Shown here in pieces: positions 1 through 64,000 of a stretch of 64,000 nt of DNA. The translations under genes were made by a program, and so were the position numbers. Below the pieces are notes generated by a model. The model saw only the letters and a list, made by a program, of their open reading frames with translations, was not told where the DNA came from and ran no database searches. Source of the stretch: Bacillota bacterium (GTDB lineage Bacteria > Bacillota > Sulfobacillia > JACIYH01); contig JBFLXJ010000033.1 in the NCBI GenBank assembly GCA_040757085.1, forward strand, positions 28,751-92,750, given 5' to 3'. Numbering within the stretch: the first letter of the stretch is position 1; each line of letters begins with the position of its first letter.

Positions 1-302
1 AGGTAGAGCCAGATATTATCGAACACGTTGAACTGGTGGGTAAGCCCTCCCCCCTGGGGAACCAGGGCAATGTGACGTCTCACCTGGAATGACTCGGTGC
101 GTATGTCGTACCCGCAGACCCTGGCGGTCCCGGTGCAGGGCGGGATGGCCGTGGTGAGCATCCTCACCGTGGTGGTCTTGCCCGCACCGTTCGGGCCCAG
201 GAGCGCGAATATGCACCCCTCCTCCACCGCCAGATCGAGTTCCCTCACCGCCCAGGTCATCCGGTACCGCTTGCCCAGGCGCTCCCCCTCCACGATCGCC
301 AC
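1..302 (-). CDS. ABC transporter ATP-binding protein, N-terminal part only; the gene runs off the window start
   Basis: My own reverse-complement translation of 1-302 gives VAIVEGERLGKRYRMTWAVRELDLAVEEGCIFALLGPNGAGKTTTVRMLTTAIPPCTGTARVCGYDIRTESFQVRRHIALVPQ. This has a Walker A motif and an ABC N-terminus. No stop occurs before the window edge, so it is missing from the ORF track. I placed a GTG start at 300-302, with GGGGGTGAGAGGG upstream. Confidence 0.55.
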   Translation of the reverse strand, partial: MAIVEGERLGKRYRMTWAVRELDLAVEEGCIFALLGPNGAGKTTTVRMLTTAIPPCTGTARVCGYDIRTESFQVRRHIALVPQGGGLTHQFNVFDNIWLY

Positions 303-548
303 CCTCTCACCCCCGCGCCACCGGCCTCGCCGGATGCCCGCTGCACGCGTCAGGCGTCCGCCGACACACGACCGCAACGGGACCTCGGAGCAGCCCAACG
401 CATGCCTACTGTCGCAGCGCAATATTCTCGCCGGTACGGCAGATACCTTCAACGCTTCACGCGCATCACCCCCATTCTCAAAAGCGGAAGGGGTCCCGCA
501 TAGCGACCAGGATCTGCTCAGGAACAAGAAATTGACAGATAGCAAAGG

Positions 549-848
549 CTAGGGTAATGTACCAGCAGACCTTCCTTTCCGTGGTGACGAGGGCACCGGC
601 CAAGGGGTCCACCGGTTGAGGTGATGGTCTTGGTCGGACTCCTTACACCCGAGGAGGTTGATCTGGCCCACCTCAGCGACGCGGAGCCCTATGACTGGGG
701 GCCAGGTGGGCCGCCCAAAGGCAAACCGCTCCGGTACGAGCCCGGCGTTGGTGTCGTAATAGTTGACCAGAGGAACCAAGATGGTTAAGAGGGTCACGCC
801 CCCGCGTCGCCGCAGGAACTGCAGGCCCTCCTGGCAACTCCCTTGCAC
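549..848 (-). CDS. hypothetical protein (99 aa, GTG start), unknown function
   Basis: ORF track 549..848. It contains a non-low-complexity stretch, LVPLVNYYDTNAGLVPERFAFGRPTWPPVIGLRVAEVGQ. I recognise no motif and see no clear RBS. Confidence 0.2.
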   Translation of the reverse strand: MQGSCQEGLQFLRRRGGVTLLTILVPLVNYYDTNAGLVPERFAFGRPTWPPVIGLRVAEVGQINLLGCKESDQDHHLNRWTPWPVPSSPRKGRSAGTLP

Positions 849-1114
849 TGCTCGATCAGACCAGAGCTGTGGACCTCGCGCGGGTTACCGCATACATAGG
901 CGCGCTGCCACGAAAGGCGTATCAACCCGTACGCGACAGCATCCTGCGCATGCTGGCGCGCCCCAGGAGGACCCGGCGGGGCAAGAGGGAGTAACTGTCA
1001 GGCCCGCGGGCCGCAGTGACGACGTGCCCGGCGGGAGTCAATGGCCCAGGCGGCACAACCCGGGGGCTTTCAGGGGCCCCAATGCCGGCCACCGTTCCAT
1101 GGGGGGTGGGAATC

Positions 1115-1831
1115 ATGAACGCGGTGGTATTCGACCTGTTTCACACCCTGGTGGATCCCGAACAGTTTCGTCCTCCAGGCTTCGTGCGGTCACACGCCGT
1201 CGCCGACCTGCTGGGGTTTCCCCGGGCCGAGTTTACGCACTACTGGGCCCTGACCAGGCACCAGCGCAACACCGATTCGTCTCTCTCCGTGCGGACGCTC
1301 ATCCGGGAATACGCCCTGTCCAGGGGCCTGCCCGCGTCCGAGCAGGCTCTGCAGGAAGCGGAGGAGTGCCTGGGCAGGTACCAGGATAGGGCCATCCTGG
1401 AACCCGACCCTGGGGTACTCGATGCCCTGCGGAACCTCAGGGGCCGGGGGATGCGCATCGCCGTGCTGAGCAACGTGGACGCACGTGAAATCGCGGCGTG
1501 GCCGCGCTCGCCCCTCCGCCCGCTGGTGGACCGGACCTGCTTCTCCTGCTTCACCGGGGTGGAGAAGCCCGACCCGCGGGCGTTCGCCATGTGCCTGGAG
1601 GCTCTCGGTGTGGCAGCGGCGGATGCGGCCTTCGTCGGGGACGGGGGCGACGGCGAACTGGTGGGGGCGAAGCGGGCCGGTTTCGGGTGCGTCGTCTTCC
1701 TGCGCCGCTGGGTAGCAGTGAACGGGTTACGTTCCCCGGAGGAACTCGCTGCCTTCGCCCGGCAGGCAGACTGTTGCGTGGACGATTTCCCCGCGCTGGT
1801 GGATCTCCTGCTGTCTAGTTCCCGCGGCTGA
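1115..1831 (+). CDS. HAD-superfamily hydrolase
   Basis: An internal ATG at 1115 is preceded by GGGGGGTGGGAATC. The N-terminus MNAVVFDLFHTLVDPE resembles HAD motif I, and the C-terminal LSNVD...FVGDGGDG resembles HAD motifs III/IV. Confidence 0.6.
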   Translation: MNAVVFDLFHTLVDPEQFRPPGFVRSHAVADLLGFPRAEFTHYWALTRHQRNTDSSLSVRTLIREYALSRGLPASEQALQEAEECLGRYQDRAILEPDPGVLDALRNLRGRGMRIAVLSNVDAREIAAWPRSPLRPLVDRTCFSCFTGVEKPDPRAFAMCLEALGVAAADAAFVGDGGDGELVGAKRAGFGCVVFLRRWVAVNGLRSPEELAAFARQADCCVDDFPALVDLLLSSSRG

Positions 1832-1861
1832 TGGCCATCCTCCTGGGCCCGTACGGCTCGC

Positions 1862-2515
1862 CTATCCGCGCTTCCTGCACAGGATGATCCTCTGCTCAGC
1901 ACGATCCGAACCCGCGAAGTCCAGGATCTGCCACGCCCCCTCAACCAGGGCAGCGATCTCATCGTTCTGGTAGACCCGGAACAGCATCCCTTCCCACTCC
2001 CCGCCCGTGTAGCGGATGGTGCCGTCGGCCAGGACCTCGTGGGGCGGGGCCCCCTGGTCCTCCTCCTCCCCATCAAACGAACAGAGCAGGACACCGCCCG
2101 GCCTCGTGATGCGCGCGAATTCCCTCACCACCAGCCTTGCCTCGAAGAGCGTCATGTGATCGAGTACGCTCCAGGCCAGTACACCGTCGAACGACTCTGT
2201 TTCCGCATCGATATTGCCCCACTCGTAGCTGCATCTCTCCAGACTGAGACCTTCCCGCGAAGCCCTCTCCTCGCAAAGGCGGACGGCTTCTGCCGAGATA
2301 TCCGCCACCGCCACGCGATAACCGAGCCTGGCGAGGGCAAGAGCGTTGCGACCCAAGCCGCAGCCGAAATCCAGGACCCGCCCTCCTTCCGGCAGCATGG
2401 CCAGGAAAGTGCGGCAGGCCTGCCGGGGCCCTTCGAACACCGACGGTCGGGCCGATCCGCTGGCGTGTGCCGCCCTGCGCACAGACTCGTCCCAATAGTC
2501 CCTTGGTGTCCTCAA
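1862..2515 (-). CDS. class I SAM-dependent methyltransferase
   Basis: VLDFGCGLGRNALALARLGYRVAVADIS is the glycine-rich SAM-binding motif I; acidic motif II follows. Confidence 0.7.
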   Translation of the reverse strand: MRTPRDYWDESVRRAAHASGSARPSVFEGPRQACRTFLAMLPEGGRVLDFGCGLGRNALALARLGYRVAVADISAEAVRLCEERASREGLSLERCSYEWGNIDAETESFDGVLAWSVLDHMTLFEARLVVREFARITRPGGVLLCSFDGEEEDQGAPPHEVLADGTIRYTGGEWEGMLFRVYQNDEIAALVEGAWQILDFAGSDRAEQRIILCRKRG

Positions 2516-2850
2516 TTCTGACCCTCCCCGGCATCCGGTACCGCGGAACCCTCACCGTCTGCTTGGACGAAGGGTGACGCCTCACGTCCCAGCTCGCGGG
2601 GCAGGGCACAACAGACCGCCCGCAGGGTGGTCGCCACCTGCTTGGTCCGGTAGCCCTCCATCCAGCTCTCGCCGAAGAGTTCGTCGGTAATGAGGAGCAT
2701 TCTCCTCAAGACCGGGGATTCTCGCTGGCAGCACCTGCCTCCTTCTTCAACGACGCGGCAAAGACTTGGACCAGGACTCTCCCCGCTCGGGTCCCCCATC
2801 CAGGAAGCCGTTCACCAGAACGGCCGTCCCTGCAAACCCCCAGTCCAGCA

Positions 2851-3714
2851 TCAAGCGGAAGTGGGTCCGGCCAGGAGCCGGAGAATCTGGGGGATGTACC
2901 TGCGTGTCTCCTCTTCCCCCGCGGAGCTATATCGTTCGATATTTCTGGCCATCGACGCGGACGGGGGCGGCAACACTGGCGCGATGACCACGTCCGCGAG
3001 AGAGGCCAGCCGTGCGCGGATTGCCTCCCGCTCGAGCAAACCTATGGCGCGTGCGATTATTTCCACCGCGTTGTCCACTTCAACCGGTTCTTCCTGCCCT
3101 GATAGAAGGTCGACCGCTACCACGAACTCTGCCCCCAAAGCCCTCAGGACCGCGGTGGGAACCATGTCACGCACGGCGCCATCCACCAGCTTTCGACCAT
3201 CGAGCCGCTTTGGCACAAACACGCCCGGTATTGAGATGCTCGCCCGGATTGCTTCGGACACCCGAACGTCCGTAAGCCAGCAGGTGCGTGCCAAGGGCAG
3301 GACGCCAGGGTTTTCCAGCGTCGACATGATCACCAGTTCCCCGGTCTCGATGTCCACCGCCTCAATAACCACCGGCGGATCCACGTCCGACAGGCTACGC
3401 CCTCCAAGGAGACGGTCAAGTTCCCTCTCGATGACGTCGCCGTCGACCATTCCCGCCCGTGTGCTAAGACCCCTGGCGATAGCCGGAATTCCCTTCACCA
3501 CCAACCTCGATGGCACCGCCATCCGTCTTAACTCGCGCTCAATGTCGCCCAGGGCCACTCCAGCTGCATACAGCCCCGCAGCAATTGCTCCGGCGCTGGT
3601 TCCCGAGACCAGGTCAGGCCGCAGCCCAGCATCGGCCAGCGCTTTGAACATGCCCACGTAGGCCAGGCCGTACAATCCGCCGGCCCCCAATGCTAGTCCC
3701 CACCTCTTAGCCAC
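2851..3714 (-). CDS. patatin-like phospholipase
   Basis: The N-terminus has GAGGLYG and GTSAG (a GxSxG nucleophile elbow), and a later DGA supplies the Asp of the dyad. GTG start with GGAGGGGGTG upstream. Confidence 0.7.
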   Translation of the reverse strand: MAKRWGLALGAGGLYGLAYVGMFKALADAGLRPDLVSGTSAGAIAAGLYAAGVALGDIERELRRMAVPSRLVVKGIPAIARGLSTRAGMVDGDVIERELDRLLGGRSLSDVDPPVVIEAVDIETGELVIMSTLENPGVLPLARTCWLTDVRVSEAIRASISIPGVFVPKRLDGRKLVDGAVRDMVPTAVLRALGAEFVVAVDLLSGQEEPVEVDNAVEIIARAIGLLEREAIRARLASLADVVIAPVLPPPSASMARNIERYSSAGEEETRRYIPQILRLLAGPTSA

Positions 3715-4085
3715 GAAGTGACACCCCCTCCGCGCGCGCAGAAAGCACTCGTCTGCCCCTGCACGCCGGTGTTAAGCTTGCCTTTGCACGGATTACTCAA
3801 CATCGCACAGCCCCACCGTACGCCTCGCCCTGTGAGGTCACCGAACCGTACCCAAAAGACGGCGGGGCGCACTTTTCCAGGTTCGCCCCGCCCGTGGTGG
3901 ATTCCTCGCTCACCGCCCAAAGCTTATTCCTTTGACGTGGGAGCCCTGGCGAGCCCGCGGCGAGGGGCCCGCCGGGCGGGCCTCGGAGGAAAAGTAAAGG
4001 CCGCCCGGCGGCTCCCCCGGCCCCGCCCGACTGCCCCCAAAACCGTCGGCAGAAACCGTTGCGGCTCAAAAGCTTTCAAAACTTT

Positions 4086-4173
4086 TGGTGCCGAAGGTGG
4101 GACTCGAACCCACACGGGCCTTGCGCCCACGGCGCCCTGAACACCGCGTGTCTACCTATTCCACCACTTCGGC
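4086..4173 (-). tRNA. tRNA-Leu(CAG), type II with long variable arm, CCA encoded
   Basis: The reverse complement folds as follows. Acceptor stem GCCGAAG/CTTCGGC. Anticodon stem CGGTG/CGCCG with loop TTCAGGG, giving anticodon CAG. Variable arm GGGCGCAAGGCCC. T-arm GTGGG-TTCGAGT-CCCAC. Discriminator A followed by CCA. Confidence 0.8.
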
Positions 4174-4183
4174 ACCTGCCAGT

Positions 4184-4243
4184 ATGATAGCACAAGCCCG
4201 CCCGCCGCGCAAGCACTGGCCGTCTTCGGCACTGGCCGTCTTC
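4184..4243 (-). promoter_or_regulatory. putative sigma-A promoter of tRNA-Leu(CAG) (TTGCGC-17-TATCAT) with a 16-nt tandem direct repeat immediately upstream
   Basis: Minus-strand reading gives TTGCGC (4212-4207), a 17-nt spacer, TATCAT (4189-4184), then the tRNA 5' end about 10 nt downstream. GCACTGGCCGTCTTCG occurs twice in tandem at 4212-4243. Confidence 0.4.
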
Positions 4244-4310
4244 GGTTCTGATGTCAGTCTGCGGCACACCCGGAGACCAGCGCACATCTCTCCGGGCACG
4301 CTGTCGGCGT

Positions 4311-5237
4311 TCAGTGGGAGGTGACCATGTCCAGGAGCCCGCGCTGCCTCGCCAGCCGCTCGCAGCCCACGAAGACCGCCAGGCACACCAGCGCCAGAAC
4401 CAGGGCTGTCCCCAGCAGTATCGCCAGGATCACGCCGTCGGAGGCCCAGGCCAGGGCCCCGGTGGTCATGCCGCGACCCAGGCAGGCTCGCCGCAGTCCC
4501 TCGATCCACCAGGTGAGGGGTAGAACCTGGGATAGAGGTTGCACCCATCCCGGGAGGATGTCGACCGGATAAACCACTCCCGCCAGGACGTAGAACATTC
4601 CGGCCAGCGCTTCCGAATACACACCACCATGCCGGGCGCTCACCAGGTACACGCCAGCCAGGGCCATCCCCAGGGCGGCGCAGGTGAGGATTCCGAGTAC
4701 GAAGACGGGAAGGAAGTACGCCCAGTTCACCCGCGACGCGTACAGGGGTATCCCCAGGAACAGGCGGCCAAACGCGAGCAGAATGATTACCGAAAGGCCC
4801 CCGATGGCCGCGCCAGCAGCCGCTCGCCCCACTACATACCACTGCAGCCGTCCGGGGAGGATGTAGATGTACCGGAAGGTGCGGAAAAACTCACGGTCCT
4901 CCCAGATACACCAACTCACCCCCATCATGACCTGCCCCACGAAGACGAAGAAGGCATTGCCGAGGTACACGTGGGCGAACATGGGCGAGGAAAGGGCATC
5001 CCGGGAGATGACCAGGTACATGAAGACCAGGATGAGCCCCTGGGCTACGGGCCGGAAGATGGAATAGACCGCAAACAGGAAGGGATCCGTCCAGTTGGAG
5101 CCGATCTGCCAGCCCAGCCAGGCCCCCGTGCGCATGAGGTGCCACCACCCCCCGCGGACGCAAGCCGGATCGCCGGGCTTGCAGGGCAGGTCAGCCACCG
5201 CACGGGGATGGGAGCCCCCGGCTGAGTTTACTGCCAT
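4311..5237 (-). CDS. ABC-2 type transporter permease (second of two)
   Basis: The C-terminal ~300 aa of the 565-aa ORF 4311..6008 has a typical ABC-2 six-helix permease sequence. The ATG at 5237 overlaps the upstream stop (ATGGCAGTAA); an alternative ATG lies at 5135. Confidence 0.6.
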   Translation of the reverse strand: MAVNSAGGSHPRAVADLPCKPGDPACVRGGWWHLMRTGAWLGWQIGSNWTDPFLFAVYSIFRPVAQGLILVFMYLVISRDALSSPMFAHVYLGNAFFVFVGQVMMGVSWCIWEDREFFRTFRYIYILPGRLQWYVVGRAAAGAAIGGLSVIILLAFGRLFLGIPLYASRVNWAYFLPVFVLGILTCAALGMALAGVYLVSARHGGVYSEALAGMFYVLAGVVYPVDILPGWVQPLSQVLPLTWWIEGLRRACLGRGMTTGALAWASDGVILAILLGTALVLALVCLAVFVGCERLARQRGLLDMVTSH

Positions 5238-6100
5238 CGCATGGTCAGCCTCCCTTCCCGCTTGGCCACCCGTTCCATGTATCCCAGAGCCAGCGAGGCG
5301 GCGACCAGGTACAGTACGGCCAGGCCAGCATTGATCGCTACCTCCACCCCGGCGGGCAGGAACCCCATCCCGGCATCGCCGAATGCCAGTTGACGCAGGG
5401 CATCCAGTCCCAGGGCAAGGGGCACCACCGAGGCCAGGGCGGCCACCCAGAAGCCCAGGGCCTTCACGGGGAAGTAGAATCCCGAAAGGAGGAATACGGG
5501 CTCCTGCAGGAGGTTGGATAGGTGCCAGGCCTCCCGACCGTGCAGCAGGAAGAGGGAGGCAAACACCATGCCCAGCCCGTACAGGGCAACGAGGGTGACC
5601 AGGAAGGCGGCCAGCAGGAGGCCCAGCGCCTCTGTGCGGTACTCCACCCCGAAAGCAAGGCTGCCCAGCGCCAGCACGCCCCCCGCCCGCACCGTGGTTT
5701 GAACGATGCCGCCGAGGGCCATGCCGCCCAGGATGGACATGCGGGAGATGGGGGCGATGAAGAACAGCTCCAGTTGCCCGCTCTGCTTGTCGAAGTAGAA
5801 TGTCGACCCCATGCCCCACAGGACGTGCAACCAGTACGCGGAGATAGCCCCTCCTAACACGGCGTAGCCCACGAACACTTCCGGGGCCTGCAGGGAGCGG
5901 TAGATGTATACGTAAGCGGCCACGGCCAGGATGGGCAGGAATGTATCGAAGAACACCCATGACAACTCCCGATTGGTGCCCACCACCCGCACGTAAGCAC
6001 GACCCCACAGGGCCCGCATGTTGTCCACCAGGTAGGACGTCATGCTCGCACGGGGCAGGGCCGCTCCCGGCTGTCTCCTGTCAAGGCTCGCCCCGGGCAT
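5228..6100 (-). CDS. ABC-2 type transporter permease (first of two)
   Basis: ORF 5228..6109 is hydrophobic with an ABC-2 permease profile. I prefer the ATG at 6100, 6 nt after AGGTGA. It overlaps the 3' end of the ATPase gene. Confidence 0.6.
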   Translation of the reverse strand: MPGASLDRRQPGAALPRASMTSYLVDNMRALWGRAYVRVVGTNRELSWVFFDTFLPILAVAAYVYIYRSLQAPEVFVGYAVLGGAISAYWLHVLWGMGSTFYFDKQSGQLELFFIAPISRMSILGGMALGGIVQTTVRAGGVLALGSLAFGVEYRTEALGLLLAAFLVTLVALYGLGMVFASLFLLHGREAWHLSNLLQEPVFLLSGFYFPVKALGFWVAALASVVPLALGLDALRQLAFGDAGMGFLPAGVEVAINAGLAVLYLVAASLALGYMERVAKREGRLTMRWQ

Positions 6101-7241
6101 GGTCTTCACCTGCCGTTTCTTCCTCGAGACCCCTGCCCACCAGAGAGACGAAGACGTCCTCCAGGGTGGGTTCTTCCTTGCGGAATGCGCGCACGCGGAT
6201 GCCCGCCTCGTCCATGCGTCCCATCACGGGCACGATGGCGGCGTCCTCTGCGAGGACGAGGGTGAGTTCGCACACGCCCCGCCCCGGCACCACCCGCTGA
6301 CGGGACGACCTCACCCCCGGCCAGGCCGCAACCGTGGCCGCCAGGCGCTCGTCCGCAACCGCTTGACCATCCACCTCCAGGCGGATGACCACTTCCCGGC
6401 CCAGGGATCGCTTGAGGGCCGCCGGGGAATCGCAGGCCAGGATACGGCCCCGGTCGATGATGGCCACCCTGTCGCAGAGTTCGTCCGCTTCCGCCATGTA
6501 GTGGGTGGTGAGGAGGACGGTTCGTCCGGGGCACTCAGCAATCCACTCCCGGATAAAGCCGCGGATGGTGCGGGCTGCGTTCACGTCCAGGCCGACTGTG
6601 GGCTCGTCCAGGAAGATGACGGCGGGATCGGAGATGAATCCCCGGGCGAAATTCATCTTCTGCTTCTGGCCGGTGGACAACCGGTTGATGCGGGTGCTGG
6701 CCTTTTCCGCCAGGTCCAGCCTGGCCATGAGGGCGTCGATGCGGCGGAGGGCCTCGCGGGAAGGGATCCCGTAGAACTGGGAGAACATCCACAGGTTCTC
6801 CCGCACGGTGAGGACGTCGTATCCCACCGATTCGCCGCCGGAAACCATGTTGATCAGGCGCTTGACCGCCATCGGTTCCTTCACCACGTCATGACCGCCC
6901 ACCAGGGCGCGGCCGGACGTGGGGTAAAGCAGGGTGGCCAGGATCTTGATCAGCGTGGTCTTTCCCGCTCCGTTAGGGCCCAGCAGGCCGAATAGTTCTC
7001 CTTCCCTCACCTGGAGGTCGACCCCCTCCAGCGCCCTGATCTCTCGCACCACCCGACTCCGCCGCCCTCCTGGCCAGAACCGGCGCCCGCGGCCGCGGGC
7101 GTTACTGGCGCAGGCGCCAGCGGACGGCTCCTCCTGCGCGGCGGCCGGCGGCTTATCCTCGGCGGCGACCGGTCGCTTCTCCTTTTTCTCGCCCCGGACC
7201 TGGAAGGTGCGGGTGAGTTTCTCCGTTTCTATGGCGAGCAT
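6081..7241 (-). CDS. ABC transporter ATP-binding protein with a low-complexity N-terminal insertion
   Basis: Contains Walker A (GLLGPNGAGKTTL), the signature LSTGQKQKMNFARG, Walker B (IFLDEPTVGLD) and an H-loop (TTHYM). A strong RBS, GGGAGGTAAACC, precedes the ATG. Residues ~17-60 (KEKRPVAAEDKPPAAAQEEPSAGA...) are an insertion. Confidence 0.85.
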   Translation of the reverse strand: MLAIETEKLTRTFQVRGEKKEKRPVAAEDKPPAAAQEEPSAGACASNARGRGRRFWPGGRRSRVVREIRALEGVDLQVREGELFGLLGPNGAGKTTLIKILATLLYPTSGRALVGGHDVVKEPMAVKRLINMVSGGESVGYDVLTVRENLWMFSQFYGIPSREALRRIDALMARLDLAEKASTRINRLSTGQKQKMNFARGFISDPAVIFLDEPTVGLDVNAARTIRGFIREWIAECPGRTVLLTTHYMAEADELCDRVAIIDRGRILACDSPAALKRSLGREVVIRLEVDGQAVADERLAATVAAWPGVRSSRQRVVPGRGVCELTLVLAEDAAIVPVMGRMDEAGIRVRAFRKEEPTLEDVFVSLVGRGLEEETAGEDHARGEP

Positions 7242-7264
7242 GGTTTACCTCCCATCAGCAAGAA

Positions 7265-7288
7265 GAGAGCCGGGTTGCCCCGGCTCTC
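7265..7288 (-). terminator. terminator-like hairpin (attenuator candidate) 15 nt upstream of the ABC ATPase RBS
   Basis: GAGAGCCGGG-GCAA-CCCGGCTCTC is a perfect 10-bp stem. On the minus strand it is followed by TTCTTGCT and preceded by a TTTTT run. Confidence 0.4.
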
Positions 7289-7382
7289 CTGCAGAAAAAC
7301 GAAGACCCTCCGGCTGGAGCCAGGGCAATGCCCCTCCCGCTCCGGCCAGGGGCCCGGACAGCCTCACCTGGGCCGGGCGGAC

Positions 7383-7418
7383 CTAGATGCTGCCACCTTC
7401 CTCGCGGATTTTGAACAT
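7383..7418 (-). CDS. putative 11-codon leader peptide ORF (MFKIREEGGSI) upstream of the ABC-2 operon
   Basis: My own translation: GGGAGGAGGTG sits 6 nt upstream of an ATG, followed by 11 codons and a TAG. It lies between a sigma-A-like promoter and a terminator-like hairpin. Confidence 0.3.
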   Translation of the reverse strand: MFKIREEGGSI

Positions 7419-7451
7419 GTCCGCACCTCCTCCCGTACACGACCGTACGCG

Positions 7452-7481
7452 AGATTACCACATGCTGCCTACCAGTGTCAA
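7452..7481 (-). promoter_or_regulatory. putative sigma-A promoter (TTGACA-18-TAATCT with a TGg extended -10) for the leader and ABC-2 operon
   Basis: Minus-strand reading gives TTGACA (7481-7476), an 18-nt spacer, then TGGTAATCT (-10 at 7457-7452). It is located in the coaE to ABC intergenic region. Confidence 0.4.
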
Positions 7482-7522
7482 TCCCACCCAGGGCAACCGT
7501 CCCAGCCGCCATTCAGGGCGGC

Positions 7523-8143
7523 TCAGTCGCAGCGGTGGGGATGGGGCGCGTCGCGCGTGGCTTCCTGCCAGCACTGCAGCACCTGGTCGCGGGTCCGGTC
7601 CGGGGAGCCGTCGTTGTGGATGACGCGGTCGGCCAGGCGGACCTTCTCCTCGAGGGGCATCTGGGCCTGCAGGCGTGCTTCCGCCTCTTGCGGGGCAAGA
7701 CCGTTGCGCCTGCACAGGCGTTCGATCTGTTGCTGACGCGAGCAGGTCACCACCCAGACCTCGTCCACCGCGTCGCGCATACCGGCTTCCAGCAGTAAGG
7801 GCGCATCGATGACCAGGACCTCCACGCCCTGCTGGCGGGCCTGTTCCACCATCTCGCGGATGAGGCGGATGATGGAGGGATGGGTGATGGCATCCAGGTC
7901 GGCCCGAGCCTGCCGGTCGTGAAAGATGATATCCGCCAGGCGGGCGCGGTCGAGGGATCCATCGGGACGAAGGATGCCGCGCCCAAACCGCTCCGCCACC
8001 CGGGCCAGCACCGGACTGCCCGGGGCCAGCACCTCGCGCGCCACCTGGTCCGCATCCAGCACGGTGGCGCCCAACTCCCGCAACATGGCTGCCACCGTGC
8101 TCTTTCCACAGGCGATGCCCCCCGTGACTCCTATGACCAGCAG
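7523..8143 (-). CDS. coaE: dephospho-CoA kinase; the start is probably non-canonical (CTG)
   Basis: The P-loop GVTGGIACGKST is encoded in frame at 8130-8096, upstream of the first ATG/GTG at 8095. The in-frame stop TGA sits at 8161-8159. The only possible start codons upstream of the P-loop are CTG at 8143 and 8140, or ATA, with GAGGGGG/GAGGTGG just upstream. Confidence 0.7.
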   Translation of the reverse strand: MLVIGVTGGIACGKSTVAAMLRELGATVLDADQVAREVLAPGSPVLARVAERFGRGILRPDGSLDRARLADIIFHDRQARADLDAITHPSIIRLIREMVEQARQQGVEVLVIDAPLLLEAGMRDAVDEVWVVTCSRQQQIERLCRRNGLAPQEAEARLQAQMPLEEKVRLADRVIHNDGSPDRTRDQVLQCWQEATRDAPHPHRCD

Positions 8144-8165
8144 GCCACCTCGACCCCCTCACCAG

Positions 8166-9779
8166 CTACGGACCCTCGCGCCACCACCAGTCGTGGACGT
8201 TCCAGTGCCACCCGAAAGGCGACGCCACCGGGCCGGTGAGCCCCGCCCGCACGCCCAGGAAGACCCTCTCCGTCCACAGGGGGATGAAGGGAACATCCTG
8301 ACCGAGCCGGTAGGCCACCTGCTGGGTCAGGGATTTCCTCGTGGGGACGTCCAGCTCCTGCCGCAGACGGTCGAGCAGGACGTCCATAGCCGGCTCGCGG
8401 TAGGAGAATATGTTGCCGCCTCGCCCCTCGGCCGGGGTCTGGCGGGAGTGAAGGAGGGGGGTGAGGTCGGGATTGGCCGGGTAAGGCTCGGGGACCAGGG
8501 CCAGGTCGTAATCGAACGGGGGCTCAAGCCGCGCCACGAAGGCAGCAGGCTCCTCTGCGACCACCCTGACCCGGAGGCCCACCCGCCCCAGGTAGGCGGC
8601 TATGATGCGGGCAGCCTCGGCCCGGATTGGATCCCCACGCGGCAGCAGCAGGCTCAGGGGAGCGATTTCCTTCGCCCCGGCAAGCAGATCCCGCGCCCCG
8701 GCCGGGTCGTATGCTCCTGCGGGGACTTCAGCGGGATATGCCCAGGAAATGAGGGGCAGGGGGAAAACCGCCTCGCGCAGTCCGTAAACCCCACTGGCCC
8801 CCCCTGGCGCCCCGCCCGCCGTGCCGGTGGCCAACTCGCGCACCAGGGTGTGGCGGTCGATGGCCAGGGATATGGCCCGCCGCACCCCGGCATCCAGGCG
8901 GCTGCAGTTGAGAGCCAGGGCCACGTAATAAGGCTGGTGGGTCTCCAACACCCGCCATCCCCCCTGCCGCGCCCGTTCCAGGTCCGAAGGCACAACGGGA
9001 CCGGCGTCCACCTCGCCCTGGATGAGGACTCGACTCGCCCGGGCGAGGGACGGGTATATGTGCGCGACAAACCTGTCAAGGTGGGGACGCCCCCGGTGGT
9101 AGCGCAGGTGGGGAAGCAGGCCTATCTCGTCTCCCTCCCACGTGCCCAGGCGGAACGGCCCCGTCCCAACCGGGCGACGGGCGAAATCTTGCGCGGCCCC
9201 GGTACCATCAGCCAGAAGGTGCGCCGGCAGGACGGGCACGGTGGCCAGCCAATACGGGAAACCCGCATCGGGATATTTCAGGAAGAAGCGGATGGTACGG
9301 CTGTCCACCTTCTGCCAGGTAAGCCCGGGCAGAAGCTCAGGATGGGAGTGCAGGCTGAACACCACGTCGTCGGCGGTGACCGGCTGCCCGTCGTGCCACA
9401 TCGCGTCGGGGCGCAGGCGCACGGTCCAGTACACGCCTCCCCGGCCACCCACCCACCCCACGGCCAGATCCGGAAAAACCTCACCCCGGCCGTCTACCCC
9501 GGCCAGAGCAGAGAAGAGCAAACCCACCAGGACCTTTTCCGCCGGGCTGGTGGCCTCCCGGGGATCGAGGGATACCACCGGCCCCACCAGCGCCTCCCTC
9601 ACCACTCCCCCCTGGCGAACCCGCACGGCGGGCGCGGTGGTGGACGGCTCCCTCAGGCACCCCGCCCCCCACACGCCCATCAGCACGACCAGCAGCGCCA
9701 CCCCGGCCTGCCGCACGGTGGCTCGGGCCACCAGGCCCCGGCGCCCCGGCGGCCACCCGGCCCAACGAAATTCAGGCAT
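8166..9779 (-). CDS. ABC transporter substrate-binding protein, family 5 (peptide/nickel, OppA/DppA-like) lipoprotein
   Basis: Size and composition are typical of the SBP_bac_5 family. The N-terminus MPEFRW...ALLVVLMGVWGAGC looks like a signal peptide with a lipobox-like GAGC. I prefer the ATG at 9779 over 9818, which would overlap mutM. Confidence 0.65.
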   Translation of the reverse strand: MPEFRWAGWPPGRRGLVARATVRQAGVALLVVLMGVWGAGCLREPSTTAPAVRVRQGGVVREALVGPVVSLDPREATSPAEKVLVGLLFSALAGVDGRGEVFPDLAVGWVGGRGGVYWTVRLRPDAMWHDGQPVTADDVVFSLHSHPELLPGLTWQKVDSRTIRFFLKYPDAGFPYWLATVPVLPAHLLADGTGAAQDFARRPVGTGPFRLGTWEGDEIGLLPHLRYHRGRPHLDRFVAHIYPSLARASRVLIQGEVDAGPVVPSDLERARQGGWRVLETHQPYYVALALNCSRLDAGVRRAISLAIDRHTLVRELATGTAGGAPGGASGVYGLREAVFPLPLISWAYPAEVPAGAYDPAGARDLLAGAKEIAPLSLLLPRGDPIRAEAARIIAAYLGRVGLRVRVVAEEPAAFVARLEPPFDYDLALVPEPYPANPDLTPLLHSRQTPAEGRGGNIFSYREPAMDVLLDRLRQELDVPTRKSLTQQVAYRLGQDVPFIPLWTERVFLGVRAGLTGPVASPFGWHWNVHDWWWREGP

Positions 9780-9796
9780 GGATTTGCCTCGCGTGG

Positions 9797-10666
9797 CTAT
9801 TTTTGGCAACGGGGACAAAAGTACGTGCTTCGACCTCCGAACCGCTGCCTGGCGATGGTGGCCCCGCAGCGAGGGCAGGGCTCCCCTTCCCTCCCGTACA
9901 CCCGCAGGCGGGACACGAATTCGCCCGGCTGCCCTTCGCCGTCCCGGTAGTCGGAAAAGGTGGTCCCCCGGGCCGCAATGGCTTCCTGGAGCACCTGCTG
10001 CAGGGCATGCCGGAGAGCCTCCACCTCGACGGGCTTGAGTCCCCCGGCCGGGCGCAGGGGGTTGACTCCTGCCCGGTGCAGGGCCTCATCTGCGTATATA
10101 TTCCCCACCCCGGCCAGTATGTGCTGGTCGAGCAACACCGCCTTCACCGGAGCCCTCCGCCTGGCCAGCATCCTCTGCAGCACGGACGGCATAAACTCCT
10201 CATCCAGGGGCTCGGGTCCCAACCGCAGCCGGGGATGCGACTCCAGGGCATCCGCACGCAACAGTTCCAGGTAGCCGAAGCGCCGCTGGTCCCAAAAACA
10301 CAGTTCCCCTCGGTCGAAGGCGAACACCGCATGCACATGCCGGCCGGAGATCTCCTCCGGGTCGAGATGGGCGCCGGGCTCCTCTGTCCGTGGAACGAAA
10401 ATGAGCCGCCCCGTCATCCCCAGGTGCACGTGCAGCACCATCTCCACCGGCTCAGACGATCCTGGTGAGGGGGGTGGCGGAGACAGGAAGATAAGGAGGT
10501 GCTTCCCCCGCCTGTCAAGAGAGGCCACGCGCTTCCCCGCCACCTTCGCCGGATCCTGGCCCCGCCACACCGAAGGGGTGAGCAACCGTACCTGCCGCAC
10601 CACCTGCCCCAACAGGTGCGGTACCAGCGTGCGCCGGATGGTTTCCACTTCAGGCAACTCGGGCAT
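9797..10666 (-). CDS. mutM: formamidopyrimidine-DNA glycosylase
   Basis: The N-terminus MPELPEVETIRR carries the catalytic Pro2 and Glu3. The C-terminus has the zinc finger CPRCG...CPRCQ. Confidence 0.9.
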   Translation of the reverse strand: MPELPEVETIRRTLVPHLLGQVVRQVRLLTPSVWRGQDPAKVAGKRVASLDRRGKHLLIFLSPPPPSPGSSEPVEMVLHVHLGMTGRLIFVPRTEEPGAHLDPEEISGRHVHAVFAFDRGELCFWDQRRFGYLELLRADALESHPRLRLGPEPLDEEFMPSVLQRMLARRRAPVKAVLLDQHILAGVGNIYADEALHRAGVNPLRPAGGLKPVEVEALRHALQQVLQEAIAARGTTFSDYRDGEGQPGEFVSRLRVYGREGEPCPRCGATIARQRFGGRSTYFCPRCQK

Positions 10667-10673
10667 GGCGGCG

Positions 10674-13442
10674 TCAAAGGGCAGACAGGTCGTACCAGGT
10701 AGGACCCGCCTTCAGGTCCACTTGCAGGGGAACTGCCAGTTCCATCACCTGCTCCATACAGGAGCGCACGAGGCCACCGGCCTCGGGGAGTTCTTCCCGG
10801 GGCACCTCCAGGATTAGTTCGTCATGGACCTGGAGGATGATGCGGGACCGCATGCCCCGCTCCTGAAGCTGGCGGTGGAGCCTCACCATGGCCAGCTTGA
10901 TGATGTCGGCCGCACTCCCCTGCAGGGGGGTATTGACGGCCGTCCGTTCGGCAAACCCCCGCTCCTGAGGATTCCGGCTCAAGATGGTGGGCAACTGGCG
11001 GCGGCGTCCCATCAGCGTGGTGACGAAGCCCTGGGTGCGCGCCGTGCTCACCACTTCGTCAATCCACCTGCGCACCCCGGGGTAGCGCAGGAAGTAGCTG
11101 GCGATGTACTCCCGGGCCTCGCTCCGACCGATGCCCAGCTGCTGGGCCAGCCCGAAGTCGCTGATACCGTATACGATGCCGAAATTGACTGCCTTGGCCC
11201 GTAACCGCATCTCGTCGGTCACCTGATCAAGGGGAACCCCGAACACCTCGGCTGCCGTGCGCCGGTGGATGTCCTCACCGGCCCGGAATGCCTCCACCAG
11301 GCCGGGGTCACCACATACGTGGGCGAGGAGCCGCAACTCGATCTGGGAATAGTCGCCGGAAAGGAGGAGCCAGCCGTCCTCGGCGATGAACACCTGGCGG
11401 ATGCGCCGGCCCAACTCGTCCCGGACCGGGATGTTCTGCAGGTTGGGGTCATTGGACGAGAGCCGTCCCGTCGCCGTTACCGCCTGGTTGAAGGTGGTGT
11501 GGACCCGGCCCGTGGCCGGATTCACCAGGGCGGGCATGCCGTCCAGGTAAGTCCCCTTCAGTTTCACCAGCGTGCGGTGCTCGAGGATCTTCTCCACCAC
11601 CGGGTGAACGGCCCGTAACTCCTCGAGGGCCTCCGCGCTGGTGGAATACCCGGTCTTGGTACGGTGCTTGGCCGGCAGGCCCAGCTTGTCGAACAGGACC
11701 TCCTGCAACTGGTGGGTGGAATTGATATTGAAGGTGCACCCCGCCAAACGGTAAACTTCCCGGGCCACCGCCTCGATGCGGCGCCCGAAATCGTCAGCCA
11801 GCTCCCGCACCCTATCCAGGTCTACGCGCACGCCCACCTGCTCCATCTCCGCCAGCACGAGGAGCAGGGGCATCTCCACCTCGTCCATGAGCCGGGCAAG
11901 CCCGGCCGCCTCCAGCTCGGCGCGCAGAGGAGAAACCAGGTCGCGGCAGCAAGCAGCCTGTCCCCCCAGGAAGGAGGCGGCAGTGCGGGGATCAAGGGCG
12001 CGGAAGGGGATGGCCTGCCGGCCCTTGCCCAGGACGTCCTCCCGCGCGGGTACCGTCGTGCCGAGGAACTGCTCCGCCAGGTGCGACAGCGGGTAACCGG
12101 ACCGGGTGGGATCGAGCAGGTAGGCCGCCAGCATGGTATCGAAGGCGATGCCACGCGGGCGGATACCCCGGCCCAGCAGCCAGACCACCAGCGGTTTGAG
12201 ATCATGGCCGCTCTTGGGCAGCGCCTCGTCCTCGAGCAGGGGCGCCACCCGCCCCCGCAACTCCTCCCAGGGCACGCCATCCCCCCGTCCTTCCGGGGCG
12301 ATGGCCACGTAGACGACATGCCCGGGGGCCGCCAGCCCCAGCCCGGCCAGGGACGCCCGCACTGGCGGGGAACCCTCCAGGTGGGCAGCGATCCCCAGGG
12401 TGGCGCGGACGCAGGCTGCCCGGAATGCCGGCCAGATCTCTCCCAGCTGCTCAACCGAATTAACCAGCACCACGCCGGCAAACCCTTCCCGCCCTCCGAC
12501 ACCCGCTACCGCATCGGCACCGTCTGCCCGCTCGCCCGGACGGTCGGCCCTACCCAGGAGCGTGAGCAGACGCTGCCAGACCGTGCGCAGTTCGAGCTTG
12601 CGGAACAGATCCTCCGCCCCCTGCAGGTCCCCGGGCTGCCAGCGGCACGCTTCCAGGTCGACTTCCAGGGGGACGTCCGGGTCTATGGTGGCCAATTTCC
12701 GGGAAAGCAAGGCCTGATCCCGGTGGGCCGCCAGCGCCTCCCTGACCCGCCGATTCTCCTCAACCTCGTGGGCATGCTCCAAAACGGCGTCCAGGGTACC
12801 CCAGCGCTGGATCAGCCGGTAGGCGATCTTCTCTCCGATGCCTGGCACACCGGGTATGTTATCCGAGGCATCCCCCATCAGCCCCTTAACGTCGGGTACC
12901 TGCGCGGGGGAAATGCCAAATTCCCGCTCCACCGCCTCACGATCGAAGCGGGCGAGTTCGGTGATGCCGCGCCGGGTGAGCACCACATGGACGTCCTCAT
13001 CCACCAGCTGCAGGGCATCCCGGTCCCCGGTGACGATGATCACCTGGACCCCTGCCCGTTTGCCCTCGCGGGCCAGCTTCCCCAGGATGTCGTCCGCCTC
13101 GTAGCCCTCTTTTTCGAAGATGGGCACCCCCAAGGACTCCAGCACCTGCTTGAGCAGGGGTACCTGAGCCCGGAACTCCTCGGGGCTTCCCCCCCGCTGG
13201 GCCTTGTACCCCTCGTACTCCACGTGGCGGAAGGTGGGTTCGGCCCGGTCGAAGGCCACCGCAAGGTACGCAGGTCGCTCCTCTTCCACGAGGCGGAGCA
13301 GCATGGCCAGGAAGCCGTGAATGGCGCTGGTCGGTACACCCTCAGAGGTCCTGAGATCGGGAAGGGCCCAAAAAGCCCGGTGGGCCAGGCTGTTCCCGTC
13401 GATGAGGACCATGCGCTCCCGGGCCAATGTTACCACCCCCAC
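10674..13442 (-). CDS. polA: DNA polymerase I
   Basis: The 5'-3' exonuclease N-terminus reads LIDGNSLAHRAF. The polymerase motifs RRQLPTILS...AVNTPLQGSAADIIK...VHDELILEV are present. The start may be the TTG at 13427 or the ATG at 13412 rather than the GTG at 13442. Confidence 0.9.
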   Translation of the reverse strand: MGVVTLARERMVLIDGNSLAHRAFWALPDLRTSEGVPTSAIHGFLAMLLRLVEEERPAYLAVAFDRAEPTFRHVEYEGYKAQRGGSPEEFRAQVPLLKQVLESLGVPIFEKEGYEADDILGKLAREGKRAGVQVIIVTGDRDALQLVDEDVHVVLTRRGITELARFDREAVEREFGISPAQVPDVKGLMGDASDNIPGVPGIGEKIAYRLIQRWGTLDAVLEHAHEVEENRRVREALAAHRDQALLSRKLATIDPDVPLEVDLEACRWQPGDLQGAEDLFRKLELRTVWQRLLTLLGRADRPGERADGADAVAGVGGREGFAGVVLVNSVEQLGEIWPAFRAACVRATLGIAAHLEGSPPVRASLAGLGLAAPGHVVYVAIAPEGRGDGVPWEELRGRVAPLLEDEALPKSGHDLKPLVVWLLGRGIRPRGIAFDTMLAAYLLDPTRSGYPLSHLAEQFLGTTVPAREDVLGKGRQAIPFRALDPRTAASFLGGQAACCRDLVSPLRAELEAAGLARLMDEVEMPLLLVLAEMEQVGVRVDLDRVRELADDFGRRIEAVAREVYRLAGCTFNINSTHQLQEVLFDKLGLPAKHRTKTGYSTSAEALEELRAVHPVVEKILEHRTLVKLKGTYLDGMPALVNPATGRVHTTFNQAVTATGRLSSNDPNLQNIPVRDELGRRIRQVFIAEDGWLLLSGDYSQIELRLLAHVCGDPGLVEAFRAGEDIHRRTAAEVFGVPLDQVTDEMRLRAKAVNFGIVYGISDFGLAQQLGIGRSEAREYIASYFLRYPGVRRWIDEVVSTARTQGFVTTLMGRRRQLPTILSRNPQERGFAERTAVNTPLQGSAADIIKLAMVRLHRQLQERGMRSRIILQVHDELILEVPREELPEAGGLVRSCMEQVMELAVPLQVDLKAGPTWYDLSAL

Positions 13443-13560
13443 CTGATTGCTGTGCCCCCGTGCCCCGCACAGGTTGCTGCCACGGGCTCGTCCACCGCCT
13501 ACAGTATAGTACCAATCCGTCGGCCCTCACCAGCCCCCGTCAGCAATCTGCACGCGGCCA

Positions 13561-13596
13561 GGAAAATCGAAGGGCCGGGTGAGCCACACCCGGCCC
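13561..13596 (-). terminator. rho-independent terminator after the anti-sigma gene
   Basis: Minus-strand RNA: GGGCCGGGUG-uggcuc-CACCCGGCCC followed by UUCGAUUUUCC. Confidence 0.55.
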
Positions 13597-13616
13597 GCTC
13601 GTTCCGACGGTCGCAG

Positions 13617-14867
13617 TCAGCGGTGCCGGCGTCCGTGCCCGAACCGGGCATACACCAGCCACACCAGACCGGCCAGCAACACAACCGGGAAGGCCTGGGC
13701 CACGTATACGATTGCCTCCTGCCCCAGCCGCTCCATGGCTCTCACCGTCCCCAGGAAGGCCACCTGGGCCCTCTGCCAGGCACCCAGCGCGGTGCCTGCC
13801 TCCCGGAGCACCACCTGCAGCGCGGCCATGTCCAGGTCTTCCTGCAGGTACTTCATCCGGGCCTCCAGCGATTCGATGTCACCCTGCAAACGGTAGAGTT
13901 CGTACTGAATGCGCAGCACCTCGTCAATATTGCGCGCCCCGGACATGAGGGCCGTGAGGGCTTTTTCCTGCTCCCGCATGATGCGCAGGCGGGCTTCCGC
14001 GTCCACCCAATCCTGGGTAAGGCTGCGGGTGGTCACCCTCTGGCCCAGCAACCGGCCCAGGGCACTGACCTGCTGCATGACCCCGCTCAACGACTTCCCG
14101 GGGACCCGCACCACCACCACGGCCTGGCGCCCGCCGTCCTGGGAGGTAACCGTGGAATCCTGCAGGTAGCCACCCGCCTGCTCGGCCAGGGTGGTGAGGC
14201 GAGATACCGCCTCTTCGATATTCGCCACCTGAAGCTCCATCCTGCCCTGCAGGGCAACCTGCATCCCCTGTACCTGGCCCACCGCCACCGAGGCCCCGCC
14301 TGCGCCCAGCTGGGGACGCACGTCAGGCGCGATCACCGGACCGGTCGTCCGGCTCAACCCGGCGGTACGGTCGCTGCTGGCCACCTCGCTGCCGGTCAAG
14401 ACGCGGTCGTCCCCGGGCGGAGTTCCCTTCCAGACGGGAGAACCCGGTCCACCCTCGACACCGGAGGCGAACGAGGGCGCCAGGAAGGGGTTCTCCGCAG
14501 GCGACCACCAACCCCGACCCAGGCCGGCCACCACCATGAGGCTGGAACCCAGGAATACCACCAGGCAGGCCACAGCCAGCACGCGCGCCCAAGCCGGGTA
14601 GAAGGCAACCGGACCGGGCAAAAGGCGGGCCCACACCAGTCGCCACGACCTGCGCACCAGCCTGGCGTGCAGCTGCTCCCCGAACTCAGCCGGAAGAGGT
14701 TCTCGGGGCAGCGCCCCGAGAGCACTTACGAGCGCCTGCAGCTCCGCTAGCTCACACCGGCACTCGTCACACTGCTCCAGGTGGTCCTCCAGACGCGCCC
14801 GCTCCGCCGCCGGGAGCTCACCGTCTATATACAGGGACAGGAGATTGCGTGCCTGCTGGCAGTTCAA
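13617..14867 (-). CDS. anti-sigma factor with an N-terminal zf-HC2-like motif, one TM helix, a DUF4349-like coiled-coil periplasmic domain and a C-terminal TM helix
   Basis: The N-terminus MNCQQARNLLSLYIDGELPAAERARLEDHLEQCDECRCE has the H-x3-C-x2-C pattern. A hydrophobic segment LAVACLVVFLGSSLMVVAGLG and a C-terminal segment VVLLAGLVWLVYARF are present. The start overlaps the ECF sigma stop by 4 nt. Confidence 0.7.
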   Translation of the reverse strand: MNCQQARNLLSLYIDGELPAAERARLEDHLEQCDECRCELAELQALVSALGALPREPLPAEFGEQLHARLVRRSWRLVWARLLPGPVAFYPAWARVLAVACLVVFLGSSLMVVAGLGRGWWSPAENPFLAPSFASGVEGGPGSPVWKGTPPGDDRVLTGSEVASSDRTAGLSRTTGPVIAPDVRPQLGAGGASVAVGQVQGMQVALQGRMELQVANIEEAVSRLTTLAEQAGGYLQDSTVTSQDGGRQAVVVVRVPGKSLSGVMQQVSALGRLLGQRVTTRSLTQDWVDAEARLRIMREQEKALTALMSGARNIDEVLRIQYELYRLQGDIESLEARMKYLQEDLDMAALQVVLREAGTALGAWQRAQVAFLGTVRAMERLGQEAIVYVAQAFPVVLLAGLVWLVYARFGHGRRHR

Positions 14868-15499
14868 CGACTGGGCCTCCCTCTGTCCCTACTGACGTTT
14901 TGTCCCGAAAAAAGTTCCTGAGAGGCAAACCTTGCCTTGAGGGCACTGCGGGCCCGGTTGAGCCGGGATTTCACCGTTCCCAGGGAGATATCCAGCACCT
15001 GGGCGATTTCCTCATATGCAAGACCCTCTATGTCTCGCAGCACCAGTACGGCACGGAACTCGGGACTCAGGGACCGGATGCCCTCCCAGATGGCATCGCG
15101 GACCTCCCGGGTTTCCACCTCCTCGACCGGATCGCCGGTGGGCGAGATGAGCTGCCGGGGGCTCTTCTCGCCTTCGCCGGAAGCCAGGGGTTCATCGAGC
15201 GATAGGGACGGGTGCCGGCGGCGACGCCTGGCCTCGTCCCGGCACACGTTGAACGTGATGCGGTAGAGCCAGGTGGAAAAGGCACACTCTCCGCGGAAAT
15301 CCCGCAGGCTCACGAAGGCACGCAAGAGGGCCTCCTGCGCCAGGTCGCTGGCGTCCTCGGGGTTCCGGCTCAGGCGCAGGGCGAGATTGTACACCTTCTG
15401 CATATATGGCGCGATCAATTCCTCGAAGGCCTCTACGTTGCCGCGCCTGCACCGTTCGATGAGGCCTTCTGCGTAGCTGTCCAGAAAGACCCCCTCCAT
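14864..15499 (-). CDS. ECF-type RNA polymerase sigma factor
   Basis: Region 2 reads DLAQEALLRAFVSLRDF. Region 4 reads LAYEEIAQVLDISLGTVKSRLNRARSAL. Confidence 0.8.
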   Translation of the reverse strand: MEGVFLDSYAEGLIERCRRGNVEAFEELIAPYMQKVYNLALRLSRNPEDASDLAQEALLRAFVSLRDFRGECAFSTWLYRITFNVCRDEARRRRRHPSLSLDEPLASGEGEKSPRQLISPTGDPVEEVETREVRDAIWEGIRSLSPEFRAVLVLRDIEGLAYEEIAQVLDISLGTVKSRLNRARSALKARFASQELFSGQNVSRDRGRPSR

Positions 15500-15515
15500 T
15501 CAAAGGGCCAGGAAG

Positions 15516-16370
15516 CTAGTTCGACACCTCGTGCCCAACTCCTTTCCCTGCCAGCCAGAAACCTTTGTCCAGCAAGCGGATAGGTGCCTCCGGGCGAGGA
15601 GGGAAGGCACTCACCAGGACTACGGGCCCATCCGGCGCCCAGGCCAGAGCATCTTCCGCGAGGGGAAGGGTTTCCTCGGGGCAGGGACAAAGATCCGCCA
15701 GGTGCCGGGGGGTGAGGTCGCTGGTCTGGTACGGGTCGGGGAACACCACCAGGGCAGTGCCCCAACTGGCAACACTACCCACTATCCTCTCATACACTAT
15801 TCGCACCGGCATGCCCGGATATGCCCAGCGCCAGAGCAGGTGTACGTCTTCCTCGGAGAGCCTGATACATCCCCGGGAAACCGCCCGCCCGATGGAATCC
15901 GGTGCGTTGGTGCCGTGCAGGCCGTAGTCGGGCAGGTTCAGGCCCAGGAAACGGGAGCCCAGGGGATTGTCCGGGCCGGGCGGCACGGGAGGCCCGCCCT
16001 CAGGAGGGTACCAGGTGGGATGCAGCCGTCTGGTCACCACGCGGTAGATGCCGGTAGGAGTCGGCTGGGAAGGCCTGCCTATGGCCACGGGGTAACATCC
16101 CTGCAGCACCCCATCCCTCCACACCTGCACCCGCAGGGAGGGCAGGTTGAGCAGCAGGAAATCCGGCGGGAACTGGCCTGCTGTCACCAGGTGCGACCGC
16201 GGTGCGGCCGCACCAGCCGGGATACCAGCAAGACCAGCGTGGCCGGGGCCGGCCGCAGCACCGGGGCGTCCCGCTGCGGCAGCAGGGTCACAGGCGGAGG
16301 CGTTCACCGCCAGGACGATAAGACAGATGAGGATGATGAGGATGTCCTGTACTGCCCGCCTGAGTGCCAG
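15516..16370 (-). CDS. L,D-transpeptidase (YkuD domain) with a signal peptide; probable CTG start
   Basis: HGTNAPDSIGRAVSRGCIRL is the catalytic His/Cys motif. The first canonical start, GTG at 16307, would remove a clear signal peptide, ALRRAVQDILIILICLIVLAVNASAC. That peptide is in frame upstream between a TGA at 16379-16377 and the GTG. A CTG at 16370 sits behind GGGTGGAGTG. Confidence 0.65.
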   Translation of the reverse strand: MALRRAVQDILIILICLIVLAVNASACDPAAAAGRPGAAAGPGHAGLAGIPAGAAAPRSHLVTAGQFPPDFLLLNLPSLRVQVWRDGVLQGCYPVAIGRPSQPTPTGIYRVVTRRLHPTWYPPEGGPPVPPGPDNPLGSRFLGLNLPDYGLHGTNAPDSIGRAVSRGCIRLSEEDVHLLWRWAYPGMPVRIVYERIVGSVASWGTALVVFPDPYQTSDLTPRHLADLCPCPEETLPLAEDALAWAPDGPVVLVSAFPPRPEAPIRLLDKGFWLAGKGVGHEVSN

Positions 16371-16467
16371 GAGCGATCACACTCCACCCTAGCACTCTAT
16401 GCGTGCACCACCCCTCATTTCCCGCCCCATCGGGCGGGGGACCGAGGCCCCGCGCCAGCGGCGGCCG

Positions 16468-17643
16468 TCAGGGGAGAGAGCCGTAGACCGGCTCGCCGTC
16501 GATGAAGACGCACTGGACCCGGCTCTGGGGCTCCAGGGGGTGCCCCGCGAACAGGCTGAAGTCGGCGTCCTTGCCCGGTTCCAGGGTGCCCAGCCGGTCT
16601 TCCACGCCCATGATGCGAGCAGCGTTAACCGTTATCATCTTCATGCCTTCCTCCGGCGGGAGGCCGTAGCGCACAGCGATCCCCGCCTGCAGGCGCAGGT
16701 CGCGGATGGACACCACCGGGTGGTCGGTTTGCAGGGCCACCAGCACCCCGGCCTCCGCCAGCAGTCGGGGAGCCTGGGGGTCCGAGCGGGGGTAGGTGGG
16801 CACCCGCCTGTCGCCCAGGATGGGACCGTACACCACCGGGATGCCCCGCCGGGCCAGCAGGTCTGCCACAACGTGAGCCTCGTCCCCATGATCGATGGTG
16901 AAGTGGAACCCGAACTCGTCCTGCAGGCGGAAGAGGCCGTGGAAATCAACGGGCTGCATGGAGTGCACGCGGGCGGGGATCTCCCGCCTGAGCACGCGGG
17001 CCAGCACTTCCAGGGTCATGCGCCGGGCAGGATCTTTGGCGGCGGGAACGGCTTCCTCGCCCCCCTCCATCAACTGGCGCGCCTCTGCGAACATCTGGCG
17101 CAGGATGGCCGCCACCCCCATGCGGGTGGTGGGATAGGGCATGTTTTTCCCCTGGAACCTCCCGAACTTGCCCCCGCGGCTCCAGGCCATCTTCATCCCC
17201 GCCGGGTCCCGCAGGACACGGCGCGTCAGGTCGGGCCCGGCTGCCTTTACCGCCACATCGGTGCCGCCGATCACGTTGGCACTGCCCGGATGGATGAGCA
17301 GGGCGGTCACCCCGCCCTCCAGGGCATCGCGGAAGCCGGGATCATCGAAATCGATCCCGTCGATGGCGCGCACGTGTCCGGTCACCGGGTCGGTGGTCTC
17401 GTTGACGTCGGAATACTCCCAGTCCAGCTCCTCGGGGACTATGCCCACGTGGCAGTGGCAGTCGATGAACCCGGGCACGAGGAACAACCCCCGCGCTTCC
17501 ACCATTCCGGCCCCCGCAGGGACGGCGAGCCGCCGGCCCACGCCGGCAATGCGGCCCCCTTCTACGAGCAGCGTGCCTTCTTCTATTATGGTTTCGCCCG
17601 TGCCCGTCCAGATGGTGGCACCCCTGATGGCCAGCATCAGCAC
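16468..17643 (-). CDS. amidohydrolase-family metal-dependent hydrolase
   Basis: GFIDCHCHVG is the HxH metal motif; a later HxxxD region follows. Confidence 0.7.
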   Translation of the reverse strand: MLMLAIRGATIWTGTGETIIEEGTLLVEGGRIAGVGRRLAVPAGAGMVEARGLFLVPGFIDCHCHVGIVPEELDWEYSDVNETTDPVTGHVRAIDGIDFDDPGFRDALEGGVTALLIHPGSANVIGGTDVAVKAAGPDLTRRVLRDPAGMKMAWSRGGKFGRFQGKNMPYPTTRMGVAAILRQMFAEARQLMEGGEEAVPAAKDPARRMTLEVLARVLRREIPARVHSMQPVDFHGLFRLQDEFGFHFTIDHGDEAHVVADLLARRGIPVVYGPILGDRRVPTYPRSDPQAPRLLAEAGVLVALQTDHPVVSIRDLRLQAGIAVRYGLPPEEGMKMITVNAARIMGVEDRLGTLEPGKDADFSLFAGHPLEPQSRVQCVFIDGEPVYGSLP

Positions 17644-18905
17644 CTTCCCCCTTTGCCCCGATCCCCCTGTGCCGGCACGGCCGTGCCGGGGTCTCCCACC
17701 ACGACCTCACCCGATACCAGCACCAGGCTCACCCGGCCGGTAGCCTGCAGGGGATCGCCGGAGAAACCCACCATGTCCGCATCCTTGCCCGGCTCCAGCG
17801 AACCCACCCGATCGGCGACCCCCAGGATCTCTGCCGCGGAGATGGTGATCGCCCGCAGCGCCTCCTCGTAGGGTAAACCTTCCCGTACGGCCATGCCGGC
17901 ATGGATGGGAAGGTACCCGGCCGGAAACGTGGGAGAGTCGCTCATGATGGCCAGCTTCACTCCGGCCGCGGCCAGGCGGGCCGGATTGGCCAGGGAAAGG
18001 TTCTTCAGTTCCGGCCCCCGGCGGGCGAAGGGGAGAGGACCAACCACACAGGGGATGCCCCGGCGGGCGATGGCATCCGCCAGCAGGTATCCTTCCGTCA
18101 CGTGGTCCAGCACCAGGTCGATGCCGAACTCTTCGGCCAGGCGGAGCGCCGCCAGGATATCCTGCGTCTGGTGCACATGGGCCCGAGCGGGAAACTCCCG
18201 CCGCAGCAAGGAAACCAGGGCCTCCTTCTTGAGGTCGTACTCGCCAGGGCGCCCCTGATCGCCGGCAGCCGCGCCGGAGCGAGTCTCCGCACAGGCGCGC
18301 GTGCCGGAGCGGGCCTCGGCATACGCGCGCGCCCCCGCCAGGCTTTCCCGCAGCATGCCCACGATGTTCATGCGGGTGGCCGGGGGCGCCTTCTTCTCGG
18401 AAAACGTACGCTTGGGGTGGTCGCCGAAGGCCAGCTTCATGGCGGCCGGTTCCCGCAGCACCACCGGCTCCCCCCGGCACCAGGTCTTCACCACGGCGCC
18501 CTGGCCGGCGATGACGCTGATGCGTTCCACCGGCGATCCGAAGGACATGGTACTGCCCGGCAGCACACAGGCGGTGGTCACCCCCGCCCGGCAGGCGTCC
18601 GCCAGTCCCTCGTCCAGGGGATCGAAGGCATCCAGCACGCGCAGGTGGGGATTGAGGGGGGAAGTATCCTCGTTGGCATCGGGCACGCTCAGGCCCTCCC
18701 GCTGCAATCCCAGGTGGGTGTGGGCATCCACCAGCCCGGGGGTCAGGGTGAAAGCAGTGGCATCGATCACCCGCGCGTCCACGGGAGGATCCAGGCGTTC
18801 CTCCACGGCCACGATCTTGTCACCTTCGATCAGGATGACCGCCTGGGGCAGCGTGCCCCGCGGGCCGCAGGTGTGGGTGCGCCCGGCCCTGATCGCCAGC
18901 ATCAC
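17637..18905 (-). CDS. amidohydrolase-family metal-dependent hydrolase (paralogue)
   Basis: GLVDAHTHLG is the HxH motif. It contains an internal imperfect ~30-nt tandem duplication at about 18270-18335, which encodes ARSGTRACAETRSGAAAG. Confidence 0.7.
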   Translation of the reverse strand: MMLAIRAGRTHTCGPRGTLPQAVILIEGDKIVAVEERLDPPVDARVIDATAFTLTPGLVDAHTHLGLQREGLSVPDANEDTSPLNPHLRVLDAFDPLDEGLADACRAGVTTACVLPGSTMSFGSPVERISVIAGQGAVVKTWCRGEPVVLREPAAMKLAFGDHPKRTFSEKKAPPATRMNIVGMLRESLAGARAYAEARSGTRACAETRSGAAAGDQGRPGEYDLKKEALVSLLRREFPARAHVHQTQDILAALRLAEEFGIDLVLDHVTEGYLLADAIARRGIPCVVGPLPFARRGPELKNLSLANPARLAAAGVKLAIMSDSPTFPAGYLPIHAGMAVREGLPYEEALRAITISAAEILGVADRVGSLEPGKDADMVGFSGDPLQATGRVSLVLVSGEVVVGDPGTAVPAQGDRGKGGRC

Positions 18906-20326
18906 CTTTCGCCTCCTTCTGCTGCGTAACGGGCGGCCTCCAGAGCGCTGGCCAGCTGCACCGCCACCAGCTTGCGGATGGGGATGGGACGCCAGTTGAG
19001 CTGGGATTCCAATTCCGCTGCGCGCTCCCCGAGCTCCCGGTACACTTCTTCGCGCACCCGCGCCAGCTGGCCTGCGGCGCCGCAGCCGGAGGCAACAAGA
19101 CCGTCCTCGGGCGAGGCCGTGCGCTGGTCTTCCGAGGAGCCGGCGAGCTGGTACTCGATGGCACGGTGCAGCAGGCCCAGTAACAGCAGCCGGTAGAAGC
19201 GGGTGACCTGCAGGTTGTCAAACTTCTCGGCCACGGTGGCCGGTCGTTCCAGTTCGGGATCGCTCTTGGCCCAGCGCCGCTTTGCTTCCAGGCCGTCCCG
19301 CCCGTGCCGCAGGAAGTCGGTGAGGGCAGTGACAAAGGGGCTGGGCCGGGTCAGTTGATCGCGGATTCTGGTGAAGATGTTCTCTACGTAACTCCGCGCT
19401 TTCTCGTCGATCTCGATGGACGCCAGCACTGCCTCCCGGCGCGAGATGTCGGCCGGAGATGTATCCTCGATGCGCGGGTCGTAGAAGTAAGGCACTTCGC
19501 AGACGAGGACGAAGCTCCCCGCCACCTCGCGGGCGTAATCCACCGAGGACGTCCCCGCACTGATGATGGTGGCGGGGTCTTTGCCCGCGTACTTCTCGTA
19601 GTAGTCGTAAGTGTCCCGCGTGCCCGGCATCTCGAAGATGGCCTGGGCATACTTCTTCGCAAAGGGCATCTCGGGCTCCCCCAGGCTGAGGGGGAGTCCC
19701 TGCTCACGGACGATCTGGTGGAACCGTTCGTACAGCGGCGGGCAGGGACGCGACACGTACCAGTACACCCCGCCGAAGCCGGCGTTGTGCAGCGAATACA
19801 TGAAGCCAGGCCGGGCCAGGTCGATCAGGCGCATGAGGGCCTGCGTCTCGGGGATGGGCTTCTCCCACACCAGGGTCTTGTAGCGGATGGGGAAGGTCCA
19901 CTCCACCTGCTCGAACCCCGCCGGGCGGTAATAGTGACGGGCGTAGTTAAAAAGGGTAAAAGGACCCCGGAACCAGCCCTCGTTCAGCCTGGTACCGTCC
20001 GGATCGATGGTCTTCACCAGGTACCAGGTGTAGCCCAGCTTCTCCCGCAACTCATCGTCCTGGGCCAGCCGCCAGGAGAGGTACTCCAGCATCATGGCCC
20101 CCACGGGCTCGTTGGGATGGGGGCAGCCGAACAGCACCGCCCGCCGCGGCCCCGCACCTATCTTCAGCGCCCGGATGGGGTGTCCGGCCCGGGATTGCCC
20201 GATTTCCACCAGGTCCACCAGGGCCGGGAATTGTTCGCGCAGGCGTTCTGCACTATCCTCCAGTTCATCCACGGTCAGAAACCGCTCGTAGGCGGGAATA
20301 CCGTCGCATACCTCTCGCCACTGCAA
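18902..20326 (-). CDS. M14-family zinc carboxypeptidase-like protein
   Basis: GCPHPNEPVG is an HxxE zinc motif; size is appropriate. The assignment is moderately confident. Confidence 0.55.
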   Translation of the reverse strand: MQWREVCDGIPAYERFLTVDELEDSAERLREQFPALVDLVEIGQSRAGHPIRALKIGAGPRRAVLFGCPHPNEPVGAMMLEYLSWRLAQDDELREKLGYTWYLVKTIDPDGTRLNEGWFRGPFTLFNYARHYYRPAGFEQVEWTFPIRYKTLVWEKPIPETQALMRLIDLARPGFMYSLHNAGFGGVYWYVSRPCPPLYERFHQIVREQGLPLSLGEPEMPFAKKYAQAIFEMPGTRDTYDYYEKYAGKDPATIISAGTSSVDYAREVAGSFVLVCEVPYFYDPRIEDTSPADISRREAVLASIEIDEKARSYVENIFTRIRDQLTRPSPFVTALTDFLRHGRDGLEAKRRWAKSDPELERPATVAEKFDNLQVTRFYRLLLLGLLHRAIEYQLAGSSEDQRTASPEDGLVASGCGAAGQLARVREEVYRELGERAAELESQLNWRPIPIRKLVAVQLASALEAARYAAEGGER

Positions 20327-20455
20327 CCGGGTAGCCTCCTTTCAAATCCGCGTAACACGAAGGATATTTCTCGGGTACCGTAAAAATTCCTGCCCGGAGC
20401 AAAAGAACTGCTCCCGCGGCCGGCCCCGTCGTAGCTCACGGCCGGCGTGGGTGTT

Positions 20456-20509
20456 CTGCAAATGCCTGTCTGCAAATGCCTTGCGTGGGCACCACAGCTT
20501 TGCTAATAT
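20456..20509 (+). promoter_or_regulatory. putative sigma-A promoter of tRNA-Leu(CAA) (TTGCGT-17-TAATAT) preceded by an 11-nt tandem direct repeat
   Basis: CTGCAAATGCC occurs twice (20456-20466 and 20470-20480). TTGCGT is at 20481-20486, a 17-nt spacer follows, TAATAT is at 20504-20509, and the tRNA 5' end is at 20520. Confidence 0.45.
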
Positions 20510-20519
20510 AACAGGGCAA

Positions 20520-20607
20520 GCCGGAGTGCTGGAACGGGCAGACGGGTCCGCCTCAAAAGCGGATGGGGTCAATCCCCGTGTGGGTTCGATTCCCACCTCC
20601 GGCACCA
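20520..20607 (+). tRNA. tRNA-Leu(CAA), type II, CCA encoded
   Basis: Acceptor stem GCCGGAG/CTCCGGC. Anticodon stem TCCGC/GCGGA with loop CTCAAAA, giving anticodon CAA. Long variable arm. T-arm TGGGT-TCGATTC-CCACC. ACCA, then a T6 run. Confidence 0.85.
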
Positions 20608-20660
20608 TTTTTTAGAAGCATTGCAGTGCCGAATCCATGGGGGGAGGCGCACGCGGCCGG

Positions 20661-22424
20661 TCAGGGGACGTGGGCGCGACCCCGGTAGACCAGGCCGCGG
20701 CGGGCGTCCACGGTGACCACCGCGCCGCTCTGGAGCTTGCGGGTGGCGTCCTCCGCCCCAATCACCGCCGGTAGGTCCATCTCCAGGGCGCAGATGGCGG
20801 CATGGGAGCTGAGACCGCCCTCCTCCACCACCAAACCGGCCGCCTGGCGCAGGAGAGGGACGTACCCGGCGTCGGTCGCGGGCACCACCAGCACGTCGCC
20901 GGGACGGAAGCGGTCCCGCACCTCTTCCAGTGAACGCCCCGCGCACACCCGGCCGGAACCGGCGCGGAATCCCACCCCCCGTCCCTGGAGCAGAATCTCC
21001 CCCACCGTGTGCACACGGAGGAGGTTGGTGGTACCCGGCACTCCCGCCGGAATGCCGGCGGTGATCACCACCAGGTCCCCCTGGGATATGTACCCGGCCG
21101 CCAGGCAGGTGGCTATGGCCTCGGAGAACATCTCCTCCGGGTCCGTGGTCTCGGAGGAAGGCAGGGGGTGAACGCCCCACACCAGGGTGAGACGCCGGCG
21201 CACCCGCTCGTGAGGGCTGAGCGCCAGTACGGGGCAGGCAGGCCGGTACTTGGCCACCATGCGGGCCGTGTACCCCGACTGGGTGGGGGTAATGATGGCG
21301 GCCGCCCCCAGGTCCCGGGCCGCCCGACAGCTGGCGTGGCTGATGGCGTCCGTCACTGCCTCCAGGGGCCCCCGCTCGCGGGCGGCCAGGATGCGGTCGT
21401 AGGGGAGCGCCTCCTCGGTACGGGCGGCGATGCGGGCCATGAACGCCACTGCCTCCACCGGGTGCTTGCCCAGGGCTGTTTCCGCCGAGAGCATCACCGC
21501 GTCGGTACCGTCCAGGATGGCGTTCGCTACGTCGGAAGCCTCGGCCCGGGTGGGAACTGGCCGCTCTACCATGGACTCCAGCATCTGGGTGGCGGTGATG
21601 ACCGGCTTGCCCAGCATGTTGCACCGGGTGATCAGCTCCTTCTGGACCAGGGGAACCTCTTCGGCCGGCATTTCCACCCCCAGGTCGCCCCGGGCCACCA
21701 TGAGTCCGTCGGAAACCTTCATGATGGCATCCAGATCCTCGAGAGCCTGCCGGGTCTCGATCTTGGCTACGATCTCCTGGTCCCCGCCCAGTTCCTCCAC
21801 CACCCGCCGCACCTCGACCACGTCGGCGGCGCGGCGCACGAAGGAACAGGCAAAAAAGTCCACTTGCTGGGCCACCCCCCAGGCGATGGCTTCCCGGTCG
21901 GCTTCGGAGACCGCGGGCAGATTGAGCAGGCCGCCGGGCACCACCACCTTCTTGCCCTGAGCCAGCACCCCTCCCCGCTCTACCCGGCAGCGCACCTCGT
22001 CTCCGCCGACCTCTTCCACCGTCAGGGCGATGTTGCCGTCGTCCAGAAGTAGTAGCTGCCCCGCGGAAACGTCGCCCGGAAATCCCGGGTAATTGACCAT
22101 CACCCTGTCCCTGTCTCCGGTGACGGCGGCGGTGACAAGACAGAAGCGCGCTCCTGTTTCGAGGAGCACTGAACCTCCTGCGATGGGACCCACCCGCACC
22201 TCCGGGCCGCGCAGGTCGACCAGGACGCCCACCGTGACTTTCTCTCCCCGGCACACCCGGCGCAGGGAATCCAGGCGGGCCTGGTGCTCGTCCAGGCGGC
22301 CGTGGGACATATTCAGGCGCGCCACGTTCATGCCGGCCCGCACCATGCCCCGGAGGACATCGGGATGGGAGGATGCCGGTCCCAGGGTGGCTACTATCTT
22401 GGTCCGCCGCCAGTTCCCGCTCAT
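20661..22424 (-). CDS. pyk: pyruvate kinase with a C-terminal PEP-utilising-enzyme mobile domain
   Basis: The N-terminus reads KIVATLGPAS...MNVARLNMSHG and the catalytic region MVARGDLGVE is present. The C-terminal ~100 aa (GGLSSHAAICALEMDLPAVIG) form a PEP-utiliser domain, as in Bacillus-type Pyk. Confidence 0.9.
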   Translation of the reverse strand: MSGNWRRTKIVATLGPASSHPDVLRGMVRAGMNVARLNMSHGRLDEHQARLDSLRRVCRGEKVTVGVLVDLRGPEVRVGPIAGGSVLLETGARFCLVTAAVTGDRDRVMVNYPGFPGDVSAGQLLLLDDGNIALTVEEVGGDEVRCRVERGGVLAQGKKVVVPGGLLNLPAVSEADREAIAWGVAQQVDFFACSFVRRAADVVEVRRVVEELGGDQEIVAKIETRQALEDLDAIMKVSDGLMVARGDLGVEMPAEEVPLVQKELITRCNMLGKPVITATQMLESMVERPVPTRAEASDVANAILDGTDAVMLSAETALGKHPVEAVAFMARIAARTEEALPYDRILAARERGPLEAVTDAISHASCRAARDLGAAAIITPTQSGYTARMVAKYRPACPVLALSPHERVRRRLTLVWGVHPLPSSETTDPEEMFSEAIATCLAAGYISQGDLVVITAGIPAGVPGTTNLLRVHTVGEILLQGRGVGFRAGSGRVCAGRSLEEVRDRFRPGDVLVVPATDAGYVPLLRQAAGLVVEEGGLSSHAAICALEMDLPAVIGAEDATRKLQSGAVVTVDARRGLVYRGRAHVP

Positions 22425-22547
22425 CGACCATTCACCCCATCATTTCATTGCATTTACTTCCGCCGGGAACCGCTGTCAGCTTTCCCGGCGGGAAGAAGAC
22501 GTCTGCAGCATCGAGCCCGGGCCGGGGCTAGCTGACCGGACGACCGG

Positions 22548-23507
22548 TCAGATAGCGAGGATGTGCGTGAGTTCCCACAGGCGGCGATCCAGGGGGCGTC
22601 GCTGGGAAAAAACGCGCGGGAGAGGGGTAAACCTCACTTCTCCGCCCTCGGTGCCGACCATCACCCCGCTCATCCCCTGCTGCAACGCCTGCACCGCTCC
22701 CGCCCCCAGGCGGCTGGCCAGGGCGCGGTCGTAAGCGGTGGGCGATCCCCCGCGCTGTATGTGCCCCAGCACCGTCACCCGCGTCTCCATGCCGGTGCGG
22801 GCCTGCACTTCCCGGGCCAGGTCGTAAGCGCTTCCGGCCCCTTCCGCCACCACGATCAGGTCGTGCTTCTTGCCCCGATTCCTGCCCCGCAGCACCCTGG
22901 CGCAGATGACCTCGATGGGCTCGGGGAACTCGGGGACCACCACCGACTCCGCCCCCGCTGCCAGTCCCACGGCCAGGGCCAGGTGGCCGGAGTCCCGGCC
23001 CATCACCTCGATGACGAATATGCGCTCGTGGGACGTGGCCGTGTCCCGGATGCGGTCGATGGCCCACACTGCCGTGTTCACGGCCGTGTCAAACCCTATG
23101 CAATGCTCGGTGAAGGGGATGTCGTCATCGATGGTGGCGGGCACCCCCACCACGGCCAGGCCCAGCTCATGGAGGGCCTGAGCACCCCGGAAGGAGCCGT
23201 CGCCCCCTATCACCACCAGCCCGTCAATCCCCGCCGCCCTCAAGTTGGCGACTGCTCGCTCCTGGGCAGCCCGTTCCTTGAATTCCTCGCAGCGGGCGGT
23301 GAACAGCACCGTTCCGCCCCGGTGCAGGATGCCTCCCACCGACCCCAGGGGGAGGGGCCGGAACCCACCGGCCAGCAAGCCGGCAAACCCATGCTCGATC
23401 CCCACAACTTCGGCGCCCTCCGCGACCGCCTGCCTGACCACCGCCCTTACGGCCGCATTCATTCCCGGGGCGTCACCGCCGCTCGTCAGAACCCCAAATC
23501 TACCCAC
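22548..23507 (-). CDS. pfkA: ATP-dependent 6-phosphofructokinase
   Basis: GVLTSGGDAPGMNAA, GGDGS and MGRDSGHLAL motifs are present. GTG start. Confidence 0.9.
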   Translation of the reverse strand: MGRFGVLTSGGDAPGMNAAVRAVVRQAVAEGAEVVGIEHGFAGLLAGGFRPLPLGSVGGILHRGGTVLFTARCEEFKERAAQERAVANLRAAGIDGLVVIGGDGSFRGAQALHELGLAVVGVPATIDDDIPFTEHCIGFDTAVNTAVWAIDRIRDTATSHERIFVIEVMGRDSGHLALAVGLAAGAESVVVPEFPEPIEVICARVLRGRNRGKKHDLIVVAEGAGSAYDLAREVQARTGMETRVTVLGHIQRGGSPTAYDRALASRLGAGAVQALQQGMSGVMVGTEGGEVRFTPLPRVFSQRRPLDRRLWELTHILAI

Positions 23508-23552
23508 TCTGCACCCTCACCACCGACTCTGCACCCTCACCAGACCGCCCTG

Positions 23553-23810
23553 TCAGTCGCCCCACGTCGCGTCACAGCCATAGATTCTGCCCAGGACGGC
23601 CTGCAAAATCCGGGTGGCCTCCGCCGCCTCGCTCCTCAATACCAGCACCTCGAAAGAGGAACCTCCCACGCCGGCCGCGGCCTGCACGGGGCGAAGCATG
23701 ACCATGAAGCCCTCCTTCGCCAGCGCCTCCCGGGCAGCCTCTGCCCCCGACCGGTGGGGAGCGATGTGCACCACCTTCCAGACCCCAGTCACCGTTTTGC
23801 CCCGGCCCAT
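23553..23810 (-). CDS. small hypothetical protein (85 aa), possibly a DUF2007-like (PII-like fold) protein
   Basis: The real gene is the C-terminal part of the spurious 283-aa ORF 23553..24404. An ATG at 23810 is preceded by GGGAGGTACC. The product MGRGKTVTGVWKVVHIAPHRSGAEAAREALAKEGFMVMLRPV...FEVLVLRSEAAEATRILQ has a beta-alpha-beta pattern. Confidence 0.4.
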   Translation of the reverse strand: MGRGKTVTGVWKVVHIAPHRSGAEAAREALAKEGFMVMLRPVQAAAGVGGSSFEVLVLRSEAAEATRILQAVLGRIYGCDATWGD

Positions 23811-23872
23811 GGTACCTCCCGGCCCTTTCGGCCTGTGTCTAGGATCGTAACCGGGATTGTGCCCCTGCCGTC

Positions 23873-26800
23873 CTAACTCACCTCTCCGGCGGCGTAGACG
23901 GCGCCATCCCCCAGCAAATCCTGTAACTCCCACCGCAACTCGTTGGTGTCCTCCACCCAGAGGCCCGGCTCCACCAAAATCGCCTTCTTCCGCCTCACGA
24001 AGTCCACCCGAACGGGCAAACTGCCCGGGTACCGGGCAAGAATGCCCTTCAATTCGCGGAGCGCTTTTTCCTCCTGCTCGACCGTGCGGAGTTCCACCAC
24101 CAGGGAACCCGGGCAGGCCAGGGGGATTACCTCTTCGGCCATCAGCTTGACGACCCGCTGTCCCTCCTCCCCTTCGGATCGCTGCACGGTACCCTTCACC
24201 AGGACAACAGCATCCTTCACCAGGCACCCCCGGAACTTCTCGAAAACCCGCGGAAACACCACCACCTCGACGTGCCCCGACGTATCTTCCAGTTCCACGA
24301 ATCCCATCGGTTCCCCTGCCCTGGTGCTGATGCGCTTTACACCCAGCACCACGCCCCCTACCGTAGCCGTGCTGCCGTCGGTCGCATTGTGCAGGTCTGC
24401 GCAACGGTGGGTGGCACCCTTCTCCAGGTGGGGACGGAAGGGGTCAAGGGGATGGCCCGAGAGATAAAGACCCAGCACTTCTTTTTCCATGGCCAGCAGC
24501 GCGGCCTGGGGAAACTCGGGCACATCCGGGAGCAGATCCTGCGCGGCAAATTCTTCTGCACCCAGGTCGAAGAATGAGAGCTGCCCTGCACCGCGTGCTT
24601 CACCCTGCCCCCGCTCCAGGGCCTGATCCAGGATGCCCAGAAGCTGGGCTCGCTTCGCCCCCAGGCTGTCGAATGCCCCTGCCTTGATGAGGCTTTCCAC
24701 TGCCCGCCGGTTGAGGTGGCGGGTGTCCACCCGCTCGCAGAAGTCGTGCAGGGAACGGAAGGGGCCCTGCTCTCGCGCCCGCAGGATGGACTCGATGGCC
24801 GCCCGCCCCAGGTTCTTGATGGCACCCAGCCCGAAGCGAATGGCATCCCGGCCGCTTGCGTCCTTCTCGATGCTGAATTCCAGTTCCCCCCGGTTGACGT
24901 CCGGAGGCAGCAGAGTCACTCCCAACCGCCGGCATTCTTCGACGTATACCGCCACGTCGTCGGTGGAGTCCATGACCGACGTCAGCAGTGCCACCATGTA
25001 CTGCAGGGGATAATGCGCCTTGAGGTATGCGGTACGATACGCCAGCAAGGCGTACGCCGCGGCATGGCTACGGTTGAAGGCATAGCCGGCGAACCGCTCG
25101 ATGGCCGAGAAAACCTGCTCCGCCACCTGGCGGTCTACCCCGCGGCTGACGGCTCCCTCGATAAAACGCACCCTCTGCGCCGCCACCAGTTCCGGCTTCT
25201 TCTTGGCCATCCCGCGCCGGAGGATGTCAGCCTGGGCCAGGGTGAATCCCGCCAGTTGAGATACCACCTGCATGACCTGTTCCTGGTATATCATCACGCC
25301 GTAAGTATCCTTCAGGATGGGCTCCAGGCTAGGATGAAGATACCGTGCCCCCTCCTGCTTGGCCCGCTGGTATTCGGGTATCTGTTCCATAGGCCCGGGG
25401 CGCACCAGGGCCACGATGGCCACAATGTCTTCGAAGGTGGCGGGGCGCAGCTGGCGCAGGAGATCCTGAACCCAGCCCGCTTCCAGCTGGAATATGCCCA
25501 GTGTTTCCCCCCGGCTCAGGAGAGCGTACACGGCCGGATCATCCAGCGGGATGGTGTGCCAGTCCACTTCCTCTCCTGTCCTGCCCACCAGCTTCACGGC
25601 GTGGTCGATGACGGTGAGGTTGCGCAGGCCCAGGAAATCCATCTTGAGGAGGCCCAGTTCCTCCAGCACCTCCATGGGGAACTGGGTCACCACCGCCCCC
25701 TCGGGGGTCTTCTGCAGGGGCACCAGGTCGATCAGCGGTTCGGGCGCGATGACCACCCCGGCGGCGTGGACGGAAGCGTGCCGGGGCATGCCCTCGATCT
25801 GGCGGGCCAGGTCCACCACCTCGCGCACTTCCTCCCGGCCTCGATATGCCTGGGCCAGGTCGGGACTGGTCTCCAGGGCCTGGTCCAGGGTGATACCCAG
25901 CACGGGAGGCACCATCTTGGCGATGCGGTCCACTTCCCCGTAGGGGAGCCCCAGGGCGCGGCCCACATCGCGGATGGCCGCGCGTGCCTTCATGGTGCCG
26001 AAGGTGACGATCTGGGCCACGCAATCCTGCCCGTACTTTCCCACCACGTACCGGATCACTTCGTCCCGCCGCTCGAAGCAGAAGTCGATGTCCATGTCCG
26101 GCATGGAAACCCGCTCGGGGTTGAGGAAACGCTCAAAAAGCAGACCGTGGCGCAAAGGATCCACGTCCGTGATCCCCAGGACGTATGCCACCAGGCTGCC
26201 GGCCGCCGACCCCCGCCCCGGCCCTACCGGGATACCGTGCTGCCGGGCGAACTCCACGAAGTCCCAGACGATGAGGAAATAACCGGGATAGCCCATGCGC
26301 TCGATCATGCTCAGTTCGTATTCCAGCCGCTCCATCACTTCGGGCGGGGCCTGGGGGTAACGCCGCGGCAGACGCTGGTAACAAAGGTGACGCAGGTAAG
26401 AAGCCTCGGTTTCCCCCTCGGGTACCGGGAACTGGGGCAGGTGAAGCTGCCCGAAGCGCAGTTCAACCTGGCAGTTCTCCGCTATCTCCACGGTGGCCCC
26501 CAGGGCCTCGGGCAACTCGCGGAAGAGGTGTCCCATCTCCTGGGGGGAGCGCAGGTAAAACTGGTCAGACCCGAAGCGCAGGCGTCCGGGATCATCCACC
26601 GTGCTCTGGGTCTGGATACACAGGAGCACGTCGTGCATGCGGGCGTCCGCCTGTTCCAGGTAGTGGACGTCATTGGTCGCCACCAGGCCCACGCCCATCT
26701 CCCTGGCAAGGCGCACCAGCTCCCGGTTGACCTGGCGCTGGGTGGGAAGGCCGTTCTCTTGCACTTCCAGGTAGAAGGAATCGGCCCCGAACAGGTCGCG

Positions 26801-27289
26801 GTAGCGGGCCACGATCTCCCGCGCTCGCGCCCCGTCCTCCAGGACGGCCCGCGGCACCTCTCCCGCCAGGCAGGCGCTGAGGGCGATGAGGCCCCCATGG
26901 TGCCTCTCCAGCAGTTCCCAGTCCACCCGGGGCCGGTAGTAGAATCCCTCCATGTGGGCCAGGGAAACGAGGCGCATGAGGTTGCGGTAACCTTGCTGGT
27001 CCCGGGCCAGGAGCACCAGGTGGTGGGGATCCTCGTCCACCCTGGGTTGGCGGTCGTGCCTGGTGCGGCGGGCGACGTACACCTCGCATCCCAGGATGGG
27101 TTTGACACCGTGCTGCAGGCAGGCCTGGTAGAAGGGCACCACCCCGTACATGACACCGTGGTCGGTTATGGCCAGGGCGCTCATCCCCATGGCCGCAGCC
27201 CGGGGGACCACCTGCTCAATGCGAGCTGCCCCGTCCAGCAGGCTGAATTCGGTGTGCAGATGGAGGTGATTGAATGCGGCGGCACCCAT
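23873..27289 (-). CDS. dnaE: DNA polymerase III alpha subunit (DnaE type)
   Basis: The PHP-domain N-terminus reads FNHLHLHTEFSLLDGA. The length is ~1140 aa. An ATG at 27289 follows AAGGGGGAG. Confidence 0.9.
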   Translation of the reverse strand: MGAAAFNHLHLHTEFSLLDGAARIEQVVPRAAAMGMSALAITDHGVMYGVVPFYQACLQHGVKPILGCEVYVARRTRHDRQPRVDEDPHHLVLLARDQQGYRNLMRLVSLAHMEGFYYRPRVDWELLERHHGGLIALSACLAGEVPRAVLEDGARAREIVARYRDLFGADSFYLEVQENGLPTQRQVNRELVRLAREMGVGLVATNDVHYLEQADARMHDVLLCIQTQSTVDDPGRLRFGSDQFYLRSPQEMGHLFRELPEALGATVEIAENCQVELRFGQLHLPQFPVPEGETEASYLRHLCYQRLPRRYPQAPPEVMERLEYELSMIERMGYPGYFLIVWDFVEFARQHGIPVGPGRGSAAGSLVAYVLGITDVDPLRHGLLFERFLNPERVSMPDMDIDFCFERRDEVIRYVVGKYGQDCVAQIVTFGTMKARAAIRDVGRALGLPYGEVDRIAKMVPPVLGITLDQALETSPDLAQAYRGREEVREVVDLARQIEGMPRHASVHAAGVVIAPEPLIDLVPLQKTPEGAVVTQFPMEVLEELGLLKMDFLGLRNLTVIDHAVKLVGRTGEEVDWHTIPLDDPAVYALLSRGETLGIFQLEAGWVQDLLRQLRPATFEDIVAIVALVRPGPMEQIPEYQRAKQEGARYLHPSLEPILKDTYGVMIYQEQVMQVVSQLAGFTLAQADILRRGMAKKKPELVAAQRVRFIEGAVSRGVDRQVAEQVFSAIERFAGYAFNRSHAAAYALLAYRTAYLKAHYPLQYMVALLTSVMDSTDDVAVYVEECRRLGVTLLPPDVNRGELEFSIEKDASGRDAIRFGLGAIKNLGRAAIESILRAREQGPFRSLHDFCERVDTRHLNRRAVESLIKAGAFDSLGAKRAQLLGILDQALERGQGEARGAGQLSFFDLGAEEFAAQDLLPDVPEFPQAALLAMEKEVLGLYLSGHPLDPFRPHLEKGATHRCADLHNATDGSTATVGGVVLGVKRISTRAGEPMGFVELEDTSGHVEVVVFPRVFEKFRGCLVKDAVVLVKGTVQRSEGEEGQRVVKLMAEEVIPLACPGSLVVELRTVEQEEKALRELKGILARYPGSLPVRVDFVRRKKAILVEPGLWVEDTNELRWELQDLLGDGAVYAAGEVS

Positions 27290-27363
27290 CAGCTTTGCTC
27301 CCCCTTTGACGATGAATACCACGGGTGATAAAGTTTGGGAGGAAGAGAAGGGGGGACTCACCC

Positions 27364-27621
27364 GTGCCCTGGAAAAGGTGCCCTAACTGCCAGAGGCTTT
27401 CCTATTCGGCGGCCACCACCCCTATCCGCTGGATATGCCCGCATTGCGAGCACGACCTCACCCTGATCCCGGACATCCTTCCCGACCGCGCGGAAATCGA
27501 GGCCGAGTTCATGGAGCTTGAGGGCTGGCGGGAATGGAAGCAGCGTCACAAAGGGAACGCAACGGGCACTCGGGGCACCGGGGACGGCGCGCCCGGCACA
27601 CCTCCCGCCCGTGGGCGATGA
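27364..27621 (+). CDS. small zinc-ribbon protein (hypothetical)
   Basis: A GTG at 27364 sits 7 nt after GGGAGGAAGAGAAGGGGGG. CPNC...CPHC gives two CxxC pairs. Its 3' ~110 nt overlap the convergent nth gene, so part of the tail may be spurious read-through. Confidence 0.3.
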   Translation: MPWKRCPNCQRLSYSAATTPIRWICPHCEHDLTLIPDILPDRAEIEAEFMELEGWREWKQRHKGNATGTRGTGDGAPGTPPARGR

Positions 27622-28276
27622 GGTTCACGTGCAGGCGGAAGTAGCGATCCGGATCCAGATTCTCCTGTAAGATTCTCTGTGCCCGGACCCTGTCCGCCTT
27701 AGGGGGCACCAGCCCCAGCCGGCGCGCGACCCGGTACACGTGAGTATCGACGGGGAATGCCGCCCGCCCCAGCCCGAACAGGAGCACGCAGGCCGCCGTC
27801 TTCGGACCCACTCCGGGCAACCCCTCCAGGAAGCGACGCGCCTCCTCAGGCGGGACCCCGCGGAGGAAATCCAGGCATACCCGGCCAGCCTGGGCCTTGA
27901 GTGCCTTCAGGATGGCCGCGATGCGCATGGCTTTCTGGCGCCCCAGGCCGGCGGGAGCGATGAGCTTTTCCAGCTGGGCGGGCGAGGCCTCCAGGACGGC
28001 TTCCCAGCGGGGGAAATGTTCCTTCAGGCGGCGGAACGCTTCCATGCTCGCCCGGTCTGAGGTGGCCTGGGAGAGGACGGTGGCCACCAGCACGTCCACG
28101 GGGTCGCGTCCCACCTGCCCCAGCAAGAGCCGCGACTCATCGCTGCCGTACCGCTCCTCGAGCAGGCGATCCACCCGGGCAATGACCTCCCGGTCCGCCT
28201 GCACGCGCGCGGGAACCCGGCCCCGGTGCCCGCCGCGCCAGGCCTCCCGCTCCCGGCCGTCATCAGACGTCGTCAC
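27509..28276 (-). CDS. nth: endonuclease III
   Basis: Contains HhH-GPD (LPGVGPKTAACVLL) and the 4Fe-4S cluster loop CRARRPRCPECPLRSLC. A GTG start at 28276 overlaps the murD stop as GTGA and follows AAGGGGG. Confidence 0.8.
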   Translation of the reverse strand: MTTSDDGREREAWRGGHRGRVPARVQADREVIARVDRLLEERYGSDESRLLLGQVGRDPVDVLVATVLSQATSDRASMEAFRRLKEHFPRWEAVLEASPAQLEKLIAPAGLGRQKAMRIAAILKALKAQAGRVCLDFLRGVPPEEARRFLEGLPGVGPKTAACVLLFGLGRAAFPVDTHVYRVARRLGLVPPKADRVRAQRILQENLDPDRYFRLHVNLIAHGREVCRARRPRCPECPLRSLCDAASIPASPQAP

Positions 28277-29676
28277 CGGTCCGCCCCCTTTGCCAGGCGG
28301 TGCACCAGCTCTCTGAACACCGCCCCCCTCTCCTCGTAGTTGCGGAACAAACCGAAAGACGCGCACGCGGGCGAGAGCAACACGGTATCCCCGGGCCGGG
28401 CCAGGAAGCGGGCAAGCTCGACGGCCTCGGCCATGCCGGCCACCTCGTGCAGGCCCGGGCCGGGCAGGCCGGTCTCCGCAGCCGCCTGCTCCACGGCGAG
28501 CCTGATGCGCGGCGCCGTGGCCCCCAGCAATATAAGGTGGCGCACCTTCCCCAGCACCCCGCGGGCGAACCCGGCGAAGTCCAGTTTTTTGTCGTACCCT
28601 CCCGCGATCAGGATGAGGGGACCCGGCAGCGAGGCCAGGGCAGCCAGGGCCCGGTCGGGGGTGGTGGCGATGGAGTCGTTGACGTAGAGGACCCCGTCCA
28701 CCTCTGCCACCCGCTCCAGCCGGTGGGGAATCCCGGTGAAGCTACCCAGCACCTGGGCCATGGCGGCGCGCTGCCCCCCTACCAGCCCGGCCGCCGTCGC
28801 TGCCGCCAGGGCGTTGAGGAGGTTGTGTCGGCCCACCAGGCGCAGGGCCGCCACCGGGCACACGGGTGCCGCTTCTTCTCGGGGCAGGCGCAGAACCAGT
28901 TTCCGCCCCTCACCCTGCCCTTCCACCCATGCCCCCCGGGGGAAGGGACCCTGCTCACCAAAAAACAGGACTTTTCCCCTGGCGTCTTCGGCCTGACTCG
29001 CCACCACATCATCCTCGGCATTGAGGACCACATAATCCTGGGGGGTCTGATGCAGGAAAATCCTGCGCTTTGCCGCCACATACTCGTCCCACGAGGAGTG
29101 TACGTCCATGTGATCGGGGAACAGGTTGAGCAGCACCCCCACGTGCGGGCTGCGCTCGGTCAGTTCCAGTTGAAAAGAGGAAATCTCCAGCACCACCCGT
29201 GCGGAAGGGGGGATCTCGTGCACCCGGTCGATGAGGGGGGCTCCTATGTTCCCGCCCAGGTACACCCGGTAGCCGGATGCCTCCAGCATGCGGGCCACCA
29301 GGGTGGAGGTGGTGGTCTTGCCGGCGCTGCCGGTGATGCCCACCACGGGAGCGGGACACAGTTCCAGGAACAGGGGAATTTCCCCCGAAACCACGGCACC
29401 CCGCCGCCTGGCCTCCTCCACCTGGGGGAGGTGCTTGGGCATGCCGGGGGTGAGGAACACCACGTCGAACCCCTCGGAGAGGACGTCCAGGTACCCGGGA
29501 CCCAGTACGGTGCGCACGGGCCACTGCGCCACTTCCTGCAGGCGCTCGCCCAGTTCCCGGGCCGGCTTCTGGTCCAGGAGGGTCACCCGCGCCCCCTGGC
29601 GCACGAGAAAGCGCGCCAGGGCCAGGTTGGAAACCCCCAGCCCGACTACCGCCACCTTCTTACCCTCGAGGTGCAA
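28273..29676 (-). CDS. murD: UDP-N-acetylmuramoylalanine--D-glutamate ligase
   Basis: The N-terminus reads KKVAVVGLGVSNLALARFL. The Mur ligase P-loop GITGSAGKTTT is present. It lies outside any division and cell-wall cluster in this window. Confidence 0.85.
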   Translation of the reverse strand: MHLEGKKVAVVGLGVSNLALARFLVRQGARVTLLDQKPARELGERLQEVAQWPVRTVLGPGYLDVLSEGFDVVFLTPGMPKHLPQVEEARRRGAVVSGEIPLFLELCPAPVVGITGSAGKTTTSTLVARMLEASGYRVYLGGNIGAPLIDRVHEIPPSARVVLEISSFQLELTERSPHVGVLLNLFPDHMDVHSSWDEYVAAKRRIFLHQTPQDYVVLNAEDDVVASQAEDARGKVLFFGEQGPFPRGAWVEGQGEGRKLVLRLPREEAAPVCPVAALRLVGRHNLLNALAAATAAGLVGGQRAAMAQVLGSFTGIPHRLERVAEVDGVLYVNDSIATTPDRALAALASLPGPLILIAGGYDKKLDFAGFARGVLGKVRHLILLGATAPRIRLAVEQAAAETGLPGPGLHEVAGMAEAVELARFLARPGDTVLLSPACASFGLFRNYEERGAVFRELVHRLAKGADR

Positions 29677-29680
29677 TCGT

Positions 29681-31675
29681 TCACCCCCGGGTATAGCTTG
29701 CCTCGCTCAAAAGGCCCATCATGTCGGCCTTGAACGCCTGGTCGTAGCGTCCCCTGCGCAACGCTGTAACCAGCCGGGGGAGCGTCTCCTCGCCCCCCAG
29801 GTCGAGGGCGGGCCACGTGGCGAGAAACACGTCCCGCCCGTGCTTCCAGGCCGCCTTGAAGTACCGCAGACCTTGCCTGGCATCCCCGGCCCGCAGGGCA
29901 CATGCTCCCAGCAGGGTCAGCGCCACCGGGTGGGAGCGCTCGCGCGCCATTACCCGGCGGCACACGGCCTCACACGTAACCAGGTCTCCCTGGCGGAGGC
30001 ACACCTGTCCGTACAACATCTGGGCCACAATGTCCTCGGGAACCACCACCAGGTACCGCTCCCACGCCTCGCGAGCCTTGTCCGCCCTCCCCGTGCGCTG
30101 GTAGGCAAGGGCCAGGCGGCGCAGGTACCCCATATCCTCCGGGTCGAGACGGCAGGCGTCCTCCCACCAGCGCACCGCTTCTTCCCAGTCCCCGCGCCGG
30201 GCGTGCAGTTCCCCCAGGTCGCATGCCGTCCGGGGGTCGTTGCGGTCAAGGGCGTGGCCGCGTTCCAGGACTTCTCGGGCCTGTTCCAGCTCGCCCCGCT
30301 CCATGTGCCAGACCCCCAGCACCCGGTACACACCCGGGTCGGCGGGCTGCAGACGCCGTGCCCGTTCCGCATACTCACGGGCCAGGGCGAAGCTCCTCCC
30401 TCCGGTGTGCACCAGGGACGCTGCCAGCAGGATGGCCGGGTCGCTGGGGTAACGGCGCACCGCCGCATCGACCGTACGGGCGGCCAGTTCATAGATGGGG
30501 CAGTGAGCGTATGCCTCCAGCAGCAAATCGTGCAGCTGCTCGTCCAGGTCGGCAGGCAAGTCCAGGGCCAGCGCCTCCTCCAGTACCTCCCATGCCTCCT
30601 GCCAGCGGTGCAGGGAAGCATACAGGTCGGCCAGGAACACCCGCGCATATCCTTCCTGCTTGTCCTGACGACGGACCTCCTCCCAAAGGCGGGAAGCCCC
30701 GTAATAGTCACCCATGGCAGCGTTGGCCAGTCCCAGTTTCACCTTGGCTTCGGCATCGTCGGGATAGGCGAACAGGAGACGCTCCAGGTACCCGCGTGCC
30801 GCCTGGTAATCCTCCTGCTCGAGGGCCACGTTGGCCAGGGTGTGCAGGGAGGGACCGTAAGCATTCAGGCCGGAAACCGTCTTTTGCCACTCCCGCACGG
30901 CCTGTTCCACATCGCCGCTAAGGTAGTGCACCATCCCCAGCAGGTGGCGGGCCATGGGATACTGCGGATCGGCGAGCAGGGCCTGCCGGGCCATGAGGGA
31001 AGCCCGCCGCAGGTTGCCCAGGTGATACAGGTACAGTTCCCCCAGACGGCAGTACGCCTCCGCGCAAGAGGGATCGGCCTCCACCGCCTGACGGAGGCAA
31101 CTGACCGCCTGGGAGTATCTACCCTGCTGCATCTCCACCATGGCCGCTCCCACCATGGCGGAGGCGTTGCGCGGTTGCACGGACATGGCCCGCTGGAAAT
31201 GCTCGGCTGCCAGTTCGAGCCTGCCCAGTTGCAGGTACACGCGTCCCAGGAGGTCATGGGCCTCGGCGTCCTCGTTGCCCGTGGCGATGACGCGGTTGAG
31301 GGCTTCGGCCGCCTGGTCATAACGGCGGAAGCGGGCATATATGCGCCCCAGCAACTTCAGGCTTTCAGGGTCGGCGTTCCCCCTCAGGAGCGGGCGAAGG
31401 GGATCGATCACGGCCGCCATCCGCTGCTCCGTCCACTCCCGCCCCAGTGCCCCTCCCACCATCCAGTCTTCGCAGGAATCCAGGAGGACCTCTGCCAGTT
31501 GACGACGGATCTCCGGGTTGTGGGGATCTTCGTCCATAGCCTGGTAAAGGGCTCGGGCCGCGTAACGATGGTTACCGCGTGCCAGATGACCTGCCGCCCG
31601 GGATAGGAGGCGAGCTACCCTCCTCTTATTCGTCTCGCCTTTGCTTGCTGCCCGGGCGCTTTCCTTCTTGTCCAA
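29681..31675 (-). CDS. tetratricopeptide-repeat protein
   Basis: TPR-like 34-aa A/L/Y/G/R-rich repeats run throughout. TTG start. Confidence 0.65.
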   Translation of the reverse strand: MDKKESARAASKGETNKRRVARLLSRAAGHLARGNHRYAARALYQAMDEDPHNPEIRRQLAEVLLDSCEDWMVGGALGREWTEQRMAAVIDPLRPLLRGNADPESLKLLGRIYARFRRYDQAAEALNRVIATGNEDAEAHDLLGRVYLQLGRLELAAEHFQRAMSVQPRNASAMVGAAMVEMQQGRYSQAVSCLRQAVEADPSCAEAYCRLGELYLYHLGNLRRASLMARQALLADPQYPMARHLLGMVHYLSGDVEQAVREWQKTVSGLNAYGPSLHTLANVALEQEDYQAARGYLERLLFAYPDDAEAKVKLGLANAAMGDYYGASRLWEEVRRQDKQEGYARVFLADLYASLHRWQEAWEVLEEALALDLPADLDEQLHDLLLEAYAHCPIYELAARTVDAAVRRYPSDPAILLAASLVHTGGRSFALAREYAERARRLQPADPGVYRVLGVWHMERGELEQAREVLERGHALDRNDPRTACDLGELHARRGDWEEAVRWWEDACRLDPEDMGYLRRLALAYQRTGRADKAREAWERYLVVVPEDIVAQMLYGQVCLRQGDLVTCEAVCRRVMARERSHPVALTLLGACALRAGDARQGLRYFKAAWKHGRDVFLATWPALDLGGEETLPRLVTALRRGRYDQAFKADMMGLLSEASYTRG

Positions 31676-31874
31676 CGGTATGTTAGCCCCCCGATGGTTT
31701 CTCCGTGCTCATTCGACGCAGGCAAGAATATCCCTCTCTGAACTCAGTCTACGGCAACATTCGTCCCCGGCGTGCCCGCGACTCCCCTCCCCCGTACCGC
31801 CACGCGCAACTCCTGATCTCATGGGGCAGCCATCCGCACGCCTGGATCTCTCCGGTGCCGGCACCTGGACATCC

Positions 31875-32615
31875 CTAGATCTGGTAACGGCTGCCCTCAC
31901 CCGCAAGTTCCACGGGGAGGCCCGCTTCCCCCACGACTGCCTGGGCTTCTTCCAGCACCTTCGCCCAATCCGCGGTGGGCCAGAGGTGGGTGAGGAGTAA
32001 GCGCTTGGCCCCTGCCCGCCGGCCCAGTTCTCCGGCCTGGCGCCCCGTGAGGTGTCCGGGCGACCGTGGCTCGTCCTCGAGCAGGGTCGCCTCGCACAGC
32101 AAGAGGTCGGCGTCCCGGGCAAATTCCACCAGGGGGTCGTGCCAGGAGGTGTCCCCCGTATATACGAGCTTCCTGCCCCCCTGTTCTATCGACATGGCGT
32201 ATGTAAGCACGGTATGGGGCACGGCCAGGAACCGAAACACCAGCCCTCCCAGGTCAAGCTTCTCGTCGGGGTCGATGGGCCGGGGATCCAGCACCTGCTT
32301 GTAGCGCAGGCGCTCGAACTCTTCCTCGGGCAGGGGCGGGGCGTACAGCGTGAGCGGCCGCGAGCGCGTGCCGTCAGCGACGGCACGCTGAACCGCATAC
32401 CGTAGCACAAGCAAGTCGGACATGTGGTCTCCGTGCAGGTGAGAAAAGACGACGGCTTCCAGGCCGCGGAAGTCGGCGTGGCGGGCCAGGTTGGCCATCA
32501 CCCCGCTGCCGCAGTCCACCAGCACCGAGATCGGACCTGCCTGCACCAGGTACCCCGAACAAGCTCTCCCCGCCGCCGGGTACCCGCCACAAACCCCCAG
32601 TACCGTCAGTCGCAT
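31875..32615 (-). CDS. MBL-fold metallo-hydrolase
   Basis: HLHGDH is the HxHxDH motif. The ATG at 32615 is directly preceded by GGAGGGAGGAGC. Confidence 0.7.
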   Translation of the reverse strand: MRLTVLGVCGGYPAAGRACSGYLVQAGPISVLVDCGSGVMANLARHADFRGLEAVVFSHLHGDHMSDLLVLRYAVQRAVADGTRSRPLTLYAPPLPEEEFERLRYKQVLDPRPIDPDEKLDLGGLVFRFLAVPHTVLTYAMSIEQGGRKLVYTGDTSWHDPLVEFARDADLLLCEATLLEDEPRSPGHLTGRQAGELGRRAGAKRLLLTHLWPTADWAKVLEEAQAVVGEAGLPVELAGEGSRYQI

Positions 32616-32700
32616 GCTCCTCCCTCCGCTTCTCACCCGACAGCACAGGCAGAACGCCCCGCTGATCTCCCGGCAGCCGGGCCGGGATCACAACCTTCAC

Positions 32701-34656
32701 CTACATGACGACGGGCGCCGGGATGCCCAGGATGTCCAGCACCCCGGCCATCACACGGCGAAAAGCGTCCACCAGTGCCAGACGAAACCGCCGCTCCTCG
32801 GGTTCCGCAGCCAGGACGGGAGTGGTCTCATAGAAGTCGGTGAACACCTGGGCGAGCCCGTAAGCATAATCGGCGAACAGTGAGGGCAGGTTGAGGTCAC
32901 AGGCCTTGCCCAGCACCAGGGACATCTCCATCATCTTCAGGATCAGGGCCTTTTCCGCAGGCCCCACCTGCGGCTCCCTGCCGAAACCTTGCTCTCCCGC
33001 GGGCACGGCCAGCAGGCCCCGTTCGCGCGCACGGGCAAGAATGCTGCACGCCCGGGCATGGGAGTACTGCAGGTAGGGACCGCTGTTCCCCTGCATGCTC
33101 AGGGCATCGTCGAAGTCAAAGGCCACCAGGGTGTTGGGGTGGAACCTCACCATGTAGTAACGCACGGCGCCACAGGCGATGGAGCGGGCGATTTCTTCCC
33201 GGCGGGAGGGTTCCAATTCCGGGTGGCGGGCCTCCACTTCGCGCAGGGCCAGGCGCTCGGCGGCGGCCAGCAGGTCCTTTGCCTTCACTCCCACCCCCTT
33301 GCGCCCGGACATGGCCACCGCCCCGGCGTCTTCTTCCACCTCAAGGCCCAGCTCCCGGGCGGCCCGGGGCGAGAGGGCCACCACTTCGTAGGCGAAGTGG
33401 ATGGAGTTGCGGGCCGCCTCTTCGAACCCCAGCCGGCGCAAGGAATAACGGAGGACGTCCTGCAGGTACTTTTGCCTGACATCTATGACGTTGATCACAC
33501 GCCAGGCCCGCCCGAATTCACCCTCCTGGCCATCGGCGGTGGTGGACGTCCACAGGACGGTCCCGTCCGGTTGCCGCACGTAAGGGCGATAACGGAAGTC
33601 CTTCCCCAGCAGGCCGAACTTCCACAACTGGTAGGCGATGTCTTTGCCCGTATAGGTGGCGGTGCCATCCGAACGCACCAGGACCTTGTCCGGGTTTTCC
33701 AGGTGGGCGAACTCAGGCAGGTCGGAGAGCTTGACCACCCAGCAGCCGGCGTTGGGACCCGTCTCCTCTTTGACCAACGTGCCTTCCTGCCGCAACATTT
33801 CAAAGGCGTGGCGGAAAAACCCGGCCCGCAGGATGTCAGACTCCCAGGTGAGGAGGTCATAGCGAATCCCGAGCGGCCACATGGTGTGAAGGTGCTCCTT
33901 CACAATGGCCTCCGCCACCTCACGGGCGGTGCGCGCGACCTCATTATCCCCTTCTTCGATCAGGGAGAGCACCTGGCGGCGGTACTCGCGCGCACCCGGG
34001 TCGCGCTCGTACAGGTCCTGCACCTCGGTGTAAAGATCCCAGCAGAAGTAGTCAAAGGGCTCGTCAGGCCGGGGACGACAACCCAGGCGGTGCAGCCCCA
34101 CCACGATGTCGGCCACCTGCACGCCGGTATCGTCGATGTAGTTCTGCACCTCCACCTGATACCCCCGCGCCCGGTACAACCGGGCCAGGGTGTCTCCCAG
34201 GCAGGCGTTGCGGAGGTGACCGATATGGGCAGCCTTGTTGGGATTTATGTTGGTGTGCTCGATGACCACCTTGGGCCCGGTGCCGGGATCGCTGCGACCG
34301 TACGCCTCTCCCCGCTCGGCCACCTGGCTCAGGAACTCCAGGGCCAGGTTGCCCGCTGCCAGCCGGAAGTTCACGTAGCCGGGGGCGGTGGCCGTCACCT
34401 CCCGCACCCAGGGCAGTTCGCCGCGCGAAACGCGCGCGGTTATGCTCTCCGCCACCTCGCGGGCCATGTCCAGGGGAGGCCGCCGCAACGTGCGGGCCAG
34501 GGTCAGGCACACGGGGGAGGACAGGTCCCCGAACTCCTCCCGTGGCGGGGTTTCCAGGCCCACCTCCTCCGGCGCGATGCGGGCACCCAGTTCGGCCACC
34601 GCCCGAACCAGCGCCTCCCGTAACGTCTCCTGTAACCTGGCCAGATCCAGTTCCAC
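32701..34656 (-). CDS. argS: arginine--tRNA ligase
   Basis: The class I motif PNKAAHIGHLRN is present. The length is ~650 aa. AAGGGAG RBS. Confidence 0.9.
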   Translation of the reverse strand: MELDLARLQETLREALVRAVAELGARIAPEEVGLETPPREEFGDLSSPVCLTLARTLRRPPLDMAREVAESITARVSRGELPWVREVTATAPGYVNFRLAAGNLALEFLSQVAERGEAYGRSDPGTGPKVVIEHTNINPNKAAHIGHLRNACLGDTLARLYRARGYQVEVQNYIDDTGVQVADIVVGLHRLGCRPRPDEPFDYFCWDLYTEVQDLYERDPGAREYRRQVLSLIEEGDNEVARTAREVAEAIVKEHLHTMWPLGIRYDLLTWESDILRAGFFRHAFEMLRQEGTLVKEETGPNAGCWVVKLSDLPEFAHLENPDKVLVRSDGTATYTGKDIAYQLWKFGLLGKDFRYRPYVRQPDGTVLWTSTTADGQEGEFGRAWRVINVIDVRQKYLQDVLRYSLRRLGFEEAARNSIHFAYEVVALSPRAARELGLEVEEDAGAVAMSGRKGVGVKAKDLLAAAERLALREVEARHPELEPSRREEIARSIACGAVRYYMVRFHPNTLVAFDFDDALSMQGNSGPYLQYSHARACSILARARERGLLAVPAGEQGFGREPQVGPAEKALILKMMEMSLVLGKACDLNLPSLFADYAYGLAQVFTDFYETTPVLAAEPEERRFRLALVDAFRRVMAGVLDILGIPAPVVM

Positions 34657-34776
34657 CCACTCCCTTATCGTCCCAGGCGGCTACCGGGGGCCGCAGGACA
34701 GCCACCGGTATTCTAGCCAAGCCGCCCGGTCCCATGCAACAGTCCGGCGACCCCCCTCTTGTCGCGGATCGGTCCC

Positions 34777-34804
34777 TTGACACGAGCGGTGGGGATCATA
34801 ATCA
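34777..34804 (+). promoter_or_regulatory. putative sigma-A promoter (TTGACA-16-TAATCA) for the downstream membrane protein gene
   Basis: TTGACA at 34777-34782 and ATAATC/TAATCA at 34798-34804. Confidence 0.4.
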
Positions 34805-34874
34805 TTTAGGGGGCAAGCCCGATCCCGAGACGGGGCCGCCGGCACAAACTTTTTTGGGGGAGTGAACGAACACC

Positions 34875-35891
34875 GTGGTAGCAGGGCTCGTAGCCATCCT
34901 GATTCTGGTCCTGGTACTTCCTTTCGTTTTCCGTCCCGTCGAGCACAACCTGGAGGCGTTTCTCTTTGTGATGGGGGTGGCGGCTACCCTGGTTTCCCGC
35001 ACCCTCAGCGTGCACCTCTTCCTGCACGCGCTCCGCGAACCCCTCATGATCACCGGCGCCGTCCTGGTAGCCGGGCTCCTGTTCCGGTTCCTCCAGAAGC
35101 AGGTGGGGGCCACAGTGGAAGGGGCCGTGCGCAAACTGTCCCTGCCCTTCTTCGGGGCCCTGGTGGTGGTGGCCCTGGGCATGGTGTCCAGCATAATCAC
35201 CGCCATCATCGCTTCCCTGGTACTGGTGGAAATCGTCAACTCCCTGCCCGTCGACAGGCAACGCCGGGTGCCCTTCACCGTGGCCGCCTGCTTTGCCATC
35301 GGCCTGGGGGCTGCGCTCACGCCGGTGGGAGAACCCCTTTCTACCATCGCCACATCCAAAATGGGCCAGGGATTCTGGTACCTGGCCGGGCTGCTGGCAA
35401 AGTTCATAGTGCCGGGGATCCTCGCGCTGGGTGTCCTGTCCGCCTATCTGCTGCGGGGGCGGGCAGTGACGCCCGGGGGTGAGCGGCGGGAAATCCGGGG
35501 TGAAACCGTCCCCGGTGTCATCGTAAGAGCGTTGAAGGTCTACCTGTTCGTGATGGCGCTGGTCCTCTTGGGGGAAGGATTCAAGCCGGTCATCGACATG
35601 TACGTGCTCAAGCTGTCCCCCCAGATCCTGTACTGGATTAACATGGTCTCTGCCGTCTTAGACAACGCTACCCTGACCGCGGCGGAGATCACCCGGGAGA
35701 TGACGGACGCCCAGGTGCGGGCGATCCTGATGGGCCTCCTCATTTCCGGCGGAATGCTCATCCCCGGGAACATCCCCAACATCATCTCGGCGGGGAAGCT
35801 CGGCATCGGCAGCCGCGACTGGGCCCGCACCGGCATCCCCCTCGGCCTGGTGCTGCTCGCGGCCTACTTCGTCATCCTGTTCGTGCTCTAG
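34875..35891 (+). CDS. integral membrane protein, possibly a DUF1646-like predicted cation transporter
   Basis: About 10 hydrophobic helices. GTG start. The family assignment is from memory only. Confidence 0.5.
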   Translation: MVAGLVAILILVLVLPFVFRPVEHNLEAFLFVMGVAATLVSRTLSVHLFLHALREPLMITGAVLVAGLLFRFLQKQVGATVEGAVRKLSLPFFGALVVVALGMVSSIITAIIASLVLVEIVNSLPVDRQRRVPFTVAACFAIGLGAALTPVGEPLSTIATSKMGQGFWYLAGLLAKFIVPGILALGVLSAYLLRGRAVTPGGERREIRGETVPGVIVRALKVYLFVMALVLLGEGFKPVIDMYVLKLSPQILYWINMVSAVLDNATLTAAEITREMTDAQVRAILMGLLISGGMLIPGNIPNIISAGKLGIGSRDWARTGIPLGLVLLAAYFVILFVL

Positions 35892-36083
35892 CGCGGCGGC
35901 CCGGGTGCGATGGTAAAGCAGACCGCCAATGCGGCCCGTCTCCGCAGCACTCAGACCGCCCCATCCGCGCGCCCGTACCTTGTCCCACAGCCCCAACTCC
36001 CTGGCAATGGCCTCCTTGAGGGGAGCCAGGGGATCTTCCTTCCTGACGCTCAAAACCTGCACCACCGCCCGGCCCGGTCCCGC

Positions 36084-37910
36084 TTATTTTGGCCTCCAGC
36101 GCCGTGTCGCTATACCGGCACCACCCCCCGCGGCGGCGGCGAACTGCATGTCATACAGGCGCCGGTACATGCCGCCCCGGGCCAGGAGCTCATCGTGGGT
36201 GCCTGCTTCCACGATGCGGCCCTCGTCCAGCACGTAGATGCGGTCAGCGTCCCGTACGGTGGAAAGCCGGTGGGCAATCACCACCGCTGTGCGGCCCCTG
36301 AGCAGGCGGCGCAGGGCCTCCTGGATCAGGGCCTCCGTGTACGGGTCCACGCTGGAGGTGGCCTCATCCAGCACCAGGATGGCGGGATCGGCCAGCAGGG
36401 CGCGGGCGAAGGCCAGGAGCTGCCGCTGCCCCACGGAAATGCGGGCCCCCCTCTCCCCCACCTCGGTGTCGTAGCCCTGAGGGAGCCGGCGGATGAAGGC
36501 ATCCGCCCCCACCGCTCGCGCGGCTTCTTCCACCTCGTGGTCGCTAGCGGTGGGCCTGCCGTACCGGATGTTTTCCCGGACGGTACCCGAGAAAACGAAG
36601 CTGTCCTGCAGCACCACTCCCATCTGGCGACGCAACGAGGCCAGCGTCACGCGGCGGATGTCATGGCCGTCTATGGTGATGCGCCCCTCCTGGGGGTCGT
36701 AAAAGCGGGCCAGCAGGTTGATCACGGTGGTCTTGCCCGCCCCGGTCGGGCCCACGAGTGCGACGGTTTCTCCCGGCCGCGCCTCCAGGTTGATGCGGTG
36801 CAGCACCTCCTGGCCGGGCTCGTAGGAGAAGCTGACGTCCTCGAACTTCACCTCGCCCCGCACCCTGGGCAGTTCGACCGCGTCCGGGGCCTCCCTCACC
36901 GCGGGTTGGGTGCCCAGGATCTCCAGGATGCGCTCGGTGGAAACCCCTGCGGAGAGGAACACGCTGTAAACCTGGGTGATTTCCCGGATGGGCATGAAAA
37001 ACCGAGCCAGGTAGCTCAGGAAGGCCACCACGGTGCCGAGGGGTACCTCCCCCAGCGAGATGAGGTAACCCCCGTACCAGACCACCACCGCCGACCCCAC
37101 CGCTCCCACCAGTTCCACCGCCGGGTAGAAGGCAGACTCCAGGGCGGCGGCCTGCACGTTGGCCCGCAAGTTGCGAGCGTTGATTTCGTCGAAGCGTTCC
37201 GCATTAACCTCTTCTCTCGAAAAGGCCTGGGTCACCCGCACACCTGATATGGACTCCTGCAGGTTAGCGTTCACATCGGCTATGCGCCGCCTCACGCGGT
37301 GAAAGGCCTGGACCAGCCTCCCTTGGAATCCCCAGGTAAGCAGAAACAGCAGGGGAAGCACCGAGAAGGAGGCCAGGGCCAGGGGCGCGTCGATACGCAG
37401 CATGACGTAGATGATGCCCACGATGCTCACCAGGTCTCCCAGCGTGCTCACCAGGCCGGAGGTGATCAGTTGACTGAGGGCATCCACGTCATTGGTGACC
37501 CGGGACATGACCCGACCCACCTGGGTGCGGTCCCAGAAGTCCGGGCCCAGGCCCAGGAGATGGGCGAACAGGCGCTGGCGCACATCGAACACGACGGTCT
37601 GGCCCACCCGCGACATGATGTACACCTGGGCGTACAGGGCCAGCCACTGGGCCAGGTGAGCAGCCAGGTAGAGCGCGCCGGCGCCCAGCACCCCGCGCAT
37701 ATCCCGGGCCGGGATATAGCGGTCGATGACCAGCTTGACCAGGTAAGGCCCGGGGAGCCCCAGGGCAGCCACCAGGATCACCAGCACCGTGGCTGCCGCC
37801 AGGGACGAAAGGTGCGGCCGCAGCCAGCGCCCCAGTTCCCGGTAGGCACGGCGGCTGACCTGGGAAAGGCGGGCGTCGGCATCCAGGGCATCATGAGGTC
37901 CGAACCACAT
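36084..37910 (-). CDS. ABC exporter, fused transmembrane and ATP-binding subunit (heterodimer partner B)
   Basis: A 6-helix TMD is followed by Walker A GPTGAGKTT, the signature LSVGQRQLL and Walker B LVLDEATSSVD. Confidence 0.8.
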   Translation of the reverse strand: MWFGPHDALDADARLSQVSRRAYRELGRWLRPHLSSLAAATVLVILVAALGLPGPYLVKLVIDRYIPARDMRGVLGAGALYLAAHLAQWLALYAQVYIMSRVGQTVVFDVRQRLFAHLLGLGPDFWDRTQVGRVMSRVTNDVDALSQLITSGLVSTLGDLVSIVGIIYVMLRIDAPLALASFSVLPLLFLLTWGFQGRLVQAFHRVRRRIADVNANLQESISGVRVTQAFSREEVNAERFDEINARNLRANVQAAALESAFYPAVELVGAVGSAVVVWYGGYLISLGEVPLGTVVAFLSYLARFFMPIREITQVYSVFLSAGVSTERILEILGTQPAVREAPDAVELPRVRGEVKFEDVSFSYEPGQEVLHRINLEARPGETVALVGPTGAGKTTVINLLARFYDPQEGRITIDGHDIRRVTLASLRRQMGVVLQDSFVFSGTVRENIRYGRPTASDHEVEEAARAVGADAFIRRLPQGYDTEVGERGARISVGQRQLLAFARALLADPAILVLDEATSSVDPYTEALIQEALRRLLRGRTAVVIAHRLSTVRDADRIYVLDEGRIVEAGTHDELLARGGMYRRLYDMQFAAAAGGGAGIATRRWRPK

Positions 37911-39649
37911 CAGGCCGGCACCCCTTCGGAACCGCCCAGCTGGGTCTCATATATCTTGCGGTAAAGCGGGCACGACCGGAGGAGTTCGTCGTGGCCGCCA
38001 CGGGCCACAATGCGGCCCTCATCGAGAACCACCACCAGGTCGGCAGCGCGCACGGTGGACAGGCGCTGGGCGATGATGAACGAGGTGCGGTCACGCAACA
38101 GCCGGGTGAATTCTTGCTGGATGCGGTACTCGGTCTCGGCGTCCACGCTGGAGGTGGACTCGTCGAAGAGCAGGATGCGGGCATCCATGAGAAGGGCCCG
38201 GGCGATGGCCACCCGTTGCTTCTGACCACCGGACAGTCCCACTCCCCGCTCCCCGATCACCGTGTCGTATCCCCGGGGAAGAGACATGATGAAGTCATGG
38301 ATGTGGGCGGCCCGGGCTGCCCTGATCACCTCGTCCAGCGTGGCCTCGGGGCGCCCGTACGCGATGTTCTCCCGGATGGACGCCGAAAACAGGAAGGTTT
38401 CCTGAGTCACTACTCCGATTTGCCGGCGCAGGCTGTCCAGGGTCATGTCCCGCACATCCACCCCGTCGATGAGCACGCGTCCCTCGTCCACGTCATAAAA
38501 GCGCGGGATCAGGTGGATGAGGCTGCTCTTGCCCGAACCCGTGGGCCCCAGGATCACCACCGTCTGTCCGGGCTGCACCTCCAGATCGACGTGCTCCAGG
38601 GCCCGGAATCCCGAACGGTAACGGAAGGAAACGTTCTCGAAGCGGACGTGGCCGCGGAACGGAGGCATCTTGCGGGCCCCCGGCTTCTCTCTAACCTCGG
38701 CCGGGGTATCCAGCAACTCGAACAAGCGCTGGGCGGCGGCCGTCCCCCGCGAGGCGAGGTTGACCAGGAAGCCCAGTTGCCGGATGGGTATCATGAGCTG
38801 CCCCAGGTACGAGGTGAACGCCACCAGGCCCCCGACGGTGAGCCGGCCCAGCATCACCTCCCGGCCTCCGTATCCGAGCACCAGCGCGGTGCCGGCTGCA
38901 CCCAGGAAGTTCATGTACGGTCCCCAGAATGCCTGCCCGCGCAGGGCCATCATGGTAATCTCCATGTAGCGACGGTTCTGGGCAGTGAACTTCTCCTTCT
39001 CCAGGTCCTCGCGGGCGAAGGATTGCACCACCCTGATGCCGGCCAGGCTCTCCTGCAGGTAGGCGTTCAGCACGGCCACCTGCTGGTGAATCTGGCGCCA
39101 CAGGGGACGCACCCGGCTGCCGAACTGTATCACCGCATGGACCAGGAGGGGGAAGACGGCCATGCATACCAGGGTAAGCCTCCAGTTGAGTCGCAACAGG
39201 ATGCCCAGGGTGACGATCACCTGCAACAGGCTGTTCCCCGTGCCCATGATGCCCATGGCCAGGAAGCGATTGACCGTCTCCACGTCGATGGTGAGCCGGG
39301 ACATGATCTGGCCCGTCTGGGCCTGGTCGTAAAACCCGAAGGAAAGTTGCTGCAGATGCCCGAAGAGCCGGTTGCGGAGATCGTATGTAACCCGCTGGGC
39401 CACGTATTGCATGGAATATCGCTGCAGGAACCTGGCTGCCCCCTGCGCACCCGCCACCGCCACCAGGGCAACGGCGCCCCAGGGAAGCAAGTTCCAACGC
39501 CCCTGCTCCAGGATGGCGTCCACCACCCACATGAGCACCCAGGGGGAAAGGGCGGCCACGGCGGGCACTACCAGGATCATGACCACGCCGCAGGCCAGGA
39601 GATTGCGGTACGGGCGCAAGAACGGTACCAGCCGCCGCAGCCCTCGCAT
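37910..39649 (-). CDS. ABC exporter, fused transmembrane and ATP-binding subunit (heterodimer partner A)
   Basis: A TMD is followed by Walker A GPTGSGKSS, the signature LSGGQKQRVAIARAL and Walker B LLFDESTSSVD. It overlaps partner B by the start/stop codons. Confidence 0.8.
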   Translation of the reverse strand: MRGLRRLVPFLRPYRNLLACGVVMILVVPAVAALSPWVLMWVVDAILEQGRWNLLPWGAVALVAVAGAQGAARFLQRYSMQYVAQRVTYDLRNRLFGHLQQLSFGFYDQAQTGQIMSRLTIDVETVNRFLAMGIMGTGNSLLQVIVTLGILLRLNWRLTLVCMAVFPLLVHAVIQFGSRVRPLWRQIHQQVAVLNAYLQESLAGIRVVQSFAREDLEKEKFTAQNRRYMEITMMALRGQAFWGPYMNFLGAAGTALVLGYGGREVMLGRLTVGGLVAFTSYLGQLMIPIRQLGFLVNLASRGTAAAQRLFELLDTPAEVREKPGARKMPPFRGHVRFENVSFRYRSGFRALEHVDLEVQPGQTVVILGPTGSGKSSLIHLIPRFYDVDEGRVLIDGVDVRDMTLDSLRRQIGVVTQETFLFSASIRENIAYGRPEATLDEVIRAARAAHIHDFIMSLPRGYDTVIGERGVGLSGGQKQRVAIARALLMDARILLFDESTSSVDAETEYRIQQEFTRLLRDRTSFIIAQRLSTVRAADLVVVLDEGRIVARGGHDELLRSCPLYRKIYETQLGGSEGVPA

Positions 39650-39973
39650 CTATTCCCGACCCTCCCGGCCCGGTCGCTCTCCGGGCCCGTCCCCGGTGCG
39701 TTCCCGCCCTCCCGGCTGTTCCGGGCCGGCCGGTTGCTCGAGGACACGCAGGCCCACCGCCCGCAACAGGTCCTGCAAGTACTCGGTGACCAGGTCCGCC
39801 TTGAGCAGGATCAGCCCGTTGCCGTGATGGCTTCCGAAAACCATCACCTTGTCCCCGATCTCCAGGCCCAGTTCCTTGCGCGCCTCGACCGGGATCACCA
39901 CCTGCCCGCGCTCCCCAACGGTGGATGAGCCGTAGAACCTGCCACCCGGCAGGTGCCCGACCTTCTTCCCCAA
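39650..39973 (-). CDS. AbrB/SpoVT-domain DNA-binding protein (putative regulator), first gene of the ABC exporter operon
   Basis: STVGERGQVVIPVEARKELGLEIGDKV is a swapped-hairpin AbrB/MazE-type domain. TTG start with GGTGGTGA upstream. The stop, TAG, abuts the ATG of the ABC gene. Confidence 0.55.
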   Translation of the reverse strand: MGKKVGHLPGGRFYGSSTVGERGQVVIPVEARKELGLEIGDKVMVFGSHHGNGLILLKADLVTEYLQDLLRAVGLRVLEQPAGPEQPGGRERTGDGPGERPGREGRE

Positions 39974-39997
39974 GACAAATCACCACCGGATACGAAA

Positions 39998-40053
39998 AGT
40001 ACGATGGATCATCTCCATCGTACCCATTATACCCGGCAGCAAACGGTAAGTTA
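39998..40053 (-). promoter_or_regulatory. putative sigma-A promoter (TTAACT-17-TATAAT) with a perfect 9-bp inverted-repeat operator just downstream of the -10
   Basis: Minus-strand reading gives TTAACT (40053-40048), a 17-nt spacer, TATAAT (40030-40025), then GTACGATGG-N7-CCATCGTAC (40022-39998). Confidence 0.45.
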
Positions 40054-40063
40054 ACCCCCCAGG

Positions 40064-41497
40064 CTACCGCCGGGAGACCAGGGCCGGGTCCACGTAACCT
40101 ACCGTACCGCTTTGCCCCACCAGCAACAGGCCCTCCTGGCCCGTATCCTCGGGGTCAAAGAAGTACACGGACCGAAGGGGGTCCCCCAGTTCGGGAAAGC
40201 TCAGCCGCCGCACCCTGTAGACACCCGGGCGGAACCAGGCAGCCATCCCCCGTGAAGGGGTCCATTCCACGACCGCCACGTCGTTCCCCTCCGGGTGCAC
40301 GCCCGCCAGGGTACCCGCGGCGGAAGCCACCGCCGTCCCGGGCCGGAAGATGGGTGCCGGCAGCCGCCGCCAGCGCAACTGGCCGTCCCGCCCCTCCCCC
40401 AGATAGGACACCTCTTGCTGCCCCGCTCGCACCGCCAGATACACGGTGAGGCCCCTGTCACCCCGGCACGCCGCCAGGTCCAGCACGTCGGGATGCTCGG
40501 GCGCCAGGTAGGGCCGCCCACCCACCCCCTCGAAACTCAGGCTTCCCTGCTGCCAGGCAAGCAACCACACCTGAACCTCGTAACCGCCCCTCTGCCGCAG
40601 GGCGCCTGCGGCGAGCAGGGTCGTCACCGTGCCACCCCCCGGTACCGGGCACAGGCGGTGCACCTGGGCGGGCAAGCTGAGGGCAGCCGGGTCCCCGTTC
40701 AGCCGCAAGCCCCCCTGGGAATCCACCCACAGGGCCACGGGAGTCTCTTTCCCAGGCAGCAGTACCAGACTGCCCGCCCGGCCGGCGGCGGGCAGCAGGT
40801 TCTCCCCGCCCACGAGCGAACCTCCCACGTAGCGCCACACCCTGCCCGTGGCCGTCACCACCACGGCCTGTCCGGATACCTCGCCCGCATAGGTCAGGGG
40901 TTCGGAAAAGCGGACCTCTTCCATTTCCGGCACTGCGGTCAGGCCCGCCGGCTCCGCCGTCCCCCGCGCCCAGACGGTGTTCCCGTCCTCCTTCGCCAGT
41001 GCGGACCGTGCCTGGGCAGCCGCCGGCGTGCCCAGCACGCGAAGCAGGCGCACGCGGGCAGGCGCTGTTTTGGCGTAGTAACTTGCCTGGGCCTTCCCTT
41101 CCGGCGCCGGGGCCAACCCGGCGCGACCTGCAACAGCCTCATCGCGCACGGACGGTACAGGAGCACGGGCGGTCAGGACCAAGCCTCCCTGGCCCCCGGG
41201 ATCCTCCACCACCGGTGGCACCTGGGCCCGCAGGTCGACCACCACACCCCCCAGCATGACCAGGATTGCGGCTGCAACCGCCGCCACCCGGAGGGCGCGT
41301 ACCACCCGGCGTCGCCCCTCGCGGGCCACAATGGCCGGCACCTGAGCCAGCACGCGGCGCCGCATGGTAACATCGAAAACCAGGTCCGGGGGCACCAGCC
41401 CGTCGGCCCATACCCGCATGTGCTCAAGGAGTTCCTCGCACGAACCCGAGCAGGGGCTCTCAATCTTCCTGAATTCCTGGCCCCGCTCCCCCATCAT
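40064..41497 (-). CDS. anti-sigma factor with a zf-HC2-like N-terminus and a large (~350 aa) extracytoplasmic domain
   Basis: An ATG at 41497 overlaps the sigma stop as ATGA. The N-terminus MMGERGQEFRKIESPCSGSCEELLEH has the H/C signature. One TM segment, ALRVAAVAAAILVMLGGVVV, is present. Confidence 0.55.
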   Translation of the reverse strand: MMGERGQEFRKIESPCSGSCEELLEHMRVWADGLVPPDLVFDVTMRRRVLAQVPAIVAREGRRRVVRALRVAAVAAAILVMLGGVVVDLRAQVPPVVEDPGGQGGLVLTARAPVPSVRDEAVAGRAGLAPAPEGKAQASYYAKTAPARVRLLRVLGTPAAAQARSALAKEDGNTVWARGTAEPAGLTAVPEMEEVRFSEPLTYAGEVSGQAVVVTATGRVWRYVGGSLVGGENLLPAAGRAGSLVLLPGKETPVALWVDSQGGLRLNGDPAALSLPAQVHRLCPVPGGGTVTTLLAAGALRQRGGYEVQVWLLAWQQGSLSFEGVGGRPYLAPEHPDVLDLAACRGDRGLTVYLAVRAGQQEVSYLGEGRDGQLRWRRLPAPIFRPGTAVASAAGTLAGVHPEGNDVAVVEWTPSRGMAAWFRPGVYRVRRLSFPELGDPLRSVYFFDPEDTGQEGLLLVGQSGTVGYVDPALVSRR

Positions 41498-42066
41498 GAG
41501 GTCCAGCCCTCTTTCTCCAGCAGGGTCTTGAGCATCAACCTGGCCCGGTGCAACCGGGATCGTATCGTGGCGGGAACTACCCCCATGGCCCGGGCGATCT
41601 CCACGGTGTCGTAGCCACTCCAGTAGTGCAACATGACCACGTCCCTGTATACGGGCGGCAACCTTCTCACCATGGCAAGCATCCGCTGCTGCTGCACCCG
41701 GCGCCATCCCCCCTCCCCGTCCTCTCCCACGGCAGGAAGGGGATCTGCCAGCAGCATGGTCCGGCCGGCCGTCCGCCGCCGGTCACGACACAGGTTGAGA
41801 CAAATGCGACCCAGCCAGGCCCCCAATTGACATTCTCCCCTGAACTGACCCCCCTTCGCCAGGGCCCGCAGGAACGTTTCCTGGGCCACGTCTTCCGCCT
41901 CGTGACGGTCTCCCAGAGTAAGGTACGCCAGGCGCAGGATATAGTCGCCGTACCGCTGCATAGCCTGCTCCACTGCCCGGGCGGGATCACACCGGTACAC
42001 CCTCAGCCATTCCGCCGCCTCGGGCACCATCTTCCCGCCCGCTCCCGGCGCGCCGTTCCTACTCAT
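41494..42066 (-). CDS. ECF-type RNA polymerase sigma factor
   Basis: Region 2 reads DVAQETFLRALAK. Region 4 reads TVEIARAMGVVPATIRSRLHRARLML. The ATG at 42030 may be the true start if the predicted ECF promoter at 42070-42096 is real. Confidence 0.75.
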   Translation of the reverse strand: MSRNGAPGAGGKMVPEAAEWLRVYRCDPARAVEQAMQRYGDYILRLAYLTLGDRHEAEDVAQETFLRALAKGGQFRGECQLGAWLGRICLNLCRDRRRTAGRTMLLADPLPAVGEDGEGGWRRVQQQRMLAMVRRLPPVYRDVVMLHYWSGYDTVEIARAMGVVPATIRSRLHRARLMLKTLLEKEGWTS

Positions 42067-42358
42067 AATGACGCCTCGCGACGCACTAACGTTGCAGATG
42101 CACCCCAAGCGCAGCAGGGCACCGCTACCCCCTAGCCCGGAATAACAGGGCGCTGCTGCCCAGCCGCCCGGACCTGCCAGCCTAACCAGTTCTTCTCGGG
42201 GGGCCCCGTTTCCTCCGTCGCTGTGCAACGCTTGCCCCAGCCGGCCCGTCTATACATCGGGTGGCAGGCAACCCGGCCTACCGGCAAACGATCCGCCCCG
42301 CAGCCCTGTACCGGTGGCCGCTACCTGCTATCGGACTGCAGGTTCCGGCCTGGCACCC

Positions 42359-42432
42359 GCAAGAAAGGCGCAGCAGTACCGGAGGACAACCGGCGCCCCG
42401 CCAACCCTCCGGTGCCGCCCGCGCCTTCTTGC
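42359..42432. other. nested inverted-repeat (structured RNA candidate) between the radical SAM stop and the ECF sigma gene
   Basis: The outer stem pairs GCAAGAAAGGCGC (42359-42371) with GCGCCTTCTTGC (42421-42432), 12 bp with one bulge. The inner stem pairs CCGGAGG (42379-42385) with CCTCCGG (42406-42412). No U-tract sits on either strand. Confidence 0.4.
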
Positions 42433-42444
42433 TCCTGTGCACCT

Positions 42445-43884
42445 TCACGAGCGGCCGCGCAAATCGGCCAGGTGGCCACGCAGGTAAAAACGGGGATTGA
42501 GGCTACACCTGACGCCCGAAGCGATACGCCAAATGTGGGGCAGGGACACCCGGCCCGCCATCACGTTCCGCAATAGGATGAACAGGTTGGGGATCAGGTA
42601 CCAACTGCTGCGCACGGCAGTACGGTAAAGCGACGTGAACTCCCGATAAAAATCCTCCAGCTTGAGCCGGGTTGGGATAACGCTGTGGAACAGGTCGTAC
42701 AACTCGTAGTTAGTGGTGATCAGGCGGTCTCTCCACTTGCGGTAAAGCTCGGTTCCCGGCAGGGGAGTCAGCACGGCAATGGAGGGCGCCGAAATCCGGT
42801 ACTTGCGCAGAAACGCACGCAGCTTTTCGAACTGACGGTGGGTGTAATCCGGATCCACGATGAAGGACGGGGTCACGGCTATTCCCAGGCGCCGTAACAC
42901 GTCCAGGGCTCGCACGTTGTTTTCCACCGTATTCTTCTTGTTCAGGACGTGCAGTTCTTCGTCATCCACCTTTTCCATGCCGATGAACACCCGGTACAGC
43001 CCGACTTCCTTCCACAGGCGCAGGAGGTCGGGGTGCTTGACCACCGTGTCGCTCCGGGCCTGGACGGTATAGCGGTGGCGGATGCGGTTACGCTTCAACT
43101 CCTGGGCGATGGCTTCCGCCCGCGGGACGCTCAGCAGGAAGTTGTCATCGGTGATAAGGACATACTCTTCCCGCACCCCATCCAGTTCCTCCGCCACCCG
43201 GGCCGGACTCTTGACCCGGACCGTTCCCCGGTAGAACTTCCAGACCGAGCAAAAGGTGCACCGGTAGGGGCAGCCCCGGGCCGTTTCCACCGAGGCCATG
43301 GGTTTTTGCAGACCCAGGTAGTAGAACCGGCGGTAAGGAGCCGTCAGTTGACGGGCCACCGGAGACAGATCATCCAGGGCCGCCGGGGGCCTTTCGCCCG
43401 TCCACACCTGTCCCGAGGAGGTGTTCAGCACCAGGCCCGATACGTCCCGCAGGCACCCGCCGCGGGCCACCGTGTCCACCAACTCCCGGGCCGTGAGTTC
43501 ACCCTCGCCCACCACCACGGCGTCCACCTCGGTCCCGGAGAAGTCTTCCGGACAAAGGGAGGCGTGGTGCCCGCCCACGAACACGAAGCAATCGGGCCGC
43601 CGTTCCTTCACCCGCCGTGCCACCGCTCTGGTGCGGTAAACGTCCATGGTAAACCCGCAGCTGATCCCGCACAGTTGGGGTTCGAACTCTGCCAGGGCGC
43701 GATCGAGCCACCGCGGCGCCAAAAGGTCCACCAGGTTCACCTCGTGAGGGGGACCCCAGCGCCGGTCAAGGAGGGCCCCGGCCACTGCCTCCAGACCCAG
43801 CGGCTCCACCACCGCAGTACTTCCGAAGCCCACCCCCCCCGCGGGGCGGGGCTGTACCAGCAGGACTCTCGCCACCTGCACCAC
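42445..43884 (-). CDS. B12-binding domain-containing radical SAM protein
   Basis: An N-terminal Rossmann-like B12-binding region is followed by the CxxxCxxC cluster (CPYRCTFC). It lies 29 nt downstream of nrdJ. Confidence 0.75.
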   Translation of the reverse strand: MVQVARVLLVQPRPAGGVGFGSTAVVEPLGLEAVAGALLDRRWGPPHEVNLVDLLAPRWLDRALAEFEPQLCGISCGFTMDVYRTRAVARRVKERRPDCFVFVGGHHASLCPEDFSGTEVDAVVVGEGELTARELVDTVARGGCLRDVSGLVLNTSSGQVWTGERPPAALDDLSPVARQLTAPYRRFYYLGLQKPMASVETARGCPYRCTFCSVWKFYRGTVRVKSPARVAEELDGVREEYVLITDDNFLLSVPRAEAIAQELKRNRIRHRYTVQARSDTVVKHPDLLRLWKEVGLYRVFIGMEKVDDEELHVLNKKNTVENNVRALDVLRRLGIAVTPSFIVDPDYTHRQFEKLRAFLRKYRISAPSIAVLTPLPGTELYRKWRDRLITTNYELYDLFHSVIPTRLKLEDFYREFTSLYRTAVRSSWYLIPNLFILLRNVMAGRVSLPHIWRIASGVRCSLNPRFYLRGHLADLRGRS

Positions 43885-43913
43885 CCCCTGCTAGTTTGCA
43901 CGACGCAGCCCGG

Positions 43914-46900
43914 TTAGCCGCAACGGGAGAAACCGCAGAAATGGCAGACCAGGCACCCGCTTTCGTGAGTGAGGTGGCCACCGCACTCGGGGCAGGCACC
44001 CATGTGGTTGTCGACGGGATCGAGACTCACTGCCATCTGATCCCAGGAATGCTGGCCGACACTGCCGGGGTTGGGAGAAATGCTCTCCCGGGCCGTATTC
44101 TCTCGGGCCGCAGCCTTCCGTTTCAGATAGCGCTCCAGCACAATGCCGATGGCGTCCGGGCAGGAAAGCACCATTCCACCGCCTTCCACCCAGGCAGGCG
44201 ACGGGCAGCGGATGCCCCGCAATTCCTTCACGACAGACTCCGGCCGGACTCCCGAACGCAACGCCAGCGATATGAGCCGGGCCACCGCCTCGGACTGGGA
44301 TGACGCACAGCCGCCCGACTTGCCCATGGAGGCGAACACCTCGCACAGGCCGTACTCGTCCTCATTGATGGTCACGTACAGGTTCCCGCAGCCCGTCCTT
44401 ATGCGCTCGGTGCTGCCGTGGGTGACCGATGGCCTGGCCCTTGGCGTAATCCCTCCCCGGCCCCCCGCAGGCGCCGCCGCAAGCCGGGGCTCTGCCGCGC
44501 CTTCCCGCACCACCGGGCCGACGGCCGGGCGCTCTTCCGCGCTCTCTCCCCCGGCTCGCACGGGCTCCTCGGGCGCCACACGCACCTGGCCCGGAACACC
44601 GCCCGAAACAGCCTGAGAGCGCCCGAGTTCCGCCTGCCGCGGCAGCTCCCCGGGCGGCTCCTCTCCCTTCCGCACCGTGCCCACGTTCAGCACCTGCTCC
44701 TCCCGACTCCGGTCACGATATATGGTCACGCCCTTGCACCCCAGTTCGTACGCCAGGAAGTAAACCTTCGCCACGTCCTCGCGCGTGGCCTCGTTGCACA
44801 TATTCACCGTCTTGGAGACGGCATTGTCCGTGTGCGTCTGAAAAGCGGCCTGCATGCGGATGTGCCATTCGGGATCGATCTGCAGGGCGGTGACGAACAC
44901 CCGCTGCCACCGCTCGGGGACGCCGGGTAGCCCCCGGACCGAGCCGCGCTCCGCCACCAGCCGCATCAGCTCCGGGCTGTAAAACCCCTCTCTCCTGGCC
45001 ACTTCCTCGAAGATCGGGTTGACTTCGACCAGTTGCTGGCCTTCCAAAACCTTGCGGAAGAAGGCCAGGGCGAACAGGGGCTCGATACCGGAAGAGCAAC
45101 CCGCGATGATGCTGATGGTGCCCGTGGGTGCAATAGTGGTGAGGGTGGCGTTCCGCACGGGAGGACCGTCCCGGAACACGCTGTGGGAGAAATTTGGAAA
45201 CGCCCCCCGTTCCCGTGCCAGCTGGCGAGTTGCCTCCCGTGCCTCGCGGTGGATGAACCCCATCACCTCGTCAGCCAGGCGCAGTGCCTCGGAGGAATCG
45301 TAGGGGATCCCCAGCTTGATGAGCATGTCCGCCCAGCCCATCACGCCCAGGCCGATCTTGCGGTTGCCCCGGGCCATCTTTTCGATTTCGGGCAGGGGGT
45401 ATTTGTTTGCGTCTATGATGTTATCCAGAAAACGGACGCCCAGACGGGTAATCCGGGAAAGCTCATCCCAATCTATCGCCTCCCTGGCGTAGGCCAGCAG
45501 TTCCTCGCCCCTCAAATCCCAAACCCGCAGTTTTTCCCATGACTCCGCGCCCGGCCTCACCGCAAGCGAAAGGTTGATGGACCCCAGGCAGCACGCCTCG
45601 TACGGGAGCAGAGGTTGCTCCCCGCAGTTGTGGGCACATATCCCGTTGGCGTCAAAGGCGTTGACGCCGGGGACCCGCACGTCGTAGACCTCCTCGACAC
45701 CGTCCTCCTTGACCGCCAGGACGGTGGCCACGAACCGCTCGCGGTTCAACGTGCGCCGGCAGGCACGGAGGAGCAATGCGAGCTTCCGCGCCTTGACGCT
45801 ATCGCCAAAGCCAATCCGTTCCGCAAACACGGCCACGTTATCGCCGCTGATGACTAACTCGTGCCGGGTCGTGCCCCTGTACTCTCTGGCCCGTCCTTTG
45901 CCATCCGGCATCAGCCGGGCAGCAGGCGGCCGCCGCTCCTCATGGATGGTGCTCACCATGCCCAGCCTGAGCAGCATGCGCTGGACCAAACGCAAAAGAT
46001 CAAGGCTGCTCTGGGACAGGCGGATGCTCACGCCCTTTTCCTGGCTCCCCTGGACCGAGCCGGCGCAGTCAAAGAGGCCGCGCAGGAAGCCCCGGTAGCC
46101 CTCTGACGAAGCGCGTTCGATCTCCGGGGAAACCGCCTTGGCGCCCGGACGCATCCCCATCCGCCCCGCCAGCACCTCCAAAGCAGCCGAATTGAGGCGG
46201 AAGTCCCCGCAACCGGTGAGCGGTACCCACCCGGTGAAGTCCATGCGGTGCGGCACTGCCTCCGCGCACCCCAGCGCAAGCCGCATGGCCGCGGACGCTC
46301 CCCCATGCGCGGGCGGGCCGTCGACCGCTTCCCACACCGCTCCCCCTCCTGCCGCCACGCCGCCAGACGCTTCCTCCCCGGAGCACACAGCCAGGACAGC
46401 TGCATTTTTCTTGAGCACTCCGTCGCCGGCCAGCAGGCCGAGCAGATAACCCTCACCCTCGCTCAACTCTCCGGTCCAGCCGGGAAGCGACCGATGGTCG
46501 TGCAGGACGATCCGGTCGCCGGGCTTGAGTTCCCCCGCCCTGACCCACTCGCAGCCAATACGGTAGCGCGCACGGTCGACCAAGCGCAGGACCCGATGGT
46601 CGGCGGTGAGCCGGACGCTGTACCCCTCCCGGGTGGATAGCCTCACGACCGGCCTGGTCGCTGTCCTGAAAAAGCCCTCTTTCCCGGTCTTGTAGCACAC
46701 GCCGTTGATAACTGCTTCGAAAGGCCGGCCCACCAGTTCCCGCACCTGGCGCGGGCCTTCACCCGTCATCACCCAGGTATCACCGGTGACACAGGGGTTG
46801 GTGCTCTCGATCTCGCCCAGTTCGGGGGTGGGGTTGTCCCGGTTCAGGCGATCCAGAAAGACGATGCCCGGCTCCCCGTTCCGCCACGCCCCCTCCACGA

Positions 46901-47810
46901 TACGGTCGAAAACATCGCGCGCCCGCAGGCGACCCACTGCCTCCCCGGTACGGGGGTTGACCAGGTCGTACTCACGGTCTTCCCGCACCGCACGCATGAA
47001 CTCTTCCGTAATCCCCACCGAGATGTTGAAGTTGGTGATGTCGGCGTTGTCCTGCTTGCAGGTGATGAACTCCATAATGTCGGGGTGATCCACCCGCAAG
47101 ATACCCATATTCGCTCCGCGACGCGTGCCCCCTTGCTTTATGGCTTCGGTGGCGGCGTTGAATACCCGCATGAAGGACACCGGCCCGGAGGCAACGCCAC
47201 CGGTGGTACGCACCACGTCGTTCTTGGGGCGAAGCCGCGAGAAGCTCATGCCCGTGCCGCCCCCCGATTGGTGGATGAGGGCAGCATGTTTGATACTTTC
47301 AAAAATCCCCACCAGGGAGTCGTCCACGGGCAGGACGAAGCAGGCCGACAACTGGCTCAGTTCCCGCCCCGCATTCATCAGGGTGGGCGAGTTGAACATG
47401 AACCTCTTCTCCGTCATGGCGTCGTACAGCCGATCCTGGAAAGAGCGGATGCCGGCACTTTCTCGCTCCATCACCCTGGCCAGTTCGTCAAAAGGCACCC
47501 TCATGTGCCCGTGCCTGTCCAGCCATATGTAGGCGCGCTGCAACATCTCCCAATCCCAGCGGGTCAGTCCCTCCAGTACTCCCAGCCGCTCCGGCCACCC
47601 CGCCGGCGGAGTCCCCGGTTCGCCATGGGGAGTCTGACCTCCCTCGGGATCATATACCTCAACCAGATACAGACCTTCCACCAGTGCGATGTTCCGTGCT
47701 ACCCGCCGGAACAACTGCTCCGGAGTCTCCACCACCTTCCCGCTGGCATCCTTGGCCAGGTACCGCTTCCGCAACACCACCAGGCCGTTCTCACTCAACT
47801 GCAGTTCTGC
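43914..47810 (-). CDS. nrdJ: adenosylcobalamin-dependent (class II) ribonucleoside-diphosphate reductase, interrupted by an intein and carrying a C-terminal zinc-finger tail
   Basis: The N-terminus reads ENGLVVLRKRYLAKD. The catalytic region is FNSPTLMNAGRELSQLSACFVLPV. The catalytic loop STNP/CGEQPLLPYEACCLGSINLS is split by ~389 aa. The C-terminus has CPECGG...CLVCHFCGFSRCG. I prefer the GTG at 47810, 5 nt after GGGAGGGGAG. Confidence 0.85.
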   Translation of the reverse strand, partial: AELQLSENGLVVLRKRYLAKDASGKVVETPEQLFRRVARNIALVEGLYLVEVYDPEGGQTPHGEPGTPPAGWPERLGVLEGLTRWDWEMLQRAYIWLDRHGHMRVPFDELARVMERESAGIRSFQDRLYDAMTEKRFMFNSPTLMNAGRELSQLSACFVLPVDDSLVGIFESIKHAALIHQSGGGTGMSFSRLRPKNDVVRTTGGVASGPVSFMRVFNAATEAIKQGGTRRGANMGILRVDHPDIMEFITCKQDNADITNFNISVGITEEFMRAVREDREYDLVNPRTGEAVGRLRARDVFDRIVEGAWRNGEPGIVFLDRLNRDNPTPELGEIESTNPCVTGDTWVMTGEGPRQVRELVGRPFEAVINGVCYKTGKEGFFRTATRPVVRLSTREGYSVRLTADHRVLRLVDRARYRIGCEWVRAGELKPGDRIVLHDHRSLPGWTGELSEGEGYLLGLLAGDGVLKKNAAVLAVCSGEEASGGVAAGGGAVWEAVDGPPAHGGASAAMRLALGCAEAVPHRMDFTGWVPLTGCGDFRLNSAALEVLAGRMGMRPGAKAVSPEIERASSEGYRGFLRGLFDCAGSVQGSQEKGVSIRLSQSSLDLLRLVQRMLLRLGMVSTIHEERRPPAARLMPDGKGRAREYRGTTRHELVISGDNVAVFAERIGFGDSVKARKLALLLRACRRTLNRERFVATVLAVKEDGVEEVYDVRVPGVNAFDANGICAHNCGEQPLLPYEACCLGSINLSLAVRPGAESWEKLRVWDLRGEELLAYAREAIDWDELSRITRLGVRFLDNIIDANKYPLPEIEKMARGNRKIGLGVMGWADMLIKLGIPYDSSEALRLADEVMGFIHREAREATRQLARERGAFPNFSHSVFRDGPPVRNATLTTIAPTGTISIIAGCSSGIEPLFALAFFRKVLEGQQLVEVNPIFEEVARREGFYSPELMRLVAERGSVRGLPGVPERWQRVFVTALQIDPEWHIRMQAAFQTHTDNAVSKTVNMCNEATREDVAKVYFLAYELGCKGVTIYRDRSREEQVLNVGTVRKGEEPPGELPRQAELGRSQAVSGGVPGQVRVAPEEPVRAGGESAEERPAVGPVVREGAAEPRLAAAPAGGRGGITPRARPSVTHGSTERIRTGCGNLYVTINEDEYGLCEVFASMGKSGGCASSQSEAVARLISLALRSGVRPESVVKELRGIRCPSPAWVEGGGMVLSCPDAIGIVLERYLKRKAAARENTARESISPNPGSVGQHSWDQMAVSLDPVDNHMGACPECGGHLTHESGCLVCHFCGFSRCG
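45627..46793 (-). mobile_element. intein (~389 aa) with a LAGLIDADG homing-endonuclease domain, inserted at the catalytic cysteine codon of nrdJ
   Basis: The insert starts with CVTGDTWV and contains LTADHRV (a TxxH-like block). Two LAGLIDADG-like blocks are present, LLGLLAGDGVL and GFLRGLFDCAGSV. It ends VYDVRVPGVNAFDANGICAHN, directly before a Cys. The flanks rejoin as the canonical STNPCGEQPLL. Confidence 0.8.
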
Positions 47811-47875
47811 CACTTCATCTCCCCTCCCCGTCCGGGCCCAACTCGCCTGCCTCATCCACCCCCTTCTTCCGCACC

Positions 47876-48487
47876 CTACCCCCCGCCCGCGCCACGCCCG
47901 CAATCGCCACTGCCGGGCCCCCCGCCGTGCGCGCTGGCCCCGCTGCCGCCGCCCCCACTCCCGCCGCCGCTGCCGTGGACCCCGCTGCCGTGGCTCCCGC
48001 TGCCCCCAAGACCGGGCGCTTCCTGTCCGCACTCGCGCTCCCGCAGCAGGCGCTGCACCTCCTCGGCAAACCGCCTAAGGTCGGCAAACTGCCGGTACAC
48101 GGAGGCAAAACGCACATAGGCCACCTCGTCCAGCTCCCGCAGGTGCTCCATCACCATCTCGCCGATGACCCTTGACTCCACCTCCCGCTCCCCCCGGGAG
48201 CGTAATTCCTTCTCGATATCCTGGACCACCGCATGCAGGCGCTCCGAAGGCACCGGGCGCTTCTCACACGCCTTCAGCAAACCGGCCAGGATTTTGCCGG
48301 AGTCGAAGCGTTCCCGGCGTCCATCCTTCTTGACCACCACCAGGGGGGGCTCGTCCACCTTCTCGTAAGTCGTGAAGCGGCGGTGGCAATCCTCACACTC
48401 CCGCCGCCTCCGGATGACGGTCCCGTCCTCGGTGGGGCGAGAGTCCAGAACCCTGCTCTCGGGAAACCCGCAGTACGGACACTTCAC
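47876..48487 (-). CDS. nrdR: transcriptional repressor NrdR with a ~50-aa Gly/Ser-rich C-terminal tail
   Basis: A GTG at 48487 gives the canonical N-terminus MKCPYCG...SRVLDSR (zinc ribbon) followed by an ATP-cone. The tail reads [36 protein letters not shown]. Confidence 0.8.
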
Positions 48488-48578
48488 GGTAAACACCTCA
48501 GGGCAGCAAATCTGGTTGCGTGACGCAGGGACGCGCGGCGGTATCCGGCCTGGCGAGCCATACTACCGCACTAAAGTT

Positions 48579-48633
48579 TCACCCATATGTTGACCCGGCA
48601 CACACATTATACCACCATATTTGGGGCTGGCAA
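48579..48633 (-). promoter_or_regulatory. putative nrdR-nrdJ promoter (TTGCCA-16-TGgTATAAT) overlapped by two AT-rich repeats, candidate NrdR boxes
   Basis: Minus-strand reading gives TTGCCA (48633-48628), a 16-nt spacer, then TATAAT (48611-48606). The repeats CAAATATGGTGG (48624-48612) and CAACATATGGGTG (48591-48579) lie about 33 bp apart, centre to centre, in an AT-rich patch. Confidence 0.4.
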
Positions 48634-48699
48634 GCCCCCGCCAGGGACATGCTCGGCCAGCGAAGCGCAACCAGCGGCACCTCGCTGCACCGTGAGGGG

Positions 48700-49026
48700 T
48701 CAGGCTCGCTCGGGTTCGTCCTGGCGTTTCCCGCGTTCCCTCAGGCACACTCTCCCCAGCAGCACCCACTGCCTGCGCCCGGCCCCGCGATCCAGATACA
48801 GCCGAAAACGCTCCCCGTCCTCGGTCTCCACCTCGTAGCAGGTGCGGTGCCTCCTCTGATACCACTTCTTCCGAGTCGGAGCCGCCACACCAAAACCGTA
48901 ATCGTCCCACCGGGCCACCACTGCCTTCACCCGGTACTGCCGGCCCGCCCAGGTAAAGCTGATCGGCCGCTTCCACCCCGGCTCCTGAACCCATTCCACG
49001 CCCACCGGCCTGCCAATGAACTCCAT
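48700..49026 (-). CDS. conserved-looking small hypothetical protein (108 aa)
   Basis: The ORF reads WKRPISFTWAGRQYRVKAVVARWDDYGFG...RTCYEVETEDGERFRLYLD. The pattern is non-random and looks like a domain, but I cannot name the family. Confidence 0.45.
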   Translation of the reverse strand: MEFIGRPVGVEWVQEPGWKRPISFTWAGRQYRVKAVVARWDDYGFGVAAPTRKKWYQRRHRTCYEVETEDGERFRLYLDRGAGRRQWVLLGRVCLRERGKRQDEPERA

Positions 49027-49049
49027 GCTTCCATCCCCCGGCTGCCAAC

Positions 49050-49805
49050 TCAGCCGTGCTTTACGGACTTGCGGAGGTACAGGGCACTGACCTCGTTCAG
49101 GAATACCACCCGGGGATCATCCTCGGGGATGTCCCGGAGGGGCAATAATCCCTCTCCTTTCCGCCTGATGCCAGTATAACTCAGATCCTCCGGGCGGATG
49201 GTCACCAGTTTGACCTCGTGCTGCTCGCTAAGACCCCTCTTCATGAGGTCCCGTGCCATCGTTTGCCTGGCCTTGTCAGTATCCGGGTACGCTTCGGTCG
49301 GGCCGGAGTGCTGCGGGCCGTTGAATTCGAAGGCCACGCCACAGGTGTACCATCTATCATATTCCATCCTTTCGCCTGTTAGGGGGTTGACCAGGAAACC
49401 GGGGCGGGCGTTGTCGGTGTAATCATCCGAATCAACGGTCAGAGTGAGCCATTCCTTCATGATGGCCTCTCCCTTGAACTCCGCGCGGTCGAGCCGCCTC
49501 CGAATAAGGTCCAGATCCCGGCGGATGCGATCCAGCTCGACGTCGTGCAGGATGAACACCGTTCGCCTCGTGCGCCGCACATATTCGAACTCCAACCAGC
49601 CCCGCTCCGCCAACATCCGCAGGTAACTGCGCATGCTGGTCGGGCTACGGACGCCGACCATCTTCATGAGTTCTTCGCGCGTAGGTGAACACCGCCTGTT
49701 TGCCCGAGAGCAGAAACTGGCCAGCACCAGGTAAGTAACCTTGGCCTCGGGTGGCAACGCCGGATCCCTCACCAAACCAACTGGCACATACACCCAGTTG
49801 TGCAC
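49050..49805 (-). CDS. hypothetical protein with an N-terminal winged-HTH-like region and a C-terminal DUF559/Vsr-like (PD-(D/E)xK-fold) domain
   Basis: The wHTH-like part reads TYLVLASFCSRANRRCSPTREELMKMVGVRSPTSMRSYLRMLAERGWLEF. The C-terminal part reads GVAFEFNGPQH...DKARQTMARDLMKRG...EVKLVTIRPEDL and resembles DUF559, with N in place of the usual catalytic D. I prefer the GTG at 49805, 9 nt after GGGAGGCAAGGAGGG. Confidence 0.5.
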   Translation of the reverse strand: MHNWVYVPVGLVRDPALPPEAKVTYLVLASFCSRANRRCSPTREELMKMVGVRSPTSMRSYLRMLAERGWLEFEYVRRTRRTVFILHDVELDRIRRDLDLIRRRLDRAEFKGEAIMKEWLTLTVDSDDYTDNARPGFLVNPLTGERMEYDRWYTCGVAFEFNGPQHSGPTEAYPDTDKARQTMARDLMKRGLSEQHEVKLVTIRPEDLSYTGIRRKGEGLLPLRDIPEDDPRVVFLNEVSALYLRKSVKHG

Positions 49806-50002
49806 CTGGCACACCCCTCCTTGCCTCCCATAATTTAACACAGGCGCTGCCCTTTCCTCCCACACCGTCCAGACCGTCAGCCCGGTAACTGTGTTGTCCG
49901 GCAAAACACCGTCACCCAGGTGACACTACACCCCTGTATGCTTTACATAAAACCGGTCCCCCAGGTTATGTCCCCGGGTATGGCGCCCAACTGCCGCACA
50001 CC

Positions 50003-50051
50003 GTCAGCCGGCTGACAGTCCGGAACGCAGGAATACGGTCAGCTAGCTGAC
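50003..50051. repeat. two perfect 14-bp palindromes of one family, 21 nt apart, plus a nearby half-site
   Basis: GTCAGCCGGCTGAC is at 50003-50016 and GTCAGCTAGCTGAC at 50038-50051. A half-site GGTCAGCCGGC is at 50103-50113. They lie between sfsA and the wHTH/DUF559 gene. Confidence 0.5.
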
Positions 50052-50104
50052 TGCATGGCAGGCGCCGGATACCGGGGAACCGGCCGATGCCGGTGCCGAC
50101 GCGG

Positions 50105-50878
50105 TCAGCCGGCAGGCGGCACCGCGGACAGGCAAACCGGGAGGGGCTCGGCCAGCACGATTTCCTTCCGGGAGACGCGGCATTTTCCCGCCAGGACCAG
50201 GACGCCGCGACCAGCAGCATCGACCAGGGCAGCAGCAAAGGCGGGATCTGTATCGCGGTTGGGGGCAAAGCAGCATGCATCGGCGCGCTGAACCACAAAT
50301 ACCACTGCCGCCGCCGGTGCCAACCGGGCCAGTCCCTCCAGGTGACGCCTGCCCCGTACAGTCGGTGCATCCGGGAATAAGGCCACGCCGTGCCGCACCA
50401 GCGTCACCGACTTGCACTCGATCATCCAGCCGCCCACCGCCAGGTCGAACCGTCCCCGGCCCCAGGTGGGTTCCCTGACCAGCCTCCCCCACCCGGACGC
50501 GCCCAGCGCCTCCGCCACCAGCAGGGGAGGCAGGCGGGCGTCCACGCAAACCAGTCCTCCCCTGGACTCAACCAGGAGGAGGTCCGCCGCAGTTCGCCTA
50601 CCTCCACTTTCAGGCGGGGTATCCTGCCAAGCACCTGCAGGCGGCCACGCCTCAGCCCGAACGGAGCCCGCTACCGCCCGGCGCCCAATGCCTGCCGCTG
50701 CATGCAGCCAGCCCGGTGGAGCCAGCCAGACCCGGGCACCGGAGACGAGCAATTCGAGCAGCCGTCCGCTGTTGGGGACGTGCACCGGTATGATCCCATG
50801 GCCTGCGCTGACCCGGGCGGAAAACCGCGAAGTACGTTCGATAAACTGGCCGGGCAAAAGGTGGGGAGGAAGTTTCAT
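50105..50878 (-). CDS. sfsA: sugar fermentation stimulation protein A homologue
   Basis: FIERTSRFSARV at the N-terminus and the internal ECKSVTL...FPDAPTVRG are typical of SfsA. Confidence 0.7.
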   Translation of the reverse strand: MKLPPHLLPGQFIERTSRFSARVSAGHGIIPVHVPNSGRLLELLVSGARVWLAPPGWLHAAAGIGRRAVAGSVRAEAWPPAGAWQDTPPESGGRRTAADLLLVESRGGLVCVDARLPPLLVAEALGASGWGRLVREPTWGRGRFDLAVGGWMIECKSVTLVRHGVALFPDAPTVRGRRHLEGLARLAPAAAVVFVVQRADACCFAPNRDTDPAFAAALVDAAGRGVLVLAGKCRVSRKEIVLAEPLPVCLSAVPPAG

Positions 50879-51447
50879 CCGGAAGACCGCGGCCGCCGGG
50901 TGAATCCGTATTCGCCGAGCAGGGGGCCGAGGGCGTAATACCCTTCCAGGGCGTAGACCGGGGGAGCCACCCGGGCCGGATCAATGAGCCCCTCTACCAC
51001 TACGTCCGGATCGGCGCGGACGGCCAGCACCCGCCCCACGAATAGTTCGTGACTCCCCAAGGGAACCCGTTGCTCCACCCGGCACTCGAGGTTCACGGGG
51101 AATTCTGCCACCAGGGGGGCCGCCACCCGGGAACCGGCCACCGGAGTAAGCCCGAGGGCGGAAAACTTGTTCACGTCGCGCCCGGACCTGGTACCGCAGA
51201 AGTCAGCCAGGTGAAGCTGGTCTGCCCGGGGGATGTTGACGGTGAACTCCCCCCGGTCGGCCAGGATGCGGTAGGAATGGCGATCGGTGCGCACAGAAAT
51301 GCCCACCATGGGAGGCCGTGAACACAGGGTCCCCACCAGGGCCAGCGTCACCAGGTTGGGATTCTGCATGTCCCCCACCGAAACCACTACCACGGGCAGG
51401 GGAAACAGCCAGGTACCCACTTCCAGTTCGACCTTTCCTGCCACCAT
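50875..51447 (-). CDS. flavin reductase-like (FMN-binding split-barrel) protein
   Basis: LFPLPVVVVSVGD...PNLVTLALVG matches the flavin_reduct domain pattern. The ATG at 51447 is chosen over the upstream extension. Confidence 0.6.
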   Translation of the reverse strand: MVAGKVELEVGTWLFPLPVVVVSVGDMQNPNLVTLALVGTLCSRPPMVGISVRTDRHSYRILADRGEFTVNIPRADQLHLADFCGTRSGRDVNKFSALGLTPVAGSRVAAPLVAEFPVNLECRVEQRVPLGSHELFVGRVLAVRADPDVVVEGLIDPARVAPPVYALEGYYALGPLLGEYGFTRRPRSSG

Positions 51448-51620
51448 GGGCAGACCTCCTTTCCGATGCGGAATGGGAGCCGCCGGAGCCCAGGCGCACC
51501 ACAGGCAAAATCGGCACCCGGAGCAGGACTGCGGTGTCAGAGGGGCGAAGTCCCAAGCATGCATATCGCCCCCGGGTCCGCACGTGAGCGCCTGCCGCGG
51601 GGGAAATGGAGGTGGCGCCG

Positions 51621-54059
51621 ATGCGACTGGTGCTGGGCGTCGACGCGGGGGCTACCAAGACCCTGGCGGTGGTGGCTGACCTGGCCGGCCAGGTCAGGGG
51701 CTGGGGCCGGGCAGGATGCGGGAACTTTCAGGTAACCGGGACCCGGGCACCCCGCGAGATAAGCCGGGCCATCCGCCGGGCCTTGGCCATGGCCGGTGCG
51801 GGGCCTTCCCACGTAGTCGCCGCCTACTACGGCATAGCAGGGGCGGACCGGCCAGCCGACTTTGCCTATATCCATTCTTTCCTGGAACCCATCAACCCTG
51901 CCCCGCGCTGGGAAGTGGAGAACGATGCCACCATCGCCCTCGTTGCCGCCACCCGGCGCCGCCTGGGCGTGGTGGTGGCATGCGGGACCGGATTCAACTG
52001 CCTGGCATTCCACCCCGGCGGGACCCGCCTGCAGGTGGGGGGACTGGGTTACATCTTCGGCGACTTCGCGGGGGCAGGCCAGATCGGCGCCGAAGTGATC
52101 CGGGCAGCCACCCGGGCATACGACGGGCGGGGCCCGGCCACCGCCCTGCTCGATCTCCTCAGGCAGCAAATTGACCTGGACGACCCCTCCGACCTGGCAC
52201 CCATGATGTACGGGGCAGCAACCCGCTCCTTGCACCCGGGGGAACTGGCTCCCCTGGCCTTCCGGGCCGCCGCCGCAGGCGATCCGGTGGCGCACGAGAT
52301 CCTGCACCGCACGGCCGAGGAGATGGCCCTGGCCACAAAGGTTGCCATCGAGCGGGCAAGACTCCACACCCTCCCCAGCGTGCCGGTAGTCCTGGCCGGG
52401 GCACTGCTGCAGGGCGAACCGGGCCGGTTGCTGGTCCCCATTATGACCGGTATGATCACTAGCGCCTGTCCCCAGGCGGAGATCCACGTCCTGCAGACGG
52501 AACCCGCGCTGGGTGCGGTGATAGCGGCGCTGGAACTGGCCGGAGTACAGGTTGACGACTCCCTCTCCCGGACGCTGCAGTCCACCTGGGCGAGCCGCAC
52601 ACGGTCCCGCGCCGGCGCAAACGGGACTGCAGATGGCCCCCAGCCGCTGCCGGGGACGAACGGCAGCGCGGAGGCCCGCACCCTGGATGGGCCGAGGGCG
52701 GAGCGAGGCCTCAAGGTGGCGGTGGTAGGCGGGGGGAGCACATACACTCCCGAACTGGTATCAGGACTGGTGGAAGCCAGGGACGCCTTCCCCCTGCGCG
52801 AGCTTGCCCTCATGGACCCCGATTATGCACGGTTGGAGGCGGTGGGAGGACTGGCGGGGCGCATGCTTGAGGACGCCGGCCTGGGAAATGCCCTCCGTCT
52901 TGTCAGCACCCTCGAGGAAGCCCTGTCAGGTGCAGACTTCGTAATCGTGCAGGTGCGGGTCGGGGGGATGACAGCCCGGATGCTGGACGAGCGCCTCCCG
53001 CTGGAACTCGGCTGCATCGGGCAGGAGACGGTGGGAGCGGGCGGGATCTCCTGTGCCCTGCGTACCGTCCCGGTGATCCTGAACATCGCCCGCCAGGTGG
53101 AGCGGCTCTGTCCCGCGGCATGGCTCATCAACTTCACCAATCCCTCCGGGCTGATCACCGAGGCCCTGTACCGCCACGCCGACGTACGGGCGGTGGGCCT
53201 GTGCAACGTCCCCATCACCATGACGAAGGCCCTGGCCGGCACCGCAGGCGTGGATGCGACAGGCCAGCAGGCGCCCCCTGAAGGCAGAGACGGGGAAAGC
53301 CTGCAGGTCGACCAGCCAGGAGTAGATGCAGGAAGGCTGCACGTGGACTACCGGGGCCTGAATCACCTGGGGTGGTTCGTGGGGGTCCGGGACGGCCACG
53401 GCCGGGACCTCATGCCGATCATTCTGTCCCGCTACCTGGAACAGGTGGCAGAACACACCAGGGTGGACTCCGACCTGATCACCGCCTGGAGAGCCATACC
53501 CAACCCCTATCTGCGTTACTATTGCCACCCTGACCGTGTGCTGGCCGAGATGAAGGCGTCCGCTCGCACCCGGGCAGAGGAGGTCATCGACCTGGAAAGG
53601 CACCTCCTGGAGATATACAGGAATCCCGCCGTCCGCCAACGCCCTCCCGAGCTGGACAGGCGGGGAGGCGCTTTCTATGCCCTCGCCGCAGTGGAACTGA
53701 TGCTGTCTCTGGCCGGGATACGGCCGGGGGAGCACGTGGTCTCCGTACCGCATGAAGGAAGGATGTCCGACCTCCCCCCCGATGCGGTGGCCGAACTGAC
53801 CTGCCACGTGGACCGCGACCAGATCACCCCGGCGGTGGAAGGGGGCCTGCCGCCGGGCACAGCCGGACTGGTACGCACGGTCAAGGAGTGCGAATTACTG
53901 GCCATAGAAGCCGCAGTCAAGGGATCCCGCCCCCTCGCCTACCTCGCCCTCGCTTCCCACCCCCTGGTCCCCTCCGCCCAGGTAGCCCGGCAACTCCTCG
54001 ATCGCCTCCTGGCCGCCCACGCCGCATACCTGCCACCCGGCCTGCAGCCACGCCGCTAG
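51621..54059 (+). CDS. fusion protein: N-terminal BadF/BadG/BcrA/BcrD-type ATPase (N-acetylglucosamine-kinase-like) and C-terminal family 4 glycoside hydrolase
   Basis: The N-terminus LVLGVDAGATKTLAVV is an ASKHA-fold ATPase. After a low-complexity linker, KVAVVGGGSTYTPELV is the GH4 NAD-binding N-terminus, and CNVPITM...GLNHLGW follows. The ATG at 51621 sits 7 nt after GGAGGTGG. No stop separates the two domains. Confidence 0.7.
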   Translation: MRLVLGVDAGATKTLAVVADLAGQVRGWGRAGCGNFQVTGTRAPREISRAIRRALAMAGAGPSHVVAAYYGIAGADRPADFAYIHSFLEPINPAPRWEVENDATIALVAATRRRLGVVVACGTGFNCLAFHPGGTRLQVGGLGYIFGDFAGAGQIGAEVIRAATRAYDGRGPATALLDLLRQQIDLDDPSDLAPMMYGAATRSLHPGELAPLAFRAAAAGDPVAHEILHRTAEEMALATKVAIERARLHTLPSVPVVLAGALLQGEPGRLLVPIMTGMITSACPQAEIHVLQTEPALGAVIAALELAGVQVDDSLSRTLQSTWASRTRSRAGANGTADGPQPLPGTNGSAEARTLDGPRAERGLKVAVVGGGSTYTPELVSGLVEARDAFPLRELALMDPDYARLEAVGGLAGRMLEDAGLGNALRLVSTLEEALSGADFVIVQVRVGGMTARMLDERLPLELGCIGQETVGAGGISCALRTVPVILNIARQVERLCPAAWLINFTNPSGLITEALYRHADVRAVGLCNVPITMTKALAGTAGVDATGQQAPPEGRDGESLQVDQPGVDAGRLHVDYRGLNHLGWFVGVRDGHGRDLMPIILSRYLEQVAEHTRVDSDLITAWRAIPNPYLRYYCHPDRVLAEMKASARTRAEEVIDLERHLLEIYRNPAVRQRPPELDRRGGAFYALAAVELMLSLAGIRPGEHVVSVPHEGRMSDLPPDAVAELTCHVDRDQITPAVEGGLPPGTAGLVRTVKECELLAIEAAVKGSRPLAYLALASHPLVPSAQVARQLLDRLLAAHAAYLPPGLQPRR

Positions 54060-55900
54060 GAGAGGCCCAGTTCGGCCAGTTTGGCTTCGGTGGGGATGCC
54101 GGTCTCCGGGTGCCATCCCATCATGCCGTAATACAGCCGCTGCGCCCAGAGCAATTCGTCCTGCGGTACGCGCACTCCGTCCAGGGGGCCGCCGACGAAG
54201 GGCTCGTAGAAGCGGGGGTGGAGCACATCCTCATCCCGGCTCCAGCCGTGGCCCAGGTTGAAGAGACGGGCGAGGGTGGCCACCCGCTCGCCCACCTTCT
54301 CCAGTTCGAACAAGGAGGTGTTCCAGCCGGTCACGGCCCGCACCAGTTCCACCAACTGGTTGTACGTCCAGGGGACGAAGTAGCACACCACGGCGGAATC
54401 CTGAAAATGCCGCCAGTTGGTCACATAGGTGAAGAGGCGCACCTTGTCGGGCCCGAGGTCGTGCAGGGGAAGGGGCCCGGTCACCCCCAATACGCCGGCT
54501 TCCTTCACGGACGACGACTCTTCCCTGACCCAGGCAGTGTCGTGCAGGTTGTGGCAGTGGTCAGCTCCCGTAGGGGAAACCGCATACCCCAGGCCCAGGG
54601 CGTGCTTCAGGCGAGGTTCGTGCATCGGGACCTCCTGCCCCTTGACCTGTACGGCCCAGGATTCGGACCCCTGCCCGAGGAAGCGGGCCGCCCTCAGGGT
54701 CCCCTCCGCCAGCAGGTCGCCGACCCCGTTGCGGGTGGCAAGCTGCCGCACCAGATCGACCATCCCCTCTGCATCGCCGAACCCGGGCAGGCTCTGTCCC
54801 TGCCAGGCGTCAAGCACGCCCCGTTCGACGCACTCCATGGCAAACGCCACCGCCACCCCGGTGGAGATAGTATCGAGGCCCTGGGCCGCACATATCTCGT
54901 TGGCCTTGCACACGGCAGCCAGATCGTCAACCCCGCAGCAGGACCCCAGGGCGGCCACCGTCTCGTACTCGGGCCCTCCGTAACGTGGGTCGATGGAATA
55001 CGGGGAGGCAGCCTTCACCACCCGCTTACACCGGATGGGGCAGGCAAAACAACTTTCCCGGCCCACCAGCAGGGTGGCGGTCATGGTGCGGCCATCGATT
55101 TTCTCCGCGCCCGGGAAGGACCCTTCGCGAAAGTTGCGGGTAGGTAGCCCGCCCTGGGCAGAAAGGGCGGCCGTCCCCCCCGCCGTGCCGTGCTCGTGCA
55201 GTCCGCGGGCGCTTTCCCTCCAGGTCGTACCCATCTCCCGCACCAGCCGGCGGAAGACCCCCTCGTCGGCCACGGGCACGGGCGTGTCGCCGCGCACTGC
55301 CACGGCCCGCAGCCTCTTGGCCCCCATCACCGCCCCCAGGCCCGTGCGTCCGGCAAAATGGGTGAGGTCATTCACCACGCATGCGAATCTGACCAGCTTC
55401 TCCCCTGCCGGTCCGCACTGGCAAACCCGGATGCGGGGACCCAGTTCCTCCCGCAGGCGGGAATCCACCTCCGCCGTCTCAAGACCCCACAGGTGGCGGG
55501 CATCCCTTATCTCCGCCCCGCCCTCGTGAATCCACAGGTACACCGGGACGGGGGAGCGTCCCTGCACCACCAGGGCATCGAAGCCAGCCCGCTTCAGTTC
55601 CGCTCCCCAGAATCCGCCTGCCTCCGCACTCCCCAGACGCCCGGTAAGGGGACTGAGGGCAGCCACACCGTTTCGTCCGCACCCCGGAGCCGGCACCCCG
55701 GTGAGCACACCGGGGGCGAAAACCAGCCTGTTCTCAGGCCCCAGAGGGTCCGCTTTGGGCGGCACCTCTTGCCGGAGGAGATAGGTGGCCAGGCCCCGCC
55801 CTCCCATGAATTTGCGCAGCAGCTTCTCGTCCAGGGGTTCAGTATGTACCCGCCCCCGGGTCAGGTCCACCCGGAGCAGCCGTCCGCACCAGCCTCCCAT
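54056..55900 (-). CDS. aldehyde:ferredoxin oxidoreductase (tungsten-containing AOR family)
   Basis: The N-terminus MGGWCGRLLRVDLT is typical of the AOR family. The length is ~615 aa and Cys-rich cluster motifs are present. The ATG at 55900 follows GAGAGGAGG. Confidence 0.8.
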   Translation of the reverse strand: MGGWCGRLLRVDLTRGRVHTEPLDEKLLRKFMGGRGLATYLLRQEVPPKADPLGPENRLVFAPGVLTGVPAPGCGRNGVAALSPLTGRLGSAEAGGFWGAELKRAGFDALVVQGRSPVPVYLWIHEGGAEIRDARHLWGLETAEVDSRLREELGPRIRVCQCGPAGEKLVRFACVVNDLTHFAGRTGLGAVMGAKRLRAVAVRGDTPVPVADEGVFRRLVREMGTTWRESARGLHEHGTAGGTAALSAQGGLPTRNFREGSFPGAEKIDGRTMTATLLVGRESCFACPIRCKRVVKAASPYSIDPRYGGPEYETVAALGSCCGVDDLAAVCKANEICAAQGLDTISTGVAVAFAMECVERGVLDAWQGQSLPGFGDAEGMVDLVRQLATRNGVGDLLAEGTLRAARFLGQGSESWAVQVKGQEVPMHEPRLKHALGLGYAVSPTGADHCHNLHDTAWVREESSSVKEAGVLGVTGPLPLHDLGPDKVRLFTYVTNWRHFQDSAVVCYFVPWTYNQLVELVRAVTGWNTSLFELEKVGERVATLARLFNLGHGWSRDEDVLHPRFYEPFVGGPLDGVRVPQDELLWAQRLYYGMMGWHPETGIPTEAKLAELGLS

Positions 55901-55916
55901 CAGGAATGCCTCCTCT

Positions 55917-57287
55917 CTAACGGATGAATACGGGGATGCGCACGACCACTCCTGCCGCATTTTCGTGCCTAGGAGGCAGATGGCTCACCTGAACGATTCC
56001 CGCACTGGAGGTCAGTGGACGCGGGAAATGCAACCACTCGGCAAACCAGCCCCATCCGGTGCCGGCTTTCCCGGAAGATACCAGGGCAACCCGGGCTGCC
56101 AGTTCCCGGCCGCGGGAATCCAGCAAGGCTACGACAACCTGCCCGTCCGGCCACCGGGCCGCACCGGTCACCAGCACCTCGCCTTCCAGGCTCTCCTGGG
56201 AGACGGGACTGACCAGGTACAGGTCGGGACCACCCAGGCGCAACATACGTGCCAGCATAAGGGCCCAATCCCCCCGGGAGATCGCCTCCCGGCCGGCCCA
56301 AGAATGCAGGGCACGATCAAGGATGCCCTGGGAAACCAGCCACGCCTCTGCCTCCTCCTGGGAAGCCCCGGCCGCATCCCCGCCAGGTTCCGCACACCCC
56401 TGTGACCCGGTCATCCCGCCGGCCACCGGGCCGGCCACCCGGTAGAGCCAGCGGACCAGGGTGGCTCCGTCCAGGGGGGCATCCGGAGAGAATTCTTCCT
56501 CAGGGCCGGGCTGCGGCACGATCCCCTTCCTAACCGCCTCCCGCAGGTAGGGAAGCACCCAGTGCCCCCGGGGGACGTCAGAGAACCAATCCGACTCCGA
56601 CGGGGCTACCGCCATCCCGACGGGCAGACCGCGTCCAGGAAGGGCCTCGACCAGAGACTTAACCGCCTCTGCCCGGCTCACCGCCAGCGAGGACCGAAAA
56701 CTGCCGTCCGGATAACCGGTGAACACCCCCCGCAGGGCCAGGGCCAAAATGGCGCCGTCCCGCGGCTCACCCTCCAGGTCGGGAAAGCCTGCAAATATCA
56801 AATGGGGGTCGGGGTGTAGCCCGGAAGTATCCCTGTCGCGCGAGCCGGCGCGGGGCCAGGGCTGTCCCCCCACTCGCACCACAACCTTCGCTATCTGGGG
56901 GAACTGGGAAAGGCTGTGGACGATGGCCTGCGCCGCCAGGGTGACACGATTTCCCTGTGGCTCGGGCTTCCCCAGCTGCAGATCCACGGTGGCAGTGCCT
57001 CCCGCCACGCTGAGGCGCTCCACCCGGGTGCCCCGGGGCAAGACAGCATCCACCACGCCGTTGCCGGGCTGCGGCCCCCGGCAGAGAGCCTCCAGCACAT
57101 CCCGCTGCGAGCTGGCGCCCTCCACCAGGACCACTCTGACCGGCAACAGCCAGGCAGGTTGCTCCCGGGGGAAGGCGAAATAAAGCAAACGCCCGTAGCC
57201 CGCCTGGGCCTGTAGCCGCCACATCGGCCCTGCCAGGAGCATCAGGCACACCAGCAGCGCCACCAAACCATACCGCGCGCTCCGCAC
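55917..57287 (-). CDS. secreted protein with GerMN-like and SLH-like domains
   Basis: The N-terminus has a signal peptide. GerMN-like blocks read LYFA...VLEALCRGPQPG...ATVDL. An SLH-like motif reads FSDVPRGHWVLPYLREAVRKGIV. Moderate certainty. Confidence 0.5.
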   Translation of the reverse strand: MRSARYGLVALLVCLMLLAGPMWRLQAQAGYGRLLYFAFPREQPAWLLPVRVVLVEGASSQRDVLEALCRGPQPGNGVVDAVLPRGTRVERLSVAGGTATVDLQLGKPEPQGNRVTLAAQAIVHSLSQFPQIAKVVVRVGGQPWPRAGSRDRDTSGLHPDPHLIFAGFPDLEGEPRDGAILALALRGVFTGYPDGSFRSSLAVSRAEAVKSLVEALPGRGLPVGMAVAPSESDWFSDVPRGHWVLPYLREAVRKGIVPQPGPEEEFSPDAPLDGATLVRWLYRVAGPVAGGMTGSQGCAEPGGDAAGASQEEAEAWLVSQGILDRALHSWAGREAISRGDWALMLARMLRLGGPDLYLVSPVSQESLEGEVLVTGAARWPDGQVVVALLDSRGRELAARVALVSSGKAGTGWGWFAEWLHFPRPLTSSAGIVQVSHLPPRHENAAGVVVRIPVFIR

Positions 57288-57321
57288 CTCGGCGTCCCCA
57301 CCCCACGGCGTGTCTATCCGT

Positions 57322-60300
57322 TTAGACTCCGCGCTTCTCGGTGCAGTTCCCCCTTTTCGCCACCAGCAGGAATAGCTTTCCCAATATTTCGAGGAGCTGA
57401 GAGAATTCCTCCATCGTCAACTGCTCGCCCGTACGCAACGCCACTTGCCCGGGGCCGGATGTCGCGTGTGCCTCGCCTGGCACCGGGGTCAAACCTGCCG
57501 CTGTGGAAGAAGCAGACGGGTCCGGGCCAACCGGCGCTGCAGCTGGCGCCGCAACCGCCCCAGGCGCGGGGCCGGCAGCCACCCCCCCGGCGGCAGGCGC
57601 GGGGCCGGCGGCGATCCCCCCGGCGGCAGGCGCAGGGGCGGCGGCCATCTCCCCGGCAGGAGAGGGGGCAGTGGCAACGTCCACGGCGGGTACGCGGCGC
57701 AAGGACCCCGCGAGCAGGCTGTACGCGACCGGGATCACCAGCAGGGTGAGTGCGGTGGAGGTCGTCAGTCCGCCCACCACCGCCCGGGCCAGAGGAGCGT
57801 TCAGTTCACCACCCTCGCCCCAGGCCAGGGCGAGGGGAAGCAGCCCGAGCAGGGTGGTCAGGGCAGTCATGAGCACCGGGCGCAGCCGCACGTTCGCCCC
57901 CTGTACGATGGCATCCCGGGCTCCCAGTCCGCTGCGCCGGAGCTGGTTAATGTAGTCCACCATGACGATGCCGTTGTTGACCACGATGCCAGCGAGGACG
58001 ATGCCACCGATGTAGGCAGTGATGCCCAGCGAAGTCCCGGTGGCGTACAGGATGACCACCACCCCCACGAAGGCGAGGGGAATGGTAAACATGATGATCA
58101 GGGGATGAAGCACCGATTCGAACTGGGCGGCCATGACCATGTAAACCAGGGCTACAGAGAGGGCCAGGGCCAGATTCAGCCCGCTGAACCCCTCCTCCAT
58201 CATGGCGGAAGCACCGCCGATTTCCACCGTGACCCCTGGGGGGAGGTCGAGCCGGCCCAGGACCTTCCGCACATCGGCGGTCACGCTGCCCAGGTCGCGT
58301 CCCTCCACCAGGGCGGTGATGAGGGCAGAAGGCCGCTGTCCATCCCGCGTCACGCTCACCGGCCCCCGTGCTTCCGACAGACTGGCCACGTCCGCAAGCC
58401 TTACCGCCTGGCCGGTAGGCGCCAGAATGCGCAGGGATTCCACATCCTCGGGGGTGGGGAAGCGTCCGAAATCCTGGCGGAGCCGCACGGGCAGGGACTC
58501 AGCACCCAGTTCCACCCTGGTGACCACCTGTCCCTTGATGGCGTTGCTCACAGCGGCAGCCACCTGGGCGGGGGTAAATCCGCGGGACAAGGCCTTTTCC
58601 CGGTTCACGGAAACGTCCAGTTCGGGCTTTGCCTCCTGGAGGTTGCACTCAGGGTTACGGAATCCTTCCACGTCTCGGAGGGCAGCCATCACCCGGTCCG
58701 CCGCAGCCGGGAGCTGGTCAGGATCCAGGCTCTTCACGTAGACCTGTATGGAGTTCCAGGCCATGCCGCTGGCGTTACTGGCGAAGGACTGCATGTTGAA
58801 GGTGACGTTGGCGGCGCCCTTGACCTGCTCCACGCGTTCTCTCACCCGATCCATGACCTCGGCGGTGGTGGCTTCCCGCTCCTCTTCCGGTACCAGGTTC
58901 ACCAGGATCTGCGCCACCGAAGTCCCACCCGTGACACCTCGGGCCACCACCCCGAATCCCTCGCCGGTACCAACCGTGGTGGTATACAGCTCCACTTCCG
59001 GGAACCCGTCCAGGATGCGCTCGATTTCCCTTGCCTTGGCGCTGGTGGCTTCCAGGCCCGTTCCCGCCGGCATGGCGATGTCGATACTGAAGGCCCCCTC
59101 GTCCGTGACGGGCAGGAATTCCGTGCCGATGCGGGGAGCCAGGTGGGCAGCACCGCCCAGGCAAAGAAGCACGACAAGCACCACCACGGCCCGGTGTCCG
59201 AGGCACCAGCGCAGGGTGCGAGCATATGCGCCTTCCCTGCGGGTGGCACCGCGCCGGCCCCGCCGGGGACGGAAGAGGTAGGCAGCCATGGCCGGCACCA
59301 GCGTCACCGCCACCACCAGGCTGGCGGCAAGGGCGAAGCTCACCGTGAGCGCCAGCTCCCGGAACAGGTGGCCCGTGATCCCTCCCACGAACACGACGGG
59401 CAGGAAGACAGCCAGGGTGGTGAGGGTGGAGGCGGTGATGGCCATGGCCACCTCGGACGTCCCCGTAATGGCGGCGTGCCGCGGGTCCTCGCCCTGCTCC
59501 AGGTGGCGGAAAACGCTCTCGATGACCACGATGGCGTTATCGACCAGCATCCCCACCCCCAGGGCCAGGCCCCCCAGGGTCATGATGTTGAGGGTGAGGC
59601 CGGAAAAGTGCAACAGCACGAAAGTGGCCACCACGGAAAAGGGTATAGCCACCGCAATCGCAAAGGTGCTGGCCAGGTGCCGAAGGAACAGGAACAGGAC
59701 CACCACCGCCAGGACGCCCCCGATGAGCAGGTTGTCGCGCAGAGTGCTGAGAAACATCTCGATGATACGGGCCTGGTCCATGGCCACGAATATCCGCGCC
59801 TGGGGGTAGTCCTCCCTGATCGCGTCCAGTTCGTTCCGCAACCGGCGGGCTACCTGGACGGTGTTGGCATCTCCCTCCTTCTGGATGGAAAGCTCCACGC
59901 TGGGATTCCCGCCCGTCCGGGACACGGAGCTGGACGGGGCAAACCCCCGTTCCACCGTGGCCACGTCACGCAGCCTGACAGGCAGTAGCGGGGGCCGGGG
60001 GGCAGCGCTGCGGGGAGCAGGGGTGGCCGGGTAGTATCCCACCACCAGATCACGAAGGTCGTCCAGGCTCTCCAGGCGCCCGGACAGCCTCACCCCCAGC
60101 TCCCGCCCGTCCTGGCGCACCGATCCCAAGGGCCAATCCAGGTTAGAAGCCCTGATCACATTTGCCACCTGATCCTGGGTGAGTCCATAGCGATCCAGGG
60201 CCGCCGGGTCAAGCTCCACCTGGATTTCCGGCTCGCTGCTTCCGAATATGTCCACGGCTGCCACGCCCTCGATGCTCTCCAGGCGCGGCTTGAGCACCTG

Positions 60301-60765
60301 GCGGGCAAAAGTGGTGGCCTCCCCCAGGTCGCCTTCCGTCGCTACTGTCAACGACATCACCGGCAAGAGGGTAGGGTCGAACTTGACCAGAACCGGCCGC
60401 CGGGCACCTTCGGGCAGGTTCACCTGATCCACCCGCTCCGCCACGCTGGCCCGCGCTTCGGCCATGTCCGTACCCCAGGCGAACTCCAGGATGACCACCG
60501 ACACGCCTTCCTGCGAAATCGACCGGCAATGCGTAACCCCCGGGGTAGTGGCCGCTGCCGCCTCGATGGGCTCCGTGACCAGGGAAGCCACCTCGCGGGC
60601 AGAGGCCCCCGGGTAGGAGGTGATGGCCGCCACCACGGGCGCGTTCAACCGGGGCAGAAGTTCCAGCCTCAGGTTCGTAAGGGCGACAACCCCAAGCAAG
60701 ACCACCGCCAGCACCAGCATGGTGGTGGCCACGGGTCGCCGCACCGTATGCTCCCAAATCTTCAT
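57322..60765 (-). CDS. RND-family efflux transporter permease (AcrB-like) with an Ala/Pro/Gly-rich repetitive C-terminal tail
   Basis: The N-terminus reads IRRPVATTMLVLAVVLLG. There are 12 TM helices and two large loops. I see no adjacent periplasmic adaptor or outer-membrane factor. Confidence 0.85.
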   Translation of the reverse strand: MKIWEHTVRRPVATTMLVLAVVLLGVVALTNLRLELLPRLNAPVVAAITSYPGASAREVASLVTEPIEAAAATTPGVTHCRSISQEGVSVVILEFAWGTDMAEARASVAERVDQVNLPEGARRPVLVKFDPTLLPVMSLTVATEGDLGEATTFARQVLKPRLESIEGVAAVDIFGSSEPEIQVELDPAALDRYGLTQDQVANVIRASNLDWPLGSVRQDGRELGVRLSGRLESLDDLRDLVVGYYPATPAPRSAAPRPPLLPVRLRDVATVERGFAPSSSVSRTGGNPSVELSIQKEGDANTVQVARRLRNELDAIREDYPQARIFVAMDQARIIEMFLSTLRDNLLIGGVLAVVVLFLFLRHLASTFAIAVAIPFSVVATFVLLHFSGLTLNIMTLGGLALGVGMLVDNAIVVIESVFRHLEQGEDPRHAAITGTSEVAMAITASTLTTLAVFLPVVFVGGITGHLFRELALTVSFALAASLVVAVTLVPAMAAYLFRPRRGRRGATRREGAYARTLRWCLGHRAVVVLVVLLCLGGAAHLAPRIGTEFLPVTDEGAFSIDIAMPAGTGLEATSAKAREIERILDGFPEVELYTTTVGTGEGFGVVARGVTGGTSVAQILVNLVPEEEREATTAEVMDRVRERVEQVKGAANVTFNMQSFASNASGMAWNSIQVYVKSLDPDQLPAAADRVMAALRDVEGFRNPECNLQEAKPELDVSVNREKALSRGFTPAQVAAAVSNAIKGQVVTRVELGAESLPVRLRQDFGRFPTPEDVESLRILAPTGQAVRLADVASLSEARGPVSVTRDGQRPSALITALVEGRDLGSVTADVRKVLGRLDLPPGVTVEIGGASAMMEEGFSGLNLALALSVALVYMVMAAQFESVLHPLIIMFTIPLAFVGVVVILYATGTSLGITAYIGGIVLAGIVVNNGIVMVDYINQLRRSGLGARDAIVQGANVRLRPVLMTALTTLLGLLPLALAWGEGGELNAPLARAVVGGLTTSTALTLLVIPVAYSLLAGSLRRVPAVDVATAPSPAGEMAAAPAPAAGGIAAGPAPAAGGVAAGPAPGAVAAPAAAPVGPDPSASSTAAGLTPVPGEAHATSGPGQVALRTGEQLTMEEFSQLLEILGKLFLLVAKRGNCTEKRGV
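57561..57660 (-). repeat. three tandem ~33-nt direct repeats inside the RND gene 3' region
   Basis: The unit CAGGCGCGGGGCCGGC(A/G)GC(C/G)A(C/T)CCCCCCGGCGG occurs three times in tandem. On the minus strand it encodes AAGPAPAAGG-type repeats. Confidence 0.6.
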
Positions 60766-60876
60766 ACCCTCGCCCCCCGTCTGCGGCAATTATACCGCCG
60801 ACGCAAATCCACCGTCATCACCCGCGTGCAGTCCTCCGGGTGGGGCACGCGTGCGCAACTCCGAAAATCCCCCACC

Positions 60877-60905
60877 TTGACACCGGCTTCCAGGGGATAT
60901 ATGAT
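60877..60905 (+). promoter_or_regulatory. putative sigma-A promoter (TTGACA-17-TATGAT) for degV
   Basis: TTGACA is at 60877-60882 and TATGAT at 60900-60905. Confidence 0.45.
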
Positions 60906-60962
60906 GGCCCCAGACAAAATTGGGTCTTTTGGGGATGCCCGGAGGGCTAAGGGGGGAGATCG

Positions 60963-61814
60963 GTGGGGAAAGTTAAGGTGGTAACCGACAGTTGCTCTTG
61001 TTTCCCGGACGAACTGGCGGCCGCCCACGGGGTGACAGTCATCCCTCTCACTGTGCACTTCGGAGACGAAGCCTTCCGCGATGGCGTCGACATGACGGCG
61101 GAGGAGTTCTATCGCCGCCTGCCGGCGGCACGGGAACTACCCAAGACATCCCAGCCGTCGGTGGCAGAATTCCTCGAGGCATTCAGGCGCCTGGCCGAAC
61201 AGGAGGACACCGCAGGCATCCTGGTGGTCACCCTGAGTCACAAGCTGAGCGGTACATACCAGTCGGCGCTGCAGGCAGCACGGGAGTTCACTCGGGTCCC
61301 GGTGGAGGTAGTGGATTCCCTGACCGCCTCGGTGCCACAGGTGTTCGCCGCCTCGGCGGCGGCCCGGGCTGCAAACGAGGGGGCCAGCCTTCCGGAGGCG
61401 GCCCGAGTGGCCCGCGAGGTGGCGGGCAAATCGCGCCTCTACGCCACCCTGGACACCCTGGAGTACCTGCGCCGGGGCGGGCGCATCGGACGGGCAGCGG
61501 CTTGGGCGGGGGCCATGCTCCAGATCAAACCCGTGATCACCCTGGACGGGGGAGAGGTAGCACCGGTAGCCCGTCTGCGTACCCGGGCTAAAGCACTGGA
61601 GTTCATCCTGGGACGCCTGCAGGAGGAAATCAGGCCGGGCAGACCACTACACGCCGGCGTCATCCACGCCAACTCGCCCGACGAGGCAGGTAGCCTGGCA
61701 GAGGAGGTGAAAAACCGCTTCCAGCCTGACGAGCTGATCATCTCGGGGCTCACCCCCGTCATGGGCACCTATGCGGGCCCGGGGGTCCTGGGAGTGGCTT
61801 ATTACCAGGAGTAA
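60963..61814 (+). CDS. DegV-family (fatty-acid-binding) protein
   Basis: The N-terminus VKVVTDSCSCFP and the typical length of ~280 aa identify the family. GTG start. Confidence 0.8.
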   Translation: MGKVKVVTDSCSCFPDELAAAHGVTVIPLTVHFGDEAFRDGVDMTAEEFYRRLPAARELPKTSQPSVAEFLEAFRRLAEQEDTAGILVVTLSHKLSGTYQSALQAAREFTRVPVEVVDSLTASVPQVFAASAAARAANEGASLPEAARVAREVAGKSRLYATLDTLEYLRRGGRIGRAAAWAGAMLQIKPVITLDGGEVAPVARLRTRAKALEFILGRLQEEIRPGRPLHAGVIHANSPDEAGSLAEEVKNRFQPDELIISGLTPVMGTYAGPGVLGVAYYQE

Positions 61815-61831
61815 CGAGGAGGCGAACGGTC

Positions 61832-63301
61832 ATGAGTACACCGGCCCGGGCGAATTTGTCCACTCGCGCCAAGCGGTACGCAGCCCGCCGGGCCATGGAG
61901 TGGCTGGTTGGGTATTTGCGGCGAGACCCTGACCGGGCGGTCGACACCATCCTGTCGTGGGGCACCCGGCTGGCGATAATGGAAGCCCATCGCCGGCAGA
62001 TAGCGGAAATAGCGGAGACCCTGCGGCGGAACCCGGCCATGATGCAGTTCGTACGCCGGTTGGCCCTGGAGGTCCATCCCAACCAGCACCGGGGGATCGT
62101 CTTCAACTGGTTCGTAAACAACATCCTCTTAGGTGTGCCCACCCAGTACGCCCTGGCGGGCAGATTGGGGCACGGCATCCCCAACTTCATCCTGGTGGAC
62201 CCCACCGAGGCGTGCAACCTGCGCTGCACGGGTTGCTGGGCAGGGGAGTATGCCCAGCACCACACCATGGACTTCGAGCTCCTCGACCGCATCGTGACCG
62301 AGGCCAAGGAATTGGGAATCTACTGGATCGTGATGTCCGGGGGCGAACCCCTCGTTTACAAGCGTCTTTTTGATCTCTTCGCCAAGCACCAGGACGTGGC
62401 TTTCATGGCGTTCACCAACGGCACCCTCATCGACGACCGGGTGGCAGACCGCATCCTGGAAGTGGCCAATTTCGTCCCCTGCTTCAGCCTGGAAGGTTTC
62501 CGCCAGAGCACGGACGCCCGGCGCGGAGCCGGGGTGTTCGACAAGATCTCCGCGGCCATGGACCGGCTGAAGGAGAGGAAACTGATATTCGGGACCTCGG
62601 TGACCATTACCCGGCATAACGTGGAGGAGATTACCTCCGACGCCTTCATCGACTGGCTCATAAACAAGGGTGCCTTCTTCGGCTGGAGCTTCCACTACGT
62701 CCCCATTGGACGGGACCCCGACGTCAACCTGATGGTCAGCCCCGAACAGCGGGAATACTTGGTGTGGAGGGTGCGGGAGATCCGCACCACTAAACCGTAC
62801 CTGATGGCCGATTTCTGGAACGACGGCTACCTCACCCTGGGATGCATTGCGGGCGGGCGGCGCTATTTCCACATCACCGCTTCCGGAGACGTGGAACCCT
62901 GTGCCTTCGCCCACTTCTCCGTGGACAACATCAAGAACAAGAGCTTGCGTGAGGTACTGGCCAACCCCCTCTTCCGCGCCTACCAGAAGCGGCAGCCCTT
63001 CAACTCCAACTACCTGCTGCCCTGTCCCATCATCGACAACCCCCGGGCCCTGCGGGAGATCGTGGCCGAGTCGGGGGCCCATCCCACCCACCCGGGCGCG
63101 GAAACCGTACTGCAGGACCCCATCGCCTCCCACCTGGACGACCTCTCCCGCCGCTGGGGCGAGAGGGCAGCCCTGATCCAGCAACGCTTGCAGGAGTTTG
63201 CCCGCACCCGACCCGCACCCCCCGCACCGGACGCCTGCCCCGCCTGCACCGGGGAACATGAGGAGCAGCGGATAGCCGTCGCCCACGGAGGGGAAACGTG
63301 A
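61832..63301 (+). CDS. radical SAM protein with a C-terminal SPASM-like Cys-rich domain
   Basis: CNLRCTGC is the CxxxCxxC cluster. Later Cys-rich segments read CIAGG...CAFAHF...CPIID. A ~110-aa N-terminal extension of unknown function precedes them. Confidence 0.7.
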
Positions 63302-63699
63302 TGGCAGAGGAAAAGCCAGGTGGAGCCGGAGCAACCGAGGGCCCGGCCACCGGCAGGACCGACACACCGGCCGCCGAGGGCACAGGTGCCAGCAGGACCG
63401 GGGTGGCGGACAGGATCACGGAAGCCGCCCTGAAGGCGGCCGACCTGGCCCTGGGCGCCGCCGACTACGCCCTGGATGCCGCCCGCCGGCTCAGCACCCA
63501 GCTGGCAGGCCAGGGGACCCGGCGCCGCCAGGAGATCGGGCGCCGCCTGAACCTCCTGGCCGAGCGCGGCCGGCGCCTGCGCCTGGCCACCCGGTCCAAC
63601 CTGGATCGACTGGGAACCCTCCTGGTCACACGGGCCGACATCGAGCGCCTGGAGGCCAGGATCAGCGCCCTGGAAAAGGCAGCCCGGGGGGAAAGCTGA
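63301..63699 (+). CDS. hypothetical coiled-coil protein
   Basis: Its ATG overlaps the upstream stop. The product is Ala/Arg/Leu-rich with heptad-like periodicity. Confidence 0.35.
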
Positions 63700-63704
63700 T
63701 CCGG

Positions 63705-64000
63705 GTGGCCTCCCGGCGGGCACAACTGGCCAGGCTACGCGAGATCTCCCGGGTCATGCTGCGTCATGGCCTGGGATTTCTCCTTGTTCAGGCTGGGCTG
63801 GCCAACCTGGTCCCCCGCGCCCATCGTCGCCCGGCCACACGCGGATATCGCCTGCGGGCCGCCCTGGAAGAACTTGGCCCCACCTTCATTAAGCTCGGTC
63901 AGGCCCTGAGCACCCGGCGTGACCTGCTGCCCGCGGACATCATCCAGGACCTGGAGGGCCTGCAGGACCGGGCTCCGCCCATGCCCTTCTCACGGGCCAG
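63705..64000 (+). CDS. ABC1/UbiB-family protein kinase-like protein; the gene runs off the window end, so its 3' end is missing
   Basis: [23 protein letters not shown] is the characteristic ABC1 N-terminal motif. GTG start at 63705. Confidence 0.6.

Follow-up and report, generated by a model that had tools for sequence, protein, structure and literature searches.

A full-length intein with a probably crippled LAGLIDADG endonuclease in the active-site loop of a class II ribonucleotide reductase from a Bacillota bacterium

Inteins at the active site of ribonucleotide reductases

The closest described relatives of the element considered here are the inteins of ribonucleotide reductases (RNRs) inserted N-terminal to the thiyl-radical cysteine, which InBase files as the RIR1 type (PMC2677866) and which combine a HINT splicing domain with a nested LAGLIDADG endonuclease domain. 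The point directly before this cysteine is the most frequent site of contiguous inteins in class I and class II RNRs (Dassa et al. 2009, PMC2677866), and RNR active sites are established intein hotspots (PMC2677866, PMC4760082), as the original prediction for the present locus had said. In LAGLIDADG inteins, blocks C and E hold the catalytic acidic residues (PMC8966425). The intein of the Pyrococcus horikoshii V-ATPase (PhoVMA; PDB 7qst; Beyer and Iwaï 2022, PMC8966425) retains the endonuclease fold without these acids and shows no cleavage, and grafting the acids back regains it (PMC8966425).

Structurally characterized full-length inteins such as PI-PfuI (Pfu RIR1-1, 1dq3), PI-SceI (1vde) and TliVMA (7qsu) are active, keep both catalytic acids and have additional domains for DNA recognition or accessory roles. 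The host protein of PI-PfuI, too, is a ribonucleotide reductase. I-DmoI, which serves below for comparison of the motifs, is a free-standing, intron-encoded enzyme, unlike the intein described here.

An intein in the nrdJ gene

We analyzed a stretch of 64,000 nucleotides (the window) from a Bacillota bacterium (GenBank assembly GCA_040757085.1, contig JBFLXJ010000033.1, positions 28,751 to 92,750), in which an intein had been predicted within the gene for a class II RNR. The identity of the host protein is clear from whole-protein scores that exceed the curated equivalog thresholds: the precursor reaches 1141.4 bits against NCBIfam NF006417 (cutoff, 961) and 714.6 bits against TIGR02504 NrdJ_Z (cutoff, 399.95). 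Pfam recognizes Ribonuc_red_lgN, Ribonuc_red_lgC and TSCPD in it, and a PDB sequence search matches the product to the NrdJ structures of Thermotoga maritima (E=1.5e-119). The start codon is uncertain, being either GTG at 47813, which has a GGAGG-like sequence upstream, or ATG at 47855. The neighboring nrdR gene codes for the usual repressor of RNR genes (Table 1). An Rfam scan of the whole window returned two tRNAs only and neither a riboswitch nor any other RNA near nrdJ.

Table 1. Features of the nrdJ locus in coordinates of the window; residue numbers are those of the intein except for TSCPD
Feature	Position	Strand	Remarks
nrdR	47876..48496	(-)	Directly upstream of nrdJ, same strand; Pfam Zn_ribbon_NrdR and ATP-cone
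Program-made ORF holding the insert	43914..48032	(-)	Reaches into nrdR
nrdJ precursor CDS, intein included	43914..47813	(-)	Class II, B12-dependent ribonucleotide reductase; 1299 codons plus stop
N-extein	46794..47813	(-)	340 residues, ending ...ELGEIESTNP; alignable to T. maritima NrdJ as far as ...STNP
Intein	45627..46793	(-)	389 residues, Cys1 to His388-Asn389; profile matches, AlphaFold2 model, Foldseek
N-terminal splicing (HINT) region	46479..46793	(-)	Residues 1-105; block A Cys1, block B TxxH
Block B, LTADHRV	46590..46610	(-)	T63 at 46605-46607, H66 at 46596-46598
LAGLIDADG homing-endonuclease domain	45759..46478	(-)	Residues 106-345; Pfam LAGLIDADG_3, Foldseek
LAGLIDADG motif 1 (block C), LLGLLAGDG	46419..46445	(-)	Catalytic Asp124 present
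LAGLIDADG motif 2 (block E), FLRGLFDCAG	46059..46088	(-)	Ala244, not Asp, at the catalytic position
Longer motif 2 stretch, GFLRGLFDCAGSV	46053..46091	(-)	
Ala244 codon, GCC	46062..46064	(-)	Middle base 46063
C-terminal splicing region	45627..45758	(-)	Residues 346-389; blocks F and G, VYDVRVPGVNAFDANGICAHN; intein_Cterm
C-extein	43917..45626	(-)	570 residues, starting at the +1 Cys (45624-45626); Pfam TSCPD, residues 1136-1230

Read on the minus strand, the insert comprises 389 codons with zero stops, running from CVTGDTWVMTGEG to GICAHN; the plus-strand reading contains stops and was rejected, which fixes the strand of the feature. The original prediction had named no strand. All of the motifs that it had quoted were located (Table 1). 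The insert lies between ...ELGEIESTNP and CGEQPLLPYEACCLGSINLS, with junctions of the form STNP/CVTGDT...CAHN/CGEQPLL (slashes mark the splice points). Its conceptual removal leaves the fused extein junction ...ACCAACCCC/TGCGGCGAGCAG..., with the junction peptide ...IESTNPCGEQPLL..., and restores STNPCGEQPLL, and the finger-loop motif NPCGE is present only after this step. We found the loop contiguous at this point in the sequence of the T. maritima NrdJ structure and in all 80 of the 80 nearest relatives of the host protein, so that the predicted restoration of the active-site loop stands. Beyond the +1 Cys, the C-extein continues with the remainder of the barrel, a low-complexity linker, the TSCPD domain and a Cys-rich tail.

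In the alignment, the +1 Cys falls on Cys322 of T. maritima NrdJ, which we take to be the thiyl-radical cysteine. It is thus the presumed radical-site residue, and NrdJ activity is predicted to require splicing, in agreement with what had been claimed at the outset.

The splicing domain

Intein profile calls were judged against curated cutoffs. The insert scores 32.3 bits against intein_Nterm over residues 1-69 (cutoff, 24.5) and 20.1 bits against intein_Cterm over residues 368-389 (cutoff, 15.6), and Pfam adds matches to Intein_splicing (E=1.4e-10) and, over residues 233-328, to LAGLIDADG_3 (E=1.9e-23). An AlphaFold2 model of the intein (pLDDT 90.8, pTM 0.89) shows a HINT fold with a two-helix LAGLIDADG core. 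Foldseek searches of the PDB give as its best matches TliVMA, PI-PfuI and PI-SceI (E=1e-17 to 1e-12), together with PI-TkoII and I-DmoI, and also match it to the PhoVMA intein (rank 5), the Mxe GyrA intein and I-Tsp061I. With TliVMA, PI-PfuI and PI-SceI the insert shares the two-domain fold and the block A/B/F/G chemistry at an identity of 12-17%. PDB searches by single sequence and by profile recovered the DnaB, GyrA and RadA mini-inteins and RNRs only, with zero full-length LAGLIDADG inteins; the latter came up by fold search only. The C-terminal splicing region aligns with the DnaB and GyrA mini-intein structures.

The residues that define class 1 splicing are all in place. Block A provides the nucleophile Cys1 and block B the TxxH residues T63 and H66, while blocks F and G end in the penultimate H388 and the terminal N389, directly followed by the +1 Cys (VYDVRVPGVNAFDANGICAHN/C). 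Across an alignment of 32 sequences, T63, H66 and H388 never vary, and conservation reaches at least 90% at D371, N389 and the +1 Cys. The present intein deviates at none of the 38 highly conserved splicing columns (0/25 in the N-terminal and 0/13 in the C-terminal region). Together, profiles, motifs and the modeled fold confirm the original assignment of the insert as a full-length LAGLIDADG-type class 1 intein.

Distribution and history

Comparison with the InBase RIR1 sites places the insertion at the identical point, ...TNP/C...HN/CGE.... A homologous intein occupies this very position in at least 60 database proteins, at 40-66% identity, and dozens of database matches show junctions of the form TNP/CVT...HN/CGEQ; the bearers include Proteobacteria, Bacillota, Desulfobacterota, Nitrospirota and Archaea. 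By both insertion point and intein-intein homology, the present intein belongs to the allele family of the RNR thiyl-Cys site, and it is not novel but a member of a known same-site family. Even with the nearest same-site RNR inteins it shares no more than 57-66% identity, and it differs from them in a lineage-specific Gly/Ala-rich loop (residues 141-157) and in the block E Ala discussed below. Many of the database relatives are named as a free "LAGLIDADG endonuclease".

Comparison of inteins with their hosts suggests how the family came by this distribution. The intein of the closest relative (L081) is 66% identical to ours, as against 52% and 48% for the two exteins, and in other relatives (L083-L087) the intein reaches 50-54% as against 30-44% for the exteins. 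Because intein-intein identity exceeds extein identity, the sequences indicate horizontal spread of the family. The nearest exteins come from Bacillota/Clostridia metagenome-assembled genomes, and in a scan of a genome collection the identity of the best NrdJ matches did not exceed about 64-71%. At third codon positions, the GC content of the intein (0.80) equals that of the exteins (0.79-0.80); recent acquisition was rejected on this ground, and long residence in the host is the best reading of the composition.

The homing-endonuclease domain

The endonuclease domain has the pseudo-dimeric alpha-beta fold with two LAGLIDADG helices, as judged from Pfam, the model and Foldseek. The helices span residues 112-124 and 230-244 of the model, with D124 and A244 at their respective C-terminal ends. 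The first helix retains its acidic residue, Asp124 of GDG, a position that reads Asp in 91 and Glu in 15 of 111 homologues and aligns with D21 of I-DmoI. The second helix does not: in FDCAG the catalytic place just ahead of the Gly is taken by Ala244, and the acidic D242 that is present in GFLRGLFDCAGSV is noncatalytic. Among 120 homologues, this position is Asp in 117, Asn in 2 and Ala in 1, and the closest relative reads FDCDG. Against the PDB at E<=10, the endonuclease domain alone gave one match, the engineered E117A mutant of I-DmoI (5a0w), whose AFIKGLYVAAG lies in register with GFLRGLFDCAG of our intein and thereby sets Ala244 on residue 117 and Asp124 on D21. This sequence match is weak (E=2.4) and was used for motif register only, the register itself being fixed by the motifs and the fold match.

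According to the original prediction, both LAGLIDADG blocks had their acidic residues, the endonuclease looked intact and homing might still occur. The second half of the catalytic pair does not bear this out. With Ala in place of the catalytic Asp in its second LAGLIDADG helix, the endonuclease is probably unable to home. Going by its residues, it is most likely incapable of the double-strand break that homing calls for and would at best nick one strand. The copy is thus probably immobile. A parallel is offered by PhoVMA, which likewise keeps the endonuclease fold with catalytic acid(s) lost and, in concept, stands at the same point of the homing cycle, in another host protein and at another site. 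There, a deletion shortened the second helix and both acids are gone, whereas here a point substitution has removed the second acid only.

A single base separates the Ala244 codon from Asp (GAC to GCC). A compensated frameshift leading from FDADG to FDCAG was considered and rejected, one A-to-C substitution being enough and the closest relative having FDCDG. We also rejected broad decay of the domain: its deviations from conserved columns number 5 (Ala244, W137C, T222S, F232G and Y345C, which are all of the deviations in the intein), as compared with 0-8 across other members of the family.

These features bear on two readings in which the endonuclease would be active. The first, that the intein is fully functional and goes on homing into unoccupied nrdJ alleles, draws on the full length and confident model of the domain, on the 44 of 49 highly conserved positions that it keeps, including D124, K128 and K253, and on the plentiful empty target sites in related nrdJ genes. 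We consider it unlikely: Ala stands where nearly all homologues have Asp and where I-DmoI was mutated by design, loss of the acids in PhoVMA is accompanied by absent cleavage (PMC8966425), and the host-like third-position composition speaks against recent invasion. In the second reading, the population in truth carries GAC (Asp) and the intein is an ordinary active family member, Ala244 having entered through faulty sequencing or assembly or as a rare variant; this appears just as improbable. The codon is indeed one base from the family consensus, and the closest relative has Cys-Asp at the two positions in question, but the sequence bears no sign of low quality, the frame is intact across 1299 codons, and the other four deviations, confined to the endonuclease, also point to relaxed constraint there.

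Single active-site mutants of LAGLIDADG enzymes can keep nicking, as in work on PI-SceI, I-AniI and I-DmoI, and given this possibility mobility may be lowered rather than abolished. A literature search on PI-SceI D326 and I-DmoI D21N/E117A yielded nothing usable.

Splicing, persistence and the homing cycle

On the basis of these observations, we favor, with a probability of roughly 0.78, the reading that this is a canonical class 1, splicing-competent and long-resident intein with a crippled LAGLIDADG endonuclease that sits in nrdJ on a bacterial chromosome of high GC content. As judged from the conserved residues, Cys1 of the 1299-residue precursor would undergo an N-S acyl shift, the +1 Cys would then attack the resulting thioester, and cyclization of Asn389 would release the intein with ligation of the exteins to a 910-residue NrdJ bearing the STNPCGEQPLL loop. 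The intein belongs to a large family that spreads horizontally and takes up this one site in numerous bacteria and archaea, and the present copy would stand late in the homing cycle, with host-like composition and every conserved splicing residue retained. The splicing residues would have been kept because an essential enzyme requires splicing, while a GAC-to-GCC change would have turned the catalytic Asp of the second helix into Ala.

A more speculative proposal takes the loss of one acid as functional. The intein would be a natural nickase with a single active site, homing at a low level and with less toxicity by nick-stimulated recombination, and/or a redox-gated switch in which a Cys1-Cys+1 disulfide holds the radical cysteine inactive until conditions favor splicing; we regard this as quite improbable. 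Still a little less probable is co-option purely as a conditional, for instance redox-sensitive, switch, with such a disulfide or extein-intein contacts delaying splicing and gating the activation of NrdJ. Cysteine nucleophiles do stand at both junctions, the +1 Cys at the radical site itself; other inteins are known to splice conditionally (PMC5790916, PMC4513877), and the keeping of an intein with a dead endonuclease would fit another reason for its persistence. Nothing specific to the present intein supports a switch, however: no configuration is commoner among inteins than Cys1/Cys+1, and persistence needs no further explanation than that imprecise deletions in an active-site loop are lethal. 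Least credible of all is the view that splicing has been lost, so that nrdJ would be a disrupted pseudogene or its product noncatalytic and the cell would use another RNR encoded elsewhere in its genome. Against it stand the complete set of defining splicing residues with no deviating conserved splicing column, the unbroken 3.9-kb frame, exteins above the NrdJ equivalog cutoff, and nrdR directly upstream, as in functional operons.

Under the favored reading of a splicing-competent intein with a crippled endonuclease, the locus is correctly annotated as a single nrdJ gene with an intein, and labels such as gene fusion, split gene or free-standing "LAGLIDADG endonuclease" would be wrong. The significance beyond annotation is slight, and no new question is opened. 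The locus would nevertheless offer a clean natural case of a stage in the homing cycle, in which splicing is under selection and decay of the endonuclease has begun via one point mutation, and the intein family could yield splicing domains tolerant of the NP/CGE junction.

An intein directly preceding the radical cysteine of NrdJ

Translation of the minus strand yields 389 uninterrupted codons, from CVTGDTWVMTGEG to NGICAHN, within a single long nrdJ open reading frame, preceded by ...TPELGEIESTNP and followed by CGEQPLLPYEACCLGSINLS. The original prediction, which named no strand, had placed this interval exactly to the base, and all of the motifs that it quoted were found in their places. 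A plus-strand reading of the interval is ruled out by stops. The mechanically called start of nrdJ overlaps nrdR, entering the region coding for its tail in a different frame; the true start is probably GTG 47813 or ATG 47855, and the former was used in our analysis. The host protein scored 1141 bits against NCBIfam NF006417 (cutoff, 961) and 714.6 bits against TIGR02504 NrdJ_Z (cutoff, 399.95), Pfam detected the ribonucleotide reductase (RNR) barrel, the all-alpha N-domain, and the TSCPD domain, and, as judged from its sequence, it is a class II RNR.

Taken alone, the insert matched the Pfam domains LAGLIDADG_3 (E = 1.9e-23) and Intein_splicing (E = 1.4e-10), as well as intein_Nterm (32.3 bits; cutoff, 24.5) and intein_Cterm (20.1 bits; cutoff, 15.6), as the original prediction of a LAGLIDADG intein implied. 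In the PDB, the DnaB, GyrA, and RadA mini-inteins of solved structure align by sequence with both of its ends. An alignment of 32 sequences yielded a confident AlphaFold2 model (pLDDT, 90.8; pTM, 0.89), whose best fold matches in the PDB were the full-length homing endonuclease inteins TliVMA (E = 1e-17), PI-PfuI, PI-SceI, PhoVMA, and PI-TkoII, followed by the free-standing LAGLIDADG enzymes I-DmoI and I-Tsp061I. The conserved splicing residues Cys1, T63/H66, D371, H388-N389, and the +1 Cys (the first residue of the C-terminal extein) are present, with no deviation at any of 38 conserved splicing columns. The conceptually spliced protein aligns with the structures of Thermotoga maritima NrdJ (E = 1.5e-119), such that, via the ...STNPCGE... 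motif, the +1 Cys falls on residue 322, which we take to be the thiyl-radical cysteine; this alignment supports the earlier proposal that the +1 residue is catalytic. Given the domain scores, the fold matches, and this alignment, the insert is a class 1 intein that encloses a LAGLIDADG domain and lies directly before the radical cysteine. Every feature by which we define an intein, in sequence and in structure, and every one that defines the RNR-site intein allele family was found.

Outside the intein, the N-terminal all-alpha domain of NrdJ carries an insertion of ~75 residues, so that Pfam profile PF00317, with its 77 positions, spans NrdJ residues 5 to 152; the insertion is shared by one NrdJ relative (L001) and absent from two others (L002 and L049). 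A low-complexity linker of ~90 residues, rich in Pro, Gly, Ala, Glu, and Arg, joins the RNR barrel to the TSCPD domain, after which the C terminus is Cys rich and zinc ribbon-like (ACPECGG...CHFCGFSRCG).

Features of the nrdJ locus and the remainder of the window (coordinates are those of the window)
Feature	Position	Strand	Remarks
nrdJ, mechanical ORF	43914-48032	-	
Intein	45627-46793	-	389 residues
Cys1 codon	46791-46793	-	exact to base
Asn389 codon	45627-45629	-	exact to base
+1 Cys codon	45624-45626	-	exact to base
Gly/Ala-rich loop	46323-46373	-	intein residues 141-157
NrdJ N-domain insertion	about 47450-47680	-	residues about 45-120
Barrel-TSCPD linker	about 44410-44690	-	precursor residues about 1043-1135
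nrdR	47876-48496	-	directly upstream of nrdJ
B12-binding + radical SAM gene	42445-43884	-	starts 30 bp downstream of nrdJ stop
ATPase-GH4 ORF	51606-54059	+	817 residues; BadF/BadG/BcrA/BcrD-type ATPase, 10-308; family 4 glycoside hydrolase, 370-788
dnaE	23873-27361	-	1162 residues; usual Pfam domains only
polA	10674-13442	-	922 residues; usual Pfam domains only
ORF	49050-49904	-	284 residues; no Pfam match at E<=1e-5
ORF	40064-41707	-	547 residues; no Pfam match at E<=1e-5
tRNA	4089-4173	-	85 nt
tRNA	20520-20604	+	85 nt

Relatives and spread of the intein

A protein search with the intein retrieved 243 matches at an E value of <=1e-5 (the top one 57% identical), nearly all named as NrdJ fragments or "LAGLIDADG family homing endonuclease," from sources that include Alpha-, Beta-, and Gammaproteobacteria, Desulfobacterota, Nitrospirota, Firmicutes, ANME-1, and DPANN archaea. 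Wherever it is sequenced in these matches, the junction reads ...TNP|CVT(A/G)DT...HN|CGEQPL..., and in a separate clade, a small number of reductases (LNP|C...HN|CGEI) have a homologous intein in the corresponding position. RNRs are the second commonest bacterial intein hosts, with 211 inteins, Firmicutes included (Novikova et al., PMC4760082).

A genome scan of species representatives with the spliced extein retrieved the 80 nearest NrdJ genes (53 to 64% identical), most of them in MAGs of Bacillota, Clostridia, Desulfobacterales, and Omnitrophota. No insert occupies the site in any of the 80, the junction gap being zero throughout; an earlier regular-expression count had found 74 empty sites. 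In one NrdJ relative, from an uncultured Clostridia MAG (CAYYDM010000008.1, L048), the junction reads ...ESTNPGGEQPLL..., with Gly replacing the thiyl-radical Cys, which could be a sequencing error or mark an inactive paralogue.

A metagenome scan recovered a closer copy at the same site (L081), whose intein is 66% identical to ours and whose N- and C-terminal exteins are 52% and 48% identical; for loci L083 to L087, the values are 50 to 54% for the intein and 30 to 44% for the exteins. Intein identity thus exceeds host gene identity; this and the sporadic distribution are what horizontal spread by homing would be expected to produce. The present copy is not a recent arrival, as its composition is fully host-like (GC3 of 0.80, against 0.79 to 0.80 in the exteins; the window has a GC content of 0.67).

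The endonuclease lacks a catalytic acid

In LAGLIDADG enzymes, the catalytic, metal-binding acid closes the C-terminal end of the helix, with the final Gly right after it (e.g., D20 in I-CreI, D218 and D326 in PI-SceI, and D21 and E117 in I-DmoI). In the first motif, block C, this position is Asp124 (GDG); among 111 homologues, 91 have D and 15 have E here. The second, block E, reads F-L-R-G-L-F-D242-C243-A244-G245 (DNA ...gac tgc gcc ggc...), placing Ala244 where 117 of 120 homologues have Asp (Asn in two, Ala in one). The nearest relative, L081, has FDCDG, so a single GAC-to-GCC change accounts for Ala244. In the AlphaFold2 model, the two LAGLIDADG helices terminate exactly at residues 124 and 244. 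The sole PDB match by sequence of the isolated domain was the engineered I-DmoI E117A mutant, a hit with a weak E value that we used for motif register only; it sets Asp124 on D21 and Ala244 on residue 117. The original prediction saw an acidic residue in each block; that of block C is at the catalytic position, but Asp242 of block E is not. Its view of an intact endonuclease that may still home does not hold, the acid in block E, one defining feature of an active enzyme, being missing; its interpretation is otherwise correct. According to Beyer and Iwaï (PMC8966425), the catalytic acids of such endonucleases lie in blocks C and E, and the PhoVMA intein, without those acids, failed to cleave a homing-site substrate until the catalytic residues were grafted back.

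Of the 87 columns with >=90% conservation across the whole intein, it departs from the family at 5 (W137C, T222S, F232G, D244A, and Y345C), all in the endonuclease domain; as other family members show 0 to 8 such deviations, the domain is not grossly decayed. Residues 141 to 157 form a Gly/Ala-rich loop, a lineage-specific expansion that none of the aligned homologues has, and are the only model segment with a pLDDT of <50.

Gene neighborhood

The window is ordinary bacterial chromosome, which also codes for two ABC exporters, an AcrB-type pump, DnaE, PolA, and a GH4 glycosidase (Pfam). NrdR (206 residues) has a Zn ribbon and ATP cone ending at residue ~139, followed by a Gly/Ser/His-rich tail of ~60 residues. 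The B12-binding/radical SAM gene may be cotranscribed with the B12-dependent reductase. Either the ATPase-GH4 ORF is a genuine fusion, or mechanical calling in this GC-rich DNA has run two genes together. The two ORFs without a Pfam match lie close to the nrdR-nrdJ operon. DnaE and PolA are common intein hosts in other bacteria; Pfam found no intein-family domain in those of the window. An Rfam scan of the window matched only the two tRNAs, of the long-variable-arm type judging by length, and found no element near nrdJ.

Predicted working and fate of the intein

We propose that the precursor splices via the standard four-step class 1 pathway to give a 910-residue NrdJ, whose radical cysteine would be the same residue that acted as the splice nucleophile. 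Before splicing, the precursor would be inactive, because 389 residues break the finger loop at the barrel center. A double-strand break is probably beyond the endonuclease, which would leave this copy immobile or at best a weak nickase. We consider it very improbable that the intein instead homes as a natural nickase or acts on the radical cysteine as a switch whose splicing is redox gated. It adds another copy to a known intein family and is of low novelty. It would be retained in nrdJ because any imprecise deletion in the loop would destroy the reductase, an argument of the homing cycle summarized in PMC8966425.

Follow-up and report, generated by a model that had tools for sequence, protein, structure and literature searches.

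A predicted winged-helix, EDxHD-type nuclease gene with candidate palindromic binding sites between sfsA and DUF6504

Introduction

What lies between nrdR and sfsA in the window, the whole 64-kb stretch of DNA analysed here, and how did it get there? The original prediction saw a lower-GC islet with two genes, AT-rich patches and palindromes, and read it as a horizontally acquired, possibly degenerate two-gene module. We found all of the genes and sequence features that it listed, and nrdR, the 108-aa ORF, the 251-aa ORF and sfsA all lie on the minus strand (Table 1). Our data suggest that three unrelated things make up the islet: the nrdR promoter, a resident DUF6504 gene and an old single-gene insertion. 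Together with the mechanism proposed below we consider this the best explanation, and give it an even chance of being right as a whole.

Table 1. Features between nrdR and sfsA, in window coordinates
Feature	Position	Strand	Detail or basis
nrdR	47876-48496	-	
NrdR box 2, within AT-rich CACTAAAGTTTCACCCATATGTTGAC	48580-48595	-	six conserved positions
nrdR promoter: -35 TTGCCA (48633-48628), 16-nt spacer, extended -10 TG-n-TATAAT (48611-48606)	48606-48633	-	promoter scan
NrdR box 1, coincides exactly with promoter spacer	48612-48627	-	six conserved positions
108-aa DUF6504 (standalone ImuB-C) ORF	48700-49026	-	Pfam PF20114; contains FTWAGRQYRVKAVVARWDDYGFG and YEVETEDGERFRLYLD
Inserted segment (251-aa gene and 5' region)	49027-50104	-	relative to sfsA/DUF6504 junction of outgroup L094
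251-aa ORF	49050-49805	-	contains GVAFEFNGPQH
Predicted Vsr-like/EDxHD-type nuclease domain, about residues 108-251	49050-49484	-	
Catalytic-core codons D150-RWYTCGVAF-E160-F-N162-G163-PQ-H166	49308-49358	-	I-Bth0305I motif match and residue census
N-terminal winged helix, about residues 1-107	49485-49805	-	
AAGGAGG ribosome-binding site of 251-aa gene	49816-49822	-	
AT-rich TTAAATTA, immediately upstream of AAGGAGG	49831-49844	-	read from sequence
Site D, degenerate GTCAGCCCGGTAAC, 35 bp from site C	49876-49889	.	17.6 bits, non-seed
Site C GTCACCCAGGTGAC	49911-49924	.	
AT-richer spacer between site pairs, contains ACATAAAACC	49930-49965	-	read from sequence
Site B GTCAGCCGGCTGAC, extended form ACnGTCAGCnnGCTGACnGT	50003-50016	.	
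Site A GTCAGCTAGCTGAC, 35 bp from site B	50038-50051	.	
Half-site GTCAGCCGGCAGGC, overlaps sfsA stop codon	50104-50117	.	
sfsA	50105-50878	-	

Results

An AT-rich patch is the nrdR promoter

The first AT-rich patch (48570-48633), previously taken as part of a foreign islet, is the promoter of nrdR and contains two NrdR boxes of the canonical kind. In the promoter scan it matched the consensus at 11 of 12 positions, with a TG ahead of the -10, and it is invariant in four orthologous loci. NrdR operators consist of 16-bp boxes with C4, A6, A8, T9, T11 and G13 and a linker of 15-16 bp (PMC13584703). Here both boxes carry all six highly conserved positions, the linker is 16 bp, and the boxes overlap the TTGCCA/TATAAT promoter. 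They are conserved in the orthologous loci L001, L084 and L096. In boxes, linker and promoter overlap the arrangement is like that upstream of nrdR-nrdJ operons, with no notable difference.

The DUF6504 gene encodes a standalone ImuB-C domain and was originally coupled to sfsA

The 108-aa protein matched Pfam PF20114 (DUF6504) over residues 15-90 (41.7 bits against a cut-off of 24.2; E 1.5e-10), and its relatives all carry PF20114 annotation. Aligned by hhalign with the C-terminus of a bona fide ImuB, taken from an imuA-imuB-dnaE2 cassette, it scored 95.2% (E 2.7e-8). PF20114 also matched residues 430-499 of ImuB, under the cut-off (E 0.001), and tblastn linked the two proteins both ways (ImuB against the window, E 4.5e-5). 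The 108-aa protein is all-beta, as is predicted for ImuB-C. Judged by homology, it is a standalone ImuB C-terminal (ImuB-C) domain, which links DUF6504 to ImuB-C.

Standalone ImuB-C proteins of Y-family-polymerase/DnaE2 mutasome operons have a homologous domain, which is likewise predicted to be all-beta (PMC6511836; PMC3765255). There they have polymerase partners, whereas here none adjoins and the ancestral coupling is to sfsA instead. We found no Y-family polymerase within the 64-kb window, and no Y-family polymerase, dnaE2 or lexA adjoining the DUF6504 gene either here or in six other contexts; the window's sole DnaE-like polymerase is 22 kb away. Beside the DUF6504 gene lie sfsA, the winged-helix gene and nrdR in the window, and guaB/GPI, PspC or sfsA in other contexts. 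This reveals a subfamily without a polymerase partner. In the outgroup L094, sfsA overlaps the DUF6504 gene directly, by 13 nt, and there is no trace of the winged-helix gene. Thus the DUF6504 gene is resident and ancestrally adjacent or coupled to sfsA.

The 251-aa gene is an old insertion relative to the outgroup

Compared with the L094 junction, the 251-aa gene, with some 300 bp of upstream sequence, forms an insertion between sfsA and DUF6504, which bears out the earlier suggestion for the larger gene; with this single outgroup as the basis, loss is the less parsimonious alternative. The window, L001, L084/L085, L004 and L096 all carry the insertion, and the gene holds this position in at least five related lineages. 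Orthologues of the 251-aa protein are 64-65% identical, compared with 58-67% for SfsA. Divergence of the protein keeps pace with that of its neighbours, which makes the insertion old; the element is ancient and vertically inherited in the window's lineage. The synteny comparison thus found one of the two outcomes named beforehand as speaking against the module, conservation at the same position, and did not find the other, a housekeeping function.

Two of the five orthologues are disrupted, L096 by a frameshift and L004 by a 337-bp deletion in which the proximal site and ribosome-binding site are lost along with about 33 codons; in both, DUF6504 is intact. DUF6504 genes also occur without the winged-helix gene, in many unrelated contexts, and there are winged-helix paralogues that lack DUF6504, which argues against the two genes forming one module.

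The 251-aa ORF starts at a GTG with AAGGAGG 8 nt before it, and the same start is seen in orthologues and in independent gene calls. The gene lies 23 nt upstream of the DUF6504 gene, with which it is probably co-transcribed. Within 49831-49844, TGTTAAATT may be an extended -10 element; the promoter scan made no call there. A related AATTATGG was found in L001.

The GC content of the window is 66.6%, not the roughly 70% first stated. The 251-aa gene (59.5%) is indeed low, falling in the lowest 0.2% of 750-nt windows (-2.8 sd), whereas the DUF6504 gene is normal (65.7%). The GC3 of the 251-aa gene is ordinary (0.746; sfsA 0.713), and in 36 of 41 genomes the family members lie 3.9 GC points under the DNA that flanks them. 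There is thus a real dip, although a modest one, which is a trait of the family and its amino-acid composition and does not mark recent transfer.

The 251-aa protein is predicted to be a winged helix fused to a nuclease

As originally proposed, the N-terminus of the 251-aa protein is a winged-helix domain. It is DnaD/RepA_N-like, resembling RepA of staphylococcal plasmids, DnaD and DnaB, although this similarity is generic and MarR and Fur types give similar scores. The C-terminal domain is similar in three dimensions to Vsr-type nuclease domains, with a Vsr-like PD-(D/E)XK fold of the restriction-endonuclease superfamily. This agrees with the Vsr-fold part of the original prediction. The DUF559 part did not stand: the Pfam DUF559 model (PF04480) matched neither the full protein nor 25 C-terminal domains at E up to 10, and the E-x-D-G-x-x-H motif with Asp is absent from all 238 relatives. 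The C-terminal domain had no Pfam or NCBIfam match at all, including to Vsr (PF03852/TIGR00632); hhalign with Vsr gave a probability of 0.4%, and the Zn-binding Cys/His cluster is missing.

Among family members there is little or no variation at E113, D150, E160, H166 and D186, and at least 90% have N162; E113 and D186 fall outside the core stretch in Table 1. The motif E113, D150, E160-x-N162-G, H166, D186 corresponds to E170, D196, E206-x-N208-G, H213, D222 of I-Bth0305I, an active homing endonuclease whose catalytic residue roles have been described (PMC3239194). The spacing also matches, with the same distance of 10 from D to E, 2 from E to N and 22 from the last D to EDL/DEL, and a G directly after N. 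BLASTP gave no alignment with I-Bth0305I and hhalign was not significant (probability 0.7%), so, as for Vsr, the active site was mapped by fold and motif. A weak match to phrog_9084 ("homing endonuclease", E 0.0028) was also seen. Taken together, the 251-aa protein is predicted to be a winged helix fused to a Vsr-like EDxHD-type nuclease.

The residue at position 162 had been read as a D-to-N change in the catalytic motif. In a census of 238 relatives we found N in 205, Q in 26, H, which is Vsr's residue there, in 5, one Met and one mis-parse, and Asp in none. Since active I-Bth0305I also has Asn at this position (AIEVNG, compared with AFEFNG here; PMC3239194) and Asp never occurs, Asn162 is the native state and not a loss. 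The reading of an inactivating change is thus wrong and, with the catalytic set intact, so is the suggestion that the element is degenerate.

Three known systems resemble the protein most closely. It shares with the I-Bth0305I/EDxHD family (PDB 3R3P; PMC3239194) the motif E...D-x9-E-x-N-G-x(2-3)-H...D and a two-part build of N-terminal DNA-binding region and C-terminal nuclease, and that family also includes free-standing genes. In place of NUMOD repeats, which are not present, the 251-aa family has one or two copies of a DnaD/RepA_N/MarR-like winged helix; the beta1-beta2 loop is 11 residues longer and there are extra C-terminal helices. Whereas the I-Bth0305I type is found in introns, inteins and phages, the 251-aa family occupies bacterial chromosomes between housekeeping genes, and the candidate sites of the 251-aa protein lie upstream of its own gene. 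In Vsr (PDB 1CW0) the equivalent pairs are D150/D51, N162/H64, H166/H69, D186/D97 and E113/E25, but Vsr has the Zn-binding cluster HGCFWHHHHC where the 251-aa protein has NGPQH. Unlike Vsr, the 251-aa gene has no adjacent cytosine methyltransferase and has an added winged helix. DUF559 proteins (PF04480; NGO0050, PDB 3HRL) show a similar D...E-x-(D/N)-G-x-x-H...RD pattern and are often fused to an N-terminal HTH and often multi-copy; their third motif residue is Asp, in contrast to N, Q or H in the 251-aa family.

Paired palindromes upstream of the gene are candidate binding sites

Two 14-bp palindromes 21 nt apart (sites A and B) and a half-site are present as originally described; the third full palindrome (site C) and the degenerate site D had been missed. 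GTCA-N6-TGAC occurs four times in the 64 kb compared with 0.79 expected. All four copies are at 49201-50051, three of them inside the 300-bp intergenic region, and a search of the 64 kb found no copies beyond the inserted segment and its edge. With a matrix built from eight seed sites, non-seed sites scored far over background (49876 at 17.6 bits; 1572 in L001 at 18.1 bits).

The sites form two pairs, 50038/50003 and 49911/49876 in the window (35-bp spacing), 1394/1426 and 1540/1572 in L001 (32 bp), and 3733/3768 and 3945/3980 in L084 (35 bp). This layout is kept in orthologues though the spacers have otherwise diverged. The AT-rich patch between the pairs also occurs in L001 and L084, and is a candidate promoter or bending region. 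The recognition helices of the window and L001 proteins are near-identical (SPTSMRSYLRML and SPTTMRGYLRML) and their site consensus is the same, while L084 differs in both helix and consensus. The frameshifted L096 orthologue has lost all full sites. Upstream of paralogues the same motif was not found, and some have their own repeats. This co-occurrence suggests that the palindromes are most likely the 251-aa protein's own binding sites. Of the readings offered before, that of a real, conserved family of protein-binding sites is the best supported, and terminators or a repeat family are extremely improbable.

I-Bth0305I is a dimer that recognises a 14-bp pseudopalindrome (PMC3239194), equal in length and symmetry to the candidate sites here. 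The conserved 14-bp palindromes are a candidate recognition site for a compact, protein-guided nuclease scaffold. A nuclease with perfect sites beside its own gene would need a way to avoid self-cutting.

The family is large and multi-copy

The family comprises 289 clusters at E <= 1e-30 among 50%-identity representatives, and is multi-copy in several Limnochordia and Symbiobacteriaceae genomes. Its members are now labelled "ArsR family regulator", "HTH domain protein" or "hypothetical", and the nuclease domain has no Pfam model, which is an annotation gap. One Limnochordia MAG carries at least 7 copies of a 1.8-kb unit with a single gene; the copies are 92-93% identical and lie between housekeeping genes. 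In contrast, the abundant paralogue P0118 occupies the same stable locus in every sample; most copies thus behave like any other chromosomal gene. Paralogues adjoin unrelated genes. The 251-aa gene is in neither an intron nor an intein, and L094 against the remaining clade provides a presence/absence case.

Discussion

We propose that the 251-aa protein acts as a dimer whose winged helices would read 14-20-bp palindromes such as ACnGTCAGCnnGCTGACnGT. Because the two site pairs, 35 bp apart in the window and 32 bp in L001, bracket the AT-richer stretch upstream of the gene, binding may repress the gene's own transcription. The nuclease domain, with its full catalytic set, would cut DNA at the cognate site, and the family would be a selfish gene, free-standing and homing-endonuclease-like, that spreads or persists in this way. 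This selfish-gene view could account for an insertion that separates conserved genes, for genomes with many paralogues and for copies in decay. A bolder version is possible though doubtful, namely a large undescribed lineage of free-standing, single-gene selfish winged-helix EDxHD elements in Limnochordia and Symbiobacteriaceae chromosomes. They would home into intergenic sites and repress themselves through arrays of their own palindromic sites, with the window copy ancient and fixed and the 1.8-kb unit active. Should the model proposed at the start of this section hold, the EDxHD type, known so far from introns and inteins of phages, would also include a chromosomal winged-helix lineage in poorly studied thermophilic Firmicutes.

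Several other explanations were weighed against this one. The protein could be a domesticated transcription factor of DUF6504, and perhaps of nrdR-nrdJ, with the nuclease fold used only for dimerisation or ligand sensing. The NCBI label of ArsR-family regulator, an old and syntenic gene just upstream of DUF6504, a paired operator layout typical of repressors and the stable single-locus P0118 would all fit. However, near-invariant catalytic positions across more than 230 diverged members are hard to explain without catalysis, paralogues lie beside unrelated genes and DUF6504 stays intact where orthologues are disrupted; we find this explanation unlikely. A stand-alone, restriction-like defence nuclease, guided to foreign DNA by its winged helix, seems quite improbable. 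No defence model in PADLOC-DB 2.0 (E up to 1) matched either the 108-aa or the 251-aa protein, none of the loci examined has a methyltransferase or partner gene beside the family gene, perfect candidate sites lie in the gene's own promoter region, and the flanks are housekeeping genes rather than a defence island, even though the PD-(D/E)XK fold belongs to the restriction-endonuclease superfamily and the family is multi-copy and variably present. It is very improbable that the locus is a plasmid or phage replication remnant, with a Rep-like initiator and the palindrome pairs and AT-rich spacer as its origin. The resemblance to staphylococcal RepA, DnaD and DnaB, a match to phrog_270 ("replication initiation protein", E 5e-8) and repeated sites flanking an AT-richer stretch beside the gene point that way, but winged-helix similarity is generic, the vicinity has no further mobile-element genes, the insertion measures just about 1.1 kb and the arrangement is vertically inherited across lineages.

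The two remaining readings we regard as extremely improbable. That a recent, degenerate two-gene module was acquired horizontally is contradicted by the L094 junction, by divergence that tracks the neighbours, by the residue census with its intact catalytic set, and by a family-wide GC deficit with normal GC3; DUF6504 is resident here and unlinked to the family elsewhere. In its favour are the 251-aa gene's GC content, the lowest in the window, and the insertion relative to L094. As for the palindromes being sfsA terminators or REP-like hairpin repeats and not protein sites, GTGTTTTG comes after the site at 49925-49910 (minus strand), a site marked as terminator-like, and the RNA of the intergenic region is more stably folded than shuffled sequences (z -3.4). 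Yet a fold score of this kind is trivial given several copies of one palindrome. The 6-2-6 palindrome makes a poor hairpin because its loop is 2 nt, the remaining sites lack a T-run, and copies are missing from the rest of the 64 kb, unlike REP families. The fixed 32-35-bp pairing is moreover kept across orthologues.

Gene organization of the region

All genes of the region lie on the minus strand. Pfam confirmed both NrdR and SfsA, and a flavin reductase gene lies next to sfsA. For the 251-aa ORF we used the GTG start, which lies 8 nt after AAGGAGG, because the orthologues and independent gene callers choose the same start; a 284-aa version initiated at TTG was set aside. The motifs quoted in the original prediction were each found in place and its observation as a whole was confirmed; its interpretation stood in part, as described for each feature.

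Positions of genes, promoter elements, palindromic sites and related features; positions outside the window are those of the named locus
Feature	Locus	Position	Strand	Remarks
DnaE-type C-family DNA polymerase gene	window	24092-27274	minus	31.5% identity to rhizobial DnaE2, 1085 residues
nrdJ	window	43914 to ~47815	minus	intein-bearing, class II ribonucleotide reductase
nrdR	window	47876-48496	minus	206 aa
NrdR C-terminal tail	window	47876-48032		~45 residues, Gly/Ser/His-rich
Second NrdR box	window	48580-48595	minus	16 bp downstream of the other box
NrdR box	window	48612-48627	minus	16-nt spacer of the promoter
nrdR promoter	window	48633 to 48606	minus	TTGCCA-16 nt-TG-n-TATAAT
108-aa ORF	window	48700-49026	minus	DUF6504
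251-aa ORF	window	49050-49805	minus	GTG start at 49805
Palindromic site pairs	window	50038/50003 and 49911/49876		spacing 35 bp
Palindromic site pairs	L001	1394/1426 and 1540/1572		spacing 32 bp
Palindromic site pairs	L084	3733/3768 and 3945/3980		spacing 35 bp
sfsA	window	50105-50878	minus
Repeat upstream of paralogue	L100	4416-4457		ATATGAAnnCACnTTC, twice in tandem
Repeat upstream of paralogue	L002	5715-5947		28-nt unit, three copies, containing CGGCATATGTG
1.8-kb unit	L044	3490-5470
Phage gene gp067	L099	1708-3354
DUF6504 gene overlapping guaB	L090	733-1095
DUF6504 gene overlapping guaB	L092	5001-5324

Predicted active site of the 251-aa protein

The 251-aa protein has an N-terminal winged helix and a C-terminal domain for which a Vsr-type nuclease fold had been proposed, a reading that we judge to be right. 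We compared this domain with Vsr and with I-Bth0305I, an experimentally active enzyme with a native Asn at N208 (PMC3239194), using the 266-aa sequence of phage record gp29, whose residue numbers agree with that publication. The proposed equivalences are based on the fold, the topology predicted for the strands and identical motifs, and the alignments are not significant: hhalign of the C-terminal profile with E. coli Vsr and with I-Bth0305I fell short of significance and BLASTP with I-Bth0305I gave no alignment. The sole hhalign match to Vsr, which paired RPGF with the RPDF of Vsr, was rejected because such a pairing falls within the beta1-beta2 loop and is at odds with the hairpin topology.

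Proposed equivalence of active-site residues
Role	I-Bth0305I	Vsr	251-aa protein
Acid at start of helix 1	E170	E25	E113
Catalytic Asp	D196	D51	D150
Extra acid	E206	F62 position	E160
Variable position	N208	H64	N162
General base	H213	H69	H166
Second Asp	D222	D97	D186

The core motif of the 251-aa protein reads D150-x9-E160-F-N162-G163-P-Q-H166. It shares with I-Bth0305I the spacing from D to E (10) and from E to N (2), the Gly after the Asn, a last Asp 22 residues from the EDL/DEL strand, and an E-xxx-KE-x-L helix motif. Among 238 family members we found that position 162 is N in 205, Q in 26, H in 5 and Met in 1, with one mis-parse and D in none, and that the remaining active-site positions are invariant or nearly so. 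Since I-Bth0305I is active with N208 and the motif spacings match, the Asn at 162 would be a native residue rather than a lost Asp, and the degeneration by a D-to-N change that had been suggested does not hold.

Membership in DUF559, also proposed, was not borne out: Pfam returned no match to the last 145 residues, nor to this region of 25 family members when matches up to E 10 were admitted. On the 251-aa protein Pfam gave sub-threshold winged-helix matches, and NCBIfam gave a sub-threshold LexA match on the winged helix and nothing else; PADLOC matched neither this protein nor the 108-aa one. The N-terminal part is similar to RepA_N, DnaD, MarR and Fur-type winged helices. The C-terminal profile retrieved only chance matches to eS1 from PDB sequences, and the literature searched gave no relevant account of a winged-helix/Vsr-like family.

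Composition and history of the locus

The window has a mean GC of 66.6% (sd 2.5%, 750-nt windows), below the ~70% background of the original prediction. The 251-aa gene, at 59.5%, is its lowest stretch (0.2th percentile); the 108-aa gene (65.7%) is unremarkable. We found that the GC3 of the 251-aa gene is ordinary (0.746), and at 41 loci from other genomes family members average 3.9 GC points less than their flanks (negative in 36 of the 41), their GC following that of the host from 50 to 69%. Because GC3 is normal and the deficit is family-wide, we ruled out recent horizontal transfer as the source of the dip, which is a property of the protein family.

The window and the orthologous loci L001, L084/L085, L004 and L096 share the order sfsA, 251-aa gene, DUF6504, nrdR. 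At the outgroup locus L094 the 251-aa gene is absent altogether and sfsA leads directly into DUF6504, in agreement with the insertion that had been proposed. Compared with the other clade members, the 251-aa protein of the window is 64–65% identical (58–62% in the two frameshifted fragments of L096), which is comparable with SfsA (58–67%) and lower than NrdR (80–88%) and DUF6504 (74–83%). Two of the five orthologues are disrupted, and these disruptions may be true decay or assembly errors. L096 carries a frameshift at codon 137 (~3690); L004 is 98% identical to L084 and lacks 337 bp (L004 ~3938; L084 3939-4275), a deletion that removes the proximal palindromic site, the ribosome-binding site and ~33 codons. 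The absence from L094, the divergence and the disrupted copies suggest that the insertion was limited to the 251-aa gene and its 5' region, that it is old and that the gene is dispensable. The supposed two-gene module would then be an accident of where the larger gene landed, and recent transfer is contradicted by the shared position and the SfsA-like identity as well as by GC3.

Paired palindromes upstream of the 251-aa gene

GTCA-N6-TGAC occurs four times in the 64 kb, against 0.79 expected, and every copy lies within 49201-50051. A single site has the form GTCAGCCGGCTGAC, with GTCA/TGAC arms; a gap of 21 nt separates two perfect 14-bp palindromes, and the sites extend to a ~20-bp palindrome, ACnGTCAGCnnGCTGACnGT. 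The two-pair layout is kept at L001 and L084 although the intergenic sequences of the orthologues cannot otherwise be aligned, and an AT-richer stretch lies between the pairs. Both the excess and the conserved layout uphold the earlier view of the palindromes as a functional family. The window and L001 agree in the consensus of their sites and very nearly in the recognition helix, and L084 differs in both; at L096, where the gene is frameshifted, no full site remains. The palindrome was absent upstream of ~50 paralogues and is thus specific to the sfsA-DUF6504 orthologous locus. The most economical reading is that the palindromes would serve as operators or recognition sites of the adjacent 251-aa protein.

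As RNA hairpins the palindromes are poor, with a loop of only 2 nt and a short T-run after one site only. Rfam gave no match on 48300-50300 at E ≤ 1, so the region holds no known riboswitch or sRNA. Folding of the intergenic RNA (49860-50110, minus strand) is more favourable than that of shuffled sequences (z -3.4), as the palindrome copies pair with each other, and this signal is probably a side effect of the site repetition.

Upstream repeats of other kinds were seen at two inspected paralogues. Those of the L100 and L002 paralogues lie in long upstream intergenic regions (460-750 bp) and may be paralogue-specific operators.

Family members elsewhere and alternative readings

An indexed search returned 261 relatives of the 251-aa protein, and the C-terminal domain matched 289 clusters at E ≤ 1e-30 and 1531 at E ≤ 1e-10 (50%-identity representatives). 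Nearly all hosts are Limnochordia, Symbiobacteriaceae, Thermaerobacter, Caldinitratiruptor or unclassified Bacillota MAGs, and in many members the N-terminal part includes a second winged helix. Paralogues number three to seven or more in several genomes, with three in Caldinitratiruptor. In the long-read Limnochordia MAG JBMNJG01 a 1.8-kb unit is present in at least seven copies of 92-93% identity (L044, L047, L049, L050, L051, L053 and L073). It contains a two-winged-helix family gene alone, 3-5 tandem 93-nt repeats with the core CTTCTTGCCGATTTGGGCAATGTAACCGACCTG, and CCCCGACCCGGA 12-mers; two copies carry the motif upstream as well. The examined copy, L044, has housekeeping genes on both sides, and the unit resembles a mobile or homing element. 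One abundant paralogue, by contrast, keeps to one stable locus across all samples. The family thus shows selfish-element traits in some genomes and those of a settled chromosomal gene in others.

Our preferred reading, held with about even confidence, is that the 251-aa gene is an autoregulated gene for a winged-helix-guided EDxHD/Vsr-like endonuclease, that arose as a selfish element and became fixed long ago in this lineage. The main rival, which we consider rather unlikely, takes the protein, with its winged helix and candidate operators, for a transcription factor of nuclease fold; against it stand the near-invariant active-site positions. A LexA/SOS reading, in which a LexA-like winged helix sits beside an ImuB-C protein, was rejected since the winged-helix match is generic and the palindrome at this locus is not known to fit any LexA box.

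Phages searched with the nuclease domain gave one weak match (E 2e-3), a hypothetical protein of 548 aa from SPbeta-like Staphylococcus phages. The C-terminus of this protein (gp067) matches the domain with 29% identity over 118 residues, and its gene lies near the integrase.

The 108-aa protein

The 108-aa protein matched Pfam DUF6504 above threshold; a literature search on this name found no paper. Its best plasmid tblastn matches were to the C-terminal 90 residues of genes annotated 'DNA polymerase Y family protein', among them ImuB from an imuA-imuB-dnaE2 cassette. The DUF6504 model matches this ImuB at residues 430-499 (E 0.001), a 23-protein DUF6504 profile matches it with 95.2% probability (E 2.7e-8), and when ImuB was in turn searched against the window by tblastn, the 108-aa ORF was the sole match (E 4.5e-5). 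Together these matches argue that the 108-aa protein is a standalone ImuB-C domain. The standalone ImuB-C class is tied to Y-family polymerase, DnaE2 and LexA operons (PMC6511836); in contrast, the DUF6504 subfamily here lacks that link. An AF2 model is all-beta (pLDDT 82), and its comparison with the PDB gave no convincing match.

The Armatimonadota DUF6504 gene is flanked by guaB and a glucose-6-phosphate isomerase gene, and on the Armatimonadota-type contigs L090 and L092 it overlaps guaB (IMP dehydrogenase). Taken with the position near nrdR in the window, this arrangement hints weakly at a connection with nucleotide metabolism. In other contexts PspC/LiaF genes adjoin. At L094, the nearest outgroup (63% identity), DUF6504 directly follows sfsA with a 13-nt overlap (1179-2017), which suggests translational coupling; a functional SfsA/ImuB-C pair is conceivable. 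SfsA has a PD-(D/E)XK 'RE' domain. A metagenome scan for further DUF6504 orthologous loci returned the already known locus and two distant ones only.

The nrdR promoter and neighbouring genes

The first AT-rich patch of the original prediction proved to be a near-consensus nrdR promoter whose 16-nt spacer is itself an NrdR box, with a second box downstream. In NrdR boxes C4, A6, A8, T9, T11 and G13 are highly conserved and the linker is 15-16 bp (PMC13584703); all six positions are present in both boxes here, and the 16-bp linker is within that range. These blocks are unchanged in four orthologous loci despite diverged surroundings, and the patch reflects ordinary nrdR-nrdJ autoregulation.

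NrdR of the window is longer than its relatives (155-174 aa); its C-terminal tail is coded by a 77% GC stretch that overlaps a 5' extension of the nrdJ ORF. The nrdJ intein contains a LAGLIDADG endonuclease. Pfam Intein_splicing and LAGLIDADG_3 match the nrdJ orthologues of L084 and L108, and no intein is present in the 953-aa orthologue of L001. The DnaE-type polymerase elsewhere in the window could be either the housekeeping DnaE or DnaE2.

Follow-up and report, generated by a model that had tools for sequence, protein, structure and literature searches.

A BadF/NagK-type kinase domain fused to a GH4 domain in Bacillota: a putative phosphorylate-then-cleave enzyme

Introduction

Why should a BadF-type ATPase and a family 4 glycoside hydrolase (GH4) share one reading frame in a Bacillota bacterium, and could the former feed the latter? 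Thermotoga BglT and other GH4 6-phospho-beta-glucosidases are famous for their mechanism. The locus bears on how GH4 enzymes are supplied with phosphorylated substrate in organisms lacking the PTS, for which the fusion is Rosetta-stone evidence of a BadF-type kinase partner. Unfused relatives of the two halves form a gene cassette that is currently annotated merely as 'N-acetylglucosamine kinase-like ATPase' plus '6-phospho-beta-glucosidase', and our literature search found nothing on a BadF-GH4 fusion or pair, on a kinase-dependent GH4 pathway or on TM1280/TM1281. Here we analyzed the fusion gene in a window of 64,000 nucleotides, the whole stretch of DNA under study, together with its fused and unfused relatives.

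Results and Discussion

Overall architecture of the fusion gene

The fusion gene occupies positions 51621-54059 of the forward strand, on which all features described below also lie, and comprises 812 codons followed by a stop at 54057-54059. The open frame is unbroken across 51606-54059. Because a putative Shine-Dalgarno sequence GGAGG is read at 51608-51612, 8 nt upstream of ATG 51621, this codon is the likely start, in preference to ATG 51606, which lies upstream in the same frame. NCBI and the first-pass annotation also start there, giving a product of 812 aa. The 3' end overlaps a convergent AFOR gene by 4 nt. Neither a stop nor a frameshift intervenes between the two halves, and a GC3 of about 0.8 is kept through the linker.

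Pfam searches of both halves, which the first-pass annotation had called for, yielded BcrAD_BadFG (PF01869; E 4.5e-30; 105.5 bits against a cut-off of 31.5), Glyco_hydro_4 (PF02056; 4.6e-54; 183.2 against 23.2) and Glyco_hydro_4C (PF11975; 6.5e-43; 147.6 against 24.1), all above the gathering scores. The protein consists of a BadF/NagK-type ASKHA sugar-kinase domain (aa 1-324; 51621-52592), a low-complexity linker (aa 325-363; 52593-52709) and a complete GH4 6-phospho-beta-glucosidase region (aa 364-812). The latter is divided into an N-terminal NAD-binding domain (aa 364-540; 52710-53240) and a C-terminal domain (aa 578-783; 53352-53969). The AF2 model has a pLDDT of 91 and a pTM of 0.79, with disorder only in the linker and one loop.

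The linker is disordered and evolves neutrally. Its core (aa 332-356; 52614-52688) is predicted to be disordered with pLDDT below 50, and its dN/dS is 1.16, compared with 0.20-0.25 for both domains. Alignment with the L001 orthologue revealed an in-frame indel of 4 codons, and the linker length differs between orthologues with the frame kept in all of them. Codon comparisons indicate that the two domains are under purifying selection, with every predicted catalytic residue kept. The disordered loop lies in a low-complexity insertion specific to this clade, located between CNVP and GLNH (aa 539-572; 53235-53336), which contains a partial GVDA...GVDA repeat, has a dN/dS of 0.83 and shows pLDDT below 50 over aa 546-570. 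This insertion has no counterpart in 5c3m, ChbF or P0006 in our alignments.

Occurrence of the fused form

An identical 812-aa product was found in three independent assemblies, namely one NCBI MAG and the Logan assemblies SRR32167787 and SRR29635773, and full-length orthologues of 72-76% identity are present in at least 12 further assemblies; the search for the same fusion in other genomes, proposed earlier, was thus productive. A more distant relative at 52-58% identity retains the same kinase-GH4 junction. The P0004 cluster holds nine members, four from NCBI MAGs and five from Logan assemblies, with lengths of 803-815 aa throughout. P0002 and P0003 are full-length fusions, and the partial P0005 and P0006 retain the junction, the linker of P0006 being 13 aa, the length of an unfused-pair spacer. 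Among the top matches in a library of 1.84 billion proteins, the fused form accounts for two clusters at 50% identity, one of them full-length and the other partial, which bears out the initial impression that a covalent BadF-GH4 fusion is unusual. The fusion is rare and was observed solely in one lineage of Bacillota MAGs.

Could the single frame result from two genes merged by an error of sequencing or assembly? Exactly such merging occurs in the reverse-order proteins P0013 and P0016 described below. For the fusion gene this explanation is effectively refuted by the identical product of three independent assemblies, by the uniform P0004 members and the junction kept in P0002, P0003, P0005 and P0006, and by the in-frame linker indels and the clean junction with complete domain ends on both sides. 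The region 51621-54059 is one real gene encoding a BadF/NagK-type kinase domain, a linker and a complete GH4 region. The unbroken frame, the Pfam domains and the repeated assemblies agree with the first-pass annotation, whose quoted linker sequence and GH4 start KVAVVGGGSTYTPEL also match the sequence.

Apparent fusions in the reverse order, GH4 then kinase, were considered as independent fusion events in P0007, P0009, P0013 and P0016 and were rejected, as their junctions are garbled. The 90%-identity clusters of P0013 and P0016 hold separate GH4 and kinase proteins of 423 aa and 326 aa, and three of the reverse-order set come from ENA assemblies with other split or merged genes. They are frameshift artefacts that still document the adjacency of the two genes. 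A putative GH4-SIS fusion, P0043, comes from the same error-prone assembly series.

The kinase half

The PDB sequence matches of the kinase half were MurK (8zo3) and the S. tokodaii hexokinase (2e2n), and Foldseek gave a TM of 0.91 to MurK 8zo3. The domain has a pLDDT mostly above 90 and a dN/dS of 0.245. MurK (C. acetobutylicum 8ZO3; T. forsythia), human NagK and the S. tokodaii hexokinase have the ASKHA fold in common with it (TM 0.85-0.91), and they also share DxGxT, GTGxN, the catalytic Asp and the O1-binding Asp. With residue roles assigned after PMC10465942, the predicted phosphate-1 motif is D8-x-G10-x-T12-K13-T14 (51636-51662), the catalytic pair N101-D102 (51918-51941), the phosphate-2 motif G122-T123-G124 with N126 (51978-51998) and the adenosine-motif residue G260 (52386-52409). 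The residues D8, G10, T14, N101-D102, G122-T123-G124-x-N126 and G260 are invariant or nearly so in the subfamily alignments.

The family name in Pfam and the NCBI product name 'BadF/BadG/BcrA/BcrD ATPase family protein' would permit another assignment, in which the N-terminal domain is an electron-transfer activase of the BcrA/BadF/HgdC type or a regulatory ATPase module without catalytic function. We consider this highly improbable. None of the invariant columns in the kinase subfamily alignment is a Cys, so a conserved [4Fe-4S] ligand pair is missing there, and the four Cys of the fusion kinase domain are not conserved. In addition, conservation extends to the catalytic Asp (in N-D-A), to GTGxN and to the O1-binding Asp, and the best matches by both sequence and structure are MurK, hexokinase and NagK.

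The sugar site differs from that of these kinases. The canonical GGWGxxxGDEGS is replaced by a non-canonical motif, G140-GLGYIFG-D148-F149-AGAG (52038-52079), and the site reads GGLGYIFGDFAGAG, with no GGWG...GDEGS present. MurK, NagK and the S. tokodaii hexokinase are monosaccharide kinases, whereas the fusion kinase and its GH4-linked relatives lack the GGWG/GDEGS residues. In the alignment D148 corresponds to MurK D141, which binds the anomeric O1 (PMC10465942), and F149 stands where the canonical Glu would be. F149 thus would adjoin the O1-binding Asp, where an aglycone would project, and the motif spacing suggests that it may act as an aglycone platform. The NCBIfam NagK equivalog was not passed, NagK_SO3507 scoring 95.2 bits against a cut-off of 370. 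The fusion kinase is predicted not to be a canonical GlcNAc/MurNAc kinase; the GlcNAc-kinase-like identity first assigned to the N-terminus needs refining in this respect, as GGWG/GDEGS is absent and the score lies far below the cut-off.

The GH4 half

Sequence searches with the GH4 half ranked 5c3m (1.6e-96) and BglT (about 1e-61) above the 6-phospho-alpha enzymes. Structural comparison by Foldseek yields a TM of 0.93-0.94 to Gan4C (5c3m) and BglT (1up7), compared with 0.84-0.88 to the 6-phospho-alpha enzymes. E. coli ChbF (CelF) of the chb operon, a GH4 enzyme with a CN(I/V)P motif, is about 39% identical. The NAD-binding GGGS motif VVGGGSTYTPEL begins at aa 368, the columns of ChbF G11, G12 and S14 being invariant. 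Invariant columns in the N-terminal domain further include R453 (ChbF R96), E469-T470 (E112-T113), N507 (N150) and C528-N529 of CNVP (C172-N173), where C528 is the counterpart of the metal-ligand Cys, ChbF C172. In the C-terminal domain they include H582 (H203, a metal ligand), Y630 (Y258, the catalytic Tyr) and R651 (R282). The -1 subsite is complete, with all nine residues listed for ChbF (PMC13197890) kept, R96, E112, T113, N150, C172, N173, H203, Y258 and R282. The retention of the Arg pair R96/R282 and the other -1 residues indicates a GH4 half designed to accept a 6-phospho sugar. Its dN/dS over the whole half is 0.20.

No curated NCBIfam model gives the GH4 half a specific activity; the best NCBIfam GH4 match, PRK15076 (alpha-galactosidase, a subfamily model), scored 186.9 bits against 486 and thus did not pass as a curated equivalog. 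Judged by motifs and matches, the GH4 half is predicted to be a complete 6-phospho-beta-glucosidase of the BglT/ChbF/LicH/Gan4C subgroup with NAD+/Mn2+-dependent activity. ChbF obtains its substrate in phosphorylated form from the chitobiose PTS and depends on the ChbG deacetylase, whereas the GH4 half described here is fused to a kinase. Neither a PTS nor ChbG was found near the fusion gene in the window.

Unfused kinase-GH4 cassettes

The related kinase loci comprise the 80 matches listed from species-representative genomes, among which the window's own lineage is not included. A GH4 gene adjoins the kinase in 30 of these 80 listed loci, including all 21 top-ranked ones, in agreement with the earlier remark that BadF kinases and 6-phospho-glycosidases are often neighbours. 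The two genes are fused in none of the loci listed; the pairs often overlap, and the typical spacing there ranges from a 16-nt overlap to a 40-bp gap. L010 has an unfused pair in the same order with a 38-bp gap. The adjacency recurs in lineages that include Bacillota, Chloroflexota, Armatimonadota, Actinomycetota and Thermotogota; either gene may come first, and stop/start overlaps occur. The two-gene cassette is widespread but undescribed, and the fusion gene is its rare fused form.

The sugar-site residues were compared by an alignment-column read-out over the 80 loci listed. The canonical Glu is found in none of the 30 GH4-linked kinases and the canonical Trp in one of them, compared with Glu in all 14 nagA/B-linked kinases. 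By this read-out the GH4-linked kinases have in common an altered sugar site in which GGWG/GDEGS is lost, a sequence signature that tells them from true GlcNAc kinases. We also considered whether nagB-linked kinases share the non-canonical motif, which would point to glucosamine; this was rejected, as they have the canonical GGWG/GDEGS.

The surroundings of the fusion gene leave room for a reading in which the two halves have unrelated jobs, for instance a kinase for cell-wall amino-sugar recycling and a GH4 acting on PTS-derived beta-glucosides, and were joined by neutral loss of a stop codon. In the window the gene is set in a housekeeping region rather than in a sugar operon, and L091, a partly syntenic relative, has the kinase on its own with no GH4. 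A flavin reductase and sfsA, the latter noted earlier as a sugar-related regulator, are arranged divergently to the gene as first described; no functional link to them beyond conserved synteny was found, and the setting looks like plain synteny in a housekeeping region rather than a functional sugar cluster. Against unrelated jobs stand the recurrence of the adjacency across the lineages named above, in both orders and with overlapping stop/start codons, the co-variation of the kinase sugar site with GH4 linkage, and the persistence of the fusion down to about 52% identity with purifying selection on both halves. We therefore regard unrelated jobs as improbable.

A second alternative concerns the order of the reactions. 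GH4 might act first on a 6-phospho-disaccharide made elsewhere, by a PTS or another kinase, after which the fused kinase would phosphorylate the freed sugar (Glc, GlcN or GlcNAc), and both units of the disaccharide would be fed into glycolysis or amino-sugar catabolism. The nearest characterised homologues of the kinase half are indeed monosaccharide 6-kinases. Its closest stand-alone relatives, P0153, P0235 and P0232 (45-48% identity), are not GH4-linked; they stand in a nagA/nagB cluster or alone, with a second, canonical kinase beside nagA/nagB. Furthermore, in E. coli chitobiose catabolism ChbF frees GlcNAc that needs phosphorylation (PMC13197890). However, the sampled flanks of the unfused cassettes yielded ABC-transporter components, together with regulators of the AraC or LacI type, but no PTS genes. 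Thermotoga, to our knowledge a genus without the PTS, has the cassette, which would leave the 6-phosphate required by the Arg pair without a source. The monosaccharide-kinase motif is also specifically lost in the GH4-linked kinases, which is unexpected for Glc or GlcNAc kinases. On balance, a kinase that acts after the glycosidase is unlikely as the sole explanation, and it could hold alongside a kinase-first route.

Comparison with known systems

The closest known system is Thermotoga BglT (TM1281-type; PDB 1UP4/1UP6/1UP7) with its upstream BadF-family gene, which belong to the same families and follow the same kinase-then-GH4 order. Both this pair and the fusion gene are isolated in non-sugar neighbourhoods. 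The GH4 fold of BglT matches that of the fusion with a TM of 0.94, and the Thermotoga BadF-type kinase, 30% identical to the fusion kinase over its full length, also lacks GGWG/GDEGS. In Thermotoga the two are separate polypeptides whose genes overlap by 16 nt at the BglT 5' end, whereas the fusion is one polypeptide with a linker of about 38 aa; identities between the pair and the fusion halves are about 30-33%. Our literature search found no paper characterising the BadF-type partner of BglT. The name 'BglT' in PMC5507952 and PMC4746261 was rejected as a reference to the Thermotoga GH4 enzyme, as it refers to transporters there.

Kinase-GH4 fusion is also seen with an unrelated kinase. The metagenomic protein P0183, found on four contigs, carries a PfkB kinase N-terminal to GH4 and is encoded beside a ROK regulator and an Opp-type ABC transporter. 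Its kinase has a ribokinase-like fold, its GH4 motif is CDQN compared with CNVP in the fusion, and a GlmA-like glucosaminidase lies nearby.

Similar logic is found in Klebsiella pneumoniae, where the kinase BglK, a member of the ROK family, and the 6-phospho-beta-glucosidase are separate proteins. The relation to the fusion is functional, not one of family membership; the fusion protein has no match to the ROK domain PF00480 at E <= 0.01. According to the passage of PMC8660893 that refers to Thompson et al. 2002, BglK phosphorylates O6 of beta-glucosides; this ATP-dependent step on the intact beta-glucoside yields a 6-phospho-beta-glucoside open to cleavage by a phospho-glycosidase. This provides an experimental precedent for a kinase acting first.

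Proposed mechanism

Based on these comparisons, we propose that a kinase-then-GH4 cassette may have lost the stop codon of the kinase gene, reading through a short spacer. A beta-linked gluco-configured glycoside, for example cellobiose-like, aryl-beta-glucoside-like or GlcN-containing, would be imported unphosphorylated, for instance via an ABC transporter. The N-terminal kinase would use ATP to phosphorylate the non-reducing sugar at O6, after which the tethered GH4 would cleave the 6-phospho-glycoside by NAD+/Mn2+-dependent oxidation and elimination, releasing hexose-6-phosphate and the aglycone. Both cassette and fusion would represent a PTS-independent supply of substrate to a phospho-glycosidase.

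It is probable, in our judgement, that the fusion gene encodes such a bifunctional enzyme, kinase first and then GH4, derived from a fused cassette. Kinase action ahead of GH4 and on the glycoside itself is an inference, as are the identity of the substrate and any channelling between the sites. This order is favoured by the sampled cassette flanks with ABC-transporter components and without PTS genes, by the sugar-site change next to the O1-binding Asp in GH4-linked kinases, by the BadF-type gene overlapping the characterised BglT, and by the PfkB-GH4 fusion beside an ABC transporter. Arguing against it are the monosaccharide kinases MurK, hexokinase and NagK as the closest solved or characterised homologues, the nearest stand-alone relatives, which are not GH4-linked, and the lack of a transporter adjacent to the fusion gene in the window.

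In a broader and more tentative proposal, to which we give somewhat less than even confidence, BadF kinases adjacent or fused to GH4 may constitute an unrecognised subfamily of glycoside (disaccharide) 6-kinases marked by the loss of GGWG/GDEGS. Together with GH4 they would form a self-contained, PTS-independent phosphorylate-then-cleave module extending from Thermotoga to Paenibacillus, whose fused form would pass the phospho-glycoside directly between the active sites. If this is confirmed, many annotations would be corrected and a PTS-independent beta-glycoside route would enter metabolic reconstructions. The fusion would in addition provide a single-polypeptide, probably thermostable catalyst converting beta-glycoside and ATP to hexose-6-phosphate and aglycone.

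The fusion had at first been suggested to channel a phospho-sugar of the MurNAc, GlcNAc or cellobiose type. Channelling between the kinase and GH4 sites is possible, and the three sugars fare differently. GH4 chemistry begins with oxidation of the free 3-OH, at which MurNAc has a lactyl ether; MurNAc-6-P is therefore unlikely as the -1 sugar. GlcNAc-6-P at this position is doubtful, because E. coli ChbF is reported to be inactive on GlcNAc6P-GlcNAc in a passage of PMC13197890 citing Walter et al. 2021. A -1 sugar of the Glc-6-P or GlcN-6-P type, in a cellobiose-like or chitosan-dimer-like substrate, is plausible, and with it the cellobiose-type part of the suggestion.

Reality and conservation of the fusion

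One unbroken open reading frame occupies 51606-54059 on the plus strand of the window. The ATG at 51621, preceded by a GGAGG Shine-Dalgarno sequence 8 nt upstream, is the start in both the NCBI and the first-pass annotation and yields a product of 812 aa, whose residues are numbered from this Met. The Pfam domains BcrAD_BadFG, Glyco_hydro_4 and Glyco_hydro_4C each scored well past the gathering score, recovering both halves and bearing out the first-pass claim of a covalent BadF-type/GH4 fusion in a single ORF. The GC3 of the linker is ~0.8, as elsewhere in the ORF, and both other frames are stop-rich.

A search for the same fusion in other genomes was also successful. The 812-aa protein is present with 100% identity in one NCBI MAG and in the independent Logan assemblies SRR32167787 and SRR29635773. 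The 9 members of the related cluster P0004 (72-76% identical to the protein in the window) are all 803-815 aa long and come from 4 different NCBI MAGs and 5 Logan assemblies; the relatives P0002 and P0003 are likewise full-length fusions. In the partial relative P0006 (52-58% identity), a single frame leads from the kinase C-terminus through a short linker into the start of the GH4 domain. When the window gene was compared with its orthologue at locus L001, dN/dS was 0.245 in the kinase half and 0.20 in the GH4 half. The linker gave 1.16 and differs by an indel of 4 codons that leaves the frame intact. The AlphaFold2 model has a mean pLDDT of 91 and a pTM of 0.79, with disorder confined to the linker core (residues 332-356) and a clade-specific loop (546-570). 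Therefore, based on the identical copies, the full-length orthologues, the P0006 junction, the dN/dS values and the model, the fusion is genuine and held by selection, with the linker acting as a flexible tether. Apparent fusions of the reverse order, GH4 then kinase, were rejected as frameshift artefacts of overlapping adjacent genes.

Fused and unfused pairs

An exhaustive phmmer search against 1.84 billion 50%-identity representatives revealed this fusion only in P0004 (full-length) and P0006 (partial) among the best 150 matches, the remainder being stand-alone GH4s or stand-alone kinases of ~330 aa. A kinase-only search gave 72 stand-alone kinases and no additional fusion. The fused form is as unusual as had been supposed. 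The kinase-subfamily alignment, scanned against one genome per GTDB species, matched at least 80 loci. Among the matches listed, a GH4 gene directly adjoins the kinase in 30 of 80 loci, including all 21 top-ranked ones, in agreement with the earlier remark that the two families are often neighbours; none of these 30 listed pairs is fused. The kinase precedes the GH4 in 23 listed pairs (Paenibacillus, Cohnella, Bacillota MAGs and a few others) and follows it in 7 (Chloroflexota, Armatimonadota, Microbacterium and one Bacillota MAG). Spacing in the 30 pairs typically ranges from a 16-nt overlap to a 40-bp gap, implying translational coupling.

At locus L010, a 41%-identical kinase is followed after a 38-bp gap by a separate GH4 gene, and the linker of P0006 (13 aa, 39 nt) is of the same size as this spacer. 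The simplest origin would therefore be a lost stop codon in the kinase gene, with translation continuing through the spacer, after which the linker would have lengthened to 38-60 aa in the clade of the window. The fusion is a real, lineage-restricted union of two known families with a pathway logic of a known kind. Like a Rosetta stone, it draws attention to a kinase-GH4 cassette, widespread and unstudied, to which the partner of the classic BglT also belongs, and it leads to a sequence signature telling GH4-linked kinases from GlcNAc kinases.

The GH4 half

The closest solved relatives of the GH4 half are Gan4C/1S6Y of Geobacillus (E 1.6e-96) and BglT of Thermotoga maritima, with 6-phospho-alpha-glucosidases ranking after the beta enzymes, to which Foldseek gave TM values of 0.93-0.94. 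In an alignment with E. coli ChbF (MG1655 sequence), the reported -1 subsite residues R96, E112, T113, N150, C172, N173, H203, Y258 and R282 (PMC13197890) are all invariant, corresponding to R453, E469, T470, N507, C528, N529, H582, Y630 and R651 of the fusion protein. The domain is therefore suited to a 6-phospho gluco-configured sugar. None of the NCBIfam curated equivalogs reaches its cut-off, leaving the GH4 half without an exact substrate assignment.

A low-complexity insertion of ~30 aa after the CNVP motif (window 53235-53336, plus strand) is disordered, neutrally evolving and missing from P0006. Its length differs from one orthologue to the next (P0002-P0004), and its protein sequence holds a partial direct repeat, AGVDA ... 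PGVDAGR, which suggests growth by local duplication.

The kinase half and its signature

The closest solved relatives of the kinase half are C. acetobutylicum MurK (8ZO3; TM 0.91), S. tokodaii hexokinase and NagK-type kinases. The sugar-kinase motifs are all kept: D8-x-G-x-T-K-T, the catalytic N101-D102, G122-T-G-x-N126, D148 and G260. Mapped onto the residue roles from the T. forsythia MurK structure (PMC10465942), D102 is the counterpart of the catalytic Asp clamping O4 and O6, N126 of the O4-binding Asn and D148 of the Asp binding the anomeric O1, with the same Asn-to-Asp distance of 22 residues in both. The kinase subfamily alignment has no conserved Cys, making a BcrA/HgdC-type iron-sulfur activase less likely. 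The sugar-site stretch reads GGLGYIFGDFAGAG in the fusion kinase, whereas it is GGWGHIIGDEGSG in MurK; this altered stretch and a NagK equivalog score of 95 bits against a cut-off of 370 rule out a canonical GlcNAc kinase.

Two alignment columns, the Glu of GDEGS and the Trp of GGWG, were compared over the 80 loci listed. Among these, the GH4-linked kinases have the Glu in 0/30 and the Trp in 1/30, and the nagA- or nagB-linked kinases in 14/14 and 13/14, respectively; the idea that nagB-linked kinases have the same altered motif as the GH4-linked ones was therefore wrong. The Glu is replaced mostly by Phe, Trp or Tyr (Phe149 in the fusion) at a position adjoining the O1-binding Asp. Judged solely by this motif position, Phe149 would lie where the aglycone of a beta-glycoside projects, which would suit a kinase accepting glycosides rather than free sugars.

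At L008 8001-12178 and L093 8001-12261, two tandem BadF-family kinase genes lie between a GHL10 (PF02638) gene and nagA plus nagB. The first L008 kinase has a non-canonical GDxAGA site and the second a canonical GDEGS site, suggesting two different amino-sugar substrates.

Proposed mechanism

We propose that the kinase half would phosphorylate O6 of the non-reducing sugar in an unphosphorylated beta-glycoside, and that the GH4 half would next cleave the product to hexose-6-phosphate and aglycone, a PTS-independent route. This order is the best supported and somewhat favored; its functional analogue is the pairing of BglK with a phospho-beta-glucosidase in K. pneumoniae (Thompson et al. 2002, as cited in PMC8660893). 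The main rival, phosphorylation of the sugar freed by GH4, is compatible with the kinase-first order but improbable by comparison. Channelling between the two tethered sites is possible.

A substrate of the MurNAc, GlcNAc or cellobiose type had been suggested. GH4 chemistry starts with oxidation of a free 3-OH, which makes MurNAc-6-P unlikely at the -1 position. GlcNAc-6-P is doubtful there, because ChbF is reported (PMC13197890) not to cleave GlcNAc6P-GlcNAc. The Glc-6-P and GlcN-6-P types remain open candidates.

BglT of Thermotoga and other kinase-GH4 links

BglT, the CHARACTERISED enzyme, is linked here to a fusion-type cassette. The T. maritima sequence was mostly rebuilt from the PDB alignment and matched to its database entry, and the locus was inspected in Thermotoga sp. 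Mc24 (GCA_000784835.1; L099 8045-10248). There, bglT and a BadF-family gene encoding 323 aa share 16 nt at the 5' end of bglT, in the same gene order as in the fusion and again in a neighbourhood without sugar genes. This BadF-family kinase is 30% identical to the window kinase domain over the full length (E 3e-40) and, with the motif GGLSFSLGERLGS, likewise has no canonical sugar site. We found no description of this partner in the literature. BglT strictly requires 6-phospho-beta-glucosides, and Thermotoga is not known to have a PTS.

An analogous fusion, P0183, joins a kinase of the unrelated PfkB fold to a GH4 domain with a CDQN motif in four independent contigs (910 aa; L095 4221-6953, also L096 and L097). 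Its operon contains a ROK regulator, an Opp-type ABC transporter and a GlmA-like GH35/42 hydrolase. Kinase-GH4 coupling therefore arose with two unrelated kinase folds. An apparent GH4-SIS fusion of 791 aa (P0043; L004 8001-10376) has a GntR regulator, a BadF kinase and a permease-polysaccharide-deacetylase gene as neighbours; the assembly series from which it was drawn shows clear indel errors.

Gene neighbourhoods

The partners of the cassette vary, including AraC or LacI regulators, SBP_bac_1 with permeases, Peripla_BP_4 and Opp-type ABC systems; no PTS genes were found among the sampled flanking genes. In the window and its orthologues, the fusion gene stands alone within a housekeeping region, beside NrdR, an intein-bearing RNR, SfsA, a flavin reductase and AFOR, with PolA, DnaE, Pfk and Pyk further away. 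The first-pass annotation suggested that the gene is functionally linked to sfsA and the flavin reductase; apart from synteny, nothing was found to support this. A 48%-identical stand-alone kinase lies in a region of partial synteny that has no GH4 gene.

The RNR large subunit (43914-48032, minus strand) has 1372 aa as the longest ORF and 1299 aa as called on the matching locus L005, and its intein carries a LAGLIDADG endonuclease domain; the L001 orthologue (914 aa) lacks an intein, and the L091 homologue contains two. In the SfsA ORF (50105-50878, minus strand; 257 aa), a low-complexity stretch of ~65 aa separates the SfsA_N and SfsA domains, and gene callers gave only ~145-aa fragments at the identical or orthologous loci L005 and L001; it may represent an insertion or a decaying gene. 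The ORFs at 29288-31606 (plus strand, 772 aa) and 40064-41707 (minus strand, 547 aa) have coding-like GC3 and no Pfam match at E <= 1e-5. The pyruvate kinase at 20661-22424 (minus strand) bears a C-terminal PEP-utilizers mobile domain and adjoins the phosphofructokinase at 22548-23507, looking like an ordinary glycolytic pair.
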